Assembly: GCA_030835135.1 (NCBI GenBank)
Contig: JAUQWO010000079.1
Span: 39,396-103,395 of the forward strand
Direction of reading: 5' to 3'
From: Bacteroidota bacterium
Lineage (GTDB): Bacteria > Bacteroidota > Ignavibacteria > UBA10030 > UBA6906
DNA: 64,000 nucleotides
Under the pieces are notes generated by a model. That model ran no database searches, was not told the origin of the DNA, and saw only the letters and a program-made list of their open reading frames with translations. Positions within the stretch are counted from its first letter, which is position 1; each line of letters opens with the position of its first letter. The position numbers were made by a program, and so were the translations under genes. Below are positions 1 to 64,000 of the stretch, one piece after another.

Positions 1-944
1 CGTGCGCCCAGCCATGCCCAGGCACTCCAGACATCGGCGGCATACTTTTCCGGACCAACGATCCCCATATCGCCCACCGACTGAATTGTTTCACCCGGAA
101 ATGCTGCATGAAACGCCCACGGGAATCCTGCGGGATCGGCGCTCGTGACGAATCCGACGCCGCGTTGTGCGTACATGCCGCTGGACCTGCCCGCTGATTC
201 ATTCAGGCGGTAGTAGCAGAAGTATTCCGCGTGGATGTTCGCGCAGACGCCTTCGATCACGTGCCCCGTCCGTTCGGGGATCCCGTCGGCGTTCAAATCG
301 ACGACACCCGTGTTGGTGAGGGTCAGGTCGATGATGATGAAGTCGTTGAAGTTGTTCCAGTTGAGCGTGTACTGGTGGACCTTCACCGCGACGTCCAGAC
401 CGACGGTCGTTGGATGTGCTGCTTCATACACCGCATGATGCCGCAATTGGGGATCCACCCATGATGTCTTGCGCGCGTGATCCCTCGCCGGGTCTCCGGC
501 TCCGGGGATGGATCGTCCCATACTCCTGTTCGGATATGCGGCATGAGCATAGTGCTCGGCGCCGGCGACATACGATGGATTTGCTATGCCATTGATGAGC
601 GGCGGGTTGAATGACGAGTCGGGATCCCAGACCGTGACCTCGATCGCTTTGTTCCAGAAGGCGCCGTACGGCCACCCCCCGGGCCACATGTGCGTCGGGG
701 TTGACCACTGCCGGTCGAAGTTCCCGATCCTGATCTGCCGGATGATGTCCGATCGCGTTTCCACATAGGAAGGGCCGCAGTTGAGCGGCAGGATCGAGTC
801 CCAGAGCTCTCCGGCGATCATGATGCCGGCCTCATGGTCTGCACCCGAGGACACCGGGCCCGGGTCTTGGGCGAATGCGTGTGCGGCGACGACCTGAAGA
901 AGGAGAAGGGTACAGATCTGCCTGAGGGCCGATGATGTGTGCAT
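1..944 (-). CDS. Secreted protein, partial (runs off the left edge); probably the same family as the TBDR-associated surface protein at 39830..43681
   Basis: Not in the ORF track because there is no stop in the window. Hand translation from the ATG at 944 (AGGAG RBS upstream) is open for 314 codons: MHTSSALRQICTLLLLQVVAAHAFAQD (signal peptide) ... GLDVAVKVHQYTLNWNNFNDFIIIDLTLTNTG ... DLNADGIPE. Confidence 0.8.
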   Translation of the reverse strand, partial: MHTSSALRQICTLLLLQVVAAHAFAQDPGPVSSGADHEAGIMIAGELWDSILPLNCGPSYVETRSDIIRQIRIGNFDRQWSTPTHMWPGGWPYGAFWNKAIEVTVWDPDSSFNPPLINGIANPSYVAGAEHYAHAAYPNRSMGRSIPGAGDPARDHARKTSWVDPQLRHHAVYEAAHPTTVGLDVAVKVHQYTLNWNNFNDFIIIDLTLTNTGVVDLNADGIPERTGHVIEGVCANIHAEYFCYYRLNESAGRSSGMYAQRGVGFVTSADPAGFPWAFHAAFPGETIQSVGDMGIVGPEKYAADVWSAWAWLGA

Positions 945-1042
945 AGCGATACTCCTGAGCAACATCTGGCAGTGGGGGATGCCTGATCGCTCACAGGTAA
1001 TGTAGTCGATGGAGCAGCGAATGTCAATCCGGGCGATCGGCC

Positions 1043-1101
1043 CAACCAGCACCGGAGCAGCACCCAACCAGCACCGATCCAGCACCAAACAAGCACCGGA
1101 C
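1043..1101. repeat. Five phased direct repeats of (C/A)AGCACC with an exact 11-bp period
   Basis: Cores start at 1047, 1058, 1069, 1080 and 1091 with variable 4-nt spacers; the array lies in a divergent intergenic region. Confidence 0.8.
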
Positions 1102-1278
1102 CTGCGCATGCTGCAATCTTGCTTCTCGTGAGGCGGCGGCGTACATTGCACGGGTGCTCCACCGGGGACCACACGTTCATGTGGAGGGAGCGCTCGTGCA
1201 TCCGCGGAACGGCACACGAAGGGCCCCGATTGAGATCGCACTCCCTGATGATCGTTTCCTACATGAGCGAACCTCCGC

Positions 1279-2460
1279 ATGATGGACCACACGGTTCGGT
1301 ATCCGGCAGTACGACCCACACCACGCTCGCGCATCCTCACCCTCCTCGGCGGTGGTCAGCCTGACCGCGTTCCCTGGTTCGGCGATCTTGATTACTGGGC
1401 ATCGGCCCTCATCGGGCGGGGAGAACGGCCGGAGGGATTCAAAGAGTCCGCCGAGTACATCGACTGGCACCGCTCGCTCGGCGTCGGGTTCTATCTGCAG
1501 GGCTCCTTCCCATTCCGTCCGGTATACGACTTCGAAGAACGGCTCTGGCGCGATGGACATCGCCGCTACCGCGAACTCGTCACGCCCCGTGGCAACCTCC
1601 GGGAGTGCTGGGAATACCTCCCTGAGTCATTCGCAGAAGCACCCATCGAGCATCTTGTCAAGTCGGAGGACGACCTCCCGGCCCTCCGCTATGCGTACGC
1701 GCACACACACTGGGAACCGGACTATGCGTTCGGCCAACGGCGGCTGCATGATATCGGCGATCAGGGGATCCTGCTGTGCTACCTGCCGAAGAGTCCATTC
1801 ATGCACCTGGTTGCGCTGGAGGCGGGGATCGCCGCTGTGACCTACGCGGAAGCCGCGGATCCCGATGGCTTCGCCGAGACCCTCGCGGTGATGAAGGAGA
1901 GTTTTGACCGGGCCGCGCAGCTGGCCATCGACAGCCCGGCCGAGGTCCTGATGATCCCGGAGAACCTCTCCGCGGAAATGATCGGCCCACGGTTCTTCGA
2001 GAACTACATGCGTGCGTATCAGGAGGAATGGACCGGACGGATCGCTGCGACGGGGAAGCACTCGTTCATTCATATGGACGGGACGCTGAAGGGCCTCCTG
2101 CGTGAAGAGGCGTCGGTCGGCTTCACGGTGATCGAGGCCATGACGCCCGCGCCCGTCGGGGACATGCCGATCGAACAGTGGGCCCAACAGGTGGGGGGCT
2201 CCCGGTCGGTTCTCTGGGGGGGCATCCCCGGCGTGTACTTCACCGCGAAGGTGAGCGATGCGGAATTCGACCGGCACGTGGCCGAGGTCCTTGCCGTGAT
2301 GCGCTCGACACCACGGTATGTGCTCGGGGTCGCAGATCAGGTGCCCCCCGATGCATTGGAATCCCGCGTGCGGCGGGTCGAAGAACTGGTGGACCTGTTC
2401 GGGAAATACGAAACCACGCCGCCGATCTCCGACACATCCCTTACGAAGGACCTGCGATGA
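1279..2460 (+). CDS. Uroporphyrinogen decarboxylase (URO-D)/MtaA-CmuA superfamily protein
   Basis: N-terminal TPRSRILTLLGGGQPDRVP; MIGPRFFENY, FIHMDG, LWGGIP and YVLGVADQVP are typical of the URO-D-like barrel. Confidence 0.8.
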   Translation: MMDHTVRYPAVRPTPRSRILTLLGGGQPDRVPWFGDLDYWASALIGRGERPEGFKESAEYIDWHRSLGVGFYLQGSFPFRPVYDFEERLWRDGHRRYRELVTPRGNLRECWEYLPESFAEAPIEHLVKSEDDLPALRYAYAHTHWEPDYAFGQRRLHDIGDQGILLCYLPKSPFMHLVALEAGIAAVTYAEAADPDGFAETLAVMKESFDRAAQLAIDSPAEVLMIPENLSAEMIGPRFFENYMRAYQEEWTGRIAATGKHSFIHMDGTLKGLLREEASVGFTVIEAMTPAPVGDMPIEQWAQQVGGSRSVLWGGIPGVYFTAKVSDAEFDRHVAEVLAVMRSTPRYVLGVADQVPPDALESRVRRVEELVDLFGKYETTPPISDTSLTKDLR

Positions 2461-3572
2461 CATCGAAAGAACGCCTCATGTGTGCCGTGCACGGGGAGCG
2501 ACCGGACCGCCTCCCGGTCACCGTCCACCAGTGGCAGGGGTATCACCTGGATACCTATCTCGGCGGGATCACGCCGCTCCAGGCATTCCAGAGATTCGGC
2601 ATGGACGCGGCGGTGCAGTACTTCGAGGACATGGGACAGTTCTGGCTGGTGAATGCCGACTTCGCGAAGTTCTCGACGCCCGAGTGGCGTGATGAGGTGA
2701 CCGTGGTGAGTAACGATCCTGATGCAAGGGTGAACCATCACCGGATCGTCACGCCGGAGGGTGTCCTGACGTACAAGACCGCCGGCGACCGGAAGACGAC
2801 ATGGATCACGGAGTATCTCATCAAGCAGGATGAGGATATCGAACTCATCCGGAAGTACATGCCGGTCCCATCGCTCGATCTCACACCGTTAGCGCGCGTG
2901 TACGACGAGGTGGGGGACAGGGGGATCGTGCGCGGGTTTGTCTGGGGCGATCAGGCGGGATGCTGGCAGCATGCGGCCTGTCTCATGGACATCACTGACC
3001 TCATTTATAGGGCCATGGATACGCCGGATTGGGTGCATGCGCTCCTGCGGATCCTCCTGGAAAAGAAACTCCGCTTCGTCGAAGCGATGAAGGGCGCGAA
3101 GTTCGACCTCGTGGAAACAGGGGGTGGTGCAGCGTCCTCGACGGTGATCTCCCCGGAGCTGCACCGGACGTTCTGTCTCCCGTACGACCGTGCATTGCAT
3201 GATGCCCTGCACGCTCTGGGCTTCGCGGTCACCTACCATACATGCGGGGGGACACGCGGGATCGAAGAGCTCATCGTGCAGAACGGGACCGATGCATCGG
3301 AAACCCTCGCACCGCCGAGCATCGGCGGGAATCAGCAGCCCTGGGAGGTGAAGCAGAAGATCGGCGACCGTGTTGCGCTCATTGGCGGGATGGATCAGCA
3401 TTCCGTACTCACGAGCGGGAGCGTGCAGGAGATCCGGGCGCAGGTCCGCCTGCTCTTCGAAAAGGTCGGCCGGGGCGGCGGATACATCCTGTCCTGCGCC
3501 GATCACTTCTTCGATACTCCACCGGAACATCTGTCGGTGTATGCGGATGCCGCACGGGAGTGCACGTATTGA
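2457..3572 (+). CDS. URO-D/MtaA-CmuA superfamily protein
   Basis: True start at the ATGA overlap with the upstream stop (MTSKERLMCAVHGERPDRLPV); ISPELHRTFCLPY, YHTCG, LIGGMDQ, GGYILSCADH. Confidence 0.85.
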   Translation: MTSKERLMCAVHGERPDRLPVTVHQWQGYHLDTYLGGITPLQAFQRFGMDAAVQYFEDMGQFWLVNADFAKFSTPEWRDEVTVVSNDPDARVNHHRIVTPEGVLTYKTAGDRKTTWITEYLIKQDEDIELIRKYMPVPSLDLTPLARVYDEVGDRGIVRGFVWGDQAGCWQHAACLMDITDLIYRAMDTPDWVHALLRILLEKKLRFVEAMKGAKFDLVETGGGAASSTVISPELHRTFCLPYDRALHDALHALGFAVTYHTCGGTRGIEELIVQNGTDASETLAPPSIGGNQQPWEVKQKIGDRVALIGGMDQHSVLTSGSVQEIRAQVRLLFEKVGRGGGYILSCADHFFDTPPEHLSVYADAARECTY

Positions 3573-3614
3573 GATCCAGGCAGCACACAGCGGAAGCGCC
3601 GGTTGCCCTCAGGA

Positions 3615-6600
3615 TCATGGCACCAATAACCGGCGCGTGAAGTGCGCGGCGACGGGATTGTGGCGCGTACGTCCCGCAAGCTCGACCTGGCACACGACAT
3701 ATGAACCGCGTCCGTAATGCTTCTCGGCCGCGGCCAATCGGGATCGCCATGCCCCACCTCCCCAGACCCCGTTCCCATTCAGCAGGATCGGATCCCAACC
3801 GTCTGCAACAAATACCGTCGGGAGCAGCGGACGGAAATGGTCCACCGCGGGATCATACCACAACGTAAAATCCTCCGCCCCGAACCCCGCGACGAACCGG
3901 TGTCCGGTGGCGCGCGATACGAACTCCCGTGATCGCATCACGCACTCTTCGACCCGCACGGTGGAACCGCCGATCTCATACTGACCGGCGGGAAGTTCCA
4001 GGAATACCGCCCGCGCCCCGGCGGCCACTGCGCTGTCGACAGTAGCCCGGTTCGCTTCATATGCGGCAGGATCATCGATCAGCACCACAGACGGATTCTC
4101 CGCACGCTCGTTCACACCCATCTCCGCAAGCAAGCGTCGTGCCCTGCCATCGGCCGTGCCGATCACGCGCACCGCCGCGCCGTCCGGTGCCGGGAGGGGA
4201 GGAAACACCTCGAACTCGACCTTGGTGTCGTGGATGATGCTGTCGCCATCAGCCAGCGCGAGCCGGAGGACGAACCGGGTCCGCTCGTGCACGTCGGGCG
4301 CGTCATGGGCGAAGAAGCCCTGGAACGTTGCACGCGTCGGATCCACTGTAGCAGGCGATCGGCGTGCGTACACCACTCGCCCGTTCTGCTCGATCTGCCA
4401 CCGAAGCTCCACCCCCTCCGGCGACCGCGGCGTGTCGTTGCAGACCCAGAATTCGAACGACATCTCCTCACCGGCCGTGAATGTCCAGCGGTCCGTCCGG
4501 ATGTTCGCTGCCAGTGGTTCGAGAGCCTCACGGTATTCGAAGTACGCCGGTTTGGGCCGGCGTTCACAGTCCATGATCGTCTTCATCCAGCTCGATGGAA
4601 ATGCGTCGATGAACAAATGGACCGCGAACCCGGTCATGCGGTCATCCCGCCGGAAGCGCTCGGCAAAAAGCCTCGTGACCCGGGCCTGATGCCGTTGACT
4701 GACACGCACCCAGTCTTCCAGCGTCCGTTGCGTATCGAACCACATGTAATGAAAGTTACCGGTCTGTGCACCGGGAATGGCGTTGGGTGACCAGCCCGAT
4801 TCATCCGCCCCCGGAAGCCACGCCTTCGGGTAACGCCTCCGCATCAGATCGGCCGGATCGAGACCCTCCGCGCCGAACTCTCCGCACGCATACATCCAGT
4901 CGGGTTTCACCGGCACCCAGTACCCCCGGTGGAGCTTGCCGAGCTCGAGGCCGTGGCCGTTGTACCATCCGCAATACACGTGGTTGTCAGGCAGGGTCTC
5001 GCCCGGAGGGTCGTAGTCGCCTTCGACATGCTTGATGACGCGGTCCGGATTCAGGATCCGTACGGCCCGATCGGCAGCACCGAAGAACGCTTCGAGGTCG
5101 GGACGGGTCAGATGCCGGTGGGGTCTGCCGTTCGCATTGGGGAATGGTTCGTTGATGTAGCTGATCATGATATTGGAGGGATGGCCGCGAATGAGACGTT
5201 CCATCTCCTCCGCCTGGCGGACGCCCTCGGCAACTTTGTTGTACCGCATGCAGCCGAACAACGGGAGGTCGGTCTGCACCATCAATCCGAGACGATCGCA
5301 ATGGTCATACACCTCGGGTTGCACGGGGCGCTGCGTCAGACGCAGGTAATTCATATTGCAGATCTTCGCCAGGAGGATGTCGTCCACCAGTTGCTGCATA
5401 TCCTTCTTGAATACGTCCTGCTGTTCGAACCCCATGGTGTTGGCGCCTCGCAGTTTGACCTGCTGACCATTGAGGAACAGACGCCCGCGCGGGATCGAGT
5501 CGAGGTCCTGCCGGAACGACCGCATGCCGAATTGCCCCTTCGCCTGATCCACGACGCGTCCGGCATCATCGAGGAGTCTGACCTGGATCTGATAGAGCCA
5601 CGGTGCGTTCAGCTCCCACCTCCGGAACCGCGCGATGGCAAGGGGCACTTTGAGGAGGTTCATCCCCGGCCCCATCGTCAGGATCACATCCTGATCGTCG
5701 GTCGGTTTTTGGAGGTCTCCTATGCCGGGAATGATCCGGGTACCCGGAACGTACCGGAGACGGCTGATCACGGTGTCGTTGAAATTCTGTCCGTAGATCG
5801 AGATCTCCAGCGAGGCCGGCTTGTTCCTGCGGTCCGCATTCCATACTTCCACCCAGGCTTCCGCGCGTCTCTCATCGGGCAGCGGGCGCACCCAGAGATC
5901 GGCCAGGTGCATGGGCGCCCGCGCTTCGATGTACACGTCCTGATAGATGCCGAAGCCGGGCGGACAATGGTGCCAACCGAACGCCGGATCGTCCCACCCG
6001 AGGTTTGTCGCGGCGTACATTTTGTCGCCTTCTTCCGCCTGCCCCCACGAATCATTGCCCATGTAGATTGCATCATTCTCGACCTTCACAAGCAGCGTGT
6101 TGGTGCCTTCATGCACGTAGGGCGTGCAGTCGAATGCGAAGCTGCCGAAGAATCCTTCATGCGAACCGAGGTAGTGTCCATTGACGAACACGTGCGCTTC
6201 GTAGTCCACCGCTCCAAATCTGACGAATACCGCGCCCCTGCCGAGCATGGTCCGCGTCACCGGGAACGAGGTCCTGTAGTACGCGACCGCACGCCCGATC
6301 GGTCCGCCAAAATGGGGAACGCTGACGGTCGTCCAGGTGCCGGCACCCCGTACCGTGTGTTGGAAGTCGGCCCGGTCGGCATCGGTTTCCAGCCGCCACT
6401 GAAATGTCTCGAGCCGCCGGCTTTCGCGGAGTGAAGGGAGTGCGGGAGCGAGGTCTTTCAGGAACGGCGCGTAGATGCCACGTTGCCGGACGAGTTCCGC
6501 GTACAGCTCATCCGGTGTGTCGATCGCTTGCCGGGGTGTGAAGACCGCGTGCGGATCGGACTCTCCGTTCGGGAGGATCGTTCGGGGGAGTGCTGGCGGG

Positions 6601-6821
6601 CGCACTTCTTCAAGCGCGCCTCGCTGCGGCCCGAAGCCGCGTGCGCCGATGGCTGCGAAGACGTCGCCGGCCACCGTATGCGTGTCTTTGGCTCCCGGGC
6701 CGGGTTGCGTCTGCCGGCTCGGACCCGTTTGCGACCACCCGAAGGGACCATCTGCGTGAAGACCGAGGAAGAGGGTCGCGATCAGGAATCCACGGGTGCA
6801 CTCAGCGAATCGTTTCTGCAT
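3615..6821 (-). CDS. Glycoside hydrolase family 2 (secreted, 1068 aa)
   Basis: Signal-like N-terminus; FGAVDYEAHVFVNGHYLGSHEG (GH2_N), GIYQDVYI, PWLYQIQV, FGMRSF, YDHCDRLGLMV, HPSNIMISYINEP (acid/base), GEFG (nucleophile). Confidence 0.88.
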   Translation of the reverse strand: MQKRFAECTRGFLIATLFLGLHADGPFGWSQTGPSRQTQPGPGAKDTHTVAGDVFAAIGARGFGPQRGALEEVRPPALPRTILPNGESDPHAVFTPRQAIDTPDELYAELVRQRGIYAPFLKDLAPALPSLRESRRLETFQWRLETDADRADFQHTVRGAGTWTTVSVPHFGGPIGRAVAYYRTSFPVTRTMLGRGAVFVRFGAVDYEAHVFVNGHYLGSHEGFFGSFAFDCTPYVHEGTNTLLVKVENDAIYMGNDSWGQAEEGDKMYAATNLGWDDPAFGWHHCPPGFGIYQDVYIEARAPMHLADLWVRPLPDERRAEAWVEVWNADRRNKPASLEISIYGQNFNDTVISRLRYVPGTRIIPGIGDLQKPTDDQDVILTMGPGMNLLKVPLAIARFRRWELNAPWLYQIQVRLLDDAGRVVDQAKGQFGMRSFRQDLDSIPRGRLFLNGQQVKLRGANTMGFEQQDVFKKDMQQLVDDILLAKICNMNYLRLTQRPVQPEVYDHCDRLGLMVQTDLPLFGCMRYNKVAEGVRQAEEMERLIRGHPSNIMISYINEPFPNANGRPHRHLTRPDLEAFFGAADRAVRILNPDRVIKHVEGDYDPPGETLPDNHVYCGWYNGHGLELGKLHRGYWVPVKPDWMYACGEFGAEGLDPADLMRRRYPKAWLPGADESGWSPNAIPGAQTGNFHYMWFDTQRTLEDWVRVSQRHQARVTRLFAERFRRDDRMTGFAVHLFIDAFPSSWMKTIMDCERRPKPAYFEYREALEPLAANIRTDRWTFTAGEEMSFEFWVCNDTPRSPEGVELRWQIEQNGRVVYARRSPATVDPTRATFQGFFAHDAPDVHERTRFVLRLALADGDSIIHDTKVEFEVFPPLPAPDGAAVRVIGTADGRARRLLAEMGVNERAENPSVVLIDDPAAYEANRATVDSAVAAGARAVFLELPAGQYEIGGSTVRVEECVMRSREFVSRATGHRFVAGFGAEDFTLWYDPAVDHFRPLLPTVFVADGWDPILLNGNGVWGGGAWRSRLAAAEKHYGRGSYVVCQVELAGRTRHNPVAAHFTRRLLVP

Positions 6822-6975
6822 GTCGACGAAGAACCTCCTGGCTCTGCATGCTGTCGGTCGCAGCTCTCGTTGGCTACCGTCACTCTTCCTTGCCGCACCG
6901 AGATCACAGCCCTGCTCGTCATCGCATCGTTCTCCGGGCGGCCGGACGCGGACACATCATTCAAGGCGTCAGGTC

Positions 6976-7004
6976 AAGATACTACTACCATACCGGCGTG
7001 TCAA
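6976..7004 (-). promoter_or_regulatory. Sigma70-type promoter for the GH2 gene
   Basis: TTGACA-17 nt-TATCTT on the minus strand, about 155 nt upstream of the GH2 start. Confidence 0.6.
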
Positions 7005-7122
7005 ATGCCGGATGATCTCCTGCCGACCCGCTGAACGACCGACCCCCTGTCGGCCCCCCGATCGCGCTGCCGGTTGGCGGAGGGCGCCGCTGTTCCATAC
7101 GTGGTGTCTCTTCGCGAATGGC

Positions 7123-7151
7123 TTGCATTTCCAAACATCGCAGCGTATACT
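7123..7151 (+). promoter_or_regulatory. Sigma70-type promoter for the 7300-12097 operon
   Basis: TTGCAT-17 nt-TATACT. Confidence 0.55.
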
Positions 7152-7299
7152 CGTAACGTACCTGCCTGTCTGATACACGTGCCCTGTTCTCCCGACCGCC
7201 AACCGGTCCATCCTCAATACTTCCAGCGATCAAGGGGAATGCCTTTCGTCGTGCGTCGAACCCCTGCGATCGCTGCAGCGATCGAAAAGGATCCCGTGC

Positions 7300-9552
7300 A
7301 TGAGCCGATTTCTTTCCGTCCTGACGAAACGACGCGATGCCATCTCGTTCGTCGTCCTGTGCCTCACCGTCCTTCTATCTTCCGGATGCCAGCCAACCGG
7401 ACCAGCTTCCTACGAACTCCGCGCCCCCACCATGACCGTTGCATTCGATGCCTCCGGTGCGGTGCAACGGATCGTGATGCGGGGTCCTGATAGTGTGCGT
7501 GCCGTCCGGGCATTCACGCGCCTCAGGGAGTGCGACCCGGAGGGGACGCCGAAGATCACATCGTCCGATTCATTGTTTGTCGTCACGCAAACGTGGAGGT
7601 CACGATCAGGCGGCCACTCAGCTCTCGTTGTCGACAGGTTCCGCAGTGGCGGGGGGAGTGTTCGTTGGGAGGTGGAGGTGATGGGCGCGGGAGGTCCGTG
7701 GACCACGCCGATAGAGACACACTGTATCTATCCCGACAGCGTGTCAGCGAAATTCTGGACTGCGTGGGGGGATCCGCGATTGGGAGATATCCGTGCCCGG
7801 TCGCAGGACCATCAGAGCGCCATCGGTATTCTGCCTTCGGATGTCAGCGGCAATTGGAGCGACCCGCTGCTCCCCATTCCATTCGTGAATGACACCATCT
7901 GGTATGGTGCGCCGCCCTACACGTTCGAGACCCCGCGGATCGGGTTCATTCCCTTTCAGGGGAACCTTTTCGGTATTCCGCTGGTCACCATCTCCGAGGA
8001 ACGCGGAGACCGGGGGCTGAGCATCGTCCAGTCGCCGGCCGATACGATGTTCGAGATGAACATACGGGTGCGCTCGTCGGGAGAGATGGTCATCAGCAGG
8101 GAGCAGCATCGTATCTCCGCCTCCGGCCCGGTTTGCTTTCACATGGATCTCATCGTCCATGAATCCGGCTGGAGGGGCGGCCTCCGGTGGATGGCAGGGG
8201 CCTACCCGGAGTATTTCGATCCGAACATCCCGCTGGCCCATGAGATCGCGGGCACCGGCGCCTATTCGTCCCTTGAAAAGCCCTTTGATGCACGGAAGAT
8301 GCGTGCGATGGCGTTCGGGGTGAACTGGAAGGCGAGCTTCGACTTCCCCTACATGGGCATGTTCATTCCACCGGTACTCAGTGACACCGCCCGGTGGACC
8401 CGTTATGGCGGCGGGACAACGTCCATCGAGGGCATGCGCCGGTACAGTGCGGACATGCGACGGCAGGGGTTCCATGTGCTCAGCTATTTCAACATCACGG
8501 AGTTTGGAGCGGAGGTGACCGACCCCGCGCCACCCCGGAAAGCAACACATGACGAAGATCTCTGGAAGAACGCTGACGACTTTCTTTACTCAAGACTAGC
8601 CGACGCGATCCTGCCACTGCCGGCAGGAGTGACGCAGGAGATGCTTCCGGCCTATCCGCGGTCGCGGATCGGAGGACCATACTACACCTGGGGGAATGGC
8701 ATCATCATGGACCCGGGAGAACCGGTGTATCAATCGTTCCTTCTTGACCAGGGCGCGAAGCACATCGCCTCGATCCCTGATGCAGAAGGCATCTGCATCG
8801 ACAGGATGGATTGGCTCAGGATGTACAATGACCGTCGTGACGACGGTCTGAGCTGGTTCGGCGACCGGGCGGTGCGTTCGATGCTCGTTTCCTGGAAGAG
8901 CATGCTGGACACGCTCGGACCGATGATGCATGCGGCAGGGAAGGTGATCTTCGTCAACAACCACGACAAGCGCATCGATGTCCTCCGGCAGACCGATGGC
9001 TTCTTCGACGAGTTCACCTATGGCGGGTCGCCACTGAACCTGACCGCGTTGATGGGGATCCGGCGGCCTGCTCTCGGTTGGACCTCCGAAGAGAAGAATC
9101 TCCGGCCGGACCCGGACGCGTTCTTCCAGCGCTATCTGCACCTCGGCGTGTTCCCGATGGCCCCATTCCCGGCGAACGACCATTCACTGCAGCCAGGCCC
9201 ATGGGTGGACCGGCAGTATCTGGCCTACGGTCCGCTGCTCGCGCAATTGAAGGGAAAGAAGTGGGTCCTCGAACCTCATTGCATCGAAGTGGAGAACCGT
9301 GAGGCGAAGATCAACCTGTTTGAGGTACCTGATGGATGGGTCATTCCCGTGACCTTCGGGCCGCCTCGTGGGAACGTGACGGTCGTCCTCCGGAATGTGT
9401 CCGGTATCAGGGGTGGCCTGAAAGCGTTCGCGGTCTACCCGGGAGGCGGTGCGCATGCCCCGGTCGTCCTGGTTCCGGCCGGTGATGCTGTCCGCATGAC
9501 AGTCGGCACCCGTCGTGGTTGCGCTCTGGTCAAGATCGCACGGGAGCTGTGA
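7300..9552 (+). CDS. Lipoprotein, putative unclassified glycoside hydrolase
   Basis: Lipobox-like LLSSGC; beta-rich N-terminal part, then barrel-like motifs GFHVLSYFN, MDPGEPVYQSFL, EGICIDRMDW; tightly linked to the sugar porter. Confidence 0.6.
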   Translation: MSRFLSVLTKRRDAISFVVLCLTVLLSSGCQPTGPASYELRAPTMTVAFDASGAVQRIVMRGPDSVRAVRAFTRLRECDPEGTPKITSSDSLFVVTQTWRSRSGGHSALVVDRFRSGGGSVRWEVEVMGAGGPWTTPIETHCIYPDSVSAKFWTAWGDPRLGDIRARSQDHQSAIGILPSDVSGNWSDPLLPIPFVNDTIWYGAPPYTFETPRIGFIPFQGNLFGIPLVTISEERGDRGLSIVQSPADTMFEMNIRVRSSGEMVISREQHRISASGPVCFHMDLIVHESGWRGGLRWMAGAYPEYFDPNIPLAHEIAGTGAYSSLEKPFDARKMRAMAFGVNWKASFDFPYMGMFIPPVLSDTARWTRYGGGTTSIEGMRRYSADMRRQGFHVLSYFNITEFGAEVTDPAPPRKATHDEDLWKNADDFLYSRLADAILPLPAGVTQEMLPAYPRSRIGGPYYTWGNGIIMDPGEPVYQSFLLDQGAKHIASIPDAEGICIDRMDWLRMYNDRRDDGLSWFGDRAVRSMLVSWKSMLDTLGPMMHAAGKVIFVNNHDKRIDVLRQTDGFFDEFTYGGSPLNLTALMGIRRPALGWTSEEKNLRPDPDAFFQRYLHLGVFPMAPFPANDHSLQPGPWVDRQYLAYGPLLAQLKGKKWVLEPHCIEVENREAKINLFEVPDGWVIPVTFGPPRGNVTVVLRNVSGIRGGLKAFAVYPGGGAHAPVVLVPAGDAVRMTVGTRRGCALVKIAREL

Positions 9553-9554
9553 CC

Positions 9555-10925
9555 ATGAGCCAGAAGAGTTATCTGACATTCATCTGTGCGGTCGCGATGG
9601 TCGGGGGGTTGATGTTCGGCTTCGATATCGCCATCATCTCCGGCGCGAATGCGTCGCTGCAATCGTACTTTCACCTCGATGAGCTGGAACTCGGCTGGGG
9701 CACGGGATCGCTGGTGCTGGGTGCGATGTTCGGCGCCCTGGGCTCGGGGGCGCTGGCAGACAGGTACGGCAGGAAAAGGGTCCTGAGCTCCGTGGCGCTG
9801 CTGTTCGCACTCTCGTGTCTGGGTAGTGCGCTGGCCCACACTTTTGTCGCCTTCGTGGTGAGCAGGATCGTCGGCGGACTCTCCGTCGGTGCGGCATCCG
9901 TGCTTGCGCCGATGTATGTCGCCGAGATCGCCCCGAAGAAGATCAGGGGCATGCTCGTCTCCATCTACCAGCTCACCATCGTCATCGGGATCCTGGTCTC
10001 GTATCTGATCAACTATGGACTGTACGGCATCGACAATGACTGGCGGTGGATGTTCGCAACAGGCGTTGCCCCTTCGGTGCTCTTCTTTCTCGGACTCTTC
10101 GCGATCCCCGAGAGCCCGCGCTGGCTGTATCTCAAGGGGCAGGTGGAGAGGTCCAGGACGATCATCGGGCGGATCGCCGGGCCCGCGGAAGCGGAACTGG
10201 AGATCGCGGAGATCGCCCGTACCCTGGAAGGCCAGAAGAGCACCTCGCAACTCCGCGACCTGTTCGCCCCGTCGGTACGCAACGCCAGCTTCGTGGGGTT
10301 CCTTGTCGCGGGACTGGTGCAGTTGAACGGGATGAATGCGGTCGTCAACTATGCGCCCAAGATCTTTCAGGGGGCCGGCTTCGAGATCCAGAATGCACTT
10401 CTCAACACCTCGTTCATCGGCCTCATCAACTTCATCTTCACCTTCGTCGCGATCGTGGTGATCGATAAGGTGGGACGGAAGACCCTCTACCTGACCGGAT
10501 CTCTCGGCATGTCCGTCTCACTGCTCTGCCTGGCAGCGACGTACTTCCTCCACCTGGAGGGAGCGCTGACGATGGTCTTTGTGCTGGCTTTTGTGGCGTT
10601 CTTTGCCGCATGCATCGGTCCGGTGTTCTGGACGCTCGTGGCGGAGATCTTTCCGAACCGGATCAGGGCGAAGGCGGTCGCCCTCGCCTCCGCCATCCAG
10701 TGGAGCGTGTATTTCCTCGTGGCGTTGCTCTTCCCGCGCTTTCTGGAAGTCGCTGGAGGAGGGGCAGCGTTTCTGTTCTTTGCGGGGATGACGACCGTGC
10801 AGTTCCTCCTGGTCAGGCACTATCTCCCGGAAACCCGCGGGAAGAGTCTCGAAGAGATCGAGATGCACTGGCACGGTACACCGGCCACAGGACATGAGCA
10901 TCAGGAGAGGGCACGGCGGCCATGA
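9555..10925 (+). CDS. Sugar porter family MFS transporter (XylE/GalP/AraE-like)
   Basis: GGLMFGFDIAIISGA, DRYGRK, PMYVAEIAP..RG, PESPRWL, DKVGRK, EIFPNRIR, PETRGKSLEEI; start placed at MSQK. Confidence 0.95.
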   Translation: MSQKSYLTFICAVAMVGGLMFGFDIAIISGANASLQSYFHLDELELGWGTGSLVLGAMFGALGSGALADRYGRKRVLSSVALLFALSCLGSALAHTFVAFVVSRIVGGLSVGAASVLAPMYVAEIAPKKIRGMLVSIYQLTIVIGILVSYLINYGLYGIDNDWRWMFATGVAPSVLFFLGLFAIPESPRWLYLKGQVERSRTIIGRIAGPAEAELEIAEIARTLEGQKSTSQLRDLFAPSVRNASFVGFLVAGLVQLNGMNAVVNYAPKIFQGAGFEIQNALLNTSFIGLINFIFTFVAIVVIDKVGRKTLYLTGSLGMSVSLLCLAATYFLHLEGALTMVFVLAFVAFFAACIGPVFWTLVAEIFPNRIRAKAVALASAIQWSVYFLVALLFPRFLEVAGGGAAFLFFAGMTTVQFLLVRHYLPETRGKSLEEIEMHWHGTPATGHEHQERARRP

Positions 10926-12097
10926 ACTCACGCGAACGGTTGTTACGGACGATCAACGGCGAGGTCACCGACCGGGTCCCGGTGACGCTGTTCATTCAGG
11001 ACCACGGACATTTCATCCATCAACTGCATCCCGGGATCGATCCTCTCGACTACGAGCAATTGACATGCCGGGCCATCGATTATCAGCGCAGCCTGGGATG
11101 CGATGTCTTCGCGCGCATGATCTTCGACCTCTACCATCCCTTGGGCATCTGTCTCGGGGGCGTGGACGATGGGCATGAGACCGCGACGTGGAAGGTCAAG
11201 ACCGCAGTGACCGAAGAGGGGAACAATCTGGTCCGGTCCTCCGTCATCACCACGCCGGATGGCGAGTTGTCGCAGGTGTTCGTGCGGACGGCCCTGAACA
11301 AGGGGACATACGTCTACTGTTGCACGAAGAAGCCGATCGCGACGGAAGGGGAACTCGACATTGCGATGACGTATGAGCCGAAGATGTCGGCGGCGTATGG
11401 AGACATGGTGCGGGGGAAGATCCGCCGGATCAAGGAGTATCTGGGCACCGACGGGATCCTGGGGACCTGGGTGTCAGGAGGCCCCTTCAACAACGCCTCC
11501 ATGATCATGGACCATACGCAGCTATACATGCTGTTCCTGACGGAGCCGGAATTCTTCGCAAAGCTCATGCAGTACACGACCGAACGCACCCTCGACTACA
11601 CCCGGGCTTTCATCGAAGCGGGTGCGGACGTCATGCTCGTTGGCGGAAATGTTCCGGGGGGCTTCCTGGGCGCCAGGACCTATGAGCAGCACATTCTCGT
11701 TCATGAGAAGCGGTATATCGACTTCATTCAGGCGCAGGGCTGTCCGGCCATCTACCACAACTGCGGTGAGATCATGTCACTCGTGGGATCGTACAAGAAA
11801 CTCGGCGCCCGGGTGGTTGAGCCGTTCTCGCCGGTCCCGCTGGGCGACGCCGATCTGGAGAAGGCGGTGGCGATCGTGCAGGGAGACTACGTGATGATCG
11901 GTGGTGTGGACCAGGTCAATGTTCTGCAGAAGGGGACGGTGGAACAGGTCCGCGAGGCGACCATCAGTACCATGAAAGCCGGAAAGCGGAATGGTCCGTT
12001 CATCATCCAGAGCGCGGACTTTCTGGAGTACAACACCCCGATCGAGAACGTGGAAGCGTTCGTTGCGACGGCGCTGGCCCATGCCTCCTATCCGTAG
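10922..12097 (+). CDS. URO-D/MtaA-CmuA superfamily protein
   Basis: MNSRERLLRTINGEVTDRVPV, FIEAGAD, YHNCG, IGGVDQ, FIIQSADF, TPIENV; ATGA overlap with the transporter stop. Confidence 0.85.
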   Translation: MNSRERLLRTINGEVTDRVPVTLFIQDHGHFIHQLHPGIDPLDYEQLTCRAIDYQRSLGCDVFARMIFDLYHPLGICLGGVDDGHETATWKVKTAVTEEGNNLVRSSVITTPDGELSQVFVRTALNKGTYVYCCTKKPIATEGELDIAMTYEPKMSAAYGDMVRGKIRRIKEYLGTDGILGTWVSGGPFNNASMIMDHTQLYMLFLTEPEFFAKLMQYTTERTLDYTRAFIEAGADVMLVGGNVPGGFLGARTYEQHILVHEKRYIDFIQAQGCPAIYHNCGEIMSLVGSYKKLGARVVEPFSPVPLGDADLEKAVAIVQGDYVMIGGVDQVNVLQKGTVEQVREATISTMKAGKRNGPFIIQSADFLEYNTPIENVEAFVATALAHASYP

Positions 12098-12120
12098 AGG
12101 CATGGGAGTGGTCTCCTGTG

Positions 12121-13572
12121 CTACTGCTCCACCGCCGAAACCTTGATGGTCCATGCATGCTTGCACGGAGGTGCCTGCCGGAGTGAGCCCGGGATCGAAA
12201 CGATCATACGGTCCCCGTCCTGCTTCCACGTCAGCCTGGCCTTCGCGCCGAGGAGGGAGACGCTGGCGCCCCTGGCGGCCTTGACACCCACGAGCACGAC
12301 CGACTCCGGCATCGACGTTTCCTTCTCGTCCGCGAGGTAGATGGCGCACAGCGCGCCGCTCTTCTGACGCGTGAAGCGGATCTTCTCGTTCTTGTACGGT
12401 GCCACCGGACGCGTGCCATAGATCGCTTCGCCGTTCACCTTCATCCACGCCCCGATCTCCTTCAGCCGGTCGTACGCCACCGGTTCCAGTTCACCCTGCG
12501 GGTTCGGGCCGATGTCGAGCAGCAGGCTGCCGCCATTGGACACCACATCGGCCAGCATATGCACCACCTTCCACGTCGGCTTATAGACGTCGTTCGGCAC
12601 GTACCCCCAGTTGTTGGCCAGTGTCACGCACGCCTCCCACGGTACCGGCAGGGGCTTCTCGATGACCTTCTGCTCGGGGGTGAGGTAATTCTCGAATCGT
12701 GAGGGGACCCAGCGGTCGACCACCAGCAGGCCTGGCTGATGGCTCCGCGCCATCGCCGCGATCCGCGGCATGTTGATGTCCTGGTCGACCTTCCGCATCT
12801 CGATCGTGTTGAAGAATGGGGAGTACTGCGCGAGTGGCGCGACCCACGCTCCGTCGAGCCAGAGTATGTCCATCTTCCCATACCCGGTCATGAGCTCTTC
12901 GATCTGGGTGTACGTGTGCTCCTGAAACTTCTTCCACTTGTCCGGATACTTTTTGGGATCGTAATTGACATTCCGGTCGAGCGGCGGCCAGTAGGGGTCC
13001 CAATACGAGGGGCAGTGCCAGTCGGGTTTCGAGAAGTACGCCCCGATCCAGAAACCTTCATTCCGGAACGCGCCGAAGACCTCGTTCGCGATATTCGACC
13101 GGGGGTGCGTGCTGAACGGGCTGCGCGGTGACGTGATCCTGTAGTCGGTCGTTTTCGTGTCGAACATGCAGAACCCGTCGTGGTGCTTCGTGGTGAAGAC
13201 GACGTACTTCATGCCGGCGGCCTTCGCCGCGGCTGCCCACTTCTCGGGTGCGAATCCGGTCGGATTGAATTGCGTGATGACGTTCTCGTAGTTCGTCTTG
13301 TACGTGAAGTAGTTCTCGGCGCCCATACCTTCACGCGTGATCCAGTCCTCCGGGCAGAGCGACCAGCTTTCAATGATCCCCAGCTGACTGTACAGGCCCC
13401 AGTGCATGAAGAAACCGAACTTGAGATCGCGCCACTGCTCCAGTTTGGCGGCGACCGCCGGGTCGGTTTCCCAGACGTAGGTTTCGGCAGATTCCTGAGC
13501 CATGGCCGGGATCAGGGTTGAGGCGAAGCACAGGACTGCGAAAAGGACGAGCGCGGATCGAAGGGCATGCAT
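12121..13572 (-). CDS. Alpha-L-fucosidase (GH29)
   Basis: KFGFFMHWGLYS, AGMKYVVFTTKHHDGF, LWLDG nucleophile, NGEAIYGTRP; signal peptide; GGGAG RBS before the ATG at 13572. Confidence 0.93.
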   Translation of the reverse strand: MHALRSALVLFAVLCFASTLIPAMAQESAETYVWETDPAVAAKLEQWRDLKFGFFMHWGLYSQLGIIESWSLCPEDWITREGMGAENYFTYKTNYENVITQFNPTGFAPEKWAAAAKAAGMKYVVFTTKHHDGFCMFDTKTTDYRITSPRSPFSTHPRSNIANEVFGAFRNEGFWIGAYFSKPDWHCPSYWDPYWPPLDRNVNYDPKKYPDKWKKFQEHTYTQIEELMTGYGKMDILWLDGAWVAPLAQYSPFFNTIEMRKVDQDINMPRIAAMARSHQPGLLVVDRWVPSRFENYLTPEQKVIEKPLPVPWEACVTLANNWGYVPNDVYKPTWKVVHMLADVVSNGGSLLLDIGPNPQGELEPVAYDRLKEIGAWMKVNGEAIYGTRPVAPYKNEKIRFTRQKSGALCAIYLADEKETSMPESVVLVGVKAARGASVSLLGAKARLTWKQDGDRMIVSIPGSLRQAPPCKHAWTIKVSAVEQ

Positions 13573-13732
13573 CGACATCTCCCACTGGCAATGATCATGG
13601 ACGAAGAGGAAAACAATGCTCCTGTGAATGTACGGCAGAGATCCCCGGAAATCAAACGGTCGACGACCGGATGGACCCTCCGTGAGGCAGCGGGATGGCA
13701 CGCGCGCTGGCTATTCAAGGGCGGACCGGCGA

Positions 13733-15220
13733 TCACTGAAGTCCCTCGAGTATGGCTCCGGCCTTTTCGTAGACCTTCCCCGCCTGTTCAGCACACCACC
13801 GTGTCATGAGATCCGCGGGCATCCGACCAAGCGTGCCGGACTTCGCACGCAGGCTGTTCTCAAACTCCCGCTGGATCCTGAACTGCTCCGACTCGAACGC
13901 ACGCCAGGCCATGCGGGTCAGGGGGTAGTTGCGGACAAAATCCTGCCGGACGCGGTCGTTGAGTTGGACGTATCTCCGGAATGCTTCGGGTATTCCGGTC
14001 TTCTGAAGGTCGAATGCCGGATCGAGATGCCAGGCCAGACCGGCGCTATCGTCGCCACTGCGGAGGTTCCCCGGTGTGCTCGTCACGGCAGGATACCATG
14101 GACTGAATCCCTGGGCATCCGGAACGTGACAGGCGAGCCATACGAGCGGAGCGATCGCGTCCGGCATATCCCGGCGGAGTTGAGCGATGAAGCAGTAGCG
14201 TGTGCCATCCGCACAGATCGTTGGATCGTTCAAGGCATGAGGATCTCCAATGGTCCCATCCACGGCTGTATCGCGGGTGCTCCCTTCAAAGTGATCCCGC
14301 ATCACCGCCATGACGTCCTGAAGGGTCAGCTTATGCGTTGGCGTGACCGCGAAGGGGAGTTGCGAGTGCGGGTCGAGGTCCGATCCCGCTACGCGCCGGA
14401 TCGCGCTCCAGTGTCTGTAGATATTGCCCGGATGGTTCAGGGAATTCGGTTTGGCATATGCCTTCGCGAAGTTGAACGCGCCGTCCCTTGCTGGATCGTA
14501 CCAGCCGCGTTTCACTGCATACTCGACGATGTCCGCGGATGCCATGAAGTTCGCCGTATCCTTCAGGTCGACGCCCTGGATCGTGAAATAGTTCGGGATC
14601 AACACGACCTTGTCGTCCGGGACCCGCTGGGCCACCCAGTGCTTTCCGTTGACCACCGCCAGGATCCAGGCCTCGTTCCTGTCGGCGATGACATAGCTTC
14701 TGCCGGACGACGCGTATCCGAAGCGATCGATGAGTCCGGTCGCGATGCGGACACCTTCGCGGGCCGTGGTTGCCCGCTCGGCGACGATCCGCCGTAGCCA
14801 GAAGACGATCCCGCCTTCGGTGAGATCGGGCGTGTCTTCACGGGACGGGCAGCCATCGGAGCTGATGGCGACGCCTTCCTCATTTATATAGCTGTCGCAC
14901 ACGTCCCACCCCGGCACATTGAGCCAAAGCGATCCGATGGTTGAACCAGCGTGCGGGACCTTGCCGCCCTTGCGCAGCGTGATCTGCTCACCCGGAGCAT
15001 GCGTGCGTGACGGGACCTTATAGAGGTTTACCGCCGGTGCGAGAACATCCTCGTTGTGCGCGGTCAAGACTGAGCCATCCGCTGTAGCGTCTTTCCCCGC
15101 CACGAGGGCGAAACAATCGAACGCGGGTTCCCGTTCGACCTGGCCCCATGCGGTCGGGGAGGGCGATGCGAGGACCATCAGGGCCAGAAGGGCAGGGTAC
15201 AGGTGCCGGTATGCAGGCAT
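13733..15220 (-). CDS. Peptidase C69 family dipeptidase (Ntn hydrolase), secreted
   Basis: Signal peptide then CFALVAGKDATADGSVLTAHNED; INEEGVAI; ERATTAREGV; IADRNEAW; RDHFEG; AGGAG RBS. Confidence 0.88.
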   Translation of the reverse strand: MPAYRHLYPALLALMVLASPSPTAWGQVEREPAFDCFALVAGKDATADGSVLTAHNEDVLAPAVNLYKVPSRTHAPGEQITLRKGGKVPHAGSTIGSLWLNVPGWDVCDSYINEEGVAISSDGCPSREDTPDLTEGGIVFWLRRIVAERATTAREGVRIATGLIDRFGYASSGRSYVIADRNEAWILAVVNGKHWVAQRVPDDKVVLIPNYFTIQGVDLKDTANFMASADIVEYAVKRGWYDPARDGAFNFAKAYAKPNSLNHPGNIYRHWSAIRRVAGSDLDPHSQLPFAVTPTHKLTLQDVMAVMRDHFEGSTRDTAVDGTIGDPHALNDPTICADGTRYCFIAQLRRDMPDAIAPLVWLACHVPDAQGFSPWYPAVTSTPGNLRSGDDSAGLAWHLDPAFDLQKTGIPEAFRRYVQLNDRVRQDFVRNYPLTRMAWRAFESEQFRIQREFENSLRAKSGTLGRMPADLMTRWCAEQAGKVYEKAGAILEGLQ

Positions 15221-15322
15221 GCGATTCGTCGCTCCTATGATACGAGGTGTAATATCGGATTCATGCGGCAGTTGTGCAAGGGGGTCGGCACCTGTGCATC
15301 CGGCGTCACACTCTTCCGGCAC

Positions 15323-15374
15323 ATCAAGAATTCTCCATGTGATTCTTGATTGATGTGTGCACCGATAGTATATT
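15323..15374 (+). promoter_or_regulatory. rhaT promoter with an inverted repeat overlapping -35
   Basis: ATCAAGAAT-N10-ATTCTTGAT (15323-15350); TTGATT(15346)-17 nt-TATATT(15369). Confidence 0.55.
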
Positions 15375-15458
15375 GCTATCCATACACTGCGTCTGCTTGT
15401 GCTCACCGGTTGAACGCATCCACAGGTGTCCCATTCCATTGCCGAAGGCAGCGACCGT

Positions 15459-16544
15459 ATGATCTCCAACCCCCTACTTGGCGTGTTCTTTCACTGGCTT
15501 GGTGGCCTTGCCGCAGGCAGCTTCTATGTTCCGTACCGGGCGGTGAGGCAGTGGTCATGGGAGGTGTACTGGCTCGTGGGTGGCGTGTTCAGCTGGATCG
15601 TTGCGCCCTGGCTCCTCGCCGCGATCAATACGAACGGCCTTCTCGCAACGCTCGGTGAAGCCCCGCGGGATAGTCTCCTCTGGGCGTATTTCTGGGGGAC
15701 CATGTGGGGTGTTGGCGGACTCACCTTCGGCCTGTCGATGCGCTATCTCGGGCTGTCACTCGGGATGGGGGTCGCCCTCGGCTACTGCGCGGCATTCGGC
15801 ACCCTCATGCCGCCGATCTTTCATGGGGAGTTCGTCAGCAAGGTCCTCGGGACCACCTCCGGTGTGATCGTCGTTCTCGGCGTCGGGGTCTGTCTCGCAG
15901 GTATCGCGATCGCCGGACTTGCGGGACGCTCCAAAGAGAAGGAGATGACGGATGAGCAGAAGGCCGCGACGATCAAGGAATTCAATTTCACCAAGGGTAT
16001 ACTGGTCGCGACCTTCTCCGGTATCATGAGTGCCTCGTTCGCCTACGGACTCGATGCCGCTGCCCCGATCGCGGAGATCTCCGCGCGGCACGGCACCACG
16101 CTGCTCTGGACCGGCCTGCCGAAGCTCTGCGTCGTCCTCCTGGGAGGATTCACGACGAACTTCATCTGGTGCGTCATTCTGAATATCAAGAATAGAACGG
16201 GCTATCAGTACTTCAGCCGTACCGTGCGCACGGCCGACGGCACGCCGGATCCCGTCCCGGTACCGATGCTGCGCAACTATCTGTTCAGTGCGCTCGCCGG
16301 CGTGGTGTGGTACCTGCAGTTCTTCTTCTACTCGATGGGCGAAACGCAGATGGGGACGTACAAGTTCTCGAGCTGGACGATCCACATGGCCAGCATCATC
16401 ATCTTCAGCACGCTCTGGGGTATCGCCCTGAAAGAGTGGGCGGGGAGCAGCCGATCGACCAAACGGACGCTGTTCATCGGACTGGCGACACTCATTCTCT
16501 CCACGATCGTGGTGGGGTATGGCAACTATCTCGGTGCCGGGTAA
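15459..16544 (+). CDS. rhaT: L-rhamnose/proton symporter RhaT
   Basis: GSFYVPY..V..WSWEVYWLVGGVFSW, WGVGGLTFGLSMRYLGLSLG, GGFTTNFIWC, WYLQFFFY, SSWTIHM, LKEW. Confidence 0.92.
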   Translation: MISNPLLGVFFHWLGGLAAGSFYVPYRAVRQWSWEVYWLVGGVFSWIVAPWLLAAINTNGLLATLGEAPRDSLLWAYFWGTMWGVGGLTFGLSMRYLGLSLGMGVALGYCAAFGTLMPPIFHGEFVSKVLGTTSGVIVVLGVGVCLAGIAIAGLAGRSKEKEMTDEQKAATIKEFNFTKGILVATFSGIMSASFAYGLDAAAPIAEISARHGTTLLWTGLPKLCVVLLGGFTTNFIWCVILNIKNRTGYQYFSRTVRTADGTPDPVPVPMLRNYLFSALAGVVWYLQFFFYSMGETQMGTYKFSSWTIHMASIIIFSTLWGIALKEWAGSSRSTKRTLFIGLATLILSTIVVGYGNYLGAG

Positions 16545-16639
16545 CAATGCAGTCCTGATGCCTGTGGACACCCTTGGCGTGGCAGGCATCCATCAGCGGG
16601 GGCCACACGTTTTCGTCACCGTTCACTGAAAGGCAATCC

Positions 16640-17341
16640 ATGAAGTCTCACACTCAGATCGTCCAACTCGTGAGTACTATTGCACTGTTGTTCGCCGGAT
16701 GCGCCGCGGGAAAGGTGGCTGACGCCGACCGCCCGGCACGCATCGTGTTCTTCGGAGATTCGATCACGGAACAGGGCGCCGCGCCCGGAGGATACGTCAC
16801 CCTCATCAGGGAGGCGATGCAGCGCCGGGGGAGCGCCGCCGAGATCATCGGGGCCGGCATCAGCGGCAACAAGGTCGAAGATCTGCAGGCCAGGATCGAC
16901 ACGGACGTGCTCGCGAAGAAGCCCACCATCGTGGTCGTGTACATCGGGATCAACGATGTCTGGCACTGGACCATCGGGATCCCGGGCGCGAAGGGGTCGA
17001 CGAAGGATCAATTCGAGTCCGGCCTCCGGGCCGTGATCCGGAAGGTCCAGGCCGCGGGCGCAACCGTGGTCCTGTGCACCCCGAGCGTGATCGGCGAGAA
17101 GAAGGCCGGGGCGAATCCCGAGGACGCCATGCTCGAGGAATACAGCGCCATCTCCCGCCGCGTGGCGGGAGAAACCGGATCCACGCTCTGTGATCTGCGG
17201 AGGGCGTTCGTGGACCACATCGCGAAGAACAATCCTGCTGACGCGGACAGTGGCATCCTCACCACGGACCGCGTGCACCTGAATCCGGCGGGGGATGCCT
17301 TCGTCGCAGCGGAGATCCTGCGCGTTCTGGATGCGCGCTGA
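16640..17341 (+). CDS. SGNH/GDSL hydrolase lipoprotein (probable carbohydrate esterase)
   Basis: Lipobox LFAGC; FFGDSIT, GISGN, IGIND, DRVH. Confidence 0.88.
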   Translation: MKSHTQIVQLVSTIALLFAGCAAGKVADADRPARIVFFGDSITEQGAAPGGYVTLIREAMQRRGSAAEIIGAGISGNKVEDLQARIDTDVLAKKPTIVVVYIGINDVWHWTIGIPGAKGSTKDQFESGLRAVIRKVQAAGATVVLCTPSVIGEKKAGANPEDAMLEEYSAISRRVAGETGSTLCDLRRAFVDHIAKNNPADADSGILTTDRVHLNPAGDAFVAAEILRVLDAR

Positions 17342-17516
17342 TCTCAGGGTAGCCACACCCGGCAACGGGGAATCCGCCTCTGCGCCCGGTCGGGTCTGAA
17401 GGAGGGGACCCCATACGGGCGCGCTGTGCGCTGACGAATTCCGGCCCCGGTGCTGACCCCTTTGTCTCCTCCGGTGCATCCCATGGTGTGGAACTTCTCA
17501 CATCATAAGGTGAACC

Positions 17517-18074
17517 ATGTCGCGACGTCCCCCCGTGAAACGAACCTTCCCCGTCTATCTGTGGATCGCCATTGCCATGGTGGCAGTGGCAGCGGGATAC
17601 TATGTGCTTCAGCATGACGGGGCCGTGGAAGCCGCCGCACCCGCACCGGCGCTCCCACCCTCGGCGGCGTCAGGAGCCGCACCGGCGTTCACGCTCCCGG
17701 ATATATCGGGCAAGAGTGTGTCGCTCGCAGATTTCAAGGGCAAGGTGGTGGTGCTCGATTTCTGGGCGACCTGGTGTCCGCCCTGCCGGAAAGAGATCCC
17801 GGATTTCATCAGCATCCAGAACGAATACGGCAGCAAGGGAGTACAGGTCGTCGGCATCGCCCTCGATGAACTTCCCAAAGTGCGTGCCTTCGTGCAGGCC
17901 AACGGGATGAACTATCCCGTGCTCATGGGTACCGACGCCATCACCGCGCTGTACGGCGGCATCGAGGGCATCCCCACGACGTTCATCATCGACAGGAATG
18001 GCAAGATCGTGGAGCGGTTCGAGGGATTCCGTCCGCGCGCGACGTTCGTTGCGGCGATCAGCCGGCTCCTCTGA
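17517..18074 (+). CDS. TlpA/ResA-family thiol-disulfide oxidoreductase
   Basis: N-terminal TM anchor; LDFWATWCPPCRKEIP; GIPTTFIIDRNG. Confidence 0.92.
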   Translation: MSRRPPVKRTFPVYLWIAIAMVAVAAGYYVLQHDGAVEAAAPAPALPPSAASGAAPAFTLPDISGKSVSLADFKGKVVVLDFWATWCPPCRKEIPDFISIQNEYGSKGVQVVGIALDELPKVRAFVQANGMNYPVLMGTDAITALYGGIEGIPTTFIIDRNGKIVERFEGFRPRATFVAAISRLL

Positions 18075-18108
18075 CGTGGATCCGGTGCGTTCGTGATGGC
18101 TGAACACA

Positions 18109-18136
18109 GAAACGCCCGGGGTGACCCGGGCGTTTC
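18109..18136. terminator. Hairpin between convergent genes, likely bidirectional terminator
   Basis: Perfect 12-bp stem GAAACGCCCGGG-GTGA-CCCGGGCGTTTC. Confidence 0.7.
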
Positions 18137-18162
18137 CCTTGTGAGGCTGTTCGGACGAACGG

Positions 18163-18951
18163 CTACACCACGTGTTTCCACCAGTAGTAGTACTCGTTGT
18201 TCAACTGGTCCTGCGAGGGCATGGGATAGAAGACCATCTCGCCCTTTGTGGCGAACCAGAACCCATGACGCACCAGGGCGAAGGAGGTCTCCCCGAAGGC
18301 GGAATTCAGACTGACGGTCTTCGTCTGCTTCTCGGGATGGCCCCGCAACTCCATGATGTATTCGTACAACCGACGCGGATTGGTGTCCGGGAACGGCGAA
18401 TGCATCATCTCCCGGTTCACATTCTGCTTGAGGAATTCCTCGACGTTGAACTCGTACTGCGTGAAGCAGAAGGACGGGGCGCCCTTGGACTCGGACTGTG
18501 TCAGATACTTGGCGAAGGAGCGCTGATCGAGGGTGGAAGCGACCATGGCGGTGAGCGGGGTGATGCCCTGGTACACACGTACGAGGCCGGGTTCGTTCAC
18601 CGCGGTATACGGTTGCTGTTTCAGCGGCAGACACTTGCCGTTCGGCAACACCAGATACAGGTCCTTCAGGGCCTTGAAGTCGCAATGCTCGATGACGCCG
18701 TACGACTTGACGAACTTCGTCCGCTTCGGCGTGCCGTCCTCGTGGGGGACCGTCAGGCCGAGGTAGTGGTCGATCTTGAAGTACGGATCACGGTAGGTGA
18801 TGTCGATCTCCGCGAAGATCACCTTGCCCCGGAAATGTTTCGAGCTGCCGATGGTGTAGTGTTCCGCGAACTGGTCCGGGGCGAGCTGCGATGCCACGAG
18901 CGCATTGATCGGAAAGACCACCATGTACAGATGCTTGTTGTACTCGGCCAT
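18163..18951 (-). CDS. Hypothetical soluble protein, paralog of 21586..22356 (hppA-associated)
   Basis: 262 aa with a GAGGTG RBS; shares ALVAS, PHEDG.PKR.K, LYLV, TKTVS and EY..WW with the paralog. Confidence 0.85.
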   Translation of the reverse strand: MAEYNKHLYMVVFPINALVASQLAPDQFAEHYTIGSSKHFRGKVIFAEIDITYRDPYFKIDHYLGLTVPHEDGTPKRTKFVKSYGVIEHCDFKALKDLYLVLPNGKCLPLKQQPYTAVNEPGLVRVYQGITPLTAMVASTLDQRSFAKYLTQSESKGAPSFCFTQYEFNVEEFLKQNVNREMMHSPFPDTNPRRLYEYIMELRGHPEKQTKTVSLNSAFGETSFALVRHGFWFATKGEMVFYPMPSQDQLNNEYYYWWKHVV

Positions 18952-18979
18952 ACCGTCACCTCAGGATGAACAGGAGAGT

Positions 18980-19006
18980 GAACGGGGCGCGCGGTGCGCC
19001 CCGTTC
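18980..19006. other. Intra-operon stem-loop between hppA and the downstream paralog
   Basis: 11-bp stem GAACGGGGCGC-GCGGT-GCGCCCCGTTC; no U-tract on the coding strand. Confidence 0.55.
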
Positions 19007-19026
19007 GTTGTTTGTTCCGTGCGGGG

Positions 19027-21549
19027 TTACAGCTCGTCGAGCGACAGCGTTTCCCTGCCACTCTGCCAGATCGCCCAGGCGATGGCCACGATGCAGACCA
19101 CGACCACGAGGATCCCGGTCCCGACAACACCACTGACCGATGGGCTGATGACATTGTACTGCAAAACGAGTCCAAGTGCAAGAAGGCTGACCATGTTCAT
19201 CACCTTGATGAGCGGGTTGATGGCCGGGCCTGCCGTGTCCTTGAGCGGATCGCCGACCGTATCGCCGGTGATCGCGGCCTTGTGTGCATCGGAGCCCTTG
19301 CCACCGTAGATACCGTCCTCGATCATCTTCTTGGCGTTGTCCCATGCGCCGCCGGCGTTGGACATGAACACGGCCAGCAGCTGGCCAACGAGGATCATGC
19401 CTGCGAGGAAGCCGCCCAGGGCATACGGCCCGAGGAGGAATCCCACCATCAGCGGTGTCATGATCGCAAGGATGGCCGGACCGATGAGCTCTTTCTGGGC
19501 CGTCGCCGTGCAGATGTTGACGACGCGTCCGTAGTCCGGTTCCTTCGTGCCCGCCCAGATCTCCGGATCACGGAACTGGATACGGCATTCCTTGACGATG
19601 AAGTAGGCAGCGCGTCCGACGGCACGGATGAGCATGCCGCTGAACAGGAACGGCACGGAGCCGCCAATGAGCATGCCGATGAACACATTCGGATCGGCGA
19701 ACGTCAGCCGGCCGGCATGTTCCGCATACTGTGCCAGCGTCATCAGATGGATATTCTCTTCGCTGCCGACTGCGATCACGGCGATGAAGCTGGAGAACAG
19801 GGAGACCGCGGCGATGACGGCAGAGCCGATGGCGATACCCTTGGTCTCTGCTTTCGTCGTGTTGCCGACGGCATCCAGATCTGCGAGGATCTGGCGGGCG
19901 CGATGATAGTTGCCCGGTTTTTCCTGCTCCATCTCGTGCGGATCGTATCCCATTTCGCCGATGCCGTTGGCATTGTCGGCCACCGGACCAAAGACGTCCA
20001 TGGAGATCGTATTGCCGGTGAGGGTAAGCATGCCGATACCCGTCATGGCCACGCCGTAGGCGACGAACAAGGGCGGTGCGCCCGCATAGACCAGCACCGA
20101 CAGGAGGATCGAGACCGCGATGACCAGCACCGCGGCGACGGCACTCTCATAGCCCAGCGCGAAACCCTGGATGATGTTCGTTGCATGGCCTGTCTGGCAT
20201 GCCTTGGCAAGATCCTGGACAGGCTTGTGGCCGGTATGCGTGTAGTAGCTCGTGACCTTGTTCAGTGCGACCGCGAGGAACACACCGATGAGACAGGTCA
20301 GTGCCGGACGCAGATCGAGTCCCGGGAAGCCGAAATTCTGGAAGAAGCTCAACGCGGACGGATCCCCGCCCGGGAACCCGGCGAGAGCCGTGGGGTTGGT
20401 GGCAAGATAGGTTGCATCGAAGTTCAGGTAGAAGAACCCGAGGGCGAAGAACCCGATGACGCTGATGGCCGAACCGATCCAGAACCCACGATGCACGCTG
20501 CGCAGGGCGGTATCCGAACTATCGTTGGCTCCCGCCTTGACGGTATACGTGCTGATGATGGAGCCAAGCACGCCGATACCGCGGACGAGCAGAGGGAAGA
20601 TCACGCCCTTATGTCCGAACGTCGCCATACCGAGGATCATGGCTGCGACGATCGTGACCTCGTACGATTCGAAGATATCCGATGCCATGCCGGCGCAATC
20701 GCCGACATTGTCACCGACGTTGTCTGCGATCGTGGCGGCATTCCGCGGGTCATCTTCCGGAATGTCCTTCTCGATCTTACCCACGAGGTCAGCCCCCACG
20801 TCCGCCGCTTTCGTGTAGATACCGCCGCCGACACGCATGAAGAGCGCGATGAGGGTGCCGCCGAACCCGAAACCGAGCAGCGCTTCGTAGGCCGACTCAC
20901 CGAAGATGAGGAAGATCATCGTGCCGCCGAGGAGGCCGAGGCCATCCGTCAGCATGCCGGTGACCGTACCGGTCCGATAGCCGAGCTGCATCGCTTCGCC
21001 GTACGAACGCGTTGCGGCCGCGGCGACGCGCAGATTTCCCGTCGTGGCCAGACGCATACCCACGAAGCCGACGGTCCAGCTGAAGATCGCGCCAACGAGG
21101 AATGCCATCGCCCGGCCCCACCGGAAGGCTTCTTCACTGCCGGAATAGGTGAAGTACAGGAGTGCGGAGATGATGATGATGAGCGGTCCGATCTGCTTGA
21201 ACTGAGCCGCGAGATATGCATTCGCGCCCTTGCGGACGGCGTTCGCGACGTCTTGCATCTTCTGCGTGCCCTTGTCCGCCGCCAGGACCTGGCGACTGAG
21301 GAGCAAAGCGTAGATGAGCCCACCGACCGCGATACCGAGAACGGCCAGGAGACTCACCACTTCCATCTCTGTGTACTTGGGGTTCCAGAAGAGTGAGAAT
21401 GCGGAGAATGAGTGTGATCCGGTCTCAGACTGGATCACCGCCGAAGGCTGAATGAAGTAGGCACCGGCGAACGCGACGGCCATCAGAACGAGGAAGGCCG
21501 TTTTGGTCGAGCGACGCCTGAAGAATTGAGAAATCGATGATATCGTCAT
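19027..21549 (-). CDS. hppA: Membrane-bound cation-translocating pyrophosphatase, K+-independent type
   Basis: GGGIYTKAADVGADLVGKIE, EDDPRN, DNVGDNVGD, GNTTKA (Lys variant), GGAWDNAKK, GDTVGDPLKDTAGP. Confidence 0.96.
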   Translation of the reverse strand: MTISSISQFFRRRSTKTAFLVLMAVAFAGAYFIQPSAVIQSETGSHSFSAFSLFWNPKYTEMEVVSLLAVLGIAVGGLIYALLLSRQVLAADKGTQKMQDVANAVRKGANAYLAAQFKQIGPLIIIISALLYFTYSGSEEAFRWGRAMAFLVGAIFSWTVGFVGMRLATTGNLRVAAAATRSYGEAMQLGYRTGTVTGMLTDGLGLLGGTMIFLIFGESAYEALLGFGFGGTLIALFMRVGGGIYTKAADVGADLVGKIEKDIPEDDPRNAATIADNVGDNVGDCAGMASDIFESYEVTIVAAMILGMATFGHKGVIFPLLVRGIGVLGSIISTYTVKAGANDSSDTALRSVHRGFWIGSAISVIGFFALGFFYLNFDATYLATNPTALAGFPGGDPSALSFFQNFGFPGLDLRPALTCLIGVFLAVALNKVTSYYTHTGHKPVQDLAKACQTGHATNIIQGFALGYESAVAAVLVIAVSILLSVLVYAGAPPLFVAYGVAMTGIGMLTLTGNTISMDVFGPVADNANGIGEMGYDPHEMEQEKPGNYHRARQILADLDAVGNTTKAETKGIAIGSAVIAAVSLFSSFIAVIAVGSEENIHLMTLAQYAEHAGRLTFADPNVFIGMLIGGSVPFLFSGMLIRAVGRAAYFIVKECRIQFRDPEIWAGTKEPDYGRVVNICTATAQKELIGPAILAIMTPLMVGFLLGPYALGGFLAGMILVGQLLAVFMSNAGGAWDNAKKMIEDGIYGGKGSDAHKAAITGDTVGDPLKDTAGPAINPLIKVMNMVSLLALGLVLQYNVISPSVSGVVGTGILVVVVCIVAIAWAIWQSGRETLSLDEL

Positions 21550-21585
21550 AGGATCTCAGATGTCAGGTTCGTGTCAGATGGAAAG

Positions 21586-22356
21586 TCAGGAAAGGCTCTC
21601 GGAAGCGGAGCGCCACCACTTGGCATATTCCACTTCGAGAACGCGGCGTTCGGGGAACCGGAAGAACTTCACGCCCGTACGGTCGCCGAGATAGAAGCCG
21701 CGATTGATGGTCCGGAAGAAGCCGTGCAGCACCGGATTGCGTGAAACAGTCTTTGTCGTCTTGGTCAGCCCCTTCTCCACATCCTTCAAACAGTCGAGGA
21801 TGTGCATCGGGTCCGCGTACGGCAGGTATCCTGCAAGATGCCCGGCGTCGTCACGGTCGACAAGCAGATCCGCAAAGAAAATGCGCGGGATGTGGATCGG
21901 ATTTGCGGGATCGGTGATGAACTTGCAGAAGTTCGAGGGATTGTGCGCAGAGGCGACGAGAGGGGAGAGCGGGCAGAGCTCCTGGAACAGGTGAGCATCG
22001 TGCTGCTTTTCCTCCTCCGGCTGCTGCGATTCGCTGAGATACATCACCCGCCCGTCAGCCGTCACGAGATACAGCTTGTCGAATGCACTCAGCGGGAGGT
22101 GCTCCAGCACCCGGTACACGCTGATGTACTTCGAGCGCTTCGGGCTGCCATCTTCATGCGGCGCACATCGCTTCTGAATGTCTGAAAGTTTGAAATAGTC
22201 GCTCTTCAGATCGGGGTTGACCTCGAAGAAGAGGACATTTCCTCTGGTGTGTTTCTGGGTTCCCAACGCCATGTAACGACCGAATTCGACGGGTTCCAGA
22301 TGGGAGGCGACAAGCGCCTCGTACCGGTAACACAACATATAATAGTGGATATTCAT
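21586..22356 (-). CDS. Hypothetical soluble protein, paralog of 18163..18951 (hppA-associated)
   Basis: Start MNIHYY (alternative start 22380); same motif series as the paralog; no signal peptide or TM segment. Confidence 0.85.
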   Translation of the reverse strand: MNIHYYMLCYRYEALVASHLEPVEFGRYMALGTQKHTRGNVLFFEVNPDLKSDYFKLSDIQKRCAPHEDGSPKRSKYISVYRVLEHLPLSAFDKLYLVTADGRVMYLSESQQPEEEKQHDAHLFQELCPLSPLVASAHNPSNFCKFITDPANPIHIPRIFFADLLVDRDDAGHLAGYLPYADPMHILDCLKDVEKGLTKTTKTVSRNPVLHGFFRTINRGFYLGDRTGVKFFRFPERRVLEVEYAKWWRSASESLS

Positions 22357-22427
22357 GGGAGTCACTTCCTGGTTGCTCATTCAATCAATCAATTCACCCA
22401 CCGCCACTTCCCGACCCTCCAATCAGA

Positions 22428-22457
22428 AATATACAAAAAAAACATGAGAATGCTCAA
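22428..22457 (-). promoter_or_regulatory. Candidate sigma70 promoter of the hppA operon
   Basis: TTGAGC-18 nt-TATATT in an AT-rich patch. Confidence 0.45.
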
Positions 22458-22551
22458 CGTTACCGGTGAATGAAAGGACTTTTTTGAGGTTCTTTCTGCT
22501 GCCCGTACAGTTACGCGCCGCCGCATCGACCCCAATGCGCGTAGGATCGGC

Positions 22552-22599
22552 AGAAAAGCAGGAAGCCCTTCCAGATCGCAAATCATCCGGTCGGGCTTC
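22552..22599 (-). terminator. Candidate terminator of the GT4 gene
   Basis: GAAGCCC...GGGCTTC stem with inner pairing, followed by CTGCTTTTCT on the minus strand. Confidence 0.45.
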
Positions 22600-22642
22600 T
22601 CTGACTCAACGGCCACGGAGGGGCCCCCTGAGGGGCGGGCGA

Positions 22643-23797
22643 TCAGGCCGCCCTGGGCCTCCGCTTCCGCCGGGAGCCATACTCTCTGATGATCTCTTCG
22701 TACATCCCGAGCATCTGCCGGATGATGTTCTGCCATGATTGTTGCTGCGCATGTGCGAGCGCCCCCTGCGCGAGGGATCGCCGGCGGGCCGGGTCGTTCA
22801 ACACACCGTCGATGGCCCGGCTCATCGATCCCGCGTCCCGGGGCTCACACAGGATCCCGGTCACCCCGTCCTCGATCACGCCGGCTGCTCCACCCTTGCG
22901 CGCACAGACGGGGACGATCCCCGAGGCCATGGCTTCGAGAATAACGTTGCCAAATGTCTCTGTCGTGGAGGGAAACACGAACAGGTCGGCGGATGCATAC
23001 GCCGCCGCGAGCGACGCTCCTGACAACTGTCCGAGAAAGACCGCGCCCGGCATCAGCGATTCGAGCTCATGGCGGATGGGTCCGTCGCCGGCAAGCACCA
23101 GCGAAATGTCCGACCTCATCCCGCGCAGCTTTTCGTAGGTGGACACCAGCGTGCGGAGATCCTTTTCCCAGACGAGTCTTCCCGCATACAGGAGCACGTT
23201 GTGTCCGGCGGGAACGCCGTGCGCGCTTTTCCACCCCTCCGACCGGAATTCCGGCCGGAACGCCTCTGTGTCAACCCCGTGCGGGAGAAGTCGGAGCTTC
23301 CGGAATCCGTGCGCGCTGAGCTCGTCCATGATCGGCTGAGAAGGGACCAGCAATCTCTCACAGCTGCCATAGAGACAACGGAGATATGTCCATCCAAATG
23401 GCTCGAGGAACCTGATGTTGTAATACTCCGCGTAGCTCGCGAAGTGCGTGTGATAGGTCGCCACGACCGGGATACGGTGTCGCCGGCCAAAGTGCACGGC
23501 GGCATGACCGAGGCTGCAGGGACTATGGATGTGCAGCAGGTCCGGGCGGAAAGCAAGAACGTCCCGGCTGAAGAATCGTGGATCCGGCGATGCCATCCGG
23601 TAGTCACGGTACAAGGGGAAACTGCACGAAGGGACGCCCACCAGGGGGATCTGAAGGGACCCCGGCGGAGGCAGCACGGGGGAGACGAACATGTGCTCGA
23701 TCTGTGCTGCGCTGAGCGCTGCGGTCATGCGGTAGAGAACGCGGGTGACACCATCCTGGCCGGGCTGCAGACTTCCGGCGAAATAGGCGATACGCAT
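22643..23797 (-). CDS. Glycosyltransferase family 4 (PimB/MgtA-like)
   Basis: MRIAYF..QDGV, VATYHTHFASY, YAGRLVWEK, YASADLFVFPSTTETFGNVILEAMASG; GGAGG RBS. Confidence 0.92.
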   Translation of the reverse strand: MRIAYFAGSLQPGQDGVTRVLYRMTAALSAAQIEHMFVSPVLPPPGSLQIPLVGVPSCSFPLYRDYRMASPDPRFFSRDVLAFRPDLLHIHSPCSLGHAAVHFGRRHRIPVVATYHTHFASYAEYYNIRFLEPFGWTYLRCLYGSCERLLVPSQPIMDELSAHGFRKLRLLPHGVDTEAFRPEFRSEGWKSAHGVPAGHNVLLYAGRLVWEKDLRTLVSTYEKLRGMRSDISLVLAGDGPIRHELESLMPGAVFLGQLSGASLAAAYASADLFVFPSTTETFGNVILEAMASGIVPVCARKGGAAGVIEDGVTGILCEPRDAGSMSRAIDGVLNDPARRRSLAQGALAHAQQQSWQNIIRQMLGMYEEIIREYGSRRKRRPRAA

Positions 23798-24021
23798 AGG
23801 CCCTCCGATGTTCTTCTCTTTATATAAACGATGCGGAAGGTGCCATGGTTGCACGAACAGGCGCCCGATGTGATCCGGACCCGGGACCCGAGCCTCGCCG
23901 GCGGGGCCCAAATTGCTAATCCCGGCACGAATCGGTATCATACTCCATCCCTGGAAGGATCACCCCGAACGCATCGGTATCCGTGATCGACCTGCCCTCA
24001 CCGAACCGGAAGTCCACGCAC

Positions 24022-25122
24022 ATGAACCTGATATCCCGCTGCTCCGGCATTCTCATCCTGCTCATCATCCTATGCGTACCATCACTGGCGGCAGATGCTC
24101 CTCCCGATTCGCTTACGTGGTATGAGCCACCCACCCCGAGCATCGAGGGCCGTGGTTGGTCCGGGGTGAAGCGGACGTATGACCGCCTGCCGGCTCGCGC
24201 TGAAGAGTTGGTACGCAAGCAGGTCTGGGACCTCTCACGGCAGAGTGCCGGAATGAGCATTCAATTCCGGACCGACGCGCAGGAGATCCAGGTGCGATAC
24301 TCGCTGTTGCGGCCGGCTCTCGCCAAGCCGCACATGGCGGCAACGGGTGTGAGCGGTGCGGACCTGTACATGCAGACCGGGGCAGGAGAGTGGCGCTGGG
24401 TGGGCACGGTGATGCCGGAGGACAGGATCGTTCGAGCAGCGCTGATCAAGCAGATGGCGCCGGGGGTCAGGACGTTCCGGATGTACCTTCCTTTGTACAA
24501 TGGCGTCGACTCTCTCGCGATCGGGATCCCGCATGGTTCCCGCTTCGAGCCGATCGCGGCCCGGGCGGGAAGACCGATCGTCATGTATGGGACCTCCATC
24601 ATGCAGGGTGCGTGTGCGTCACGCCCCGGCATGGCGATCACGGCGATCCTCGGACGCCGTCTGGATCACCCCACCATCAACCTCGGTTTCAGCGGGAATG
24701 GTTGGATGGAGCCCGCGTTGGCCGAGCTCCTTGTGGAGATCGATGCTGCAGTATACGTGCTCGATTGCCTGCCGAACATGAAGCCCGCACAGGTTCGCGA
24801 ACGCGTGGAACCGTTCGTGCGCACACTGCGTGCCGCGCGGCCGGGCGTGGCGATCGTGCTGGTGGAGGGCCGCATCTTCCCGAACGCCTTCGTGATCCCC
24901 GAACGGCGGCAGGCGCATGACGAGTCCCATGCGGCGCTGCGCGCGGTCTATGACACACTGATCAGGGAAGGCATGGGCGCGCTGTACTATCTGAAGAGTG
25001 ATGATCTGCTGGGAGCAGACGGAGAGGGGACGGTGGACGGTTCGCATCCCACGGACCTTGGCATGATGCGGTATGCGGATGCGTATGAGGTGGTGTTGCG
25101 CCGTGCGTTGCGGGGGGAATGA
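24022..25122 (+). CDS. SGNH hydrolase with an N-terminal GxDLY domain, secreted
   Basis: Signal peptide; SGADLY, LPLYNGV, YGTSIMQG.CASRPG, NLGFSGNG, DGSHP. Confidence 0.88.
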   Translation: MNLISRCSGILILLIILCVPSLAADAPPDSLTWYEPPTPSIEGRGWSGVKRTYDRLPARAEELVRKQVWDLSRQSAGMSIQFRTDAQEIQVRYSLLRPALAKPHMAATGVSGADLYMQTGAGEWRWVGTVMPEDRIVRAALIKQMAPGVRTFRMYLPLYNGVDSLAIGIPHGSRFEPIAARAGRPIVMYGTSIMQGACASRPGMAITAILGRRLDHPTINLGFSGNGWMEPALAELLVEIDAAVYVLDCLPNMKPAQVRERVEPFVRTLRAARPGVAIVLVEGRIFPNAFVIPERRQAHDESHAALRAVYDTLIREGMGALYYLKSDDLLGADGEGTVDGSHPTDLGMMRYADAYEVVLRRALRGE

Positions 25123-25166
25123 TCATGCGTCCCACGACGCCCCCCGGCACTCTCGCCCGGTGTGGG

Positions 25167-26177
25167 CTACGGAAGGAAACCGGTGGGGGTCCTGATCCCG
25201 ATGACCTTGCCGGGGACGCGGATCTGCAATGAGTCCGGTGGGAAGGTGAGCACGGTGGCTGCGCGGATCACATCATCGGGCAATAGGGAATCCAGCAGAA
25301 GAACGATGCGGACCGTGTCACCGGCGCGTGAGACCCTCGCCGGGATCTGCCCGGGCCGGGAGTCCGCATCGCGGCGGTACATCCCCAGTATGACCTCCTG
25401 ATCCACGGTGAACCGGGTGGAGATCTGTGTCCCTGTCTTCCGCGCTCCCTGCATTTGAGCGCCTCTCGTTTCGACCGCCGCCTCCCCGGCGAAGATCTCC
25501 AGCGTCCGGACAGCTTTGTCCTTTGTTTCATCCGCGCCGATGATGTTCCCCCAGACAATGAACTCGCTTGCTGCGTTCTTCGGCAGGGGATCCGCGGCCT
25601 GGGGAGTCTCCGGCACAGGGGTCGGAGCTTCGTCCCGCGCGTCGGGGGCAGCGGCCGGAGCCAGAGCAAAGGTCTCGCTTTCGCGTTTCGCCTGGCCGGC
25701 AGACTGTTCCTCCGCGACCGCTCCCTTCAGGGTGATGGGGGGCGGAGCAGTCTCCTTCGTGCGTGCATCTGCGAGCTCCCGTGCGACAGGAGCAGCGTCC
25801 GGCGCGATGAGGCTATCGGCGGATCCGGCGCTGATGACAGTGGTGGCGGAGGGTTCAGGTGACACGCGGAGCCATTGGTAAACGATCCCGGTTCCGGCGA
25901 TCACGAGTACGACCGCAGCCGCGGCGACGATTTGCGTCCAGGGTATCGGTGTGCTCCGCGGAGAGCCTACCCGTGCTGCGATCCGGGCCTTGAGCGCGGC
26001 GCGGGCCCACGATCGTGTGCCGCGGGCAATGCGCAGTTCCATGTCGTAGGCCGCTCTGCATTGCGGACACACCGCGCAATGCGCCTCGACGGCAGCGTGG
26101 CGCTCGGGAGCGAGGTGTCCGCACGCCGCTTCCTCGAGAAGCTCCGGGGGAATGTGGTTCTGGTCAGCCGTGCTCAT
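25167..26177 (-). CDS. Zinc-finger (zf-HC2) anti-sigma factor
   Basis: HCAVCPQC (HxxxCxxC), one TM helix and an extracytoplasmic tail; overlaps the ECF sigma gene. Confidence 0.82.
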   Translation of the reverse strand: MSTADQNHIPPELLEEAACGHLAPERHAAVEAHCAVCPQCRAAYDMELRIARGTRSWARAALKARIAARVGSPRSTPIPWTQIVAAAAVVLVIAGTGIVYQWLRVSPEPSATTVISAGSADSLIAPDAAPVARELADARTKETAPPPITLKGAVAEEQSAGQAKRESETFALAPAAAPDARDEAPTPVPETPQAADPLPKNAASEFIVWGNIIGADETKDKAVRTLEIFAGEAAVETRGAQMQGARKTGTQISTRFTVDQEVILGMYRRDADSRPGQIPARVSRAGDTVRIVLLLDSLLPDDVIRAATVLTFPPDSLQIRVPGKVIGIRTPTGFLP

Positions 26178-26748
26178 GGCCGTCCCGTGATGAGCGCAAC
26201 AAACGTTTCAGTTGCTCTTTGCATTGATACTTCTTTGATTTGGCAGTAGCCGCATTGGCGAATCCGAGCGTGCGGGCGGCCTCGTCCATCGATGCCTCTT
26301 CCCAGTAGAAAAGGACGAGCAGCGCGCGGCAGGGATCACCGAGTGCATCGAGGGCCGCATGGACCGCACTCAGGTCCTCGTCTGATTCAAGTGCCTCCAG
26401 CGGCGAAGGATCCCCGTGAGGAACATCATGCTGCTGCAGGTCCGCCGGGATCTCCCGCCGGCTGCGCGCGAGATGCCGGAGCCAGATGTTCCTTGCCGTG
26501 GCATACAGGAAGGTGCCAATGGCTGCTGTATGCTCGTAACGCCCGCTCCGGACACGCTCCCACAGGATGACCAGTGCATCCTGGAGGACGTCGGCAGCAT
26601 CATCGAGTGTTCCGTTATTACGCATCACCAGTGCCGTAATGGGGCGCCGGTGGGCCGCATACAGGGCCTCCAGCGCCGATTCGTCGCCGCGACGGATGCC
26701 GTCCAGGATCCTGGCATCGGAATTCAGAAAAAGGAGCGGCGGCCTCAT
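26164..26748 (-). CDS. ECF-type RNA polymerase sigma-70 factor
   Basis: DAADVLQDALVILW, FLYATARNIW, C-terminal HTH LLVLFYWEEASMDEAARTLG. Confidence 0.9.
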   Translation of the reverse strand: MRPPLLFLNSDARILDGIRRGDESALEALYAAHRRPITALVMRNNGTLDDAADVLQDALVILWERVRSGRYEHTAAIGTFLYATARNIWLRHLARSRREIPADLQQHDVPHGDPSPLEALESDEDLSAVHAALDALGDPCRALLVLFYWEEASMDEAARTLGFANAATAKSKKYQCKEQLKRLLRSSRDGHEHG

Positions 26749-26848
26749 TTACCTTTCACTGGTGAATGTCATGAACGGGTGTAAGGTGAATGGCACAACA
26801 TACGAAGTTCACCGGATGGTATCAACCAGAACCACAGGAGAAGACATC

Positions 26849-28339
26849 ATGCGCACTGCCGTCCGTACCATCATCGCCGCCGCGGCCATTCTGCTTGCCG
26901 CAGTCCCATCGGCCGCCCAGCCGCTGCGGACCACCACGGCGGGAGACCGTACTTCCGTCGATCTCACGATCTACAATCAGAACCTCTCCCTTATCCGTGA
27001 GGAGCGCACGCTGAACCTCGTGCGCGGCATGAGCCGGGCAGTGCTGCCGCAGATCCCGACCACGATCGACGGGACCTCGTTGCACTTCCTGAGCCTCACC
27101 GATCCGGCCGCCGTGCGCGTCCTGGAGCAGAACTACCAGTACGACCTGGTGCACCAATCGAGGCTCCTCGAACGGTATCTCGGCAAAGAGATCGAATTCG
27201 TTCGCGTGAACCCCGAAACGAACAAGGAGTATACCGTGACCGGCCGGCTCCTTTCGACCGGCTACAGCGGGCAGTCCATGATGAGTGGCATGGTGGCGGA
27301 GATCAATGGCAAGATCGAGGTCAATCCCGCCGGACGCCTCGTCCTGCCGAGCCTGCCCGAAGGACTGATCATCCGCCCCCAATTGGAATGGCTGGTCTCC
27401 AATACCCGGGAGGGTACGCACCGCGCCGAGATCAGTTATCTGGCAGGCGGTCTGAGCTGGTCCAGCGACTATGTGGCGTTGCTGAACGCGGAGGATACGA
27501 GGCTCGATCTGACGGGATGGGTCACGTTGACGAACAACTCCGGCACGTCGTTCGCGAACGCCGGGTTGAAGCTGGTGGCAGGTGATGTGAATGTTGTCCA
27601 GGAAGAATTCGCAGGACGGGTGCGCGCGCAGAAGACCATGATGGCCGAAGCCGCTGATGCAGCGCCGCAATTCCAGCAGACCGAGCTGTTCGAGTACAAG
27701 CTCTACACCCTGCAGCGGAAGACCGACATCCGGGACAATGAGACCAAACAGGTGGAACTGATCGCGGCGAAGAACGTTCCTGCCCGCAAGATGTTCATCT
27801 ACGATGGTCTCGGCGATCAGTGGCGGTACTGGTATAACAACTATTCCTACCGCTCGCAGGGGAGTTTCGGGCAGTCATCCAATCCGAAGGTCGGTGTCTA
27901 CATGACCATCAAGAACGAGGAGAAGGGTGGCCTGGGCATTCCGTTGCCGAAGGGGAAGGTGCGTGTGTATAAGCGTGATGCGGATGGAAAGGAACAGTTC
28001 ATCGGCGAGGACAGGATCGACCATACCCCGAAGGACGAGGAGATCCGGCTGTATCTTGGCAACGCATTCGATATCGTGGGTGAACGCGCACAGAAGGACT
28101 TCAAGACGGTGGCCAGCGGCCATGTGGTCGAGGAGACGTTCGAGATCAAGATCCGCAATCACAAGAACGAAGCCGTTGAGGTGCAGGTGTATGAACATCC
28201 CTGGCGCTGGAGCCAGTGGGAAGTGGTGAGTGCGAGCAACGAATGGGAAAAGGTTGACCAGTCCACGCTCCGCTTCCCCGTGAAGCTGGGCAAGGACGGC
28301 GAGAAGGTGGTTCGGTATACGGTGCGCTATACCTGGTAG
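26849..28339 (+). CDS. DUF4139 domain-containing secreted protein
   Basis: Signal peptide; LTIYNQNLSLIRE, LEQNYQYDL, YLAGGLSW..DY, TNNSG..F..A.LKLVAGDV, PLPKGKVRVY, FIGEDRIDHTP; AGGAG RBS. Confidence 0.85.
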   Translation: MRTAVRTIIAAAAILLAAVPSAAQPLRTTTAGDRTSVDLTIYNQNLSLIREERTLNLVRGMSRAVLPQIPTTIDGTSLHFLSLTDPAAVRVLEQNYQYDLVHQSRLLERYLGKEIEFVRVNPETNKEYTVTGRLLSTGYSGQSMMSGMVAEINGKIEVNPAGRLVLPSLPEGLIIRPQLEWLVSNTREGTHRAEISYLAGGLSWSSDYVALLNAEDTRLDLTGWVTLTNNSGTSFANAGLKLVAGDVNVVQEEFAGRVRAQKTMMAEAADAAPQFQQTELFEYKLYTLQRKTDIRDNETKQVELIAAKNVPARKMFIYDGLGDQWRYWYNNYSYRSQGSFGQSSNPKVGVYMTIKNEEKGGLGIPLPKGKVRVYKRDADGKEQFIGEDRIDHTPKDEEIRLYLGNAFDIVGERAQKDFKTVASGHVVEETFEIKIRNHKNEAVEVQVYEHPWRWSQWEVVSASNEWEKVDQSTLRFPVKLGKDGEKVVRYTVRYTW

Positions 28340-28362
28340 CCACGAACGCTCGCGAGAACAAG

Positions 28363-28410
28363 GCACAAGGCACACCAGCGCCTGCTTCCGGCTGCCGGTG
28401 TGCCTTGTGC
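28363..28410. terminator. Hairpin between convergent genes
   Basis: Perfect 14-bp stem GCACAAGGCACACC / GGTGTGCCTTGTGC. Confidence 0.7.
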
Positions 28411-28440
28411 GTTTCTACCTTCTGCGTTTCTACCTTCTGC
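28411..28440. repeat. 15-bp tandem duplication GTTTCTACCTTCTGC x2
   Basis: Exact direct repeat next to the hairpin. Confidence 0.75.
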
Positions 28441-28452
28441 CTGCTCTTCTGA

Positions 28453-29829
28453 CTAGTTCACCCTGAACGGTATCGTCAACCACTTCACCGCCGGCACGGA
28501 ACCAGTCATCCCCGGCGAGAACGTGGACCGGAGGATCGCTGTCACGATCGGCTGGTTGAACGCGGGATTGGTGGATTTTGCGATCATGGTCTTGACCGGC
28601 TTTCCCGCCTGATCGATCTGCACCATGACGACCACTTCGCCCGAGGGCATGGCCTGTTGTTCGGTCGTGAACGAGGGTTGCACGAGGTCCACGATGCGCG
28701 GATCGCTGTCCGCCCTGGCCACGTCTGTCTGCACCTGCTGATTGACCGGGGCGATCTCCGCTGACGTGTTCGATGTCACGGTCTGTGCCGTGGAAGTCTG
28801 CAACTGCGCGGTCTCCGGCGGCACTGAATTCTGCACCGTCACGGGGTTCTCCGTGGCAGGTACAGGCGCCGGATCCGGGTTCTGCACGGGAGCACTTGCC
28901 TCGTGAAGATCTCCGGTCGTCTGCGGTGTGTTCACATCGGGCTTCACCGGTCTCTCTGAAGCGATACTCTGTTCTTCACTGCGCGCCAGCGACGCACTGT
29001 CGTCGGCAGCAGAGAGGATCGTCACCAATCCCGTACCTCCCACGAGTGTGGCGAGCAGGACCGAGAAGAGCCACCATTTCTTTCCACCCCTCCGGCCGTG
29101 CGCGGAATCCGAGGCCTCGAGCACTCCACCGGCTTCCGCGAAAGCCAGGGATGCTGACGGTGTGTGGGCCGGTGGTGCGGGGATCGAAGGCGCGGGCACC
29201 CATGCGGTGTCGGCGGCCTGGACCTCAACGATGCGTTCTTCCGGACGGGGGATCGGTGGAGCGGACGGGGCCACTTCTTCGGCGGCCGACGCGACCCCTG
29301 CCCGTTGCTGGAGTTCGACGAGCTGGCGGATGGTCCGCTCGTATTCAAGGGCGGTCTTGTCATCCGGCGCAATGATCTTCACGCGGCGGATCTCCACGAG
29401 CGCGCTGCCGTACGCACCCTTCTTCAGGTATTCGTCGGCGTGTTGGAAGTACTGCTCCTTCAGCTGTGACCGCGCAGCCTCACGGTCGACACGGTCCGGT
29501 GCCGGACGCGGCGGTGGAGGCGGTGCGGCGACGGGCGTTGCCGGCACGCCGGAACGGACGGCCTGGACCGCACCGTGGATCAGGCCGGGCAACGAATCGA
29601 GGAGTTCCTTCTTCTGTGCTTCGCTCGGGTCGGTATCGCGCGGCAGGACGAGCAGCCGTTCGAGCTGCTTCTCCAGCGCGACGAAAAAGGTGGTCTGGGG
29701 ATAGTGTGCCTTGATCTTCCGCAGCCGGATCAGGGCATCGGCGAACTGGCCACCTTCTGCCATCGCCTGGATCTCATAGACCTGTTCTGCCGCCAGGCCC
29801 TGCTGGGATGATGTCGGTCCGCTGCTCAT
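28453..29829 (-). CDS. TPR-like / TM / Pro-rich / TonB_C-domain protein
   Basis: Two helical TPR-like modules; TM WWLFSVLLATLVGGTGLVTIL; C-terminal GEVVVMVQIDQAG..KSTNPAFN..FSPG..WLTIPFRV. Confidence 0.78.
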   Translation of the reverse strand: MSSGPTSSQQGLAAEQVYEIQAMAEGGQFADALIRLRKIKAHYPQTTFFVALEKQLERLLVLPRDTDPSEAQKKELLDSLPGLIHGAVQAVRSGVPATPVAAPPPPPRPAPDRVDREAARSQLKEQYFQHADEYLKKGAYGSALVEIRRVKIIAPDDKTALEYERTIRQLVELQQRAGVASAAEEVAPSAPPIPRPEERIVEVQAADTAWVPAPSIPAPPAHTPSASLAFAEAGGVLEASDSAHGRRGGKKWWLFSVLLATLVGGTGLVTILSAADDSASLARSEEQSIASERPVKPDVNTPQTTGDLHEASAPVQNPDPAPVPATENPVTVQNSVPPETAQLQTSTAQTVTSNTSAEIAPVNQQVQTDVARADSDPRIVDLVQPSFTTEQQAMPSGEVVVMVQIDQAGKPVKTMIAKSTNPAFNQPIVTAILRSTFSPGMTGSVPAVKWLTIPFRVN

Positions 29830-30950
29830 TCTCCGTTCGCCACTTTGTCATAGTGATAGATGAGTTTCAGGGGAGTGTTCGCCGATTGCTGATGATGGCG
29901 GAGCTCCTGCTGACGGATCTTGATCTCAGCCCGCTTGAGGTCCGTGTTCGTCGGGTCGAGGACATAGGCCTTTGCCAGTCCGTCCAGCGCACGCGTGAAA
30001 TCGCCGCTCCGAGCGAACTCCTCTGCCGCCAGGATCTGCAGCCGGATCAGCCGGGCGGTCTCGGCGTTCGTCCGCGGGTCGGCATGTTCGCGTGCCGACG
30101 TATTCTTCCGTTTCCAGATCTCCTCTTCGAGGGCATGCAGCGACTGCGCCGCCGGATCGATCAGCTGGCCGAGAGCGATCTCGGTGAGTGCCTCATCGAA
30201 CGCTGCCGCCGTCATGAGCTCACGCGCACGCGCGAGATGATGCGCCAGCCGCCCGAGTATCGCATCCTCCGCCAGCTTGTCCTGCTCGATGCGGTGGCTG
30301 GCGGCCTCGAGGGCCGTCTGCTGCATGTCCGACAACAACCTGCTGTAGTTGATCAACCGCTCACACTCGAGGAGATCGCGGTCGGCCGGATCGAGCACGA
30401 AGCCGCGCGCCACGAGCTGCATCGCTTCCATGAACTCGCCGCGTGCCGCCAGGTCACAGGCTTCTTCGCAGTAGGCCTGGATCGTGGACCGGACAACGGC
30501 ATAGTGCGTGCCCGTGCCTGTGGGGGTTGAGGGAGCGCTGACCGCCGCGCTGATCTGCTCTTCAAGCGCGGTGATGTCGCCGTTCGTCGGGTCGAGCTGA
30601 CGTGCTTCGCCGAGGATCGCAAGCGCCCCGCTGAAATCGCTGTTCGAGAGTGCGTCGTATGCCTTGCTCAGGAGACCAACGATTTCAGCGAGGGGCATCG
30701 CCGGAACTGCTGGCGGTGCCGGAGTCTTTGTGACCGCGGCCGCGGGAAGAGGGGGAGGTGCTGCGGAGCCGCCTGCATCGGGAGGCATCAACGCTTTCAC
30801 CCGCTCTTCGTACGCTTCCGCATAGCGGTTCTCGGGATTCTCTGCGCGGGCCTTCTGGATGAGAGCGAGTGCGCCGGCGAGGTTCCCCTCACGCACGCAC
30901 TTGTCCGCCAGCTTAAGGAACATCGTATGTGGTGCGCCCGGTCTTTCCAT
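29826..30950 (-). CDS. TPR-like repeat protein
   Basis: Five spaced modules of the form A...G.F..AL..I..A..LDP.N; ATGA overlap with the downstream gene. Confidence 0.78.
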   Translation of the reverse strand: MERPGAPHTMFLKLADKCVREGNLAGALALIQKARAENPENRYAEAYEERVKALMPPDAGGSAAPPPLPAAAVTKTPAPPAVPAMPLAEIVGLLSKAYDALSNSDFSGALAILGEARQLDPTNGDITALEEQISAAVSAPSTPTGTGTHYAVVRSTIQAYCEEACDLAARGEFMEAMQLVARGFVLDPADRDLLECERLINYSRLLSDMQQTALEAASHRIEQDKLAEDAILGRLAHHLARARELMTAAAFDEALTEIALGQLIDPAAQSLHALEEEIWKRKNTSAREHADPRTNAETARLIRLQILAAEEFARSGDFTRALDGLAKAYVLDPTNTDLKRAEIKIRQQELRHHQQSANTPLKLIYHYDKVANGE

Positions 30951-31201
30951 GGTCTTTGTCCTGCGTCACAGGGTACAAAGGGCATGCCATGGCAACAGAT
31001 CGGAGTTTCTCCGCAAGCACCTACGAATTCGCCACTCGTTCGGCGATGGAGTGAGGGAAAAAGGGGAAAAGTGCGGGTGATGAAGGGACACTGGTAACAC
31101 CGGACCCCCCGAATCAGGCTGCGGGGAGGGGTCGGTGGAAGCTTCTACAAATTGCCATGCTGTTATTGCACCCCGCCGGTGACGCACGTCACCGGCATCT
31201 C

Positions 31202-32053
31202 TCAAGGCGCTACATCATGGGCCGACGAGTCCACACGGGCAGTATCCGGCGTTGTGGCGGGAGGGATCTTGTACACCGGCTCGTCCGCCTCCTCCGCGGG
31301 GATCGCCTGCTCCTCGGCCGGGGTGATCTTGATCGGCTGGGGCTGTTCGCGCTTCCAGAAGTAGTAGAATGCAAAGGCAAGGAGTGCGATCGTTGCGACG
31401 ATCGCGATACGGAGCGGCCATACTGTCCGTTTCTCCTCCGGGGGCGGCGGGGGAGCCGGCTGCCCGACCGGTTCCGCGGGCTTGCGGACCGCGCCGTTCT
31501 CCAATCCGCTTTCATCGAAGACCAGCGTCTTCCTCCTGCTGAGTTCGAGCATCTGCAGCACCTTCAATTCGAACTCCCGTGCAAACCGATCGCGGTCGTC
31601 GATGATGAACACGCGCCTGATCTCGGAAAGGGCCTTGTCGTACTCCTTCTTCAGCACATAGGAATGCGCACGTTGCAGGTACTGGTTCTTGAGCCACTGG
31701 CGTGCTGCGCGCACCTGTTCACGCTGCTCGGGAGCCGGTTCCGGCTGACCCGCCGTCTCCGGGGCCGGTGTTGGCGGAGCTTCCGCGGCGGTCGCATTTG
31801 CCACGATCCCGGCGAGCGAGTCGATGATATCCTTCCGCTGGTCGTCGGTCAGCGTCCCTGATGCCAGATGCTCCTGGATCTGTTCGATCTGCCGTTCGAA
31901 TGCGAGAATGAAGACGTTGCTGGGATCGAGCCCCCGTGCCTTGCGTATCGCCGTGAGAGCTTCCTGGATCGCTCCGGAACCCGCGTGGTCGCGCGCTTCC
32001 CCGAGAAGCCGGCGAACGAGCGCCTGTGCGTGGGCTTTGTCGTCGTTAGTCAT
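31202..32053 (-). CDS. TPR-like bitopic membrane protein, paralog of the N-terminal half of 28453..29829
   Basis: Start MTNDD overlaps the GH31 stop; LKNQYLQRA...ALSEIRRV; TM IAIVATIALLAFAFYYFW. Confidence 0.78.
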   Translation of the reverse strand: MTNDDKAHAQALVRRLLGEARDHAGSGAIQEALTAIRKARGLDPSNVFILAFERQIEQIQEHLASGTLTDDQRKDIIDSLAGIVANATAAEAPPTPAPETAGQPEPAPEQREQVRAARQWLKNQYLQRAHSYVLKKEYDKALSEIRRVFIIDDRDRFAREFELKVLQMLELSRRKTLVFDESGLENGAVRKPAEPVGQPAPPPPPEEKRTVWPLRIAIVATIALLAFAFYYFWKREQPQPIKITPAEEQAIPAEEADEPVYKIPPATTPDTARVDSSAHDVAP

Positions 32054-34523
32054 GGTCGATCTCGATTCGTTGCGCTGTCCGCGCGTCCGTGCACCGCACC
32101 GTGATCTCACGGGCTGAAGCGTCATACGCCCAGCCGGCAACACCGGGAACCGGCACGGCGGCGAGCTGGCCCACCACCGTCCCGTTGATATGCACTGCCG
32201 TCGGCGGCTTGTCCGCATCGACGATCCGTATCGCCAGTGTGCGGGTGGGCGGGAGGTATGAACCCTCCGCCGCGCCGATATCGATGATGAGGCGGGGGCC
32301 GATCCGCTGTTGTGCGTGCGTGCGCCGCAGCAGAACGCCCTTCTGGAAATCGAAGGATATCCCGTCGTCCTCGTAGTACGACTGTGTGGAGGTCCCGTTC
32401 GCCCGCAACGGATACACGGTGAGCGTCAGCGGGTCGATCGGTTGCTCGCCGGTGTGTTGCATCACCTGTTGAGACGGAAGGATGGCACCTTCGCGCACGT
32501 AGAGCGGGATGCGTTCCAGCGGTGCGGCCACCGTGGTGTCGCGGCCCCCCGTAACCGGCACGCCCGTCCAGAGATCGTACCAGGTTCCGTGAGGGAATCG
32601 CACCTCACGTGAACGGGCGTCCGCGGTGAGGACCGGCGCGACGAGGATATCACGTCCGAACAGGAAGCTGGACGATTCCTGCAGGAAGCGTCCGTCCGAT
32701 GGATACTCCAGGAGAAGCGGCCGCATGGCAGGGAGGCCGGTGGCGCTGGCTTCGGCCATGACGTTGTACATGTACGGGAGCAGACGATACCGCAGCTGGA
32801 GGCTTGCTCGGTTGATCGCGGTGAACGCCTCACCGTACTCCCATGGCTCCTTGTTCTTCTCGTTGATCACGGAGTGGGCGCGCATCAGCGGGGTGAAGAC
32901 GCCGAGCTGCATCCACCGCGCGAACAGTTCACCGGATGGGTAGCCGATGAATCCGCCGATGTCGCTGCCGCAGAACGGCTGACCGGACAGGCCCCAGTTG
33001 AGACACATCGTGAGGGCGAGGGAGAGGTGCTCCCACGAGGAGACGTTGTCTCCCGTCCACCCCGCGCTGTACCGCTGTCCACCCGCATACGAGGCACGGG
33101 TGAGGACGAACGGGCGTTCGGCCGGATTATGGCGGAGGGCGCCTTCGTACGATGCCCGCGTCATCTGCATCCCGTAGACGTTGTGGTTCCTGGAATGCGG
33201 GGTGCGCAGCCCGCCGTCGTTGTGGATCACGTTCAGGTCGACGGTTTTCGTGGGCACATTGAAGACCGATGGCTCGTTCATGTCATTCCAGAATCCGCGC
33301 ACGCCGGAGCGCACGAGATCCTCCATCTGATCGCCCCACCACCGCCGCCCACCCTCGGAGGAGAAGTCCGGGAATGCACACCGGCCCGGCCAGACATCCC
33401 CGTAGAACACCCGTCCGTCGGGGTAGGTGAGGAAGTGCTTTCCGGCAAGTCCGGTGGTGAATGCCGCATAGGTCGAATCGGCCTTGATGCCGGGGTCAAG
33501 GATGACGGCAACGTGGAAGCCGTCCGCGGTGAGGTCCCGGAGCAACTGCTGGGGCGCGGGAAAATTCTTCGCGCTCCAGGTGAAGACGCGGTACCCTTCC
33601 ATGTAGTCGATGTCGAGGTAGATCACATCACAGGGCATGGATCGTGAACGGAAACCCCGGGCGATCTCGCGGACCCGTGTGTCCGGCGCATAGCTCCACC
33701 GGCACTGCTGGTAGCCGAGCGCCCAGCGCGGCGGCAGGGGCATGCGCCCGACGAGGGCCGTGAAGCGCTCGATCACCGTACGCGGGGCGGGGCCGGCGAT
33801 GACATAGTAATTGAGTTCTCCCCCCTCGGCGCCGAAGGCATACTGATCGCGGGATTCCTTGCCCATGTCGAAGGACGACCAGTACGTGTTGTCGAAGAAG
33901 ACCCCGTGCGCTTTCCCGCCATCGACCGCCATGAAGAACGGGATCGATTGATACAACGGATCGGTGGTGGAGCCATACGCCGGGATGTCGGAATTCCACA
34001 TCGTGACCGCGCTGTTGCGCTTGTCCAGCGTTCCCGATTTCTCGCCAAGCCCGTAATAATGAGCGTCGGGAGGCATGCTCTGCCACACGCGCACGGAGGC
34101 CGTTGCCCCGGCCGTCCAGGCCATCCCCTTGTCCGGATGATCCTGTGTCAGGACCCTGCCGGTGGAATCGGTGATGGTGATCCGCACGGGCTTCTTGGTG
34201 ATCGTCACCCGCAGTGCAGGTGTGGTGAGCGTGAGCGCCCCCGGGGCGTCGGCGAATTCGGTTGCCGGTGCCGGCCACCGTGCGGGGATCACGGCATGCG
34301 ACACGTCAGGGGGGAGTTTCCCTGATGGTGATGGTGGGATGCAGCGGACGCGCGCGACATGGTCGCTGAGCAGGCTGACCTCGACCGTGGCGCCGGTTGC
34401 TTTCAGGATAACGGTGTTGCCCCCGCGTACGACGTACGAATCGGCGTTGCCGATGCTCTGCCATCCGGCCTCGAGCCGGAGTGCCATGAGGAGAAGGAGG
34501 GAACACAACACAAGCCGTCGCAT
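32046..34523 (-). CDS. Alpha-glucosidase (GH31), secreted
   Basis: Signal peptide; YGLGEK, LYQSIPF, GYQQCRWSY, LDIDYM, GFWNDMNEP, WTGDN, GSDIGGF, YEDDG. Confidence 0.94.
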   Translation of the reverse strand: MRRLVLCSLLLLMALRLEAGWQSIGNADSYVVRGGNTVILKATGATVEVSLLSDHVARVRCIPPSPSGKLPPDVSHAVIPARWPAPATEFADAPGALTLTTPALRVTITKKPVRITITDSTGRVLTQDHPDKGMAWTAGATASVRVWQSMPPDAHYYGLGEKSGTLDKRNSAVTMWNSDIPAYGSTTDPLYQSIPFFMAVDGGKAHGVFFDNTYWSSFDMGKESRDQYAFGAEGGELNYYVIAGPAPRTVIERFTALVGRMPLPPRWALGYQQCRWSYAPDTRVREIARGFRSRSMPCDVIYLDIDYMEGYRVFTWSAKNFPAPQQLLRDLTADGFHVAVILDPGIKADSTYAAFTTGLAGKHFLTYPDGRVFYGDVWPGRCAFPDFSSEGGRRWWGDQMEDLVRSGVRGFWNDMNEPSVFNVPTKTVDLNVIHNDGGLRTPHSRNHNVYGMQMTRASYEGALRHNPAERPFVLTRASYAGGQRYSAGWTGDNVSSWEHLSLALTMCLNWGLSGQPFCGSDIGGFIGYPSGELFARWMQLGVFTPLMRAHSVINEKNKEPWEYGEAFTAINRASLQLRYRLLPYMYNVMAEASATGLPAMRPLLLEYPSDGRFLQESSSFLFGRDILVAPVLTADARSREVRFPHGTWYDLWTGVPVTGGRDTTVAAPLERIPLYVREGAILPSQQVMQHTGEQPIDPLTLTVYPLRANGTSTQSYYEDDGISFDFQKGVLLRRTHAQQRIGPRLIIDIGAAEGSYLPPTRTLAIRIVDADKPPTAVHINGTVVGQLAAVPVPGVAGWAYDASAREITVRCTDARTAQRIEIDHD

Positions 34524-34545
34524 GAGAGGTTCCTGCATGTCGGTG

Positions 34546-35649
34546 TCAGAGTGCCTGCTCGGTTGCGGCGTCGAACAGATGAATGCGGGAGAGATCGAAC
34601 AGGAGCTCGCACGGTTTGCCGACCTCGGGTGCCTGCTCCGAGGCGATCCGGGCGACGAGGTGCGAAGCCGACCCGGACGAGAAGTAGATGAAGATCTCGT
34701 TGCCGACCGGTTCAACGACCTCGACCGTGGCGGGTACCGTTGCCAGTGCGCCGACGCCTGAGGGCGGGTGAAGGTAGATATGTTCGGGGCGGATGCCGAG
34801 GGTCACGTTCCCGTGCTGGCCCTGTCCCACGCGGGCGGCGAGCTCGGACGGGAGCGTGAGATGCGTCCACGCCGTCGTTTGCGTGAACGCGAGAGCGCCG
34901 TTTCGGGAGAGGGATCCCGGGATGAAGTTCATCGTCGGGCTGCCGATGAACCCTGCCACGAATTTATTGACGGGCCGGTGATAGATCGCGAGTGGCGCAT
35001 CGACCTGCTGGACCACCCCGTCGCGCATGACGACGATGCGGTCGCCCATGGACATGGCCTCGATCTGGTCGTGGGTGACGTAGATCATGGTGGTCTTCAG
35101 GCGGTGATGCAGCCGTGAGATCTCGGTGCGCATCTGGACGCGCAGGTTCGCGTCGAGGTTGCTCAATGGTTCGTCGAAGAGGAATACCTTGGGTTGGCGG
35201 ACGATCGCGCGTCCGAGTGCGACACGCTGGCGTTGGCCACCGGAGAGGGCTTTGGGTTTGCGGTCGAGGTACGACTCGATCCCGAGGATCTTCGCGGCCT
35301 CGCGCACGCGCTGGTCGATCTCCGCCTTCGGATACTTGCGGAGCTTGAGTCCGAAGGCCATGTTCTCGTACACGCTCATGTGTGGATAGAGCGCGTAGTT
35401 CTGGAACACCATGGCGATGTCCCGGTCCTTGGGTGCCACATCGTTGACCACGCGGCCATCGATGCTGATGGTACCGCCGGAGATCTCTTCCAGACCGGCG
35501 ATCATGCGGAGGACGGTGGACTTCCCGCAGCCTGATGGGCCGACGAGGACGACGAATTCCTGATCGCGGATCGTGGTGGTAACTTCGCGGACAGCTGTGA
35601 CCTTGCCTTCATAGACCTTGGACACCGAATCGAGCTTTACTTCGGCCAT
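34546..35649 (-). CDS. Sugar ABC transporter ATP-binding protein (MalK/MsmK/UgpC-like)
   Basis: GPSGCGKST, VFQNYALYPHM, LSGGQRQRVALGRA, DEPLSNLD, YVTHDQ, GIRPE, TOBE domain. Confidence 0.95.
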   Translation of the reverse strand: MAEVKLDSVSKVYEGKVTAVREVTTTIRDQEFVVLVGPSGCGKSTVLRMIAGLEEISGGTISIDGRVVNDVAPKDRDIAMVFQNYALYPHMSVYENMAFGLKLRKYPKAEIDQRVREAAKILGIESYLDRKPKALSGGQRQRVALGRAIVRQPKVFLFDEPLSNLDANLRVQMRTEISRLHHRLKTTMIYVTHDQIEAMSMGDRIVVMRDGVVQQVDAPLAIYHRPVNKFVAGFIGSPTMNFIPGSLSRNGALAFTQTTAWTHLTLPSELAARVGQGQHGNVTLGIRPEHIYLHPPSGVGALATVPATVEVVEPVGNEIFIYFSSGSASHLVARIASEQAPEVGKPCELLFDLSRIHLFDAATEQAL

Positions 35650-35804
35650 AGGGAAGATTCCTCTCTAGGGGAGCCAAACGTGCGCGGATGGGAGGTGCAT
35701 ACGAAGAATATATTAAGGAGGGCTGAGAAACACAAGCTTTGGAAGGGGTTCCGGTCGGCGTGGAAGTCCGGATGGAAATGAAAGGGCACGGTCACAGATT
35801 TTGC

Positions 35805-35849
35805 TTGACTCGGGTGATGGAAAGGTGTACCTTTGTGGAAGCGCTTCCA
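35805..35849 (+). promoter_or_regulatory. Sigma70 promoter with a LacI-family operator
   Basis: TTGACT(35805)-17 nt-TACCTT(35828), followed by the perfect palindrome TGGAAGCGCTTCCA (35836-35849). Confidence 0.8.
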
Positions 35850-35904
35850 GAGTTACCCCTGGGGTCCTCCCCGAAACCGATGTGTCACAGCAATGCTCTC
35901 CTCG

Positions 35905-36978
35905 ATGGGTGTTACGATCTATGATCTGGCCCGAGAAGCCGGCGTCGGTATCGGGACCGTGTCGCGGTGTCTGAATAACCACCCGCACGTCTCTCCCGCT
36001 ACACGGGCCCGGGTCCTCTCCATCGTGAAGCGGCTCAATTATCAGCCGCATGCCGGAGCCCAGCGCCTCGCCTCCCGCCGCACCAACACGATCTCCGTCA
36101 TCATCCCGTCGTTCACTAACTACTTCTACGTGCAGACCCTGCAGGGTGTGCAGGACGTTGCAGCGGACATCGGGATGGACCTCATGCTGTACGGTGTCAG
36201 TCATACGGCACAGGTCGAACACTACCTCCGCCGCTCGCTCCACCGCGGCCACGTGGATGGCGTGCTGTTCTTCAGTATGATCCTGCCGGAGAGCTTTGTC
36301 GCGCGCTTCCAGCAGATGCGACTCCCCATGGTCCTCGTCGATGCCTATCACCCGGCGTTCGATTCGATCCGGGTCCAGAACAACGAAGGCGGCTACAGCG
36401 CCACGCATCACCTGCTTTCGCTCGGGCACCGGGATATTGCGATGATCAATGCGAGCCTCGACACCCAGCCGGCAAGGGAGCGGATGGACGGCTACCGGCG
36501 TGCGCTGGAAGGTGCGGGCATCCCGTTCCGCGAGGACCGCGTCATCATCTCGTCCGCGGGGAAGAATGACGGGTTCAATCGGGACGCCGGCCGCGATTCC
36601 ATGCGTCGGCTGCTCACGACCACGTCGGGACCCGGCCGTCCGACCGCGGTCTTCATCGCCAGCGACGTCCAGGCCATCGGTGCATTGGAGGGAGCGCGTG
36701 CGGAAGGCGTGCGCATCCCGGAAGACCTCGCGGTGGTCTCGTTCGATGATATCGAACTTGCGCAGTACGCCGAGCTGACCACGATGCGGCAGCCGATGTA
36801 TGAGATCGGCCGGCTCGCGATGGAAAAATTGATCGCACGCATGAAAGATGCCGATGCCGCTCCCACGCTGTCGTCGTTCGTACCCGACCTCATCGTGAGG
36901 CGATCGTGCGGGGCCGCGGCCCATGCGCTTGCGGGCATTCCGGTCCCGTCCCAACCCGCACCGGTCCAGCATTCGTAA
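35905..36978 (+). CDS. LacI-family transcriptional regulator
   Basis: TIYDLAREAGVGIGTVSRCLN HTH, LNYQP...AQRL hinge, DGVL, IPEDLAVVSFDD, LTTMRQP. Confidence 0.95.
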   Translation: MGVTIYDLAREAGVGIGTVSRCLNNHPHVSPATRARVLSIVKRLNYQPHAGAQRLASRRTNTISVIIPSFTNYFYVQTLQGVQDVAADIGMDLMLYGVSHTAQVEHYLRRSLHRGHVDGVLFFSMILPESFVARFQQMRLPMVLVDAYHPAFDSIRVQNNEGGYSATHHLLSLGHRDIAMINASLDTQPARERMDGYRRALEGAGIPFREDRVIISSAGKNDGFNRDAGRDSMRRLLTTTSGPGRPTAVFIASDVQAIGALEGARAEGVRIPEDLAVVSFDDIELAQYAELTTMRQPMYEIGRLAMEKLIARMKDADAAPTLSSFVPDLIVRRSCGAAAHALAGIPVPSQPAPVQHS

Positions 36979-36999
36979 TACAACAGGAGCCATTCACGC

Positions 37000-39828
37000 A
37001 TGAACCTCCGTACCACGCTACTCCTCATCCTCGCCCTCGGTATCGCCGTGTCCGCCTTCGCTGGCAACACGGGGAAGATCGCGGGAATCGCGAAGGACGC
37101 GCAGACAGGGGAGACCCTCGTCGGCGTGAACGTCGTCATCGAGGGGACGTCGATGGGCGCTGCCACGAACCTCGACGGCCAGTATGTCATCCTGAACGTG
37201 CCTCCGGGCAAATATACGCTGATCGCGTCCGCCGTGGGCTTCAATAAGAAGACCATCACGAACGTGTCGGTCTCCATCGACCTCACCACGACGATCGACT
37301 TCACGATATCGTCGCAGGTCGTGGATGTTGGCGAGGAAGTGGTCGTCACGGCCGAGCGTCCGCTCGTCCAGCGGGACCTCACGGCGAAGACCGCGGTGGT
37401 CGGCGGCGACCAGATCGCGGCCCTGCCGGTGACCGAGGTGGCGCAGGTGCTGCAACTGCAGGCGGGCTTCGTCGCCGGCAGCCTGCGTGGCGGCCGCAAG
37501 GGCGAGGTCGCGTACTGGATCGACGGTGTGCCCGTGACCGACGGCTTCAACGGCTCGCAGATCGTCGAGGTGAACAAGAACCTCGTGCAGGAACTCCAGC
37601 TCGTCTCCGGCGCCTTCAATGCCGAATACGGACAGGCGATGTCCGGCATCGTCAATATCGCCACCAAGGAAGGGAGCCCGCGGTTCGCAGGCGGGGCGGG
37701 GGCGTACATCGGACAGTACGTCACGACGTACAATGGCGATTCGTTGTTCCCGGGCCTCGGGTCATTCAAGCCCACCGCGATCCGGAATTTCGAAGCGAAC
37801 TTGAGCGGGCCGGTCATCGGCGAAGACCTGACCTTCTTCATCAATGGCCGCTACATCTACTTCGACGGGTGGCGCAAGGGATACCGCCGGTACACGCCGT
37901 CCAACATCTCCTATACGGATGACATCACCCGTCAGTTCACGATGTACCGCGATGCATCAGGCCGCGGCGACAGCGCGGTGGTGCCCATGAACTGGAGCGA
38001 ACGGTACTACGGCCAGGGCAAGCTCACCTGGCGCATCTCGCCCGTGATCAAGCTCAACGCGAACTACATCTATGATTACAACAAGTCCCAGGCGTACGAC
38101 CGGAACTACTTCTACAATCCGGATGGCAAGGGCGTGGATATCAACGACAGCCATACCCTCATCATGCAATTGTCGCACACGCTCAGTTCTTCCACGTTCT
38201 ATACCCTCGGCGCGTCATGGTTCCAGCGCGGATCGAAATACCGCCTGTACGATCTGACGTACGAGCCGGCGACCGACGGGTCGGGCGATCTCATCGAAGC
38301 ACTCAATCCCTCGGGTCCTCATTATGTGCATCCGAAACTGTTCCTGACGGACGATCCGTACAGCTTCTATACCGGCGGTACCGACATGGGCCGGTTCCGC
38401 CGCACGACAACGACGAAGCTGGTGAAGCTGGATGTCTCCTCGCAGCTCGATTTCTCGAATCTGGTGAAGGCCGGCGCCGAGATCCGGTTGAACAATGTGT
38501 TCTACGAGAACATCACGCTCCAGCCCATCGCAGAGCAGTCGGACATCAATCTGGCGACCGCGAACCCCTACATCCGGACGCGCATCCTCCCGCTCTCCTC
38601 GCTCTATCATGACATGTACAATCACAGTCCGAAGGAGCTCTCGGCGTACATCCAGGACAAGATGGAGTTCAAGGACTTCATCCTGAATATCGGTATCCGT
38701 TTCGACTACTTCGATCCCGATGGCTACGTCCTGAACGATGAGCACCCCGATGTGAATGATCCGTTGCACTCCACGTACACGGTGGACGATCCCAACATCT
38801 ACAGCCCCATCAAGCCCGAGAATCGCGCGAAGTCGCTTGCCGAACGCATGACCTACTGGTACCGCAAGGCCAAGGCGAAGTGGCAGTTCAGCCCGCGCAT
38901 CGGCGGCTCCTTCCCGATCACGGCGGAAGGCATCGTGCACTTCTCCTACGGGCACTTCTTCCAGGTGCCGCGGTTCGAACGGCTCTATGAGAACCCCGAC
39001 TTCAAGATCGGATTCGGGACGGGGAATCAGGGCGTGGTCGGGAATGCAGACCTGGAACCGGAACAGACGATCAACGCCGAGATCGGCGTGCAGCAGCAGC
39101 TGGCGCCGGACCTCTCGGTGGACGTGACCGCGTACCTGCGTGACATCCGCGGCCTCACGGGCACGCGGGCAGACGAGATCATCGTCTTCGGCGGGAGCGC
39201 CAAGTACAGCAAGTATGTGAACAGCGATTTCGGGTTTGTGAAGGGCATCGTGCTCACGTTGAACAAGCGATTCGGTGGCGGGTTCTCGGCCACGGTCGAT
39301 TACACGTATCAGGTGGCCAAGGGGAGTGCCTCGGACCCGCAGGAAGCCCGGAACGCGGTCGCGGGCGGTTCATTGCCGGAGGTCCAGCTCACGCCGCTCG
39401 GGTGGGACCAGCGTCACACGCTCAACATGACCGCATCGTATGCCGCACCGCACTGGGGTGTGAGCGCCATCGGTCAGTATGGTAGCGGCACGCCGTACAC
39501 GCCGCGCCGTGCAGCGGACATCACGACACTCCTCACGAACAGCCAGTTGAAACCCGGCTTCTTCAACATTGACCTCCGTGCCTATTATGAGATCAAGGTC
39601 GATCCGTTCAACGTCGTGATCTTTGCACGTGCGTTCAATCTGCTGGACATCCGGAACGAAACGGACGTGTTCGATGACACCGGCCGTGCAGGCTTCACCA
39701 CGGATGAGGCCCGGGTCAGTCTGACGAATCCGCGCCAGCGCATCAATTCACTCGACGAGTGGTACCGGCGTCCGCAGAACTACTCGGAGCCCCGTCGTCT
39801 CGAATTCGGCATGAATCTGGAGTTCTAG
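37000..39828 (+). CDS. TonB-dependent receptor (non-SusC type) with an N-terminal carboxypeptidase-regulatory-like domain
   Basis: Signal peptide; GETLVGVNVVIEGT..GAAT, plug RGGRKGEVAYWIDG, GAFNAEYGQAMSGIVN, FSPRIG, GNADLEPE; C-terminal Phe. Confidence 0.93.
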   Translation: MNLRTTLLLILALGIAVSAFAGNTGKIAGIAKDAQTGETLVGVNVVIEGTSMGAATNLDGQYVILNVPPGKYTLIASAVGFNKKTITNVSVSIDLTTTIDFTISSQVVDVGEEVVVTAERPLVQRDLTAKTAVVGGDQIAALPVTEVAQVLQLQAGFVAGSLRGGRKGEVAYWIDGVPVTDGFNGSQIVEVNKNLVQELQLVSGAFNAEYGQAMSGIVNIATKEGSPRFAGGAGAYIGQYVTTYNGDSLFPGLGSFKPTAIRNFEANLSGPVIGEDLTFFINGRYIYFDGWRKGYRRYTPSNISYTDDITRQFTMYRDASGRGDSAVVPMNWSERYYGQGKLTWRISPVIKLNANYIYDYNKSQAYDRNYFYNPDGKGVDINDSHTLIMQLSHTLSSSTFYTLGASWFQRGSKYRLYDLTYEPATDGSGDLIEALNPSGPHYVHPKLFLTDDPYSFYTGGTDMGRFRRTTTTKLVKLDVSSQLDFSNLVKAGAEIRLNNVFYENITLQPIAEQSDINLATANPYIRTRILPLSSLYHDMYNHSPKELSAYIQDKMEFKDFILNIGIRFDYFDPDGYVLNDEHPDVNDPLHSTYTVDDPNIYSPIKPENRAKSLAERMTYWYRKAKAKWQFSPRIGGSFPITAEGIVHFSYGHFFQVPRFERLYENPDFKIGFGTGNQGVVGNADLEPEQTINAEIGVQQQLAPDLSVDVTAYLRDIRGLTGTRADEIIVFGGSAKYSKYVNSDFGFVKGIVLTLNKRFGGGFSATVDYTYQVAKGSASDPQEARNAVAGGSLPEVQLTPLGWDQRHTLNMTASYAAPHWGVSAIGQYGSGTPYTPRRAADITTLLTNSQLKPGFFNIDLRAYYEIKVDPFNVVIFARAFNLLDIRNETDVFDDTGRAGFTTDEARVSLTNPRQRINSLDEWYRRPQNYSEPRRLEFGMNLEF

Positions 39829-39829
39829 C

Positions 39830-42800
39830 ATGAAAACGATCCGGCTTCTTCTTTTCCTGTCAGCGACAGCACTTCTTGTGGCCGGCTACGGACACGCCCA
39901 GAGCGGCCGCGAGTACCGCCGGTCAGCCGTCATGAACGGCAACCAGGTCCGCACGGTGTTCGGCAACTGGGGCGTCATCGGCCAGCCGACGGACACCCGT
40001 CCGCGTGGCTCCTGGAAGAACGATAACAACGGCTACCTCGGCGATGTGAGTCCCTTCGTCGGTGCCGAGGTCCGGTGGCAGGATACCTCCTTCCGTTCCG
40101 TGGTCTCGAGTCCGGTGGCGCGCCCGACGCAGCTCGCGGACCTCGATCCGGCGACGGGTGAGAACTGGACGTTCGAACCTGTGAACGGGTACTTCGCGCC
40201 GTCGCCGAACCAGAACATCGCGATGAGCAATGATGCGAGGACCTGGCCGGAGGTATGGCCCGATAAGTTGGGAGATGGTGTGGATCCGGGCTGGAAGGGC
40301 TCCTGGAACGGCTACTTTGGCAAACGCATCAGCGCCGATCTGGAATCGTATTTCGTCATGGACGACAATGTGGACCGCCGGTTCAACTTCCCGTTGAACA
40401 ACGCGCGGGGCATCGCGTTCAAACCGGATTCCACCAACGTCAGCCGGAACGGCCTCGCGCTCGAAGTACGCGTGCGCGCGATGCAATGGGCGCAGTTCCT
40501 GGCCCAGGACAACATCTTCTGGCTGTATGAGATCGCCAACAAAGGCACGACCACCTATGACCGCGCCGTGTTCGGCATGCTCGTGGGTACCTATATCGGC
40601 GTCACGGGCAGTGACGGCAGCCCGCAGGAGTACGACGACGACTGGTCGTTCTATGATGTGTTCACCAACATCACGTACACGGCGGACTTCGACCGGAACA
40701 CGCTCCGCAACCCGCGCTGGAATCAGCGCTTCCCGGTCGGCATGGTCGGGTATGCCTTCCTGGAGAGCCCGGGTAACCCGTTCGACGGCATCGACAACGA
40801 TGGCGATGCGGATTCCACGACCATCGGGAGCGCCGCGCCGCAATTCGATGCAACGAGCTTCGACTCGACGTCGATCCGTGCCGGACAGACCATCATCCTG
40901 ATCCGTGATGACTACAGCAGGGTGGCGTTCCTCGTTCCGAACCGCGACTCGGTGAAGATCAAGACCCGTGGCATGCGCGACTCGGTCTGGATCTATCCGG
41001 GCAGGACCAAGGTCGTGGAAGGCAATATCGTCCGCGATATTCTCGGGAACGACGTGGTGAACCGCAATGCCTATGACGGTATCGACAACAATTTCAACGG
41101 CCTGATCGACGAGAACCGGTACCTCCACTACCGTCAGTTCAAGCGGAACCGGAACGCCCCGTTCCAGGTCCTTCTCGACATCCTCCGCCCCGTCCGGCAC
41201 GCCGACGTGGCCGCGGGCGGCGTGGCCAACCCCCTCAGTCTGATCGACGAGCGCCGGAACGACCGGATCGATAACGATCAGGACTGGAACATCGCGTTCG
41301 ATGACGTCGGGCGCGACGGCATCGGGTCGACCGCGGTGAATTATCCGGGACCGGACGCCGGGGAAGGCGACGGCCTGCCCACCTCAGGGTACGATGTCCT
41401 GGGGAAGGACACCGGACTGCCGGGCGAGCCGAACGTCGATAAGACCGACGTGGATGAGTCGGACCAGATCGGCCTCTCGAGCTTCTACTACTTTACGCCC
41501 GCCAACGTGGTGCGGCTCGGTGATGATGAAGAACTCTGGAAGGACCTTGCGCCCGGTTATTTCGATGTGCCGACGTCCATCGTGAACAACAAACCGGAGC
41601 GTGGCGAGGACGGCGATTTCATCTACGGCTCGGGGTACTTTCCGCTGCTGGCGGGTGCGACCGAACGGTTCTCCCTGGCTCTGGTGTACGGTGGCGGCAA
41701 AGGTGGGAGCGTCCAGGATGACATCAACGATCTGTTGAAGAACAAGCGCACCGTCCAGAAGATCTACGATGCGAACTATCAGTTCCCGACGCCGCCGGAC
41801 AAACCGACGCTGGTCGCCGTTCCCGGTGACCGTCAGGTGACGTTGTACTGGGACCGCGTTGCCGAAGCGACCGTAGATCCGGTGCTGCGTACGCGCGACT
41901 TCGAAGGGTACAAGATCTACAAGTCCACCGACCCCGACTTCAGCGACGTCTTCACGATCACCGATGCAACGGGGACGCCCCGCGGGTATCAGCCGCTCGT
42001 GCAGTTCGACATCGTGAACGGCATCCGGGGGTACTTCCAGGCATCCGGCGAACTGTTCCAGGCCGCCGCCGGTTATTCGTTCCGGATGGGCGATGACACC
42101 GGACTCAAGCATTCGTACGTGGACACGGAGGTGGAGAACGGGCGCCGGTACTACTATGCGATCGTTGCCTATGACCGCGGCGATGAAGTGACCGGGATCT
42201 TCCCGGGCGAGAACACCAAGCAGGTGCGCGTGCTCTCCACCGGCGAAGTGGAGAGGGACATCAACGTTGCCGTGGTGACACCCAACGCCCGCAGCGCCGG
42301 GTACGTTGCGCCGGGATCGGGGGTATCCGCGGTGCATCAGGCAGGACCGGCCACCGGTTCGATGATGTTCGGCATCCTCGACCCGAAGGCGCTCACCGGT
42401 CATCGCTACCGTGTCAGTTTCACGGACACGCAGATGGACAGCATCGACAACAACGCCAACGGGAAGCTCGATCTTGCCGACAGCACCGAATGGTCACGGA
42501 TCACGACCTCCTATTCCGTCGAGGATATGGCCGTGATAACGGAGCAGTTCATCAGTCAGGATACGGTGAACATCAGCCTGGGCCGGAAGAATCTGATCGC
42601 CGGCACGATCACGGTCAGGAATCAGCAGGGGAGCACCATTGATCCCGCGAACTACGTGCTGAACACCGCCCGTGGCGCCATCCGTGGCAGTGGCCCCGGC
42701 ACCCTGCCTGCGGGTACCTACACGATCAGCTACCGGTACTACCCCGTGTTCCGGAGTCCGAACCTTCAGGGGTCACCGTACCAGGTGGAGAACGGCGAAT

Positions 42801-43681
42801 CGGACATCTTTGACGGCGTCACGCTGCTGTTCAGCAATTTCTGGTCGGTGAAGGACACCGCGGATGCGACCACCGGCTGGGTAGGCAAGAGTGCGTACGT
42901 CGTCAACCTCGGCGCGACGAACCTTCCGTTGCTGGATCCTCCGCTCCTGGGCTACAAGCGGTCGGCGGACTACGAGATACAATTCGCGAACAGCGTCGTC
43001 GACACTTCGACGGTGGGTCCGTTCCCGTACGACGTTGCCATCCCGGTGAACTTCCGGGTGTACAACCGGACCGACAGCACGTTCGCGAAATTCCTCTTCA
43101 CCGAAGGTCCCTCCGCGAACGGCAACGGCAAGATGTCGCCGCTGGACGAGCTGATCGTCATGGAGAACAACCCCCGGGGCGAACTCTCGCCCACATGGGA
43201 CCTGTTCATCCTAGCGAAGGTAGGCGATCCCTCGGACACAGTGTACAATCTGGGCAACGGGGACAAGTTCATTTTCAAGATGACGAAGCCGTTCCGGAAC
43301 GGTGATGTGTTCGAGTTCGTCACCGAGGTGCCGAAAGTGGACAACGCGGTTGCCGGCGGGAGTCTGGACCGCATCCGCGTGGTCCCGAACCCCTATGTGA
43401 CCGCCGCGGAGTTCGAACCGCCGTTGAACCCGGGTATCACGAGCGGGCGCGGCGAGCGCAAGATGGATTTCACCCATCTTCCTGCCGGGGCCATCATCAA
43501 GATCTTCACGTCGCGCGGGGATCATGTGGTCACCTTGTATCACGACGGTGCCATCGAGGATGGGACGGTGTCGTGGAACCTGAAGACGAAGGAGAATCTG
43601 GACATTGCCTTCGGCGTCTATTTCTATGTCGTTGAATCGCCGGTGGGGAACAAGACCGGCAAGATCGCGATCATTAAGTGA
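39830..43681 (+). CDS. Large secreted surface protein (1283 aa) with Ca-binding motifs, an FN3-like domain and a T9SS-like CTD
   Basis: Signal peptide without lipobox; DGIDNDGD-type motifs; VTLYWD..FEGYKIYKS..YYYAIVAYD; C-terminal VVPNPY..IKIFT..WNL..GVYFY..GKIAIIK. Confidence 0.85.
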   Translation: MKTIRLLLFLSATALLVAGYGHAQSGREYRRSAVMNGNQVRTVFGNWGVIGQPTDTRPRGSWKNDNNGYLGDVSPFVGAEVRWQDTSFRSVVSSPVARPTQLADLDPATGENWTFEPVNGYFAPSPNQNIAMSNDARTWPEVWPDKLGDGVDPGWKGSWNGYFGKRISADLESYFVMDDNVDRRFNFPLNNARGIAFKPDSTNVSRNGLALEVRVRAMQWAQFLAQDNIFWLYEIANKGTTTYDRAVFGMLVGTYIGVTGSDGSPQEYDDDWSFYDVFTNITYTADFDRNTLRNPRWNQRFPVGMVGYAFLESPGNPFDGIDNDGDADSTTIGSAAPQFDATSFDSTSIRAGQTIILIRDDYSRVAFLVPNRDSVKIKTRGMRDSVWIYPGRTKVVEGNIVRDILGNDVVNRNAYDGIDNNFNGLIDENRYLHYRQFKRNRNAPFQVLLDILRPVRHADVAAGGVANPLSLIDERRNDRIDNDQDWNIAFDDVGRDGIGSTAVNYPGPDAGEGDGLPTSGYDVLGKDTGLPGEPNVDKTDVDESDQIGLSSFYYFTPANVVRLGDDEELWKDLAPGYFDVPTSIVNNKPERGEDGDFIYGSGYFPLLAGATERFSLALVYGGGKGGSVQDDINDLLKNKRTVQKIYDANYQFPTPPDKPTLVAVPGDRQVTLYWDRVAEATVDPVLRTRDFEGYKIYKSTDPDFSDVFTITDATGTPRGYQPLVQFDIVNGIRGYFQASGELFQAAAGYSFRMGDDTGLKHSYVDTEVENGRRYYYAIVAYDRGDEVTGIFPGENTKQVRVLSTGEVERDINVAVVTPNARSAGYVAPGSGVSAVHQAGPATGSMMFGILDPKALTGHRYRVSFTDTQMDSIDNNANGKLDLADSTEWSRITTSYSVEDMAVITEQFISQDTVNISLGRKNLIAGTITVRNQQGSTIDPANYVLNTARGAIRGSGPGTLPAGTYTISYRYYPVFRSPNLQGSPYQVENGESDIFDGVTLLFSNFWSVKDTADATTGWVGKSAYVVNLGATNLPLLDPPLLGYKRSADYEIQFANSVVDTSTVGPFPYDVAIPVNFRVYNRTDSTFAKFLFTEGPSANGNGKMSPLDELIVMENNPRGELSPTWDLFILAKVGDPSDTVYNLGNGDKFIFKMTKPFRNGDVFEFVTEVPKVDNAVAGGSLDRIRVVPNPYVTAAEFEPPLNPGITSGRGERKMDFTHLPAGAIIKIFTSRGDHVVTLYHDGAIEDGTVSWNLKTKENLDIAFGVYFYVVESPVGNKTGKIAIIK

Positions 43682-43689
43682 GGATGACC

Positions 43690-44724
43690 ATGAAAACACT
43701 CCGTAGTCTGACCGTGGTGTGCGCGATCGCCGGAATGCTGGTCATCCTGGGTGTGCAGGAGCCGGTGACCGCACAGAGCAAAGTAGGGACCACCGCCGCG
43801 CAGTTCCTCGGCATCTCGGTGGGTCCGCGGGCCATTGCCATGGGCAGTGCGTTCGTCGCGTCGAATGATGATGCCACATCGCTGTACTGGAATCCCGGCG
43901 CCTTCCAGCAGGCCGGGACCTCCCAGCTCACGTTCTCGAACACCGACTGGCTCGTCGGCACCAAGTTCCGCTGGTTCGGTCTGATGCTGAATCTTGGCAG
44001 CGAGGATGCTGTCGGCATCAGTCTCACGCAGCTCGACTATGGCGAGGAGGACGTCACGACCGTTGCGTCCCCGAACGGGACCGGCGAACGGTGGTCGGCC
44101 CAGGACCTGGCGATCGGTGTGTCCTATTGCCGCCGCCTCACGGACCGGTTCTCGATGGGCGGCACGGTGAAGTATGTGGAGCAGCGGATCTGGAACGAGA
44201 GCGCGAGCACGTTCGCATTCGATCTCGGGTTGTTGTTCGTCACGGGCTTCAACGACATGCGGCTCGGTGTGTCGATGTCGAATTTCGGCGGCGAAATGAC
44301 ATTGGCCGGGCGCGACCTGCTCGAGCGCGTAGATATCGATCCGCTGAACTCGGGATCGAACAAGGCGCTGGTGGGGAACCTCAAGACCGATCCCTGGGCC
44401 ATCCCGTTGCTGTTCCGTGTCGGTGTGGCGATGGATGCCTACAAGGATGAGATGTTCCGTGTCACGGTTGCTGCCGATGCGTTGCGCCCGAACGACAATG
44501 ATGAATCGGTGAACGTCGGTGGCGAGTTCGCGTTCAACGATATGGTCTTCCTCCGCGGGGGGTACAAATCGGTCTTCGGGAAGGGACTTGAGGAGGGACT
44601 GTCGCTGGGTGCCGGCGTGAAGTACACCGCCGAGGGGATCGGTGCGCTGGAGGTTGACTATGCGTTCACGAAGTTCGGCTTGTTCGGCAACATCAATACC
44701 ATCGCTCTTTCCGTGGCATTCTGA
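43690..44724 (+). CDS. PorV/PorQ-like (UPF0164) outer-membrane beta-barrel
   Basis: AAQFLGISVGPRAIAMG, ATSLYWNPGA, DLGLLF, PLLFRVG, LRGGY; C-terminal Phe. Confidence 0.88.
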   Translation: MKTLRSLTVVCAIAGMLVILGVQEPVTAQSKVGTTAAQFLGISVGPRAIAMGSAFVASNDDATSLYWNPGAFQQAGTSQLTFSNTDWLVGTKFRWFGLMLNLGSEDAVGISLTQLDYGEEDVTTVASPNGTGERWSAQDLAIGVSYCRRLTDRFSMGGTVKYVEQRIWNESASTFAFDLGLLFVTGFNDMRLGVSMSNFGGEMTLAGRDLLERVDIDPLNSGSNKALVGNLKTDPWAIPLLFRVGVAMDAYKDEMFRVTVAADALRPNDNDESVNVGGEFAFNDMVFLRGGYKSVFGKGLEEGLSLGAGVKYTAEGIGALEVDYAFTKFGLFGNINTIALSVAF

Positions 44725-44822
44725 TCAGGGGGACGGTGCGTCCGTGCGGCATGCGAAGGAAAGGATGGCCGGGGGGAGCTCGTGACGATGCGGTGACGTG
44801 ACGGGTGAGGGGTCGATCGGGC

Positions 44823-44851
44823 TTGACACGGAGAAGGCAATTGTCTACGTT
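44823..44851 (+). promoter_or_regulatory. Internal sigma70 promoter
   Basis: TTGACA-17 nt-TACGTT, 70 nt upstream of the ATG, which has an AAGGAG RBS. Confidence 0.65.
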
Positions 44852-44920
44852 GCACAACACTTTTCGTTTCACGTTGTTTCCGTTGTACCCACAATCCACT
44901 ACACATACAAGGAGTGCATC

Positions 44921-47900
44921 ATGAAACACTTCGCAAAACTTCTGCTTTCGCTGTTGGTGATCGCAGGGGTCTCTTTGGGTTATGCCGGGAGCGCCGAGAA
45001 GACCGCAGAGGAAGGCGGCAAGGTCATCGTTCCGATGAACCCTGCGAACCTCGACGGTCTGAACAGCGGATGGGTTCCCGTCATGCCTGACCAGGGTTCC
45101 GTCACCTACGGTGGCGCACAGTACCTTGCTCCGGCAACGGTGTTCCTGAGCGGTTACAGCACGACGGCGGACTACCTGTACCGTTCGTACGATCATGGGA
45201 ACAGCTGGACGAGGCTGGCCCCGCCGACGAGCAACAAGGGTTTCGTCTTCGCAGCGCGTGACAGCAACCTGGTCGTTGCCGGCACGTTCGGCGGCACCGT
45301 GCTCCGTTCAACGGACGGTGGTGCGACGTGGGACACGACCTATCAGCACGTGGACTACATCGACGGCATCGTGTTCGTCGGCCAGGACACCCTCGTGGCG
45401 TCCGGTGACTTTGACGACAAGGGCTTCCTGATGATCCGCAGCACGGACGCCGGGCAGACCTGGACGCGGCAGACGATCGCTCCGGCGGATTCCGCCATGA
45501 GCTATGCGTACGCCACGTACCGTCAGTCCATCGCGGTGTACAACAAGACCGTGTGGGTGACCCTGTACAAGAGCGGCGTCAATGCCCGCATCATGAAGAG
45601 CGTCGATGCCGGTGCCACATGGACATCGTGGGAAGTGCCGTTGACGGGTGGCACGGCCCAGAACTACTATCTCCGTTCCATCAATATGCTGGATGACAGC
45701 ATCGGCTTCGCGGTCGACCGTCAGGTCGGCTCGGGCCTCGCGAACTATCTCCACCGGACCACCAATGGCGGTCTGACCTGGAGCGATACGCTGAACATGC
45801 AGGCTGGTGCCCACGCGGAAGCCCGCGTGAAGACGGCGAAAGGTATCCCGGGAACGAACAAGGTCATCGTCGGCGGTTTCGGCGCATCGACGGCCAAGAT
45901 GTGGATCTCGGACAACCTCGGTGTTGCCGGCAGCTTCACGCCGGTCGCGGTCCCCGGCACCGATATCACGAACATCGCGATCCTTGATTCCACGCACATG
46001 ATCACGGCTGGAATCAATACCGTGCTGAAGTACACGGGCAAGAACGTGCGTCAGGTGACGTTCCGGCTGAATACCGCGACCGTGCCCGACACGCTGCCGG
46101 TGACAGGTCAGACCGTCCAGATCCGCGGTGGTGTCAATCACGCCGGTGGTGTCTCGCCGATCACCTGGGGCAGCGAAGCCCAGAACAGCATGACCAAGGT
46201 CGGTGGTGACTACTGGAAGAAGACCGTGTACATGCAGGTCGGTGATACGCTGAGCTACAAGTATGTGATCGCGTATTCGACCGGCACGGGCTGGGAGCAG
46301 GGTGTGGTGCCGGCGGATTTCCCGGCGCAGACCAACGCGAACCGCTCGCTGATCGTGCCCGACAAGGACACGACCCTGAATGTCGAGTTCTGGAACAACG
46401 GTGCCAACACCCGTCCGCAGTACTTCCGTCCGTACGCTGACGCGGCCGATTCGTTCTTCACGGTGTACTTCCGCGTGAACATGAACGGCGTCATCTCCGG
46501 CGGTACCTATGGGTACAACGGTGACAAGGACACGCTCGCGGTGCGTGGCGGCGGTTCGGCCGGCAGCGATCTGGATTGGGGACGTTCCTCGTTCCTGACC
46601 CGTGAATCCCCGGCATCGAACGGCGACGGCTATACCAGCCCCGCGAATTCGTTCTGGTCGGCGGGTGTGAAGATCAAGAAAGCCGGCCTCACCGAAGGCG
46701 CGACGATCGGGTTCAAGTACCTCATCGGCTCCGACTGGAACCGTCCGGGTACCGGTGCGAAGGCAGACGAGGCCACGGACCGCAATTTCAAGGTCCCGGT
46801 CGGCTTCCAGGATACCACGCTGACGTGGGTGTACTTCAACAACGAAACCCCGACCGTGCGGGCGAACCCCGACACGATCAAGATCACGTTCCGTGCGAAC
46901 CTGGCCCAGGCCGCTGCCAATGGCGGGTTCAACGTGACGACGGATACCCTGTATGTCCGCACCGGCTACTTCAATACGACCAACGAGTCGGGCCGGAGCA
47001 AGATGATGACCCGTGTTTCCGGTACCATCTTCCAGCTGTCGGATACGATCATCACCGCAAAGAAGAAGGTCATGGACTATCAGTACTATACGGTCCGTGA
47101 CGGGCAGGACATCCGCGAAACCTATTACAACTTCTTCTACACCGGGCCGGTGCCGTCGGAAGCAGAACGCCGCCAGGTGATGATCGATTCGCTCGCATCG
47201 AAGACCGTGGCTCAGGTCGTGCTCGATACGGCGACCTCGATCACCGTCGCCCGCCGTCAGCCCGTGTTCCCGAACGGACGCAAGCTCGCCCGCACGGTGA
47301 ACGTGAAGTGGGAAGTGGACCTCCGTCCGGCCTACTACCAGGTGAAGCTGGGTGGCGATTCGCTGTCCGACATCCAGGGCACGTACACGATCCATACCTC
47401 CGAAGTCGATTCCATCATGAAGTGGGGCGTGTGGATCAACGGTCCGGCCGCTGGTGGCTGGAGCAACGACGGTGGCGATTGGGGTCTGCCGCTGGCAAGC
47501 AACCTTGCCAAGAAGCTGTATGACAACGGCACCAACGGCGACCGTGTCGCCGGCGACTCCATCTTTACGCGTCAGATCCTTGCGTCACCGGACAGCGTCG
47601 CGATCGGCACGAAGGACCGTGTCGGCCAGACCTTCAAGTTCGGTATCCGTGGTGGTGACAACGAAGGCGGCAAGGGCGGTTTCGGCAACAACCACAATGA
47701 GAACATCGTGGACACCGACACCATCTACACCCTGAGCAGCCAGTTCGGCAGCATCAACCCGGCATTCTACGATGCATGGGATTATGACCTGCGCAAGCCC
47801 AAGACCCCGACGAGCGTGTTCGATGCGGACAAGCCGCTGGTGTACGAACTTGCACAGAACTATCCGAACCCCTTCAACCCGACAACCAAGATCGAATACT

Positions 47901-48100
47901 CCATCCCGCTGCAGTCGCAGGTGGAACTGAAGGTCTACAACGTGGTCGGTCAGGAAGTGGCAACGCTGGTGAACGAGGTCCAGAAGTCCGGTGTCCATAA
48001 CGTGAAGTTCAGCGCAACGAACTTTGCCAGTGGCGTGTATTTCTACCGGCTGGTTGCTGGCAACTTCGTCAGCGTGAAGAAGATGGTGCTGGTGAAGTAG
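44921..48100 (+). CDS. T9SS type-A cargo: Asp-box (BNR/YCF48-like) propeller plus tandem CBM20-like domains
   Basis: SYDHGNSW/STDGGATW/STDAGQTW/SVDAGATW/TTNGGLTW repeats; VTFRLN..YKYVI..WE modules; LAQNYPNPFNPTT..SGVYFYRL..KKMVLVK. Confidence 0.85.
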   Translation: MKHFAKLLLSLLVIAGVSLGYAGSAEKTAEEGGKVIVPMNPANLDGLNSGWVPVMPDQGSVTYGGAQYLAPATVFLSGYSTTADYLYRSYDHGNSWTRLAPPTSNKGFVFAARDSNLVVAGTFGGTVLRSTDGGATWDTTYQHVDYIDGIVFVGQDTLVASGDFDDKGFLMIRSTDAGQTWTRQTIAPADSAMSYAYATYRQSIAVYNKTVWVTLYKSGVNARIMKSVDAGATWTSWEVPLTGGTAQNYYLRSINMLDDSIGFAVDRQVGSGLANYLHRTTNGGLTWSDTLNMQAGAHAEARVKTAKGIPGTNKVIVGGFGASTAKMWISDNLGVAGSFTPVAVPGTDITNIAILDSTHMITAGINTVLKYTGKNVRQVTFRLNTATVPDTLPVTGQTVQIRGGVNHAGGVSPITWGSEAQNSMTKVGGDYWKKTVYMQVGDTLSYKYVIAYSTGTGWEQGVVPADFPAQTNANRSLIVPDKDTTLNVEFWNNGANTRPQYFRPYADAADSFFTVYFRVNMNGVISGGTYGYNGDKDTLAVRGGGSAGSDLDWGRSSFLTRESPASNGDGYTSPANSFWSAGVKIKKAGLTEGATIGFKYLIGSDWNRPGTGAKADEATDRNFKVPVGFQDTTLTWVYFNNETPTVRANPDTIKITFRANLAQAAANGGFNVTTDTLYVRTGYFNTTNESGRSKMMTRVSGTIFQLSDTIITAKKKVMDYQYYTVRDGQDIRETYYNFFYTGPVPSEAERRQVMIDSLASKTVAQVVLDTATSITVARRQPVFPNGRKLARTVNVKWEVDLRPAYYQVKLGGDSLSDIQGTYTIHTSEVDSIMKWGVWINGPAAGGWSNDGGDWGLPLASNLAKKLYDNGTNGDRVAGDSIFTRQILASPDSVAIGTKDRVGQTFKFGIRGGDNEGGKGGFGNNHNENIVDTDTIYTLSSQFGSINPAFYDAWDYDLRKPKTPTSVFDADKPLVYELAQNYPNPFNPTTKIEYSIPLQSQVELKVYNVVGQEVATLVNEVQKSGVHNVKFSATNFASGVYFYRLVAGNFVSVKKMVLVK

Positions 48101-48120
48101 GGCGTCACACCGATGTCCGG

Positions 48121-48158
48121 GAAGGCGGTTCCGGCTCCTCCGGAGCCGCCTTCTTTTT
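48121..48158 (+). terminator. Intrinsic terminator
   Basis: GAAGGCGGTTCCGG-CTCCT-CCGGAGCCGCCTTC followed by TTTTT. Confidence 0.85.
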
Positions 48159-48222
48159 GTTTGCGGCAGCCGCAGGACAACGCAACGAACGTAACGACGT
48201 GAACGTGAGTGCCACTACCTCC

Positions 48223-50028
48223 ATGATCCGATCCCTGTTCCCCCTCCTCCTGGTCTTCACGTGCAGCGTGGCGGCCCAGACCGGCCCCGCGGAGCACGCG
48301 GTGATCGCACGGGTGGGACATGCCTTCATCAGCGAACGGGAGTTCGTGGAGCGCTTTGAACTGACGCCGGGCCTCTACCGTCATCGAAAGCCGCAGCTGG
48401 AAGCCGAGAAGCTCCAGATGCTGTATTCGATGGTGGCCGAGAAACTCCTGGCCCAGGAAGCCACCGCACGCGCACTCGATACCACCGCGCTCTTTCGTGC
48501 TGCACTCGCGGATCTGACGAAGCTTCTTGTCCGCGATGAACTCTACCGTCAGGAAGTACGTGCGCATGTCCGGATCACGCCGGCCGAGGTCCGCCAGGGA
48601 GTGCAGCGCGCACGCGAGCGGCGGCTCATTCGCTTCCTCTTCTTCGAACGGGAAGAAGATGCCCGGTTCATCCGCGGACAACTCCGTTCGACCGCCGATC
48701 TGGACCGGCTCGCACTGGATCCGACGATGCAGGCGATGAAGGATACCGCGACCGTGCACTGGGGCGATGCTGATGAAGCGATCGAGCAGGCGGTCTATGC
48801 CCTCGGCCGCAATGCTCTGTCGCCCGTCGTTCGTGCTGGCAACGGCTTCTATATCCTCCGGCTGGTCTCCGTTGCTCCGGATGCGGCTGTTCTCGCATTC
48901 CCCGCGGAGACACTGAAGGAGCGCGTGGAGTCGACCCTCCGGGTCCGGAAAGAACGGGTGCGTGAAGCGGCATTCCTTGAAGACCTGCTCGCGTCACGCC
49001 CGGCCTCATCACCGCCGGCGACGTTCCGGATCGTGGCGGAGACGGTGGCACGGATCTTCCGCGATGCCTATACACCTCCCTCGATGGCGTTCACACCGGC
49101 GATGCGCGACGCGGCACTCATGCGGCTCGCCGGTCGGACCGCTGACACCCTGATCATCGCAGGCGACAGGATCTGGACGGTCGCCGAAGCCCTCGACCGC
49201 CTGGTCCAACGCGGGTTCACCATGACCGGCGATTCGGTCCGTGGTACGGCAGCCCGGTTGTACACCGTCTTCCGCGAATGGGCACACCAGGAACTCCTCG
49301 CCCAGGAAGGGCTGGCACGTGGGCTCGATCGTCATCCTGAGGTCGTTCGCCGGCTTGGCCCGTGGAAGGATCATTATCTCGCCGGGATGGTCGAACGGAA
49401 GATCAGCGACAGGGTCGAGATCACCGAGGCGGAGGTCTATGCCTACCTCACGAGCACTGATGCCTCCGTGCAGGTCCCGGAGGTACGCCTGCGCGTGTTG
49501 CGGACGGGAAGTATGGATGAGATGCAGGCCGCGTTCAGGATGATGGAGCAGGGCCGATCGTTCGAAGAGGCGATCGCGGCGTGCGGGACGGATGACCGCC
49601 ACGGCGACACGGGGTTCTTTCCTGTTACCGCCCGCCCGCCGCTCGGGTTCCTCGCGTCACGACTCGATCCCGGACAGTTCTACGGCCCCTTTCGTGATTC
49701 GTCCGGATACGTCTACATGCAACTGGTTGAGAAAAGGAATGACAGGGATCCGGTCGACACCACGGGTGCGGCACGCCTGGCAGCGGCACGCGACGAGGTG
49801 CACCGGATGAAGACCCGCCGCACCATCACCCGGTTCCTGGCGCGGAGCGCGGCCAGCAATGGATTCGAGGTGTACCAGGACCGGCTGAAGATGGTGAACG
49901 TGACGCCGATCCCGATGCTCGCGTACCGGCTGCTCGGGTTCGGCGGGCGCATGTTCGATGTGCCGTTCGTGCAGCCACAGATCGACTGGCTGAATGAAGA
50001 GCCTCCACACGAGGTGATCCTCCCGTGA
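48223..50028 (+). CDS. Periplasmic SurA/PrsA-like (parvulin-type) chaperone, degenerate PPIase
   Basis: Signal peptide; IARVG..I...EF, EKLLAQEA, IEQAVYAL..SPVV..GFYILRL, GDTGF, GQFYGP; two-lobed architecture. Confidence 0.7.
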   Translation: MIRSLFPLLLVFTCSVAAQTGPAEHAVIARVGHAFISEREFVERFELTPGLYRHRKPQLEAEKLQMLYSMVAEKLLAQEATARALDTTALFRAALADLTKLLVRDELYRQEVRAHVRITPAEVRQGVQRARERRLIRFLFFEREEDARFIRGQLRSTADLDRLALDPTMQAMKDTATVHWGDADEAIEQAVYALGRNALSPVVRAGNGFYILRLVSVAPDAAVLAFPAETLKERVESTLRVRKERVREAAFLEDLLASRPASSPPATFRIVAETVARIFRDAYTPPSMAFTPAMRDAALMRLAGRTADTLIIAGDRIWTVAEALDRLVQRGFTMTGDSVRGTAARLYTVFREWAHQELLAQEGLARGLDRHPEVVRRLGPWKDHYLAGMVERKISDRVEITEAEVYAYLTSTDASVQVPEVRLRVLRTGSMDEMQAAFRMMEQGRSFEEAIAACGTDDRHGDTGFFPVTARPPLGFLASRLDPGQFYGPFRDSSGYVYMQLVEKRNDRDPVDTTGAARLAAARDEVHRMKTRRTITRFLARSAASNGFEVYQDRLKMVNVTPIPMLAYRLLGFGGRMFDVPFVQPQIDWLNEEPPHEVILP

Positions 50029-51998
50029 ACGCGCAGGACCGGGTCCGAACGATCTCCCGTGGGAAGCGGCTGGCATTCAGTCTGGTTCCCACGCTCGGGA
50101 TCATTCTGCTCCTTGTGGCGGCGGAGTACATCCTGCGCGCGACCGGTTCGGCCGTGGATGATGGCCTGGTCAGCGAGGTGCAATTCGATGGGACCACCTG
50201 GTATCAGACCAACCGGTCCTACCTCCGGCGCTATTTCCCGCCGCAGAGTCCCCTGGTGCCCGAATTCAAGACGGTCCTGTTTCGCAAGGAGAAGCTGCCC
50301 GGGACCTTCCGTGTGTTCTGTCTCGGCAGCTCGTCGATGTTCGGTACGCCGTACGACATGAACGCGAACATCCCGGGAATACTCCGGAGGCAACTGCGTA
50401 CCAGGTATCCGTCGAAGGAATGGGAGGTCATCAATCTCGGTGCCTCGGCGATCAACAGCAACGTCGTGCGGGACTTTGCGCCGGAGCTGCTGCAGTTCAC
50501 GCCGGATCTCATCCTGATCTACATGGGGCACAACGAATACTATGGCCCCGATGGTCTTGGCGCATCGTTCCTGGAGAAGATGGTCCCAGACCTCACGCCG
50601 CTCAAGTATCGCGCGCGTCGCCTCCGTCTGGTGCAACTCCTGCAGGGGTGGTTGGCGTCCGCGGACGCCGGCCAGGGGACAGCGGCGAACCTCATGCAGC
50701 AGGTCTCCCGGGGACAGCACGTGCCGCTTCATTCGGTGGAGAGTGACCTGGTCATGCAGCGGTTCGGGCAGAATCTCGATGCGATCCTGACCACGTTCAC
50801 AAAGGCGGGCGTCCCTGTCCTGATCAGCGATCTGGCCTCGAATGTCATGTTCCCGCCGTTCGCTGCCGACACGCTGATCGCAGACACACCCGCGGCGGTC
50901 TTTGACGCAGCCATGCGTGCCGACGTTGCGGTGCACCGCTACGCCGACATGATCCGGAGGGCGGACGGTCTCGGCACAACAGGGGCGGATCATCCGGTTG
51001 CACAGTACTGGAAGGGCGTTGCCCTCCGTGCCCTCGGCCGTCCGGCTGATGCTGCACCGCTGCTCAGGGCGGCCCGCGATAACGACCTTCTCAAGTTCCG
51101 GGCGCCGGGGGTGGTGGACTCGATCATCCACGCAACTGCGGAGCGCTGCGGAGTACCCTGCATTTCTGCGGACACGCTCCTGCAGCGTGCGTCGGCGGAT
51201 GGCATTGCAGGTGATTCGCTGTTCTGGGAGCATCTCCATCCGACGCCCGCGGGATACTACTGTATCGCGTCGGGATTCCTGGATGCCATCACCCGGAGCG
51301 GCGTCGTGCGGGAACCTCCCGCCACCCTCGTGCCGGTCCCGTTCCATATGGATTCGTTGCATATCTGCTGGCTGGACCTTGCGTACGGCGATGCGTCCAT
51401 CCGGCATCTGACCGGCCGCTGGCCATTCGAGCACTACGTGCGGAGCCCGCTGGTCCTCGGCGGAGCGGATCCCCCGCTTGCGGACCTCGTGCGCGACACG
51501 CACGCGAGGCGACTGGCTTGGAACGATGCGTGCTATCGTTCGGCGACGATGTTCTGGCGGAACGGGCGGATGCAGGAAGCCCTGACGACCTATAGGGCGA
51601 TGCTCGAGGAGTACCCGTACAGTTTCTATACGAACTATCTTGCGGGAAGTCTGCTGAACACGATGGGGCGGGGTGCTGAAGCGGTCGGCTATCTGAAGAC
51701 CTCCGTGCACTCCAATCCTGACTATCTCCAAGCACGTCTGGACCTCGGTCTGCTCGATGTGAATGCGGGGAGATACCGGGAAGGCGAAGAGCAATTGCGG
51801 TTCGTGGTACAGAAGGCCGGGTCGTCACCTGAGGACGTGCGGATGAAGGCGAATGCGCTGTATGGCCTCGGTGCCGCTGCGTTCAACCGTGGCGATCAGG
51901 CGACCACCGCGCGGGCCGTCGAGGAAGCGTTGCGCCTTGCGCCGGGATACCCTGACGCGCTCCGGCTACAAGCCGCGGTGCGGCAGATGGGGAGCTGA
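50025..51998 (+). CDS. Membrane-anchored SGNH-like + TPR protein
   Basis: N-terminal TM; RVFCLGSSS, VINLG, YMGHNEYYG, WEHLHP; C-terminal TPRs; GTGA overlap with the upstream gene. Confidence 0.8.
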   Translation: MNAQDRVRTISRGKRLAFSLVPTLGIILLLVAAEYILRATGSAVDDGLVSEVQFDGTTWYQTNRSYLRRYFPPQSPLVPEFKTVLFRKEKLPGTFRVFCLGSSSMFGTPYDMNANIPGILRRQLRTRYPSKEWEVINLGASAINSNVVRDFAPELLQFTPDLILIYMGHNEYYGPDGLGASFLEKMVPDLTPLKYRARRLRLVQLLQGWLASADAGQGTAANLMQQVSRGQHVPLHSVESDLVMQRFGQNLDAILTTFTKAGVPVLISDLASNVMFPPFAADTLIADTPAAVFDAAMRADVAVHRYADMIRRADGLGTTGADHPVAQYWKGVALRALGRPADAAPLLRAARDNDLLKFRAPGVVDSIIHATAERCGVPCISADTLLQRASADGIAGDSLFWEHLHPTPAGYYCIASGFLDAITRSGVVREPPATLVPVPFHMDSLHICWLDLAYGDASIRHLTGRWPFEHYVRSPLVLGGADPPLADLVRDTHARRLAWNDACYRSATMFWRNGRMQEALTTYRAMLEEYPYSFYTNYLAGSLLNTMGRGAEAVGYLKTSVHSNPDYLQARLDLGLLDVNAGRYREGEEQLRFVVQKAGSSPEDVRMKANALYGLGAAAFNRGDQATTARAVEEALRLAPGYPDALRLQAAVRQMGS

Positions 51999-52058
51999 GC
52001 TCGGGCGCCGTGTGCATCCGGCAGCCGCTGTGCAGACCCCCAGGGAGTCGAAGTTCAT

Positions 52059-54038
52059 TTATTGAGCGTTGATCTCGGCCATCAGAGCCACGGCGGGACC
52101 ATAGTCCGGCTTGAGACGGAGCACCTCGGCAAGCCGCTTCACGGCGAGGTCTGTATGTCCGGCCCGACGGTGCGCAAGCGCGAGAAGATAGCCGTTCTCC
52201 ACCTGTTCGGGGGCCGACTGGATGAACCCGAACATGGCGCTGTACATCTTCTCTGCCTCCTCCGGACGTTTGGTCCGGAGGGCGATATCGCCCAGGGCCC
52301 GGTACGCCAGCTGTGTGGGCTTGACGGTGAGCGAGGTGCGCAGGAGGGATTCCATTTCCGGGATCCTGTTGGTCTCCAGGTACACCCGCGCGAGCTGAAG
52401 GTACGGCATGACGTTCACGACCGGGAATTGATCGATGATCGTGCGGTACTCGCGTTCGAGACCGGCAACGTCGCCTCGGGAGCTGTAGTACTCGACCGCT
52501 CCCTCATGTGCCTGCAGCCAGTGGATCTCACCGCGCGTTGCGCGGTCCGCGATGAGCCCGAAGGTGTCGTTCTTTGCGATCGCACTGACCAGTCCCTCCG
52601 TCTCCTGGAACGGCCAGGCGGTGATGAGGACCTCGGTGCGCCGTTCGGCGAGTCGTTCATCGAGCGGGGTGACGCGGCGGTCGCGCCAGAGCGTCGCATC
52701 GGCGATCGTGTCGCGCCGCTCCCATTCCTCCGCGGGGGCGAGGATACCGCGGGACCGCATGGCCTCCGCGTATCCGCGTGCCAGGAGGAACTGGCCGTAC
52801 GATGACGGATGCAGGTGCTCGAGGATCAGTCCGTACCCGATCAGACTATCGCGGGCATGTGCGGCGAAGATCCGCTCCATGTCGACCGTGGCGGTCAGGT
52901 GACCATCGTCCATGGCGAGGATCGCATCATTGAAATCCGTGCTCGTCCGGAACCGCAACTCATCCCGGTCGCGCGCGAGCCGGTACGCAGCGCGTGCTTC
53001 CTCGCGGTGTCCGAGCGTGTCGAGACAGCGCGCGATACGGAAATGAGTCTCGGCGTGATCCGGAAGGATCTGGAGGGCGGTGCGGTACGAGGACAGCGCG
53101 GAGGCGAACGCTCCGGTCATCATCGCGGACTCTCCGGCATTGAATGCGGTGTGGAAGTGCAGTTGCTCGGCCGGTATCAGGGGAGAGGGGTCCGTGGACA
53201 TGAACGGTGGGAGGCCGCGCAGGTTGGAGACTTGCGTGCCGATGATCAGTGGCACCCCGCGCGCGGTGCACAGCGTGCGCATGTCGTCCAGATTCGCCCG
53301 GAAGGCATCGAGTCCGTCGCGATAGAGCGGGCTGTCGTACGGAATGTACCGTCCGCGGGCCAGCTTCTCCATCATGGTCCCGCGCGATGCAGGGTCATCG
53401 CCGGCGAAGAGCTTGCCGAGCAGGGCATAGCCATCGCGCAGTGCCAGGAAGGTACGCAGGTGGATGAGGCGGAGGGACAGATTGGCGAGCCAGCGGGACC
53501 CCCCCATGGATTCACGGGAGGCGACGCCGAGGGCACCATAGAATTCGTTGTGGCCATCGTACACGACGATCAGATCGGGTTCCTTATCCATGACCTCGCG
53601 TGTCATGTCCAGTGCCGTAAAGCTGTTCGTTGCGGTCATCCCGAGGTTGATGACCTCGATATGCCGGTCGGGGAATACCGCTCGGAGGCGGTCGCGGAGG
53701 GAGGAAGAGAACGCGGCATTGTACCAGTACGGAAATCCGACGGTCGTTGAGCCACCGAGGCAGACGATGCGGAATGTGCCGGCGGGTTTCGGCACGAGAA
53801 AGTAATCCGGCGAGGTGGACGGCAGAAAGGAGACCCGGGTGAAGTAGCGGTGCTTCACGCCGGGGTTCATGATATGATACTCCCGGCCGTTGATGATCTC
53901 CGTTGTGAAGAGGGACAGATCGGGCCCGTATCCCATCAGGCGCAGGCCTCCCTCGATGAAGCCGAAGAGAAGGACCGGGAACGCGATCATGATCGCGTAG
54001 TACAACCGTCGCCGCTGGTTCGTCATAGGTGTTCGCAT
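52059..54038 (-). CDS. Membrane-anchored SGNH-like + TPR protein (paralog of 50025..51998)
   Basis: Start 54038 or 54026; RIVCLGGST, VINLG, YDGHNEFYG, ARDRDELRFR, LEHLHP; TPRs. Confidence 0.8.
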   Translation of the reverse strand: MRTPMTNQRRRLYYAIMIAFPVLLFGFIEGGLRLMGYGPDLSLFTTEIINGREYHIMNPGVKHRYFTRVSFLPSTSPDYFLVPKPAGTFRIVCLGGSTTVGFPYWYNAAFSSSLRDRLRAVFPDRHIEVINLGMTATNSFTALDMTREVMDKEPDLIVVYDGHNEFYGALGVASRESMGGSRWLANLSLRLIHLRTFLALRDGYALLGKLFAGDDPASRGTMMEKLARGRYIPYDSPLYRDGLDAFRANLDDMRTLCTARGVPLIIGTQVSNLRGLPPFMSTDPSPLIPAEQLHFHTAFNAGESAMMTGAFASALSSYRTALQILPDHAETHFRIARCLDTLGHREEARAAYRLARDRDELRFRTSTDFNDAILAMDDGHLTATVDMERIFAAHARDSLIGYGLILEHLHPSSYGQFLLARGYAEAMRSRGILAPAEEWERRDTIADATLWRDRRVTPLDERLAERRTEVLITAWPFQETEGLVSAIAKNDTFGLIADRATRGEIHWLQAHEGAVEYYSSRGDVAGLEREYRTIIDQFPVVNVMPYLQLARVYLETNRIPEMESLLRTSLTVKPTQLAYRALGDIALRTKRPEEAEKMYSAMFGFIQSAPEQVENGYLLALAHRRAGHTDLAVKRLAEVLRLKPDYGPAVALMAEINAQ

Positions 54039-54077
54039 AGTCCAATTGGTGGGTTCATTCAATATACAAGGTTCACT

Positions 54078-55577
54078 GTGGAAAGAAAAGGCTGGAGAGC
54101 ATGGGGGAAGGATGTTGTCGGTCGGATCTTCATTGCGCTTGGTCTTGTGGGCGCGGTCGTCCCCTTGCCGGTCGCCGCGCAGCCGCACGTGCCCGCCTGG
54201 GTGGGCGATGCGGTGTTCTACCAGATCTTTCCGGAGCGCTTTGCCAACGGCGATCCGACGAACGACCCCCGCGGCGTGCAACCGTGGGGAGGCGTGCCCC
54301 GCAACGACAACTTCTTCGGGGGCGACCTTGCGGGTATCATCGACCATCTCAACCATCTCCAGAGCCTCGGTATCACGGCGGTCTATCTCAACCCGATCTT
54401 TGCTTCGCCGAGCAATCATAAGTACAATACGACGGACTACATGCGGATCGATCCTTCGTTCGGGGATGATGTGGCGTTCCGAATGCTCGTGGACGAATGC
54501 CACGCGCGGGGGATCCGCGTGATCCTGGATGGGGTCTTCAACCATACATCGACCGATTTCTTCGCGTTCGCCGACCTGCGCAAACGGGGAGCGCGGTCGG
54601 TCTACCGTTCATGGTACAACGTGACCAGCTTTCCGATCGCCCCACCCCAGACCCCGAACTATGAGTGCTGGTGGGGCCACGGCACGATGCCGAAACTCAT
54701 GACTGCCGACCCCTCCGTCCGGTCGTATATCTACGGCGTCACGCGCAAGTGGATGAGTTACGGCATCGATGGGTGGCGGCTGGATGTAGCGAACGAGATA
54801 CCGCACGACTTCTGGAAGGCCTGGCGGACCGTGGTAAAGTCGATCAATCCCGACGCGTACATCTGTGCCGAGATCTGGGACAATGCATCGGCATGGCTGA
54901 ACGGGAATGAATTCGATGCAACGATGAATTACAGGTTCCGGACCGCGGTGCTGAATGGACTGATCTCGCGCACCACGACCCTTGCCGCGATGGATTCCGC
55001 GCTCACGTCACACCGGGCCGACTACAGCCCCGGGGTCAATCATGCATTGCTGAATCTCCTCGGCAGCCATGATACCGAGCGGATCCTTACCGTGGCGGGT
55101 GGTGACACGGCGGCGGTCAGGCTGGCCATGCTCCTCCAGTTCACGTACCCCGGCGCCCCGATGGTCTACTATGGGGATGAGTTCGGAATGAAGGGTGGCA
55201 AGGACCCGGGGTGCCGGGGGACCATGGTGTGGGACGGGAAGGACCAGGACACCACGATGTTCCGTTTCGTCCGCGGCATGACCGCCCTGCGCCGATCGCA
55301 TCCCGTCTGGAGCCGCGGCAACATTCATACGCTGCTGGTTGACGATGACCGGCGTGTGTATGCGTACGAGCGGACGGGAATGGGCGTGCGGGGCGTGGTT
55401 GTGATGAACGATGGCACTGCACCGGCAACGGTGCGCGTTCCGACCAGCACCGAACGCGGCCTGACCTGCTCCGAGGTGTGGCCCGCGCCCGGCGTGCCGT
55501 GTCCGACCAGCGAAGGATGTCTCGAGATCACAGTCCCCGCCCGGTCCGGGCGGGTGTTCCTGGAGGTGAAGGAATGA
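54078..55577 (+). CDS. GH13 neopullulanase/cyclomaltodextrinase-like enzyme, secreted
   Basis: FYQIFPERFANGD, GGDLAG, SNHKY, LDGVFNH, DGWRLDVANE, AEIW, GSHDTER, YYGDE; start uncertain (GTG at 54078). Confidence 0.9.
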   Translation: MERKGWRAWGKDVVGRIFIALGLVGAVVPLPVAAQPHVPAWVGDAVFYQIFPERFANGDPTNDPRGVQPWGGVPRNDNFFGGDLAGIIDHLNHLQSLGITAVYLNPIFASPSNHKYNTTDYMRIDPSFGDDVAFRMLVDECHARGIRVILDGVFNHTSTDFFAFADLRKRGARSVYRSWYNVTSFPIAPPQTPNYECWWGHGTMPKLMTADPSVRSYIYGVTRKWMSYGIDGWRLDVANEIPHDFWKAWRTVVKSINPDAYICAEIWDNASAWLNGNEFDATMNYRFRTAVLNGLISRTTTLAAMDSALTSHRADYSPGVNHALLNLLGSHDTERILTVAGGDTAAVRLAMLLQFTYPGAPMVYYGDEFGMKGGKDPGCRGTMVWDGKDQDTTMFRFVRGMTALRRSHPVWSRGNIHTLLVDDDRRVYAYERTGMGVRGVVVMNDGTAPATVRVPTSTERGLTCSEVWPAPGVPCPTSEGCLEITVPARSGRVFLEVKE

Positions 55578-58500
55578 GCAGCGTGGAGAAGGCTGGGGTT
55601 CTGTTCGTGATCGCGGTCCTGGCTGTTGCGGGGGCCAGATCACAGGATAGCGTGGATGTGACGTTCCGGTATGAGGTCGCGGGGAAGACCGCCGTGTCCG
55701 TCCCGGGCGAATTCAACGGATGGAACAACACCGCGGCACCGATGGCCAATGCCGGTGGCAACGTCTGGACGAGGACCATCCGGCTCCGGGAAGGGGGGAA
55801 CCCCACACCACCGGCCGTCGGCATCCCCGGCGCGTGGCAGTACAAATTCTACTATACCGGCGCATCGCCGTGGCCGAACGATCCCCTCAACCATCATCAG
55901 AACGCGAGCGACAACGGCAATTCGTACGTGTACGTGCGCCATCCGACCATCTACCAGTTCATCCCGAACCAGCGGATGGCGGTGCGCACCACGGCGTTCC
56001 CCGTGATCTCTGCCTACCTCTTCCCGCGTGTCGGTGCGACCGTGGACACGTCCACGCTCTCCCTTGTGCTCGATGACGTGACGTACACCGGCGTCGGTTC
56101 ATTGTATGATCCGGGAACACAGCGGTTCTCGTTCACCCCGCCGCTCCCATTGTCGAACGGTGACCACACGGCGATCCTGCGGGCGGGCGCATCGGCCGAC
56201 ACCGTCCATTTCACCACGAGCGCAGGGTTCGTGCAGATCACGACGCGTGGCGGGTTTGCGACGGTGAGGAGCATCGTGGCGGTGCGTGGCCTGGTCCAGG
56301 ACACGAATGCCGTCACCGTTCGCCTTGTGCGCAACGGCGCCGATACGACAACAGGGGTTGCCGTGGGTGGACGGTGGGTGATCAGCGATACCCTGGCGGC
56401 GGGAGTGAATGTGTTCAGGGCTATCGCAGACTCCGCGGGTCTACCCATCGTCGCCGATCCGATCTCCGTCATCAGGGAGGTCTCCCGCGCTCCCATCGCG
56501 CGGCTGAGCATCACCGCGGTCAGTGGCACCATCACGTTCGATGCCGCGACCAGCAGTGATCCCGAGGGGCTGCCGATCGCGGGATACACATGGCGGGATG
56601 ATCCCGCGACCCCGCTCGGCCTGGATGGACAGACCGGGTCCAGCGTGACCCTTGCAGCTCCGCAGGCACCGGGTGAGTACTACCTCGGAGTGATCGTTGC
56701 GGATCAGGAAGGCCTGCGCGACACCATCCGGGCCGTGTTCACCGTGACGCCCGATCAGGCGGTTGCCGTCCCCGGGATCGCGTGGAACCCGGGGTGGGCG
56801 ACGAGCGGGCGCATTTATTTCCTGTTCCCGAAAGCGGTGTCGCAGCAGGGAACCCTCGCCGCCGCGGCAACCCATCTCCAGCGCGTGCGAGACCTCGGCT
56901 TCTCGGTGATCTGGCTGATGCCTGTGATGAAGAATGCGTTCCCGATCAACAATGGCACCGGCCCGGGATACAACATCACGGATTTCTATACCATCGCCCC
57001 GGAATACGGAACGAATGAGGACTTTCGCGCATTCATGACCCAGGCGCATGCCCTGGGACTCAAGGTGATCCTGGATATCACCCCCAATCACAGCAGCAGG
57101 TCCCATCCGTGGGCAACGGATGCCCGGGCGTACGGGGAGGATTCACCCTTCTGGTCCTGGTATGAGCATACGATGATCGCGCACAACACGAATGGTCTGG
57201 GCCAATCGTACGATGCCTATGGCTTCACCTACTACTCCGGATTCAGCGATCAGCTGCTGAATCTGAATTGGAGCGATCCGGATCTGCGGCGCGAAATGAT
57301 CCGCATGCTCTCGTACTGGGTGAAGGAGTACGACGTTGATGGGTACCGGTTCGACGTGTACTGGGGTCCCCACCGCCGGTACGGAGAAGTGGCAATGGGG
57401 AAGCCGGTGCGCGACGCGCTCAAACGCATCAAGCCCGATCTTCTCCTGCTTGCGGAAGATGACGGCACGGGGTCGGGTACGGAGGTGATCTATGCCGACA
57501 ACGTGCTCGGAGACGTCAATGGCGGCGTGGATGCCGCGTACGATTTCAAACTGTACTTCAACCAGATCCGCGGCTTCGGGTGGACGGCGAACTCCATCAA
57601 CGCACTGCATGCCGAGATCGACAACAACGGATTCTTCCCCGGTGAACATGCACTGTACATGCGGTTCATGGAATCGCAGGACGAGGACCGCATCGTCTAT
57701 GTCTATTCCGGTGCATTCGCGCTGGATGCGCCGACCACGTTCCGCCGGACCATGCCGATGGCCACGGTACTCTTCACCGCGCCGGGCCTGCCCATGCTTT
57801 GGAACGGTCAGGAGGTGGGATGGGGCTATGGTATCGGCGGGGCCAAGGAGGCACGTGCACGCAGCGTCATCGATTGGCAATATCAGGGCCGGAGTGTCCT
57901 TTCGCCACACTATCAGCGCCTTGCGACACTCCGCGGACAGTTCCCGGCATTCACGACCCCGAAACTGGACACGGATGCCAATGGCTCGGTGAATGCCGCC
58001 GATGCATCCGTTTTCGTGCGCGTGCCGACGGGGAACGGCATGGTCTATGCGTTCTCACGGCCGTATACGGGTCAGAACGGTGTGACGGTCGTGAACATGG
58101 AGCCAACGGAGCAGAGCGCGGTGATCGAGCTCGTCGACGGCATCTCCGTGCGATTCCCTGATGACGTCAAACCCGGGTCCACGGTGTACCTGAATGACCT
58201 CATGGCGGATACGACGATCGTCACAACACTGTCGGGGCTCGGGTCGGTCCCGGTGACCCTGCCCGGATTCGGGAGCAAGGTGTTCACCGTCTCGGTCACG
58301 CGCGACACGTTGAAGATCCTCCATCCGGTGACGGATGTGACGGGCCGCGAAGCGTTACCGGCGGCGTTTGCCCTGCATCCGAACTATCCCAATCCATTCA
58401 ATCCGGCGACCGTCGTTTCCTTCGATCTCCCTGCGATGGCGGAGGTTTCAGTCGTGGTCTTCGACGTCCTCGGCCGGGAGTGTGCCCGTCTGCTGGACGG

Positions 58501-58648
58501 GGTGAAAGAGGCCGGCACACACCGCGTGATCTGGGATGCAGCGTCGGATACCGGTGTGCGGGCATCGGGTGTGTACTTCGTCCGTGTTGTTGCCAGGGAT
58601 GCGCGGTCCGTGCGATCGGCCACGCGCAGCATGCTCTATATCAAGTGA
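55574..58648 (+). CDS. Multidomain GH13 alpha-amylase-family enzyme (CBM48-like, Ig/PKD domains, T9SS type-A CTD)
   Basis: PGEFNGW..WQYKF; LDITPNH, DGYRFDV, LLAED, ESQDEDR; NYPNPFNP..SGVYF; ATGA overlap. Confidence 0.88.
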   Translation: MSSVEKAGVLFVIAVLAVAGARSQDSVDVTFRYEVAGKTAVSVPGEFNGWNNTAAPMANAGGNVWTRTIRLREGGNPTPPAVGIPGAWQYKFYYTGASPWPNDPLNHHQNASDNGNSYVYVRHPTIYQFIPNQRMAVRTTAFPVISAYLFPRVGATVDTSTLSLVLDDVTYTGVGSLYDPGTQRFSFTPPLPLSNGDHTAILRAGASADTVHFTTSAGFVQITTRGGFATVRSIVAVRGLVQDTNAVTVRLVRNGADTTTGVAVGGRWVISDTLAAGVNVFRAIADSAGLPIVADPISVIREVSRAPIARLSITAVSGTITFDAATSSDPEGLPIAGYTWRDDPATPLGLDGQTGSSVTLAAPQAPGEYYLGVIVADQEGLRDTIRAVFTVTPDQAVAVPGIAWNPGWATSGRIYFLFPKAVSQQGTLAAAATHLQRVRDLGFSVIWLMPVMKNAFPINNGTGPGYNITDFYTIAPEYGTNEDFRAFMTQAHALGLKVILDITPNHSSRSHPWATDARAYGEDSPFWSWYEHTMIAHNTNGLGQSYDAYGFTYYSGFSDQLLNLNWSDPDLRREMIRMLSYWVKEYDVDGYRFDVYWGPHRRYGEVAMGKPVRDALKRIKPDLLLLAEDDGTGSGTEVIYADNVLGDVNGGVDAAYDFKLYFNQIRGFGWTANSINALHAEIDNNGFFPGEHALYMRFMESQDEDRIVYVYSGAFALDAPTTFRRTMPMATVLFTAPGLPMLWNGQEVGWGYGIGGAKEARARSVIDWQYQGRSVLSPHYQRLATLRGQFPAFTTPKLDTDANGSVNAADASVFVRVPTGNGMVYAFSRPYTGQNGVTVVNMEPTEQSAVIELVDGISVRFPDDVKPGSTVYLNDLMADTTIVTTLSGLGSVPVTLPGFGSKVFTVSVTRDTLKILHPVTDVTGREALPAAFALHPNYPNPFNPATVVSFDLPAMAEVSVVVFDVLGRECARLLDGVKEAGTHRVIWDAASDTGVRASGVYFVRVVARDARSVRSATRSMLYIK

Positions 58649-58655
58649 GGCGTTC

Positions 58656-61331
58656 ATGAATTGCGATCTCATACGATCCGTGCCCACCCGCCGTCGGGGT
58701 GCGAGCCGCAGATGGAACGGCGTCGCGATCGCCGCTGGCTGCCTTCTCACGGTGTCGCTGGCATCAGCGCAACCGGCAGCGGCGGATGGCGGTGTGCGTT
58801 TCCGCCTTCCCGCCGGGAATGAGCGATCAGTATCCGTTGTGGGCGACTTCAACGGCTGGAGCAAGGATGAGCTGAAGATGCGCCGGGAAGGCAGCGAGTG
58901 GATCGCCGTGGCGAAGCTCCGGCCAGGGATGCAGAACTATAAGTTCGTTGTCGACGACGAGCGCTACCTCCTCGACCCCGCCAATCCCGTCACGATCGAC
59001 AACTATAACCGTACCGCACAGAACTCCGCGTTCTATGTTGAGGAGGACGGCACGGTCCTGCTCATCGGCGCGGCGCCGGGTTCGAATGGCAACCGCGGGG
59101 ATGCGTATCCCGTCCGGACCGATCGGCAGACGCTCTTCGTGAACATCATCTGGCACCAGCATCAGCCGCTGTATGCCGATCCGGCGACGGATCAGCTGGC
59201 GGGCCCATGGGTCCGCACGCATGGGACGAAAGACTACTACGACATGGCCGCCATGCTGCGTGGCTACCCGGATGTGCACTGCACCTTCAACCTGACCACA
59301 TCGCTGCTCCACCAGCTCCGCGAATATTACCTGAACCGCATCGGCCCATACGTGAACGTGAAGAAGGGCACCATCGATGTCACGGGGTTCTGGAAACGAT
59401 GGAAAGGGAAGACCGATCCCTGGATCGATCTCGCGCTGACCCCCGCGGCGTCCTACACGGCGGAACAGCAGAAGTTCGTGTATCAGAATCCGTGGAGCGC
59501 ACTGGGGGTGAGTGAAGTGATGATGGAGCGCTTCCCGGAGTACCGCGCCTTGCGCGACCGTGCACATGCGGCGATGGCCGGCGGACCTCACCTCAGCGTC
59601 GATGAACAGCGTGCGATCACGTTCTGGTTCTATCTGGCGAATTTCGACCCTGATTTTCTGCGGGGTCCTGTGCTTCTACCCGGCGGGAGCGTCTGCGATA
59701 TGAGCGCGTACGTGGAAGAGCGCCCGGCAGGCCAGTTCCGCCTGCGCGGCCCGGTGACGGATGCTGACTGCCGCAGGATCGTCGTCGAGACGTACAAAGT
59801 GCTTGCCGCGGTGATCCCGGTCCACCGCGACCTCCGCTATGATCCGCAGCGGCACACCGGACAGATCGACATCATCACGACGCCGTTCTATCATCCGATC
59901 CTTCCATTGATCTTCGATTCGGACCTCGCCCGCACGTGTCAGCCGAACGATGCCCTTCCGACACGATATGCATACCCGGAAGATGCCGACGCGCAGGTCG
60001 TCAAAGCGGTCCGGATGTACCGGTCGATCTTCGGCGCCGATCCCACCGGCATGTGGCCGGGAGAGGGATCGGTCGCGCAGCCGGTGCTGCAGATACTCAG
60101 GGATCACGGCATCCTCTGGACAGCGAGCGACGTGAAAGTGCTGCGCAATTCGCGGCCGGCCGGCAAGCCGAACACGACGCCGTACCGGTTCCCTGCCGGG
60201 CAAAAGGGTATGGCTCTGGTGTTCCGCGACACGGAACTCTCCGACCGGATCGGGTTCAAGTATCAATCGATGGAAGGCGAAGAGGCCGCCGAAGACTTCG
60301 TGAAGAGTCTCCTCGACATGGCCCCGCCCGGGGGGTCCCCGGACGCGCTCGTGACGGTGATCCTGGATGGCGAGAACGCATGGGAATGGTATGCCAGGGA
60401 CCAGGACGGGAAGGCTTTCCTGCATGCGCTCTACCGGAAGCTGAGTGTCCTCGCGAGGAGCGGTCAGGTCGTCCCCGTGACCATGAGTGAGTATATCAAC
60501 GGCAACCGTGCGCGCGGGGTGCAGGCCCACCCGATAGCCGGGCTGCCATCGATGGAGTGGCTCTGGCCCGGCTCCTGGATCAATGGCAATTACGACACCT
60601 GGGTCGGCGAACCGGAAGAGAACGCAGCGTGGGAGTATCTGGGCATCGCGCGCAACGACCTTGCACGGTCAGGCGTTCGGCGGCCTGACCCGCGCTCGGC
60701 CGCTCCCCGGACGAACACGAAGGCGTGGTATGCGTGGATGGCGTGGGAAGAGATGTATGCGGCGGAAGGGTCCGACTGGTTCTGGTGGTATGGAGGAGAC
60801 CAGACCGCACCGGCCGGTGATACACCATTCGATCAGGGATTTCTCGCGCATCTCAACAATGTGTATCGCTTCGGCAGACTGGCCGGTGGCAGGTTCCCTG
60901 CACGGACCTTCACGCCCATCCTCACAGCGGCAGGGCCTGCGGGATCCGGCCGATCGGGAGCGACCGCGGGCACAGGCGCCATGGCGAAGAGTGCTTCCGG
61001 AGAACGCGAGGTCCTGTTCATGTGCGATGCGTCGCGCGAGCGCGTCACCACCTCGATCTTCATCGCCGGCGAACTGCCGTCACTCGGCGCCTGGCGGCCG
61101 AACGTTGTTCCCATGCGCGATGACGGGATGGACGGTGACGAGCGGGCCGGGGACGGCATCTGGACCTTCCGAGTCATGCTTCCTGCCGGCACGCGCGTTG
61201 CGTACAAGTACACCAACAGCGGGGCGCCCGGACAGTGGATGCCCGGCGACGAGTTCGCGCAGCGCAACCGCACCGTGGTCATTGAAGAGAGTTCAAATCC
61301 CAGTATCATACGTGACACATTTGGACAGTAA
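58656..61331 (+). CDS. GH57 amylopullulanase-like enzyme with CBM48-like and CBM20-like domains
   Basis: VVGDFNGW..YKFVVD; WHQHQP, PFYHPILPL, MWPGEG, ILDGENAW, AEGSDWFWW; C-terminal AGELPSLGAW..YKY. Confidence 0.9.
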   Translation: MNCDLIRSVPTRRRGASRRWNGVAIAAGCLLTVSLASAQPAAADGGVRFRLPAGNERSVSVVGDFNGWSKDELKMRREGSEWIAVAKLRPGMQNYKFVVDDERYLLDPANPVTIDNYNRTAQNSAFYVEEDGTVLLIGAAPGSNGNRGDAYPVRTDRQTLFVNIIWHQHQPLYADPATDQLAGPWVRTHGTKDYYDMAAMLRGYPDVHCTFNLTTSLLHQLREYYLNRIGPYVNVKKGTIDVTGFWKRWKGKTDPWIDLALTPAASYTAEQQKFVYQNPWSALGVSEVMMERFPEYRALRDRAHAAMAGGPHLSVDEQRAITFWFYLANFDPDFLRGPVLLPGGSVCDMSAYVEERPAGQFRLRGPVTDADCRRIVVETYKVLAAVIPVHRDLRYDPQRHTGQIDIITTPFYHPILPLIFDSDLARTCQPNDALPTRYAYPEDADAQVVKAVRMYRSIFGADPTGMWPGEGSVAQPVLQILRDHGILWTASDVKVLRNSRPAGKPNTTPYRFPAGQKGMALVFRDTELSDRIGFKYQSMEGEEAAEDFVKSLLDMAPPGGSPDALVTVILDGENAWEWYARDQDGKAFLHALYRKLSVLARSGQVVPVTMSEYINGNRARGVQAHPIAGLPSMEWLWPGSWINGNYDTWVGEPEENAAWEYLGIARNDLARSGVRRPDPRSAAPRTNTKAWYAWMAWEEMYAAEGSDWFWWYGGDQTAPAGDTPFDQGFLAHLNNVYRFGRLAGGRFPARTFTPILTAAGPAGSGRSGATAGTGAMAKSASGEREVLFMCDASRERVTTSIFIAGELPSLGAWRPNVVPMRDDGMDGDERAGDGIWTFRVMLPAGTRVAYKYTNSGAPGQWMPGDEFAQRNRTVVIEESSNPSIIRDTFGQ

Positions 61332-61337
61332 GCCCCC

Positions 61338-63278
61338 ATGAAGACCTATACACCACCGAAGGCCCTGGACCTCGTCGCCGATGCATTGAAGCGAAAAGTG
61401 AAGGAGACACGCCTGCGCAAGTACAATTACAGCGTGCCCTCCATCTGGAATTCCGGCCGGGGCAAACCCAAAGCCACCCGTGTGCAGCCCTACGAGTACT
61501 ATCTGGGCGTCGTGAAGAAACTCAAGGCCGCGCGTGCACCCAAACCCGGACCGGCCACCGGCGGTGAATGGTCAAGGGATGCAGTGATCTACAATCTGTT
61601 CATCCGAACAGCCACGGCCTATGACCACAACGGGAACGGCACGCTCGACCTTCCCGTCAATCCGGAAGGGTTGCGTGAAACGGGGACGTTCCTCAAGGCG
61701 ATGGCGATGCTGCCGTATATGAAGCGCCTCGGTGCCACAACGGTGCATGTCCTCCCGATCACCGCGATCGGGCACGACGGCAACAAGGGCACGCTCGGCT
61801 CTCCCTATGCGATCAGGAACCCGTACGAGCTGGATGAAACGCTGAGCGAACCGTCGCTCGGCCTGGATGTGAAGGTCGAGTTCCGTGCGTTCGTCGAAGC
61901 GGCGCACCGCCTCGGGTTGCGTGTGGTGGTGGAATTCGTGTTCCGCACCTCGGCCAAGGACGGCGATTGGGTGAAGGAGCATCCCGAATGGATGTATTGG
62001 ATCAAGGACGCCGTGCCGCCGCGCGGACCGGGCGAGATGGACGAACACAAATACGGCAGTCCGCTCTTCTCACGGGATGAACTCCACAGGATCCATCATG
62101 ACGTGAACAGCGGCAATCTCGGCAACCTGCTCCCGCCGCATCAGGTGTACCGCGACTTCTTCACGGCGCCTCCGAAGCCGGAGAACGTGAACAAGGAAGG
62201 CGGGCGCTATGTGGGGGTCCTCGACGATGGCACGCGGGTGCGCATCCCGGGGGCATTCGCCGACTGGCCGCCGGATGACAACCAGCCGCCGTGGGGCGAC
62301 GTTACCTACCTGCGGATGTACACCCATTCGGATTTCAATTACATCGGCTATAATACGATCCGCATGTATGACACGCGGCTCACCCAGCCGGCGCATGTGA
62401 ATCGTCCGCTCTGGGACCGCATCATCGGGATCATCCCGTACTATCAGCGTGAGTTCGGCATCGATGGCGTCATGATCGACATGGGCCATGCACTCCCCAT
62501 GGCACTCAAAGAAGAACTCGTCGCGAAGGCCCGGTCGGCCAACCCCGATTTCGCATTCTGGGATGAGAATTTCTCGATCACCCAGCGGAGCAGGGAAGAA
62601 GGCTACAACGCCGTGTTCGGCTTCCTCTGGGTGGACCAGGCGCACCAGGACCGGATCCGGCGGCTCGTGGAACGGCTGGCGCACGAAGGATTCCCCATTC
62701 CGTTCTTTGCGACACCCGAGAACCACAATACACCCCGGGCCGCGGCCCGGCCGGGCGGTCTGCCGTATGCGCGGTGGACGATCTGCGTGAATGCCTTTCT
62801 GCCTGCGATCCCGTTCATCCACTCGGGCTTTGAACTGGCGGAGAAATTCCCGATCAACACGGGGCTCGACTTCACGTCGGACGATCTCAAACGGTTGCCC
62901 TCGGAGACCCTGCCGTTATTCAGTGAGTATGGATACAACTGGCAGAGTGCGGAGGAGTTCACGCACCTGATCACGAAGGTCCTTGCCATCAGGAAGAAGT
63001 ATGCGCCCGTGATCACCGACCCGACGCCGGCAACCTTCCGGATGCTGGAGGAACACAATGGCCAGGTCCTCGCCTTCGAACGGCACCAGGCGCATGGCCG
63101 CAAGCGGATCGCCGTGGTGGGGAACATGGACTTCCATCACCCGCAGATGACAGCGACCCGGCCTGTAACGAAACGGAAGACGGTGACCGACCTCCTGACA
63201 GGGAAGAAGATGAAGCTCGAGGACGGCTGGCTCAAGGTCCAGCTGGCCCCGGGTGAATGTCTCATTGTTGAACTCTAG
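61338..63278 (+). CDS. Cytoplasmic GH13 enzyme, maltosyltransferase (maltodextrin glycosyltransferase)-like
   Basis: ETGTFLKA, GSPYAIRNPY, QPPWGDVTYL and IDGVMIDMGHALP resemble the Thermotoga maltosyltransferase group; no signal peptide. Confidence 0.8.
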   Translation: MKTYTPPKALDLVADALKRKVKETRLRKYNYSVPSIWNSGRGKPKATRVQPYEYYLGVVKKLKAARAPKPGPATGGEWSRDAVIYNLFIRTATAYDHNGNGTLDLPVNPEGLRETGTFLKAMAMLPYMKRLGATTVHVLPITAIGHDGNKGTLGSPYAIRNPYELDETLSEPSLGLDVKVEFRAFVEAAHRLGLRVVVEFVFRTSAKDGDWVKEHPEWMYWIKDAVPPRGPGEMDEHKYGSPLFSRDELHRIHHDVNSGNLGNLLPPHQVYRDFFTAPPKPENVNKEGGRYVGVLDDGTRVRIPGAFADWPPDDNQPPWGDVTYLRMYTHSDFNYIGYNTIRMYDTRLTQPAHVNRPLWDRIIGIIPYYQREFGIDGVMIDMGHALPMALKEELVAKARSANPDFAFWDENFSITQRSREEGYNAVFGFLWVDQAHQDRIRRLVERLAHEGFPIPFFATPENHNTPRAAARPGGLPYARWTICVNAFLPAIPFIHSGFELAEKFPINTGLDFTSDDLKRLPSETLPLFSEYGYNWQSAEEFTHLITKVLAIRKKYAPVITDPTPATFRMLEEHNGQVLAFERHQAHGRKRIAVVGNMDFHHPQMTATRPVTKRKTVTDLLTGKKMKLEDGWLKVQLAPGECLIVEL

Positions 63279-63289
63279 GAGCGCTTCGC

Positions 63290-64000
63290 ATGTACGCATT
63301 CCAGCACCGGCTCGCACGGAGTTTCTACGCGCTCATCAGTCTGCCATCCACGGCGATGGGGTTCGCCCTCTCCGTCCAGATCTCCGCACTGAGCTGGCTC
63401 CTCACGACGCGCTACCATCTGGACATCCACCAGGTGGGGATCGTGTGGGCGGCCGGTCCGCTTGCCGGGATCGTTGGTCAGGTGGTGATCGGCCTCATCA
63501 GTGACCGTGTCTGGTTCTGGGGAGGCCGTCGCAGACCGTTCATCGTGATCGGCGGCACGCTGGCAGCGCTGATGCTGCTGGCACTGCCGAACATCGGCGC
63601 GATCGACGGAGCCCTGGGTGTCGGGAACCTGCTGGTGGTGGCAACGGCAGTGGCCCTCACCCTGGACCTTGCCATCAACATCAGCTTCAACCCGACCCGC
63701 TCGATCATTGCCGATGTGACGCCGGAAGGGGCTGCCCGGACGCGCGGCTATACCTGGATGCAGACGATCAGCGGGTTCTTCGGTGTCCTCGCCTACGTGA
63801 TCGGTGCGGCGGCCGGCAATTTCATGCTCATCTACACCGGCGTGGGCGTCGTGCTCGCCTTCTCCCTGATCCCGGTGTTCTTCGTGGAGGAGCCCCGCGA
63901 ACTGGCGGGTGCCGCATCAACGGGCGAGGGGGCGGCAGCTGTTCGCCGGACGCAATGGGGTCAGCTCCTTGAACTCTTCGGCGCCCATGCGTTCGCGTGG
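63290..64000 (+). CDS. MFS maltose/sucrose-type (SLC45/GPH-like) transporter, partial
   Basis: Not in the ORF track because it runs off the edge. Hand translation: MYAFQ..WAAGPLAGIVGQVVIGLISDRVWFWGGRRRPF..LDLAINISFNPTRSIIADV; AGGAG RBS. Confidence 0.88.
   Translation, partial: MYAFQHRLARSFYALISLPSTAMGFALSVQISALSWLLTTRYHLDIHQVGIVWAAGPLAGIVGQVVIGLISDRVWFWGGRRRPFIVIGGTLAALMLLALPNIGAIDGALGVGNLLVVATAVALTLDLAINISFNPTRSIIADVTPEGAARTRGYTWMQTISGFFGVLAYVIGAAAGNFMLIYTGVGVVLAFSLIPVFFVEEPRELAGAASTGEGAAAVRRTQWGQLLELFGAHAFAW

Follow-up and report, generated by a model that had tools for sequence, protein, structure and literature searches.

To our knowledge, what is understood of glycan uptake in the FCB group concerns almost only the SusC/SusD system. 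Many abundant environmental lineages with few or no SusD genes (Ignavibacteria, Marinimicrobia, Calditrichota, KSB1) still degrade polysaccharides. The locus analysed here resembles the SusC/SusD loci (PULs) of Bacteroidia in that a TonB-dependent transporter with an N-terminal CarboxypepD_reg-type domain is followed directly by the gene of a large, surface-exposed partner, and that many paralogous pairs occur per genome, each in a locus that is regulated and also encodes glycoside hydrolases. The differences lie in the components themselves: the partner protein (B) is a beta-rich, non-SusD protein of 1283 aa without a lipobox, the transporter (T) is not of the SusC type, and the attachment of B would be achieved by a T9SS-type C-terminal domain (CTD) together with a PorV/PorQ-family barrel (V) encoded by a third gene, instead of a lipid anchor.

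Surface proteins held by barrels of this family have been described for the T9SS itself. According to the review PMC10202324, PorU and PorZ retain their CTDs and remain bound to PorV and PorQ, respectively, and it is proposed there that the cognate PorV-like barrels shield CTDs from cleavage. The B-V pair is alike in combining a CTD-bearing surface protein with a PorV/PorQ-family barrel, and the sole NCBIfam match of B is a weak one to the PorZ C-terminus (E=0.014, residues 1215-1283). However, V stays under the PorV and PorQ equivalog cut-offs, B has neither a PorU nor a PorZ body, and the B-V pair occurs in 12 copies tied to a TonB-dependent receptor, whereas the housekeeping pairs stand separately in the genome. 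The second related arrangement is the type-B CTD cargo with its PorP/SprF partner, such as SprB/SprF, where the same review describes a special CTD class and a dedicated, co-encoded PorV-like barrel (PMC10202324); here, in contrast, the CTD of B is not type B, V is picked up by the PorV model and by none of the PorP/SprF models, and the proposed role is nutrient uptake and not gliding adhesion. A similar gene order is found in the xylan locus Rmar_1067-1073 of Rhodothermus marinus, which consists of a LacI regulator, CTD-bearing GH43 and GH10 enzymes, the TonB-dependent receptor Rmar_1070, the hypothetical protein Rmar_1071 with a Por sorting domain, and two more hypothetical proteins (PMC6987092). 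As far as its published gene table allows comparison, the order is that of our locus; unlike our locus, it also holds a SusC/SusD pair, Rmar_1077/1078, and that paper leaves the hypothetical genes uninterpreted (PMC6987092).

It was confirmed that positions 37000-44724 of the window (the whole 64,000-nucleotide stretch of DNA that was analysed) encode T, a TonB-dependent receptor, B, which belongs to no Pfam family, and V (Table 1). The tight coupling claimed in the preliminary description agrees with the junctions read directly from the sequence: the lacI stop at 36976-36978 is followed by 21 nt with AGGAG before the ATG of T at 37000, the TAG of T ends at 39828, 1 nt before the ATG of B at 39830, and the TGA of B ends at 43681, 8 nt before the ATG of V at 43690, which has GAGGA just upstream. 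The V reading frame is open from a GTG at 43678, and its length of 348 aa is counted from this GTG. The BNR/sortilin-repeat gene behind V is probably the fourth gene of the operon; its orthologue stands directly after V in loci L023, L024, L025, L027, L028, L033, L035, L039 and L085 of other genomes (357-821 bits). T, B and V form a tight operon with a single strong terminator at 48119-48155, and no comparable terminator-like site was detected on the + strand between 37000 and 48100.

Table 1. Features of the T-B-V locus and its surroundings (positions of the window)
Feature	Position	Strand	Evidence
Divergent GH31 alpha-glucosidase and MalK-like ABC ATPase genes, common operator region	32046..35649	-	GH31 403 bits; ABC_tran 118.6 bits, OB_MalK, TOBE_2
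LacI-family regulator	35833..36978	+	Pfam LacI HTH 61.4 bits, Peripla_BP_3 121.6 bits
LacI-type operator-like perfect palindrome TGGAAGCGCTTCCA	35836..35849	.	malK-lacI divergent region
T: TonB-dependent receptor, 942 aa, N-terminal CarboxypepD_reg domain, non-SusC type	37000..39828	+	PF00593, PF07715, PF13620
B: secreted protein, unnamed family, 1283 aa	39830..43681	+	no Pfam family
Variant T9SS-like CTD of B, residues ~1178-1283	43361..43678	+	vCTD HMM 156.4 bits
V: outer-membrane barrel of the PorV/PorQ family, cognate to B	43690..44724	+	NF033709 205.4 bits
BNR/sortilin-repeat protein, 1100 aa, standard type-A T9SS CTD	44798..48100	+	PF18962 36.3 bits, Sortilin-Vps10 37.3 bits
Strong terminator-like hairpin closing the unit	48119..48155	+	16-pair stem (10 G-C pairs), then T run

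T carries both the Plug domain (PF07715, 27.6 bits, cut-off 23.9) and the 22-strand barrel domain (PF00593, TonB_dep_Rec_b-barrel, 95.6 bits, cut-off 27) by which TonB-dependent receptors are recognized, in addition to the CarboxypepD_reg domain (PF13620, 59.2 bits). Its assignment to SusC/RagA was rejected, the TIGR04056 score being 57.2 bits against a cut-off of 368.25 and covering model positions 2-206 only; in the genome this model gave 38 matches, none of them above the cut-off. The four SusD models (PF07980, PF14322, PF12771, PF12741) had no match anywhere in the genome, whose completeness by marker genes is 100%, and the same search did find SusD in the control genome of Bacteroides thetaiotaomicron. 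An adjacent susC/susD pair, the mark of a canonical PUL, is therefore missing in this genome without SusD or true SusC; the locus is otherwise PUL-like, having a regulator, a TonB-dependent receptor and CAZymes. The preliminary description had presented the arrangement as an alternative to SusCD, and for this genome that can be maintained. As an exclusive replacement it cannot: of the 65 genomes of the phylum sample in which B is strongly matched, 37 also have SusD, and the module is thus a parallel system.

B consists of a signal peptide, a conserved N-terminal module (24-654), an FN3-like region (~655-800), a hypervariable region (~851-1150) and the variant CTD, the conserved and hypervariable parts being distinguished by the conservation profile of the homologues. 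No Pfam family matched B at E<=0.1, no carbohydrate-binding module was recognizable in the Pfam profile search, and the PDB sequence search returned no match. Clustered at 50% identity, the protein family of B has ~2,000 representatives, all of them currently 'hypothetical'. The AlphaFold2 models of its two halves (pLDDT 88.0 and pTM 0.89; pLDDT 89.2 and pTM 0.84) are both beta-rich with few helices. For the N-terminal half, the PDB fold search yielded nothing at E<=0.001, only a weak likeness (E>=0.011, TM ~0.2) to beta-supersandwich domains, namely those of GH94/GH149 phosphorylases and of YidC; the C-terminal half matched PorZ best (5m11, E 4.7e-6), followed by PorU (6za2, E 1.2e-3). SusD is absent among the fold matches of both halves, and the alpha-helical TPR-like fold was not encountered. 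Cys is absent from the signal peptide (first 30 residues), and a lipobox-like motif occurs in none of the 68 B homologues (first 45 residues). The earlier view that the gene after the receptor does not encode a SusD lipoprotein is hereby supported, and SusD/RagB was ruled out as the identity of B by the lack of a SusD Pfam match and of a lipobox Cys, and by the beta-rich half-models.

The CTD of B had also been regarded as different from the standard CTDs of the same locus. Judged from sequence profiles, it represents a real class, distinct from standard type-A: an HMM built from the C-termini of 46 orthologues (vCTD HMM) recognizes 13 proteins of the genome at 54-156 bits with full coverage, B among them (residues 1178-1283), whereas standard type-A CTDs reach <=27 bits. 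The VVPNPY, GVYFY and IIK motifs are conserved in the CTD of B, which ends in GKIAIIK, and its C-terminus is modelled as beta-strands. Neither type-A model (PF18962, TIGR04183) matched B at E<=0.1, although proteins neighbouring the modules do match the type-A sorting-domain model; since the Pfam and NCBIfam type-A models miss the C-terminus of B, its T9SS dependence rests on resemblance. Assignment to type B was likewise rejected (CHU_C, PF13585, 13.2 bits, E 0.1, cut-off 27). Twelve of the 13 variant-CTD proteins are located in modules of T, a B-like protein and V; the remaining one (C49:37880-40735), which lies at the left edge of the stretch of C49 inspected, shows neither T nor V alongside.

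V was correctly described as PorV-like: it matches the PorV/PorQ family model NF033709 over model positions 1-326, far above the cut-off of 90 bits. It is neither PorV proper (NF033710, 82.1 bits, cut-off 250) nor PorQ proper (NF033711, 91.9 bits, cut-off 220), and PorP/SprF models gave no match at E<=0.1. Nor is V the housekeeping PorV of the genome, since PorV (C69, 258.9 bits, cut-off 250), PorQ (C45, 234.6 bits, cut-off 220), PorU (964.5 bits) and SprA are encoded elsewhere. The structure prediction of V (residues 34-348) with the C-terminus of B (residues 1169-1283) was carried out in three runs with three controls. The predicted complex had an ipSAE of 0.91 in 3/3 runs and the best control 0.00; 58 of 80 solved complexes attain the ipSAE mark, compared with 2 of 110 mismatched pairs. 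At least 80% of the predicted contacts are shared between the runs, and the partner pLDDT is 76 or higher. Residues 1183-1188, 1226-1233, 1253-1269 and 1274-1283 of B are predicted to form the interface, where the conserved VVPNP, GVYFY and C-terminal motifs would contact the conserved N-terminal segment and loops of V. The variant CTD of B is therefore predicted to dock on V. The score may also reflect likeness to solved PorV structures: the only PDB relative of V by sequence is Flavobacterium johnsoniae PorV (6h3i_F, E 3.7e-8), which is present in entries 6h3i and 8gl6-8gln.

V had been called a private PorV paralog, and this undersells the finding, because the copy in the window is one of 12 paralogous modules. 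T belongs to a subfamily of 12 paralogues in the genome (phmmer E<=3.8e-48, next match 6.1e-27), and each of them has a PorV/PorQ paralogue and a variant-CTD protein encoded alongside. When the modules are compared in pairs, the divergences of T, B and V correlate (Spearman 0.77-0.81, 66 pairs), therefore the modules have been duplicated as whole units. Synteny was followed in 80 loci from other genomes, which were judged only with at least 600 nt of flank on the relevant side: T is directly upstream of B in 73/73 judged loci, and V directly downstream in 65/68, the exceptions being a frameshifted ORF still matching V (L043), the order T-V-B (L052) and an N-masked sequence (L087). These loci span Ignavibacteria, Rhodothermales (MAGs with L098, L100 and L102), Marinimicrobia, KSB1, Calditrichota and others. 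The T-B-V order is conserved across phyla far beyond chance, and the module occurs in Ignavibacteria and other non-Bacteroidia FCB lineages. No earlier description of it was found in the literature searched.

The alpha-glucan setting with its lacI gene was also recognized correctly. The lacI gene, whose true start is probably later than 35833 (e.g. the ATG at 35880), lies just upstream of T; GH31 and MalK genes flank the module upstream on the minus strand, and two GH13 genes and a GH57+CBM20/48 gene lie downstream. The pattern TGNAANCGNTTNCA, which we take to be the consensus of the LacI-type operator, has one match in the window against 0.01 expected. It is also found just upstream of lacI in L023, L035, L043, L058 and L078 and in the paralogous C63 module (L016), and was matched in 7 of 107 loci overall. 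Orthologous loci retain LacI (20 loci) and GH13, with GH31 and MalK both kept upstream in 5-6 of them; the neighbours of the paralogous modules include LacI with GH94, GH18-CTD, CBM9-CTD with SSF, and RpiR. For the copy in the window, alpha-glucan or maltodextrin is the probable substrate.

The interpretation in the preliminary description is partly supported: none of the four outcomes named there as refuting it (a SusD match, missing synteny, no predicted CTD-barrel interface, V being the housekeeping PorV) was obtained. We consider it reasonably probable that the locus represents a single copy of a conserved outer-membrane module for nutrient uptake with three components, in which B is anchored at the surface by V and feeds T. 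B would be exported by Sec and carried across the outer membrane by the T9SS with the variant CTD as guide; V, and not the housekeeping PorV, would take up this CTD and retain it, so that B would remain on the cell surface through non-covalent anchoring, in the manner of PorU with PorV and PorZ with PorQ. The conserved N-terminal module and the hypervariable, membrane-proximal region of B might then capture the oligosaccharides that T9SS-secreted glycosidases of the locus set free, and hand them over to T for import, while the LacI repressor acting on the TGGAAGCGCTTCCA operator would govern the unit. The role of B as a lid on T, as well as the hand-over, is suggested by likeness to SusCD, and the module may do the job of SusC/SusD in this SusD-free genome. 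More tentatively, and with some doubt, T, B and V could form a stable tripartite outer-membrane complex in which the T9SS-delivered, V-held B caps or feeds T: a second, lipoprotein-independent, SusCD-like 'utilisome', FCB-wide including WOR-3 and possibly older than SusCD, with the substrate specificity of each paralogous module set by the hypervariable region of its B. The FCB span in that reading comprises Ignavibacteria, Rhodothermales, Marinimicrobia, KSB1, Calditrichota and WOR-3.

A rather unlikely alternative is that B is handled by the T9SS like any other cargo (for instance an adhesin that is secreted or linked to LPS, or an enzyme not recognised as such), that its CTD is cleaved after export and that V serves as a dedicated export shuttle only. 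The resemblance of the C-terminal half of B to PorZ and PorU speaks for this, the PorV-like PorP/SprF barrels are described as transporting specific substrates (PMC10202324), and the predicted CTD-V interface would suit a transient shuttle as well as a stable anchor. Co-regulation of T would then reflect its import of the material that B helps to set free or to bind. On the other hand, housekeeping PorV and PorU are present and are presumably used by the many standard-CTD proteins of the same loci, thus the fact that each module pairs a distinct class of CTD with a barrel of its own suggests a fate unlike that of ordinary cargo; the strict 1:1:1 linkage with a TonB-dependent receptor is also unexpected for a mere export helper.

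Anchoring of B by V is further favoured over the possibility that V mainly partners T or is a channel of its own (a FadL-type one with lateral opening, or a structural companion like BamG for BamA) and that the CTD of B uses the housekeeping PorV. PorV/PorQ barrels are FadL homologues, and in Bacteroides the FadL-like BamG is reported as a permanent structural member of the BAM complex (PMC12578637). In the C12 module, T and V are neighbours and two genes separate the B-like gene from them, and two foreign loci have the order T-V-B. Nevertheless this is quite improbable: variant CTDs and V paralogues pair almost one to one, and both the predicted CTD-V score, far from its controls, and the predicted contacts between conserved elements of both partners point to B as the partner of V. 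Least probable of all is the import of a non-glycan nutrient such as peptides, with incidental CAZyme neighbours: in spite of the lack of a recognised CBM in B and the surroundings of two modules (RpiR and a beta-lactamase-fold protein at C13, patatin-Omp85 and NHL-repeat genes at C12), LacI, GH13, GH31, GH57, GH94, GH18 and CBM9 recur beside the module in the window, its orthologues and several paralogous modules, and the LacI-type operator is kept upstream.

If the proposed uptake function is true, the module would explain how oligosaccharides are captured and imported in SusD-poor lineages, and annotators would gain a marker for PUL-like loci outside Bacteroidia. A role would be gained for the B protein family with its ~2,000 'hypothetical' cluster representatives, and the uses of PorV/PorQ barrels would widen from secretion machinery to nutrient acquisition.

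The tandem arrangement of a TonB-dependent receptor (T, P0001), a 1283-residue protein without a named family (B, P0002) and a PorV/PorQ-family barrel (V, P0003) was confirmed with respect to its reading frames, junctions, protein families and synteny. The three open reading frames lie where the preliminary description had placed them, and the tight coupling claimed there could be read directly at the junctions (reading frames of the genome and of the compared loci come from a longest-ORF caller, not from a gene finder). Since the only strong terminator-like hairpin comes after the fourth gene, which encodes a BNR/sortilin-repeat protein, the transcription unit, as judged from the sequence, is likely (lacI)-T-B-V-BNR. 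The palindrome upstream of lacI fits TGNAANCGNTTNCA, which we take to be the LacI-family operator pattern. This pattern has one match in the window against 0.01 expected, it was matched in 7 of 107 loci, and it is found again shortly before lacI in five orthologous loci as well as in the paralogous module of contig C63.

Features of the triplet locus and of related loci (positions without prefix refer to the window; G000 is the source genome, C-numbers are its contigs)
Feature	Position	Strand	Remarks
Perfect palindrome TGGAAGCGCTTCCA	35836-35849		between divergent malK and lacI; operator-pattern match
T	37000-39828	+	ORF reading; lacI ends at 36978, AGGAG precedes the ATG; stop TAG
B	39830-43681	+	ORF reading; begins with ATG; stop TGA
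V	43678/43690-44724	+	ORF reading; ATG at 43690, 8 nt after the B stop, preceded closely by GAGGA
BNR/sortilin-repeat protein	44798-48100	+	1100 aa, standard type-A sorting domain; directly after the triplet
Terminator-like hairpin	48119-48155	+	sole strong one between 37000 and 50400 on the + strand
PPIC-type PPIase (SurA-like)	48157-50028	+	
PPIC-type PPIase (SurA-like)	G000:C26:2664-4229	-	
Alpha-glucan enzyme run	53850-63278	+	GH13 (575 aa), GH13 (1056 aa), GH57+CBM48+CBM20 (931 aa), amylase-like (646 aa)
951-aa vCTD protein	G000:C49:37880-40735		N-terminal part at window 1-1340 (-)
GH2 gene	3615-6821	-	neighbour of the 951-aa protein
Core T9SS cluster (L103)	G000:C69:14517-37082	-	SprA ... 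PorU (964 bits), PorV (258.9 bits, cut-off 250), 'T9SS-dependent M6-like inactivated metalloprotease' (797 bits), TolB-like propeller protein
PorQ (core T9SS)	C45		234.6 bits, cut-off 220
Tandem barrel locus (L105)	G000:C36:45855-49334	-	516-aa protein, then two PorV/PorQ-family genes (148, 69 bits)
Variant module (L019)	G000:C12:43403-57759	-	B-like (727 aa), DUF5689-CTD protein, 589-aa protein without known family, TonB-dependent receptor, V, NHL-repeat protein, patatin-POTRA-Omp85 fusion
Module neighbours	C63		LacI, GH94 phosphorylase
Module neighbour	C74c		GH18 chitinase with CTD
Module neighbours	C88		CBM9-CTD protein, sodium:solute symporter
Module neighbour	C13		RpiR regulator
Module neighbours	C26		ConA-like CTD protein, PPIase

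The triplet is conserved far beyond this genome. A scan with one genome per species gave 584 relatives of B, and 80 loci were retained, whose record titles assign them to Ignavibacteria, 'Bacteroidota' MAGs, Kryptonium, Rhodothermales, Rubricoccaceae, Neomarinimicrobiota, KSB1, Calditrichota and Stahlbacteria. Judged with HMMs of the paralogues, T stands directly upstream of B in all 73 loci whose upstream sequence spans 600 nt or more, and V directly downstream in 65 of the 68 whose downstream sequence does so, in agreement with the synteny expected earlier. The three exceptions carry no evidence of V loss: L043 is frameshifted in its assembly, with a fused ORF that still gives a match to V; in L052, as in L072, the genes are ordered T-V-B; and in L087 (CP070707.1) the sequence enters masked N. 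The short B of this last record (5941-7959) likewise results from the masked N run and is not a natural form. With a profile of the N-terminal module of B, 2027 cluster representatives were obtained at E<=0.001 and 512 at E<=1e-30 (search space 1.84 billion, clusters at 50% identity).

Within the source genome twelve such modules were recognized. When all ORFs were searched by phmmer with T, B and V as queries, complete triplets of unchanged gene order turned up seven times, on contigs C49, C88, C74 (twice), C63, C26 and C13, together with five further pairs of receptor and V with a more distant middle protein. The T9SS-like C-terminal domain of B (vCTD) was represented by an HMM of its last ~108 residues, made from 46 orthologues of other genomes. 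It recovered 13 proteins of the genome at 54-156 bits with full-length coverage, against at most 27 bits for standard type-A CTDs, and this clean split upholds the claim that the CTD of B is distinct from the standard ones. Twelve of the 13 fall within the twelve modules; on C12 the B-like gene lies two genes from T and V. The only orphan, a protein of 951 aa (59.5 bits) without a Pfam family, has no adjoining receptor or PorV/PorQ gene, and its neighbours are a GH2 gene and two sodium symporters. Across the modules T, B and V diverge in step (Spearman of pairwise identities 0.77-0.81, 66 pairs; identities of 44, 45 and 46% for the C46a/C46c pair), and the modules were duplicated as whole units; they are old, because no pair exceeds 49% identity. 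It should be emphasized that the HMMs of T, B and V were built from the genome's own paralogues and give high self-scores there by construction; independent support comes from the phmmer scores, the NCBIfam models, the vCTD HMM from other genomes and the matches in foreign loci.

V belongs to the PorV/PorQ family (NF033709, 205 bits), which has 16 matches over cut-off in the genome. Since the core T9SS, including PorV and PorQ, is encoded elsewhere, V is an extra paralogue. A housekeeping PorV role of V is ruled out by its scores far under the equivalog cut-offs (82 vs 250 for PorV, 92 vs 220 for PorQ) and by the separate PorV on C69, with PorQ on C45. Another barrel-plus-cargo arrangement, without a receptor, was noticed on C36: its 516-aa protein has a glycosylhydrolase-like region and, at the C-terminus, a match to the same end of PorU (E 3.4e-7).

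Complex prediction was performed with V residues 34-348 and B residues 1169-1283, each with its own alignment. The ipSAE was 0.91 in all three runs and 0.00 in the best of three controls. Among 80 solved complexes 58 attain the mark applied; among 110 mismatched pairs, 2 do. At least 80% of the contacts were common to the runs, with partner pLDDT of at least 76, and the predicted contacts connect the VVPNP, GVYFY and terminal GKIAIIK segments of B with the conserved N-terminus and loops of V. The CTD-V interface anticipated in the preliminary description is thus predicted, and the score may stem from resemblance to PorV complexes already solved, because the sole PDB relative of V by sequence is the F. 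johnsoniae PorV (6h3i, 8gl6-8gln). In PMC10202324, PorU and PorZ are described as retaining their CTDs and remaining bound to PorV and PorQ, and cognate PorV-like barrels are suggested there to shield CTDs from cleavage.

For B itself, Pfam gave no family at E<=0.1, NCBIfam none with a name, the PDB no sequence relative and the ESM Atlas no named cluster; its homologues are all labelled 'hypothetical'. A precomputed label, PF27730.1, stands on one of 120 Rhodothermales homologues (P0158) and was not reproduced by a search of a Pfam copy without that accession. Both halves were modelled confidently by AlphaFold2 from 46-row alignments as beta-rich structures (residues 24-654: pLDDT 88.0, pTM 0.89; residues 655-1283: pLDDT 89.2, pTM 0.84). 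At E<=0.001 Foldseek found no fold in the PDB matching the N-terminal half. Its highest-ranking hits, beta-supersandwich domains of GH94/GH149 phosphorylases, dextran dextrinase and YidC (E 0.011-0.1, TM about 0.2), hint no more than weakly at a carbohydrate-binding-type fold. The modelled C-terminal half matches FN3 chains, and PorZ ranks first among its matches (5m11, E 4.7e-6), with PorU (6za2) at E 1.2e-3. From the conservation profile over 68 homologues, B combines a conserved scaffold with a hypervariable segment adjoining the anchor domain: conservation is high in residues 151-350, 451-550 (with DxDxDG-type acidic repeats), 651-800 and 1151-1283 and lowest in 851-1150, where residues 901-1000 have a top-residue fraction of 0.22-0.25 and a gap fraction of 0.40-0.45. 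Substrate specificity would be sought in this hypervariable segment.

T carries Plug, TonB barrel and N-terminal CarboxypepD_reg domains, and it reaches just 57 bits against a cut-off of 368 on the SusC/RagA model, in a match confined to the N-terminal 206 positions of the model. In the whole genome (88 contigs, 100% complete by marker genes) the four SusD Pfam models gave zero matches, at the locus or elsewhere, and SusC had no match up to its cut-off. The phylum sample of 151 genomes, with a strong B match set by our own cut at E<=1e-90, gave B in 65 and SusD in 79 genomes (both 37, B only 28, SusD only 42, neither 44), counts which are descriptive only because the sampled genomes are related to one another. 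In the window's own class a strong B match occurs in 26 of 37 genomes and SusD (PF07980) in 10, at 1-2 matches per genome, so that in this sample SusD also occurs outside Bacteroidia-type genomes. The 37 genomes with both rule out that B and SusD exclude each other across the phylum. The proposal that the module is an alternative to SusCD consequently agrees with the source genome, which lacks the pair, and fails as a statement of exclusive substitution.

The surroundings point to glycan utilization. GH31 and MalK lie upstream of the module, and TPR, GDSL and PPIase genes separate the triplet from the alpha-glucan enzyme run. Among orthologous loci, LacI is retained in 20 and the BNR-CTD gene, immediately behind V, in nine (357-821 bits); GH13 is retained as well, and MalK and GH31 in 5-6 loci. 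Low scores in this comparison of neighbours come partly from shared CTDs. The BNR/sortilin-repeat protein may be a fourth conserved member of the alpha-glucan module. PPIC-type PPIase genes adjoin modules in the window, on C26 and in 13 foreign loci, and their products may be chaperones for outer-membrane parts. The module loci are PUL-like save for the missing SusCD.

Each part is of a known kind: T is a TonB-dependent receptor, the CTD of B is T9SS-like, and V is a PorV/PorQ barrel. Apparently undescribed are the B family, with a CTD class of its own, and the fixed unit of three genes, as well as the multiple copies of this unit per genome and its occurrence across FCB phyla; full-text searches of the literature gave no description of such a triplet. 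A Rhodothermus marinus xylan locus tabulated in PMC6987092 contains LacI, CTD-bearing GH43 and GH10, a TonB-dependent receptor and hypothetical proteins, one of them with a Por sorting domain. It is probably the same module, seen but uninterpreted, and unlike the source genome it has a SusC/SusD pair alongside.

The preliminary interpretation is partly borne out. The status of T-B-V as a module is well supported by computation, and so, on the predicted complex, would be the anchoring of B on V; replacement of SusCD is not exclusive. By analogy B would act as a lid on T, and we infer an uptake mechanism of T-B-V along with it. Taken as a whole, it is reasonably probable that T-B-V is an outer-membrane nutrient-uptake module.
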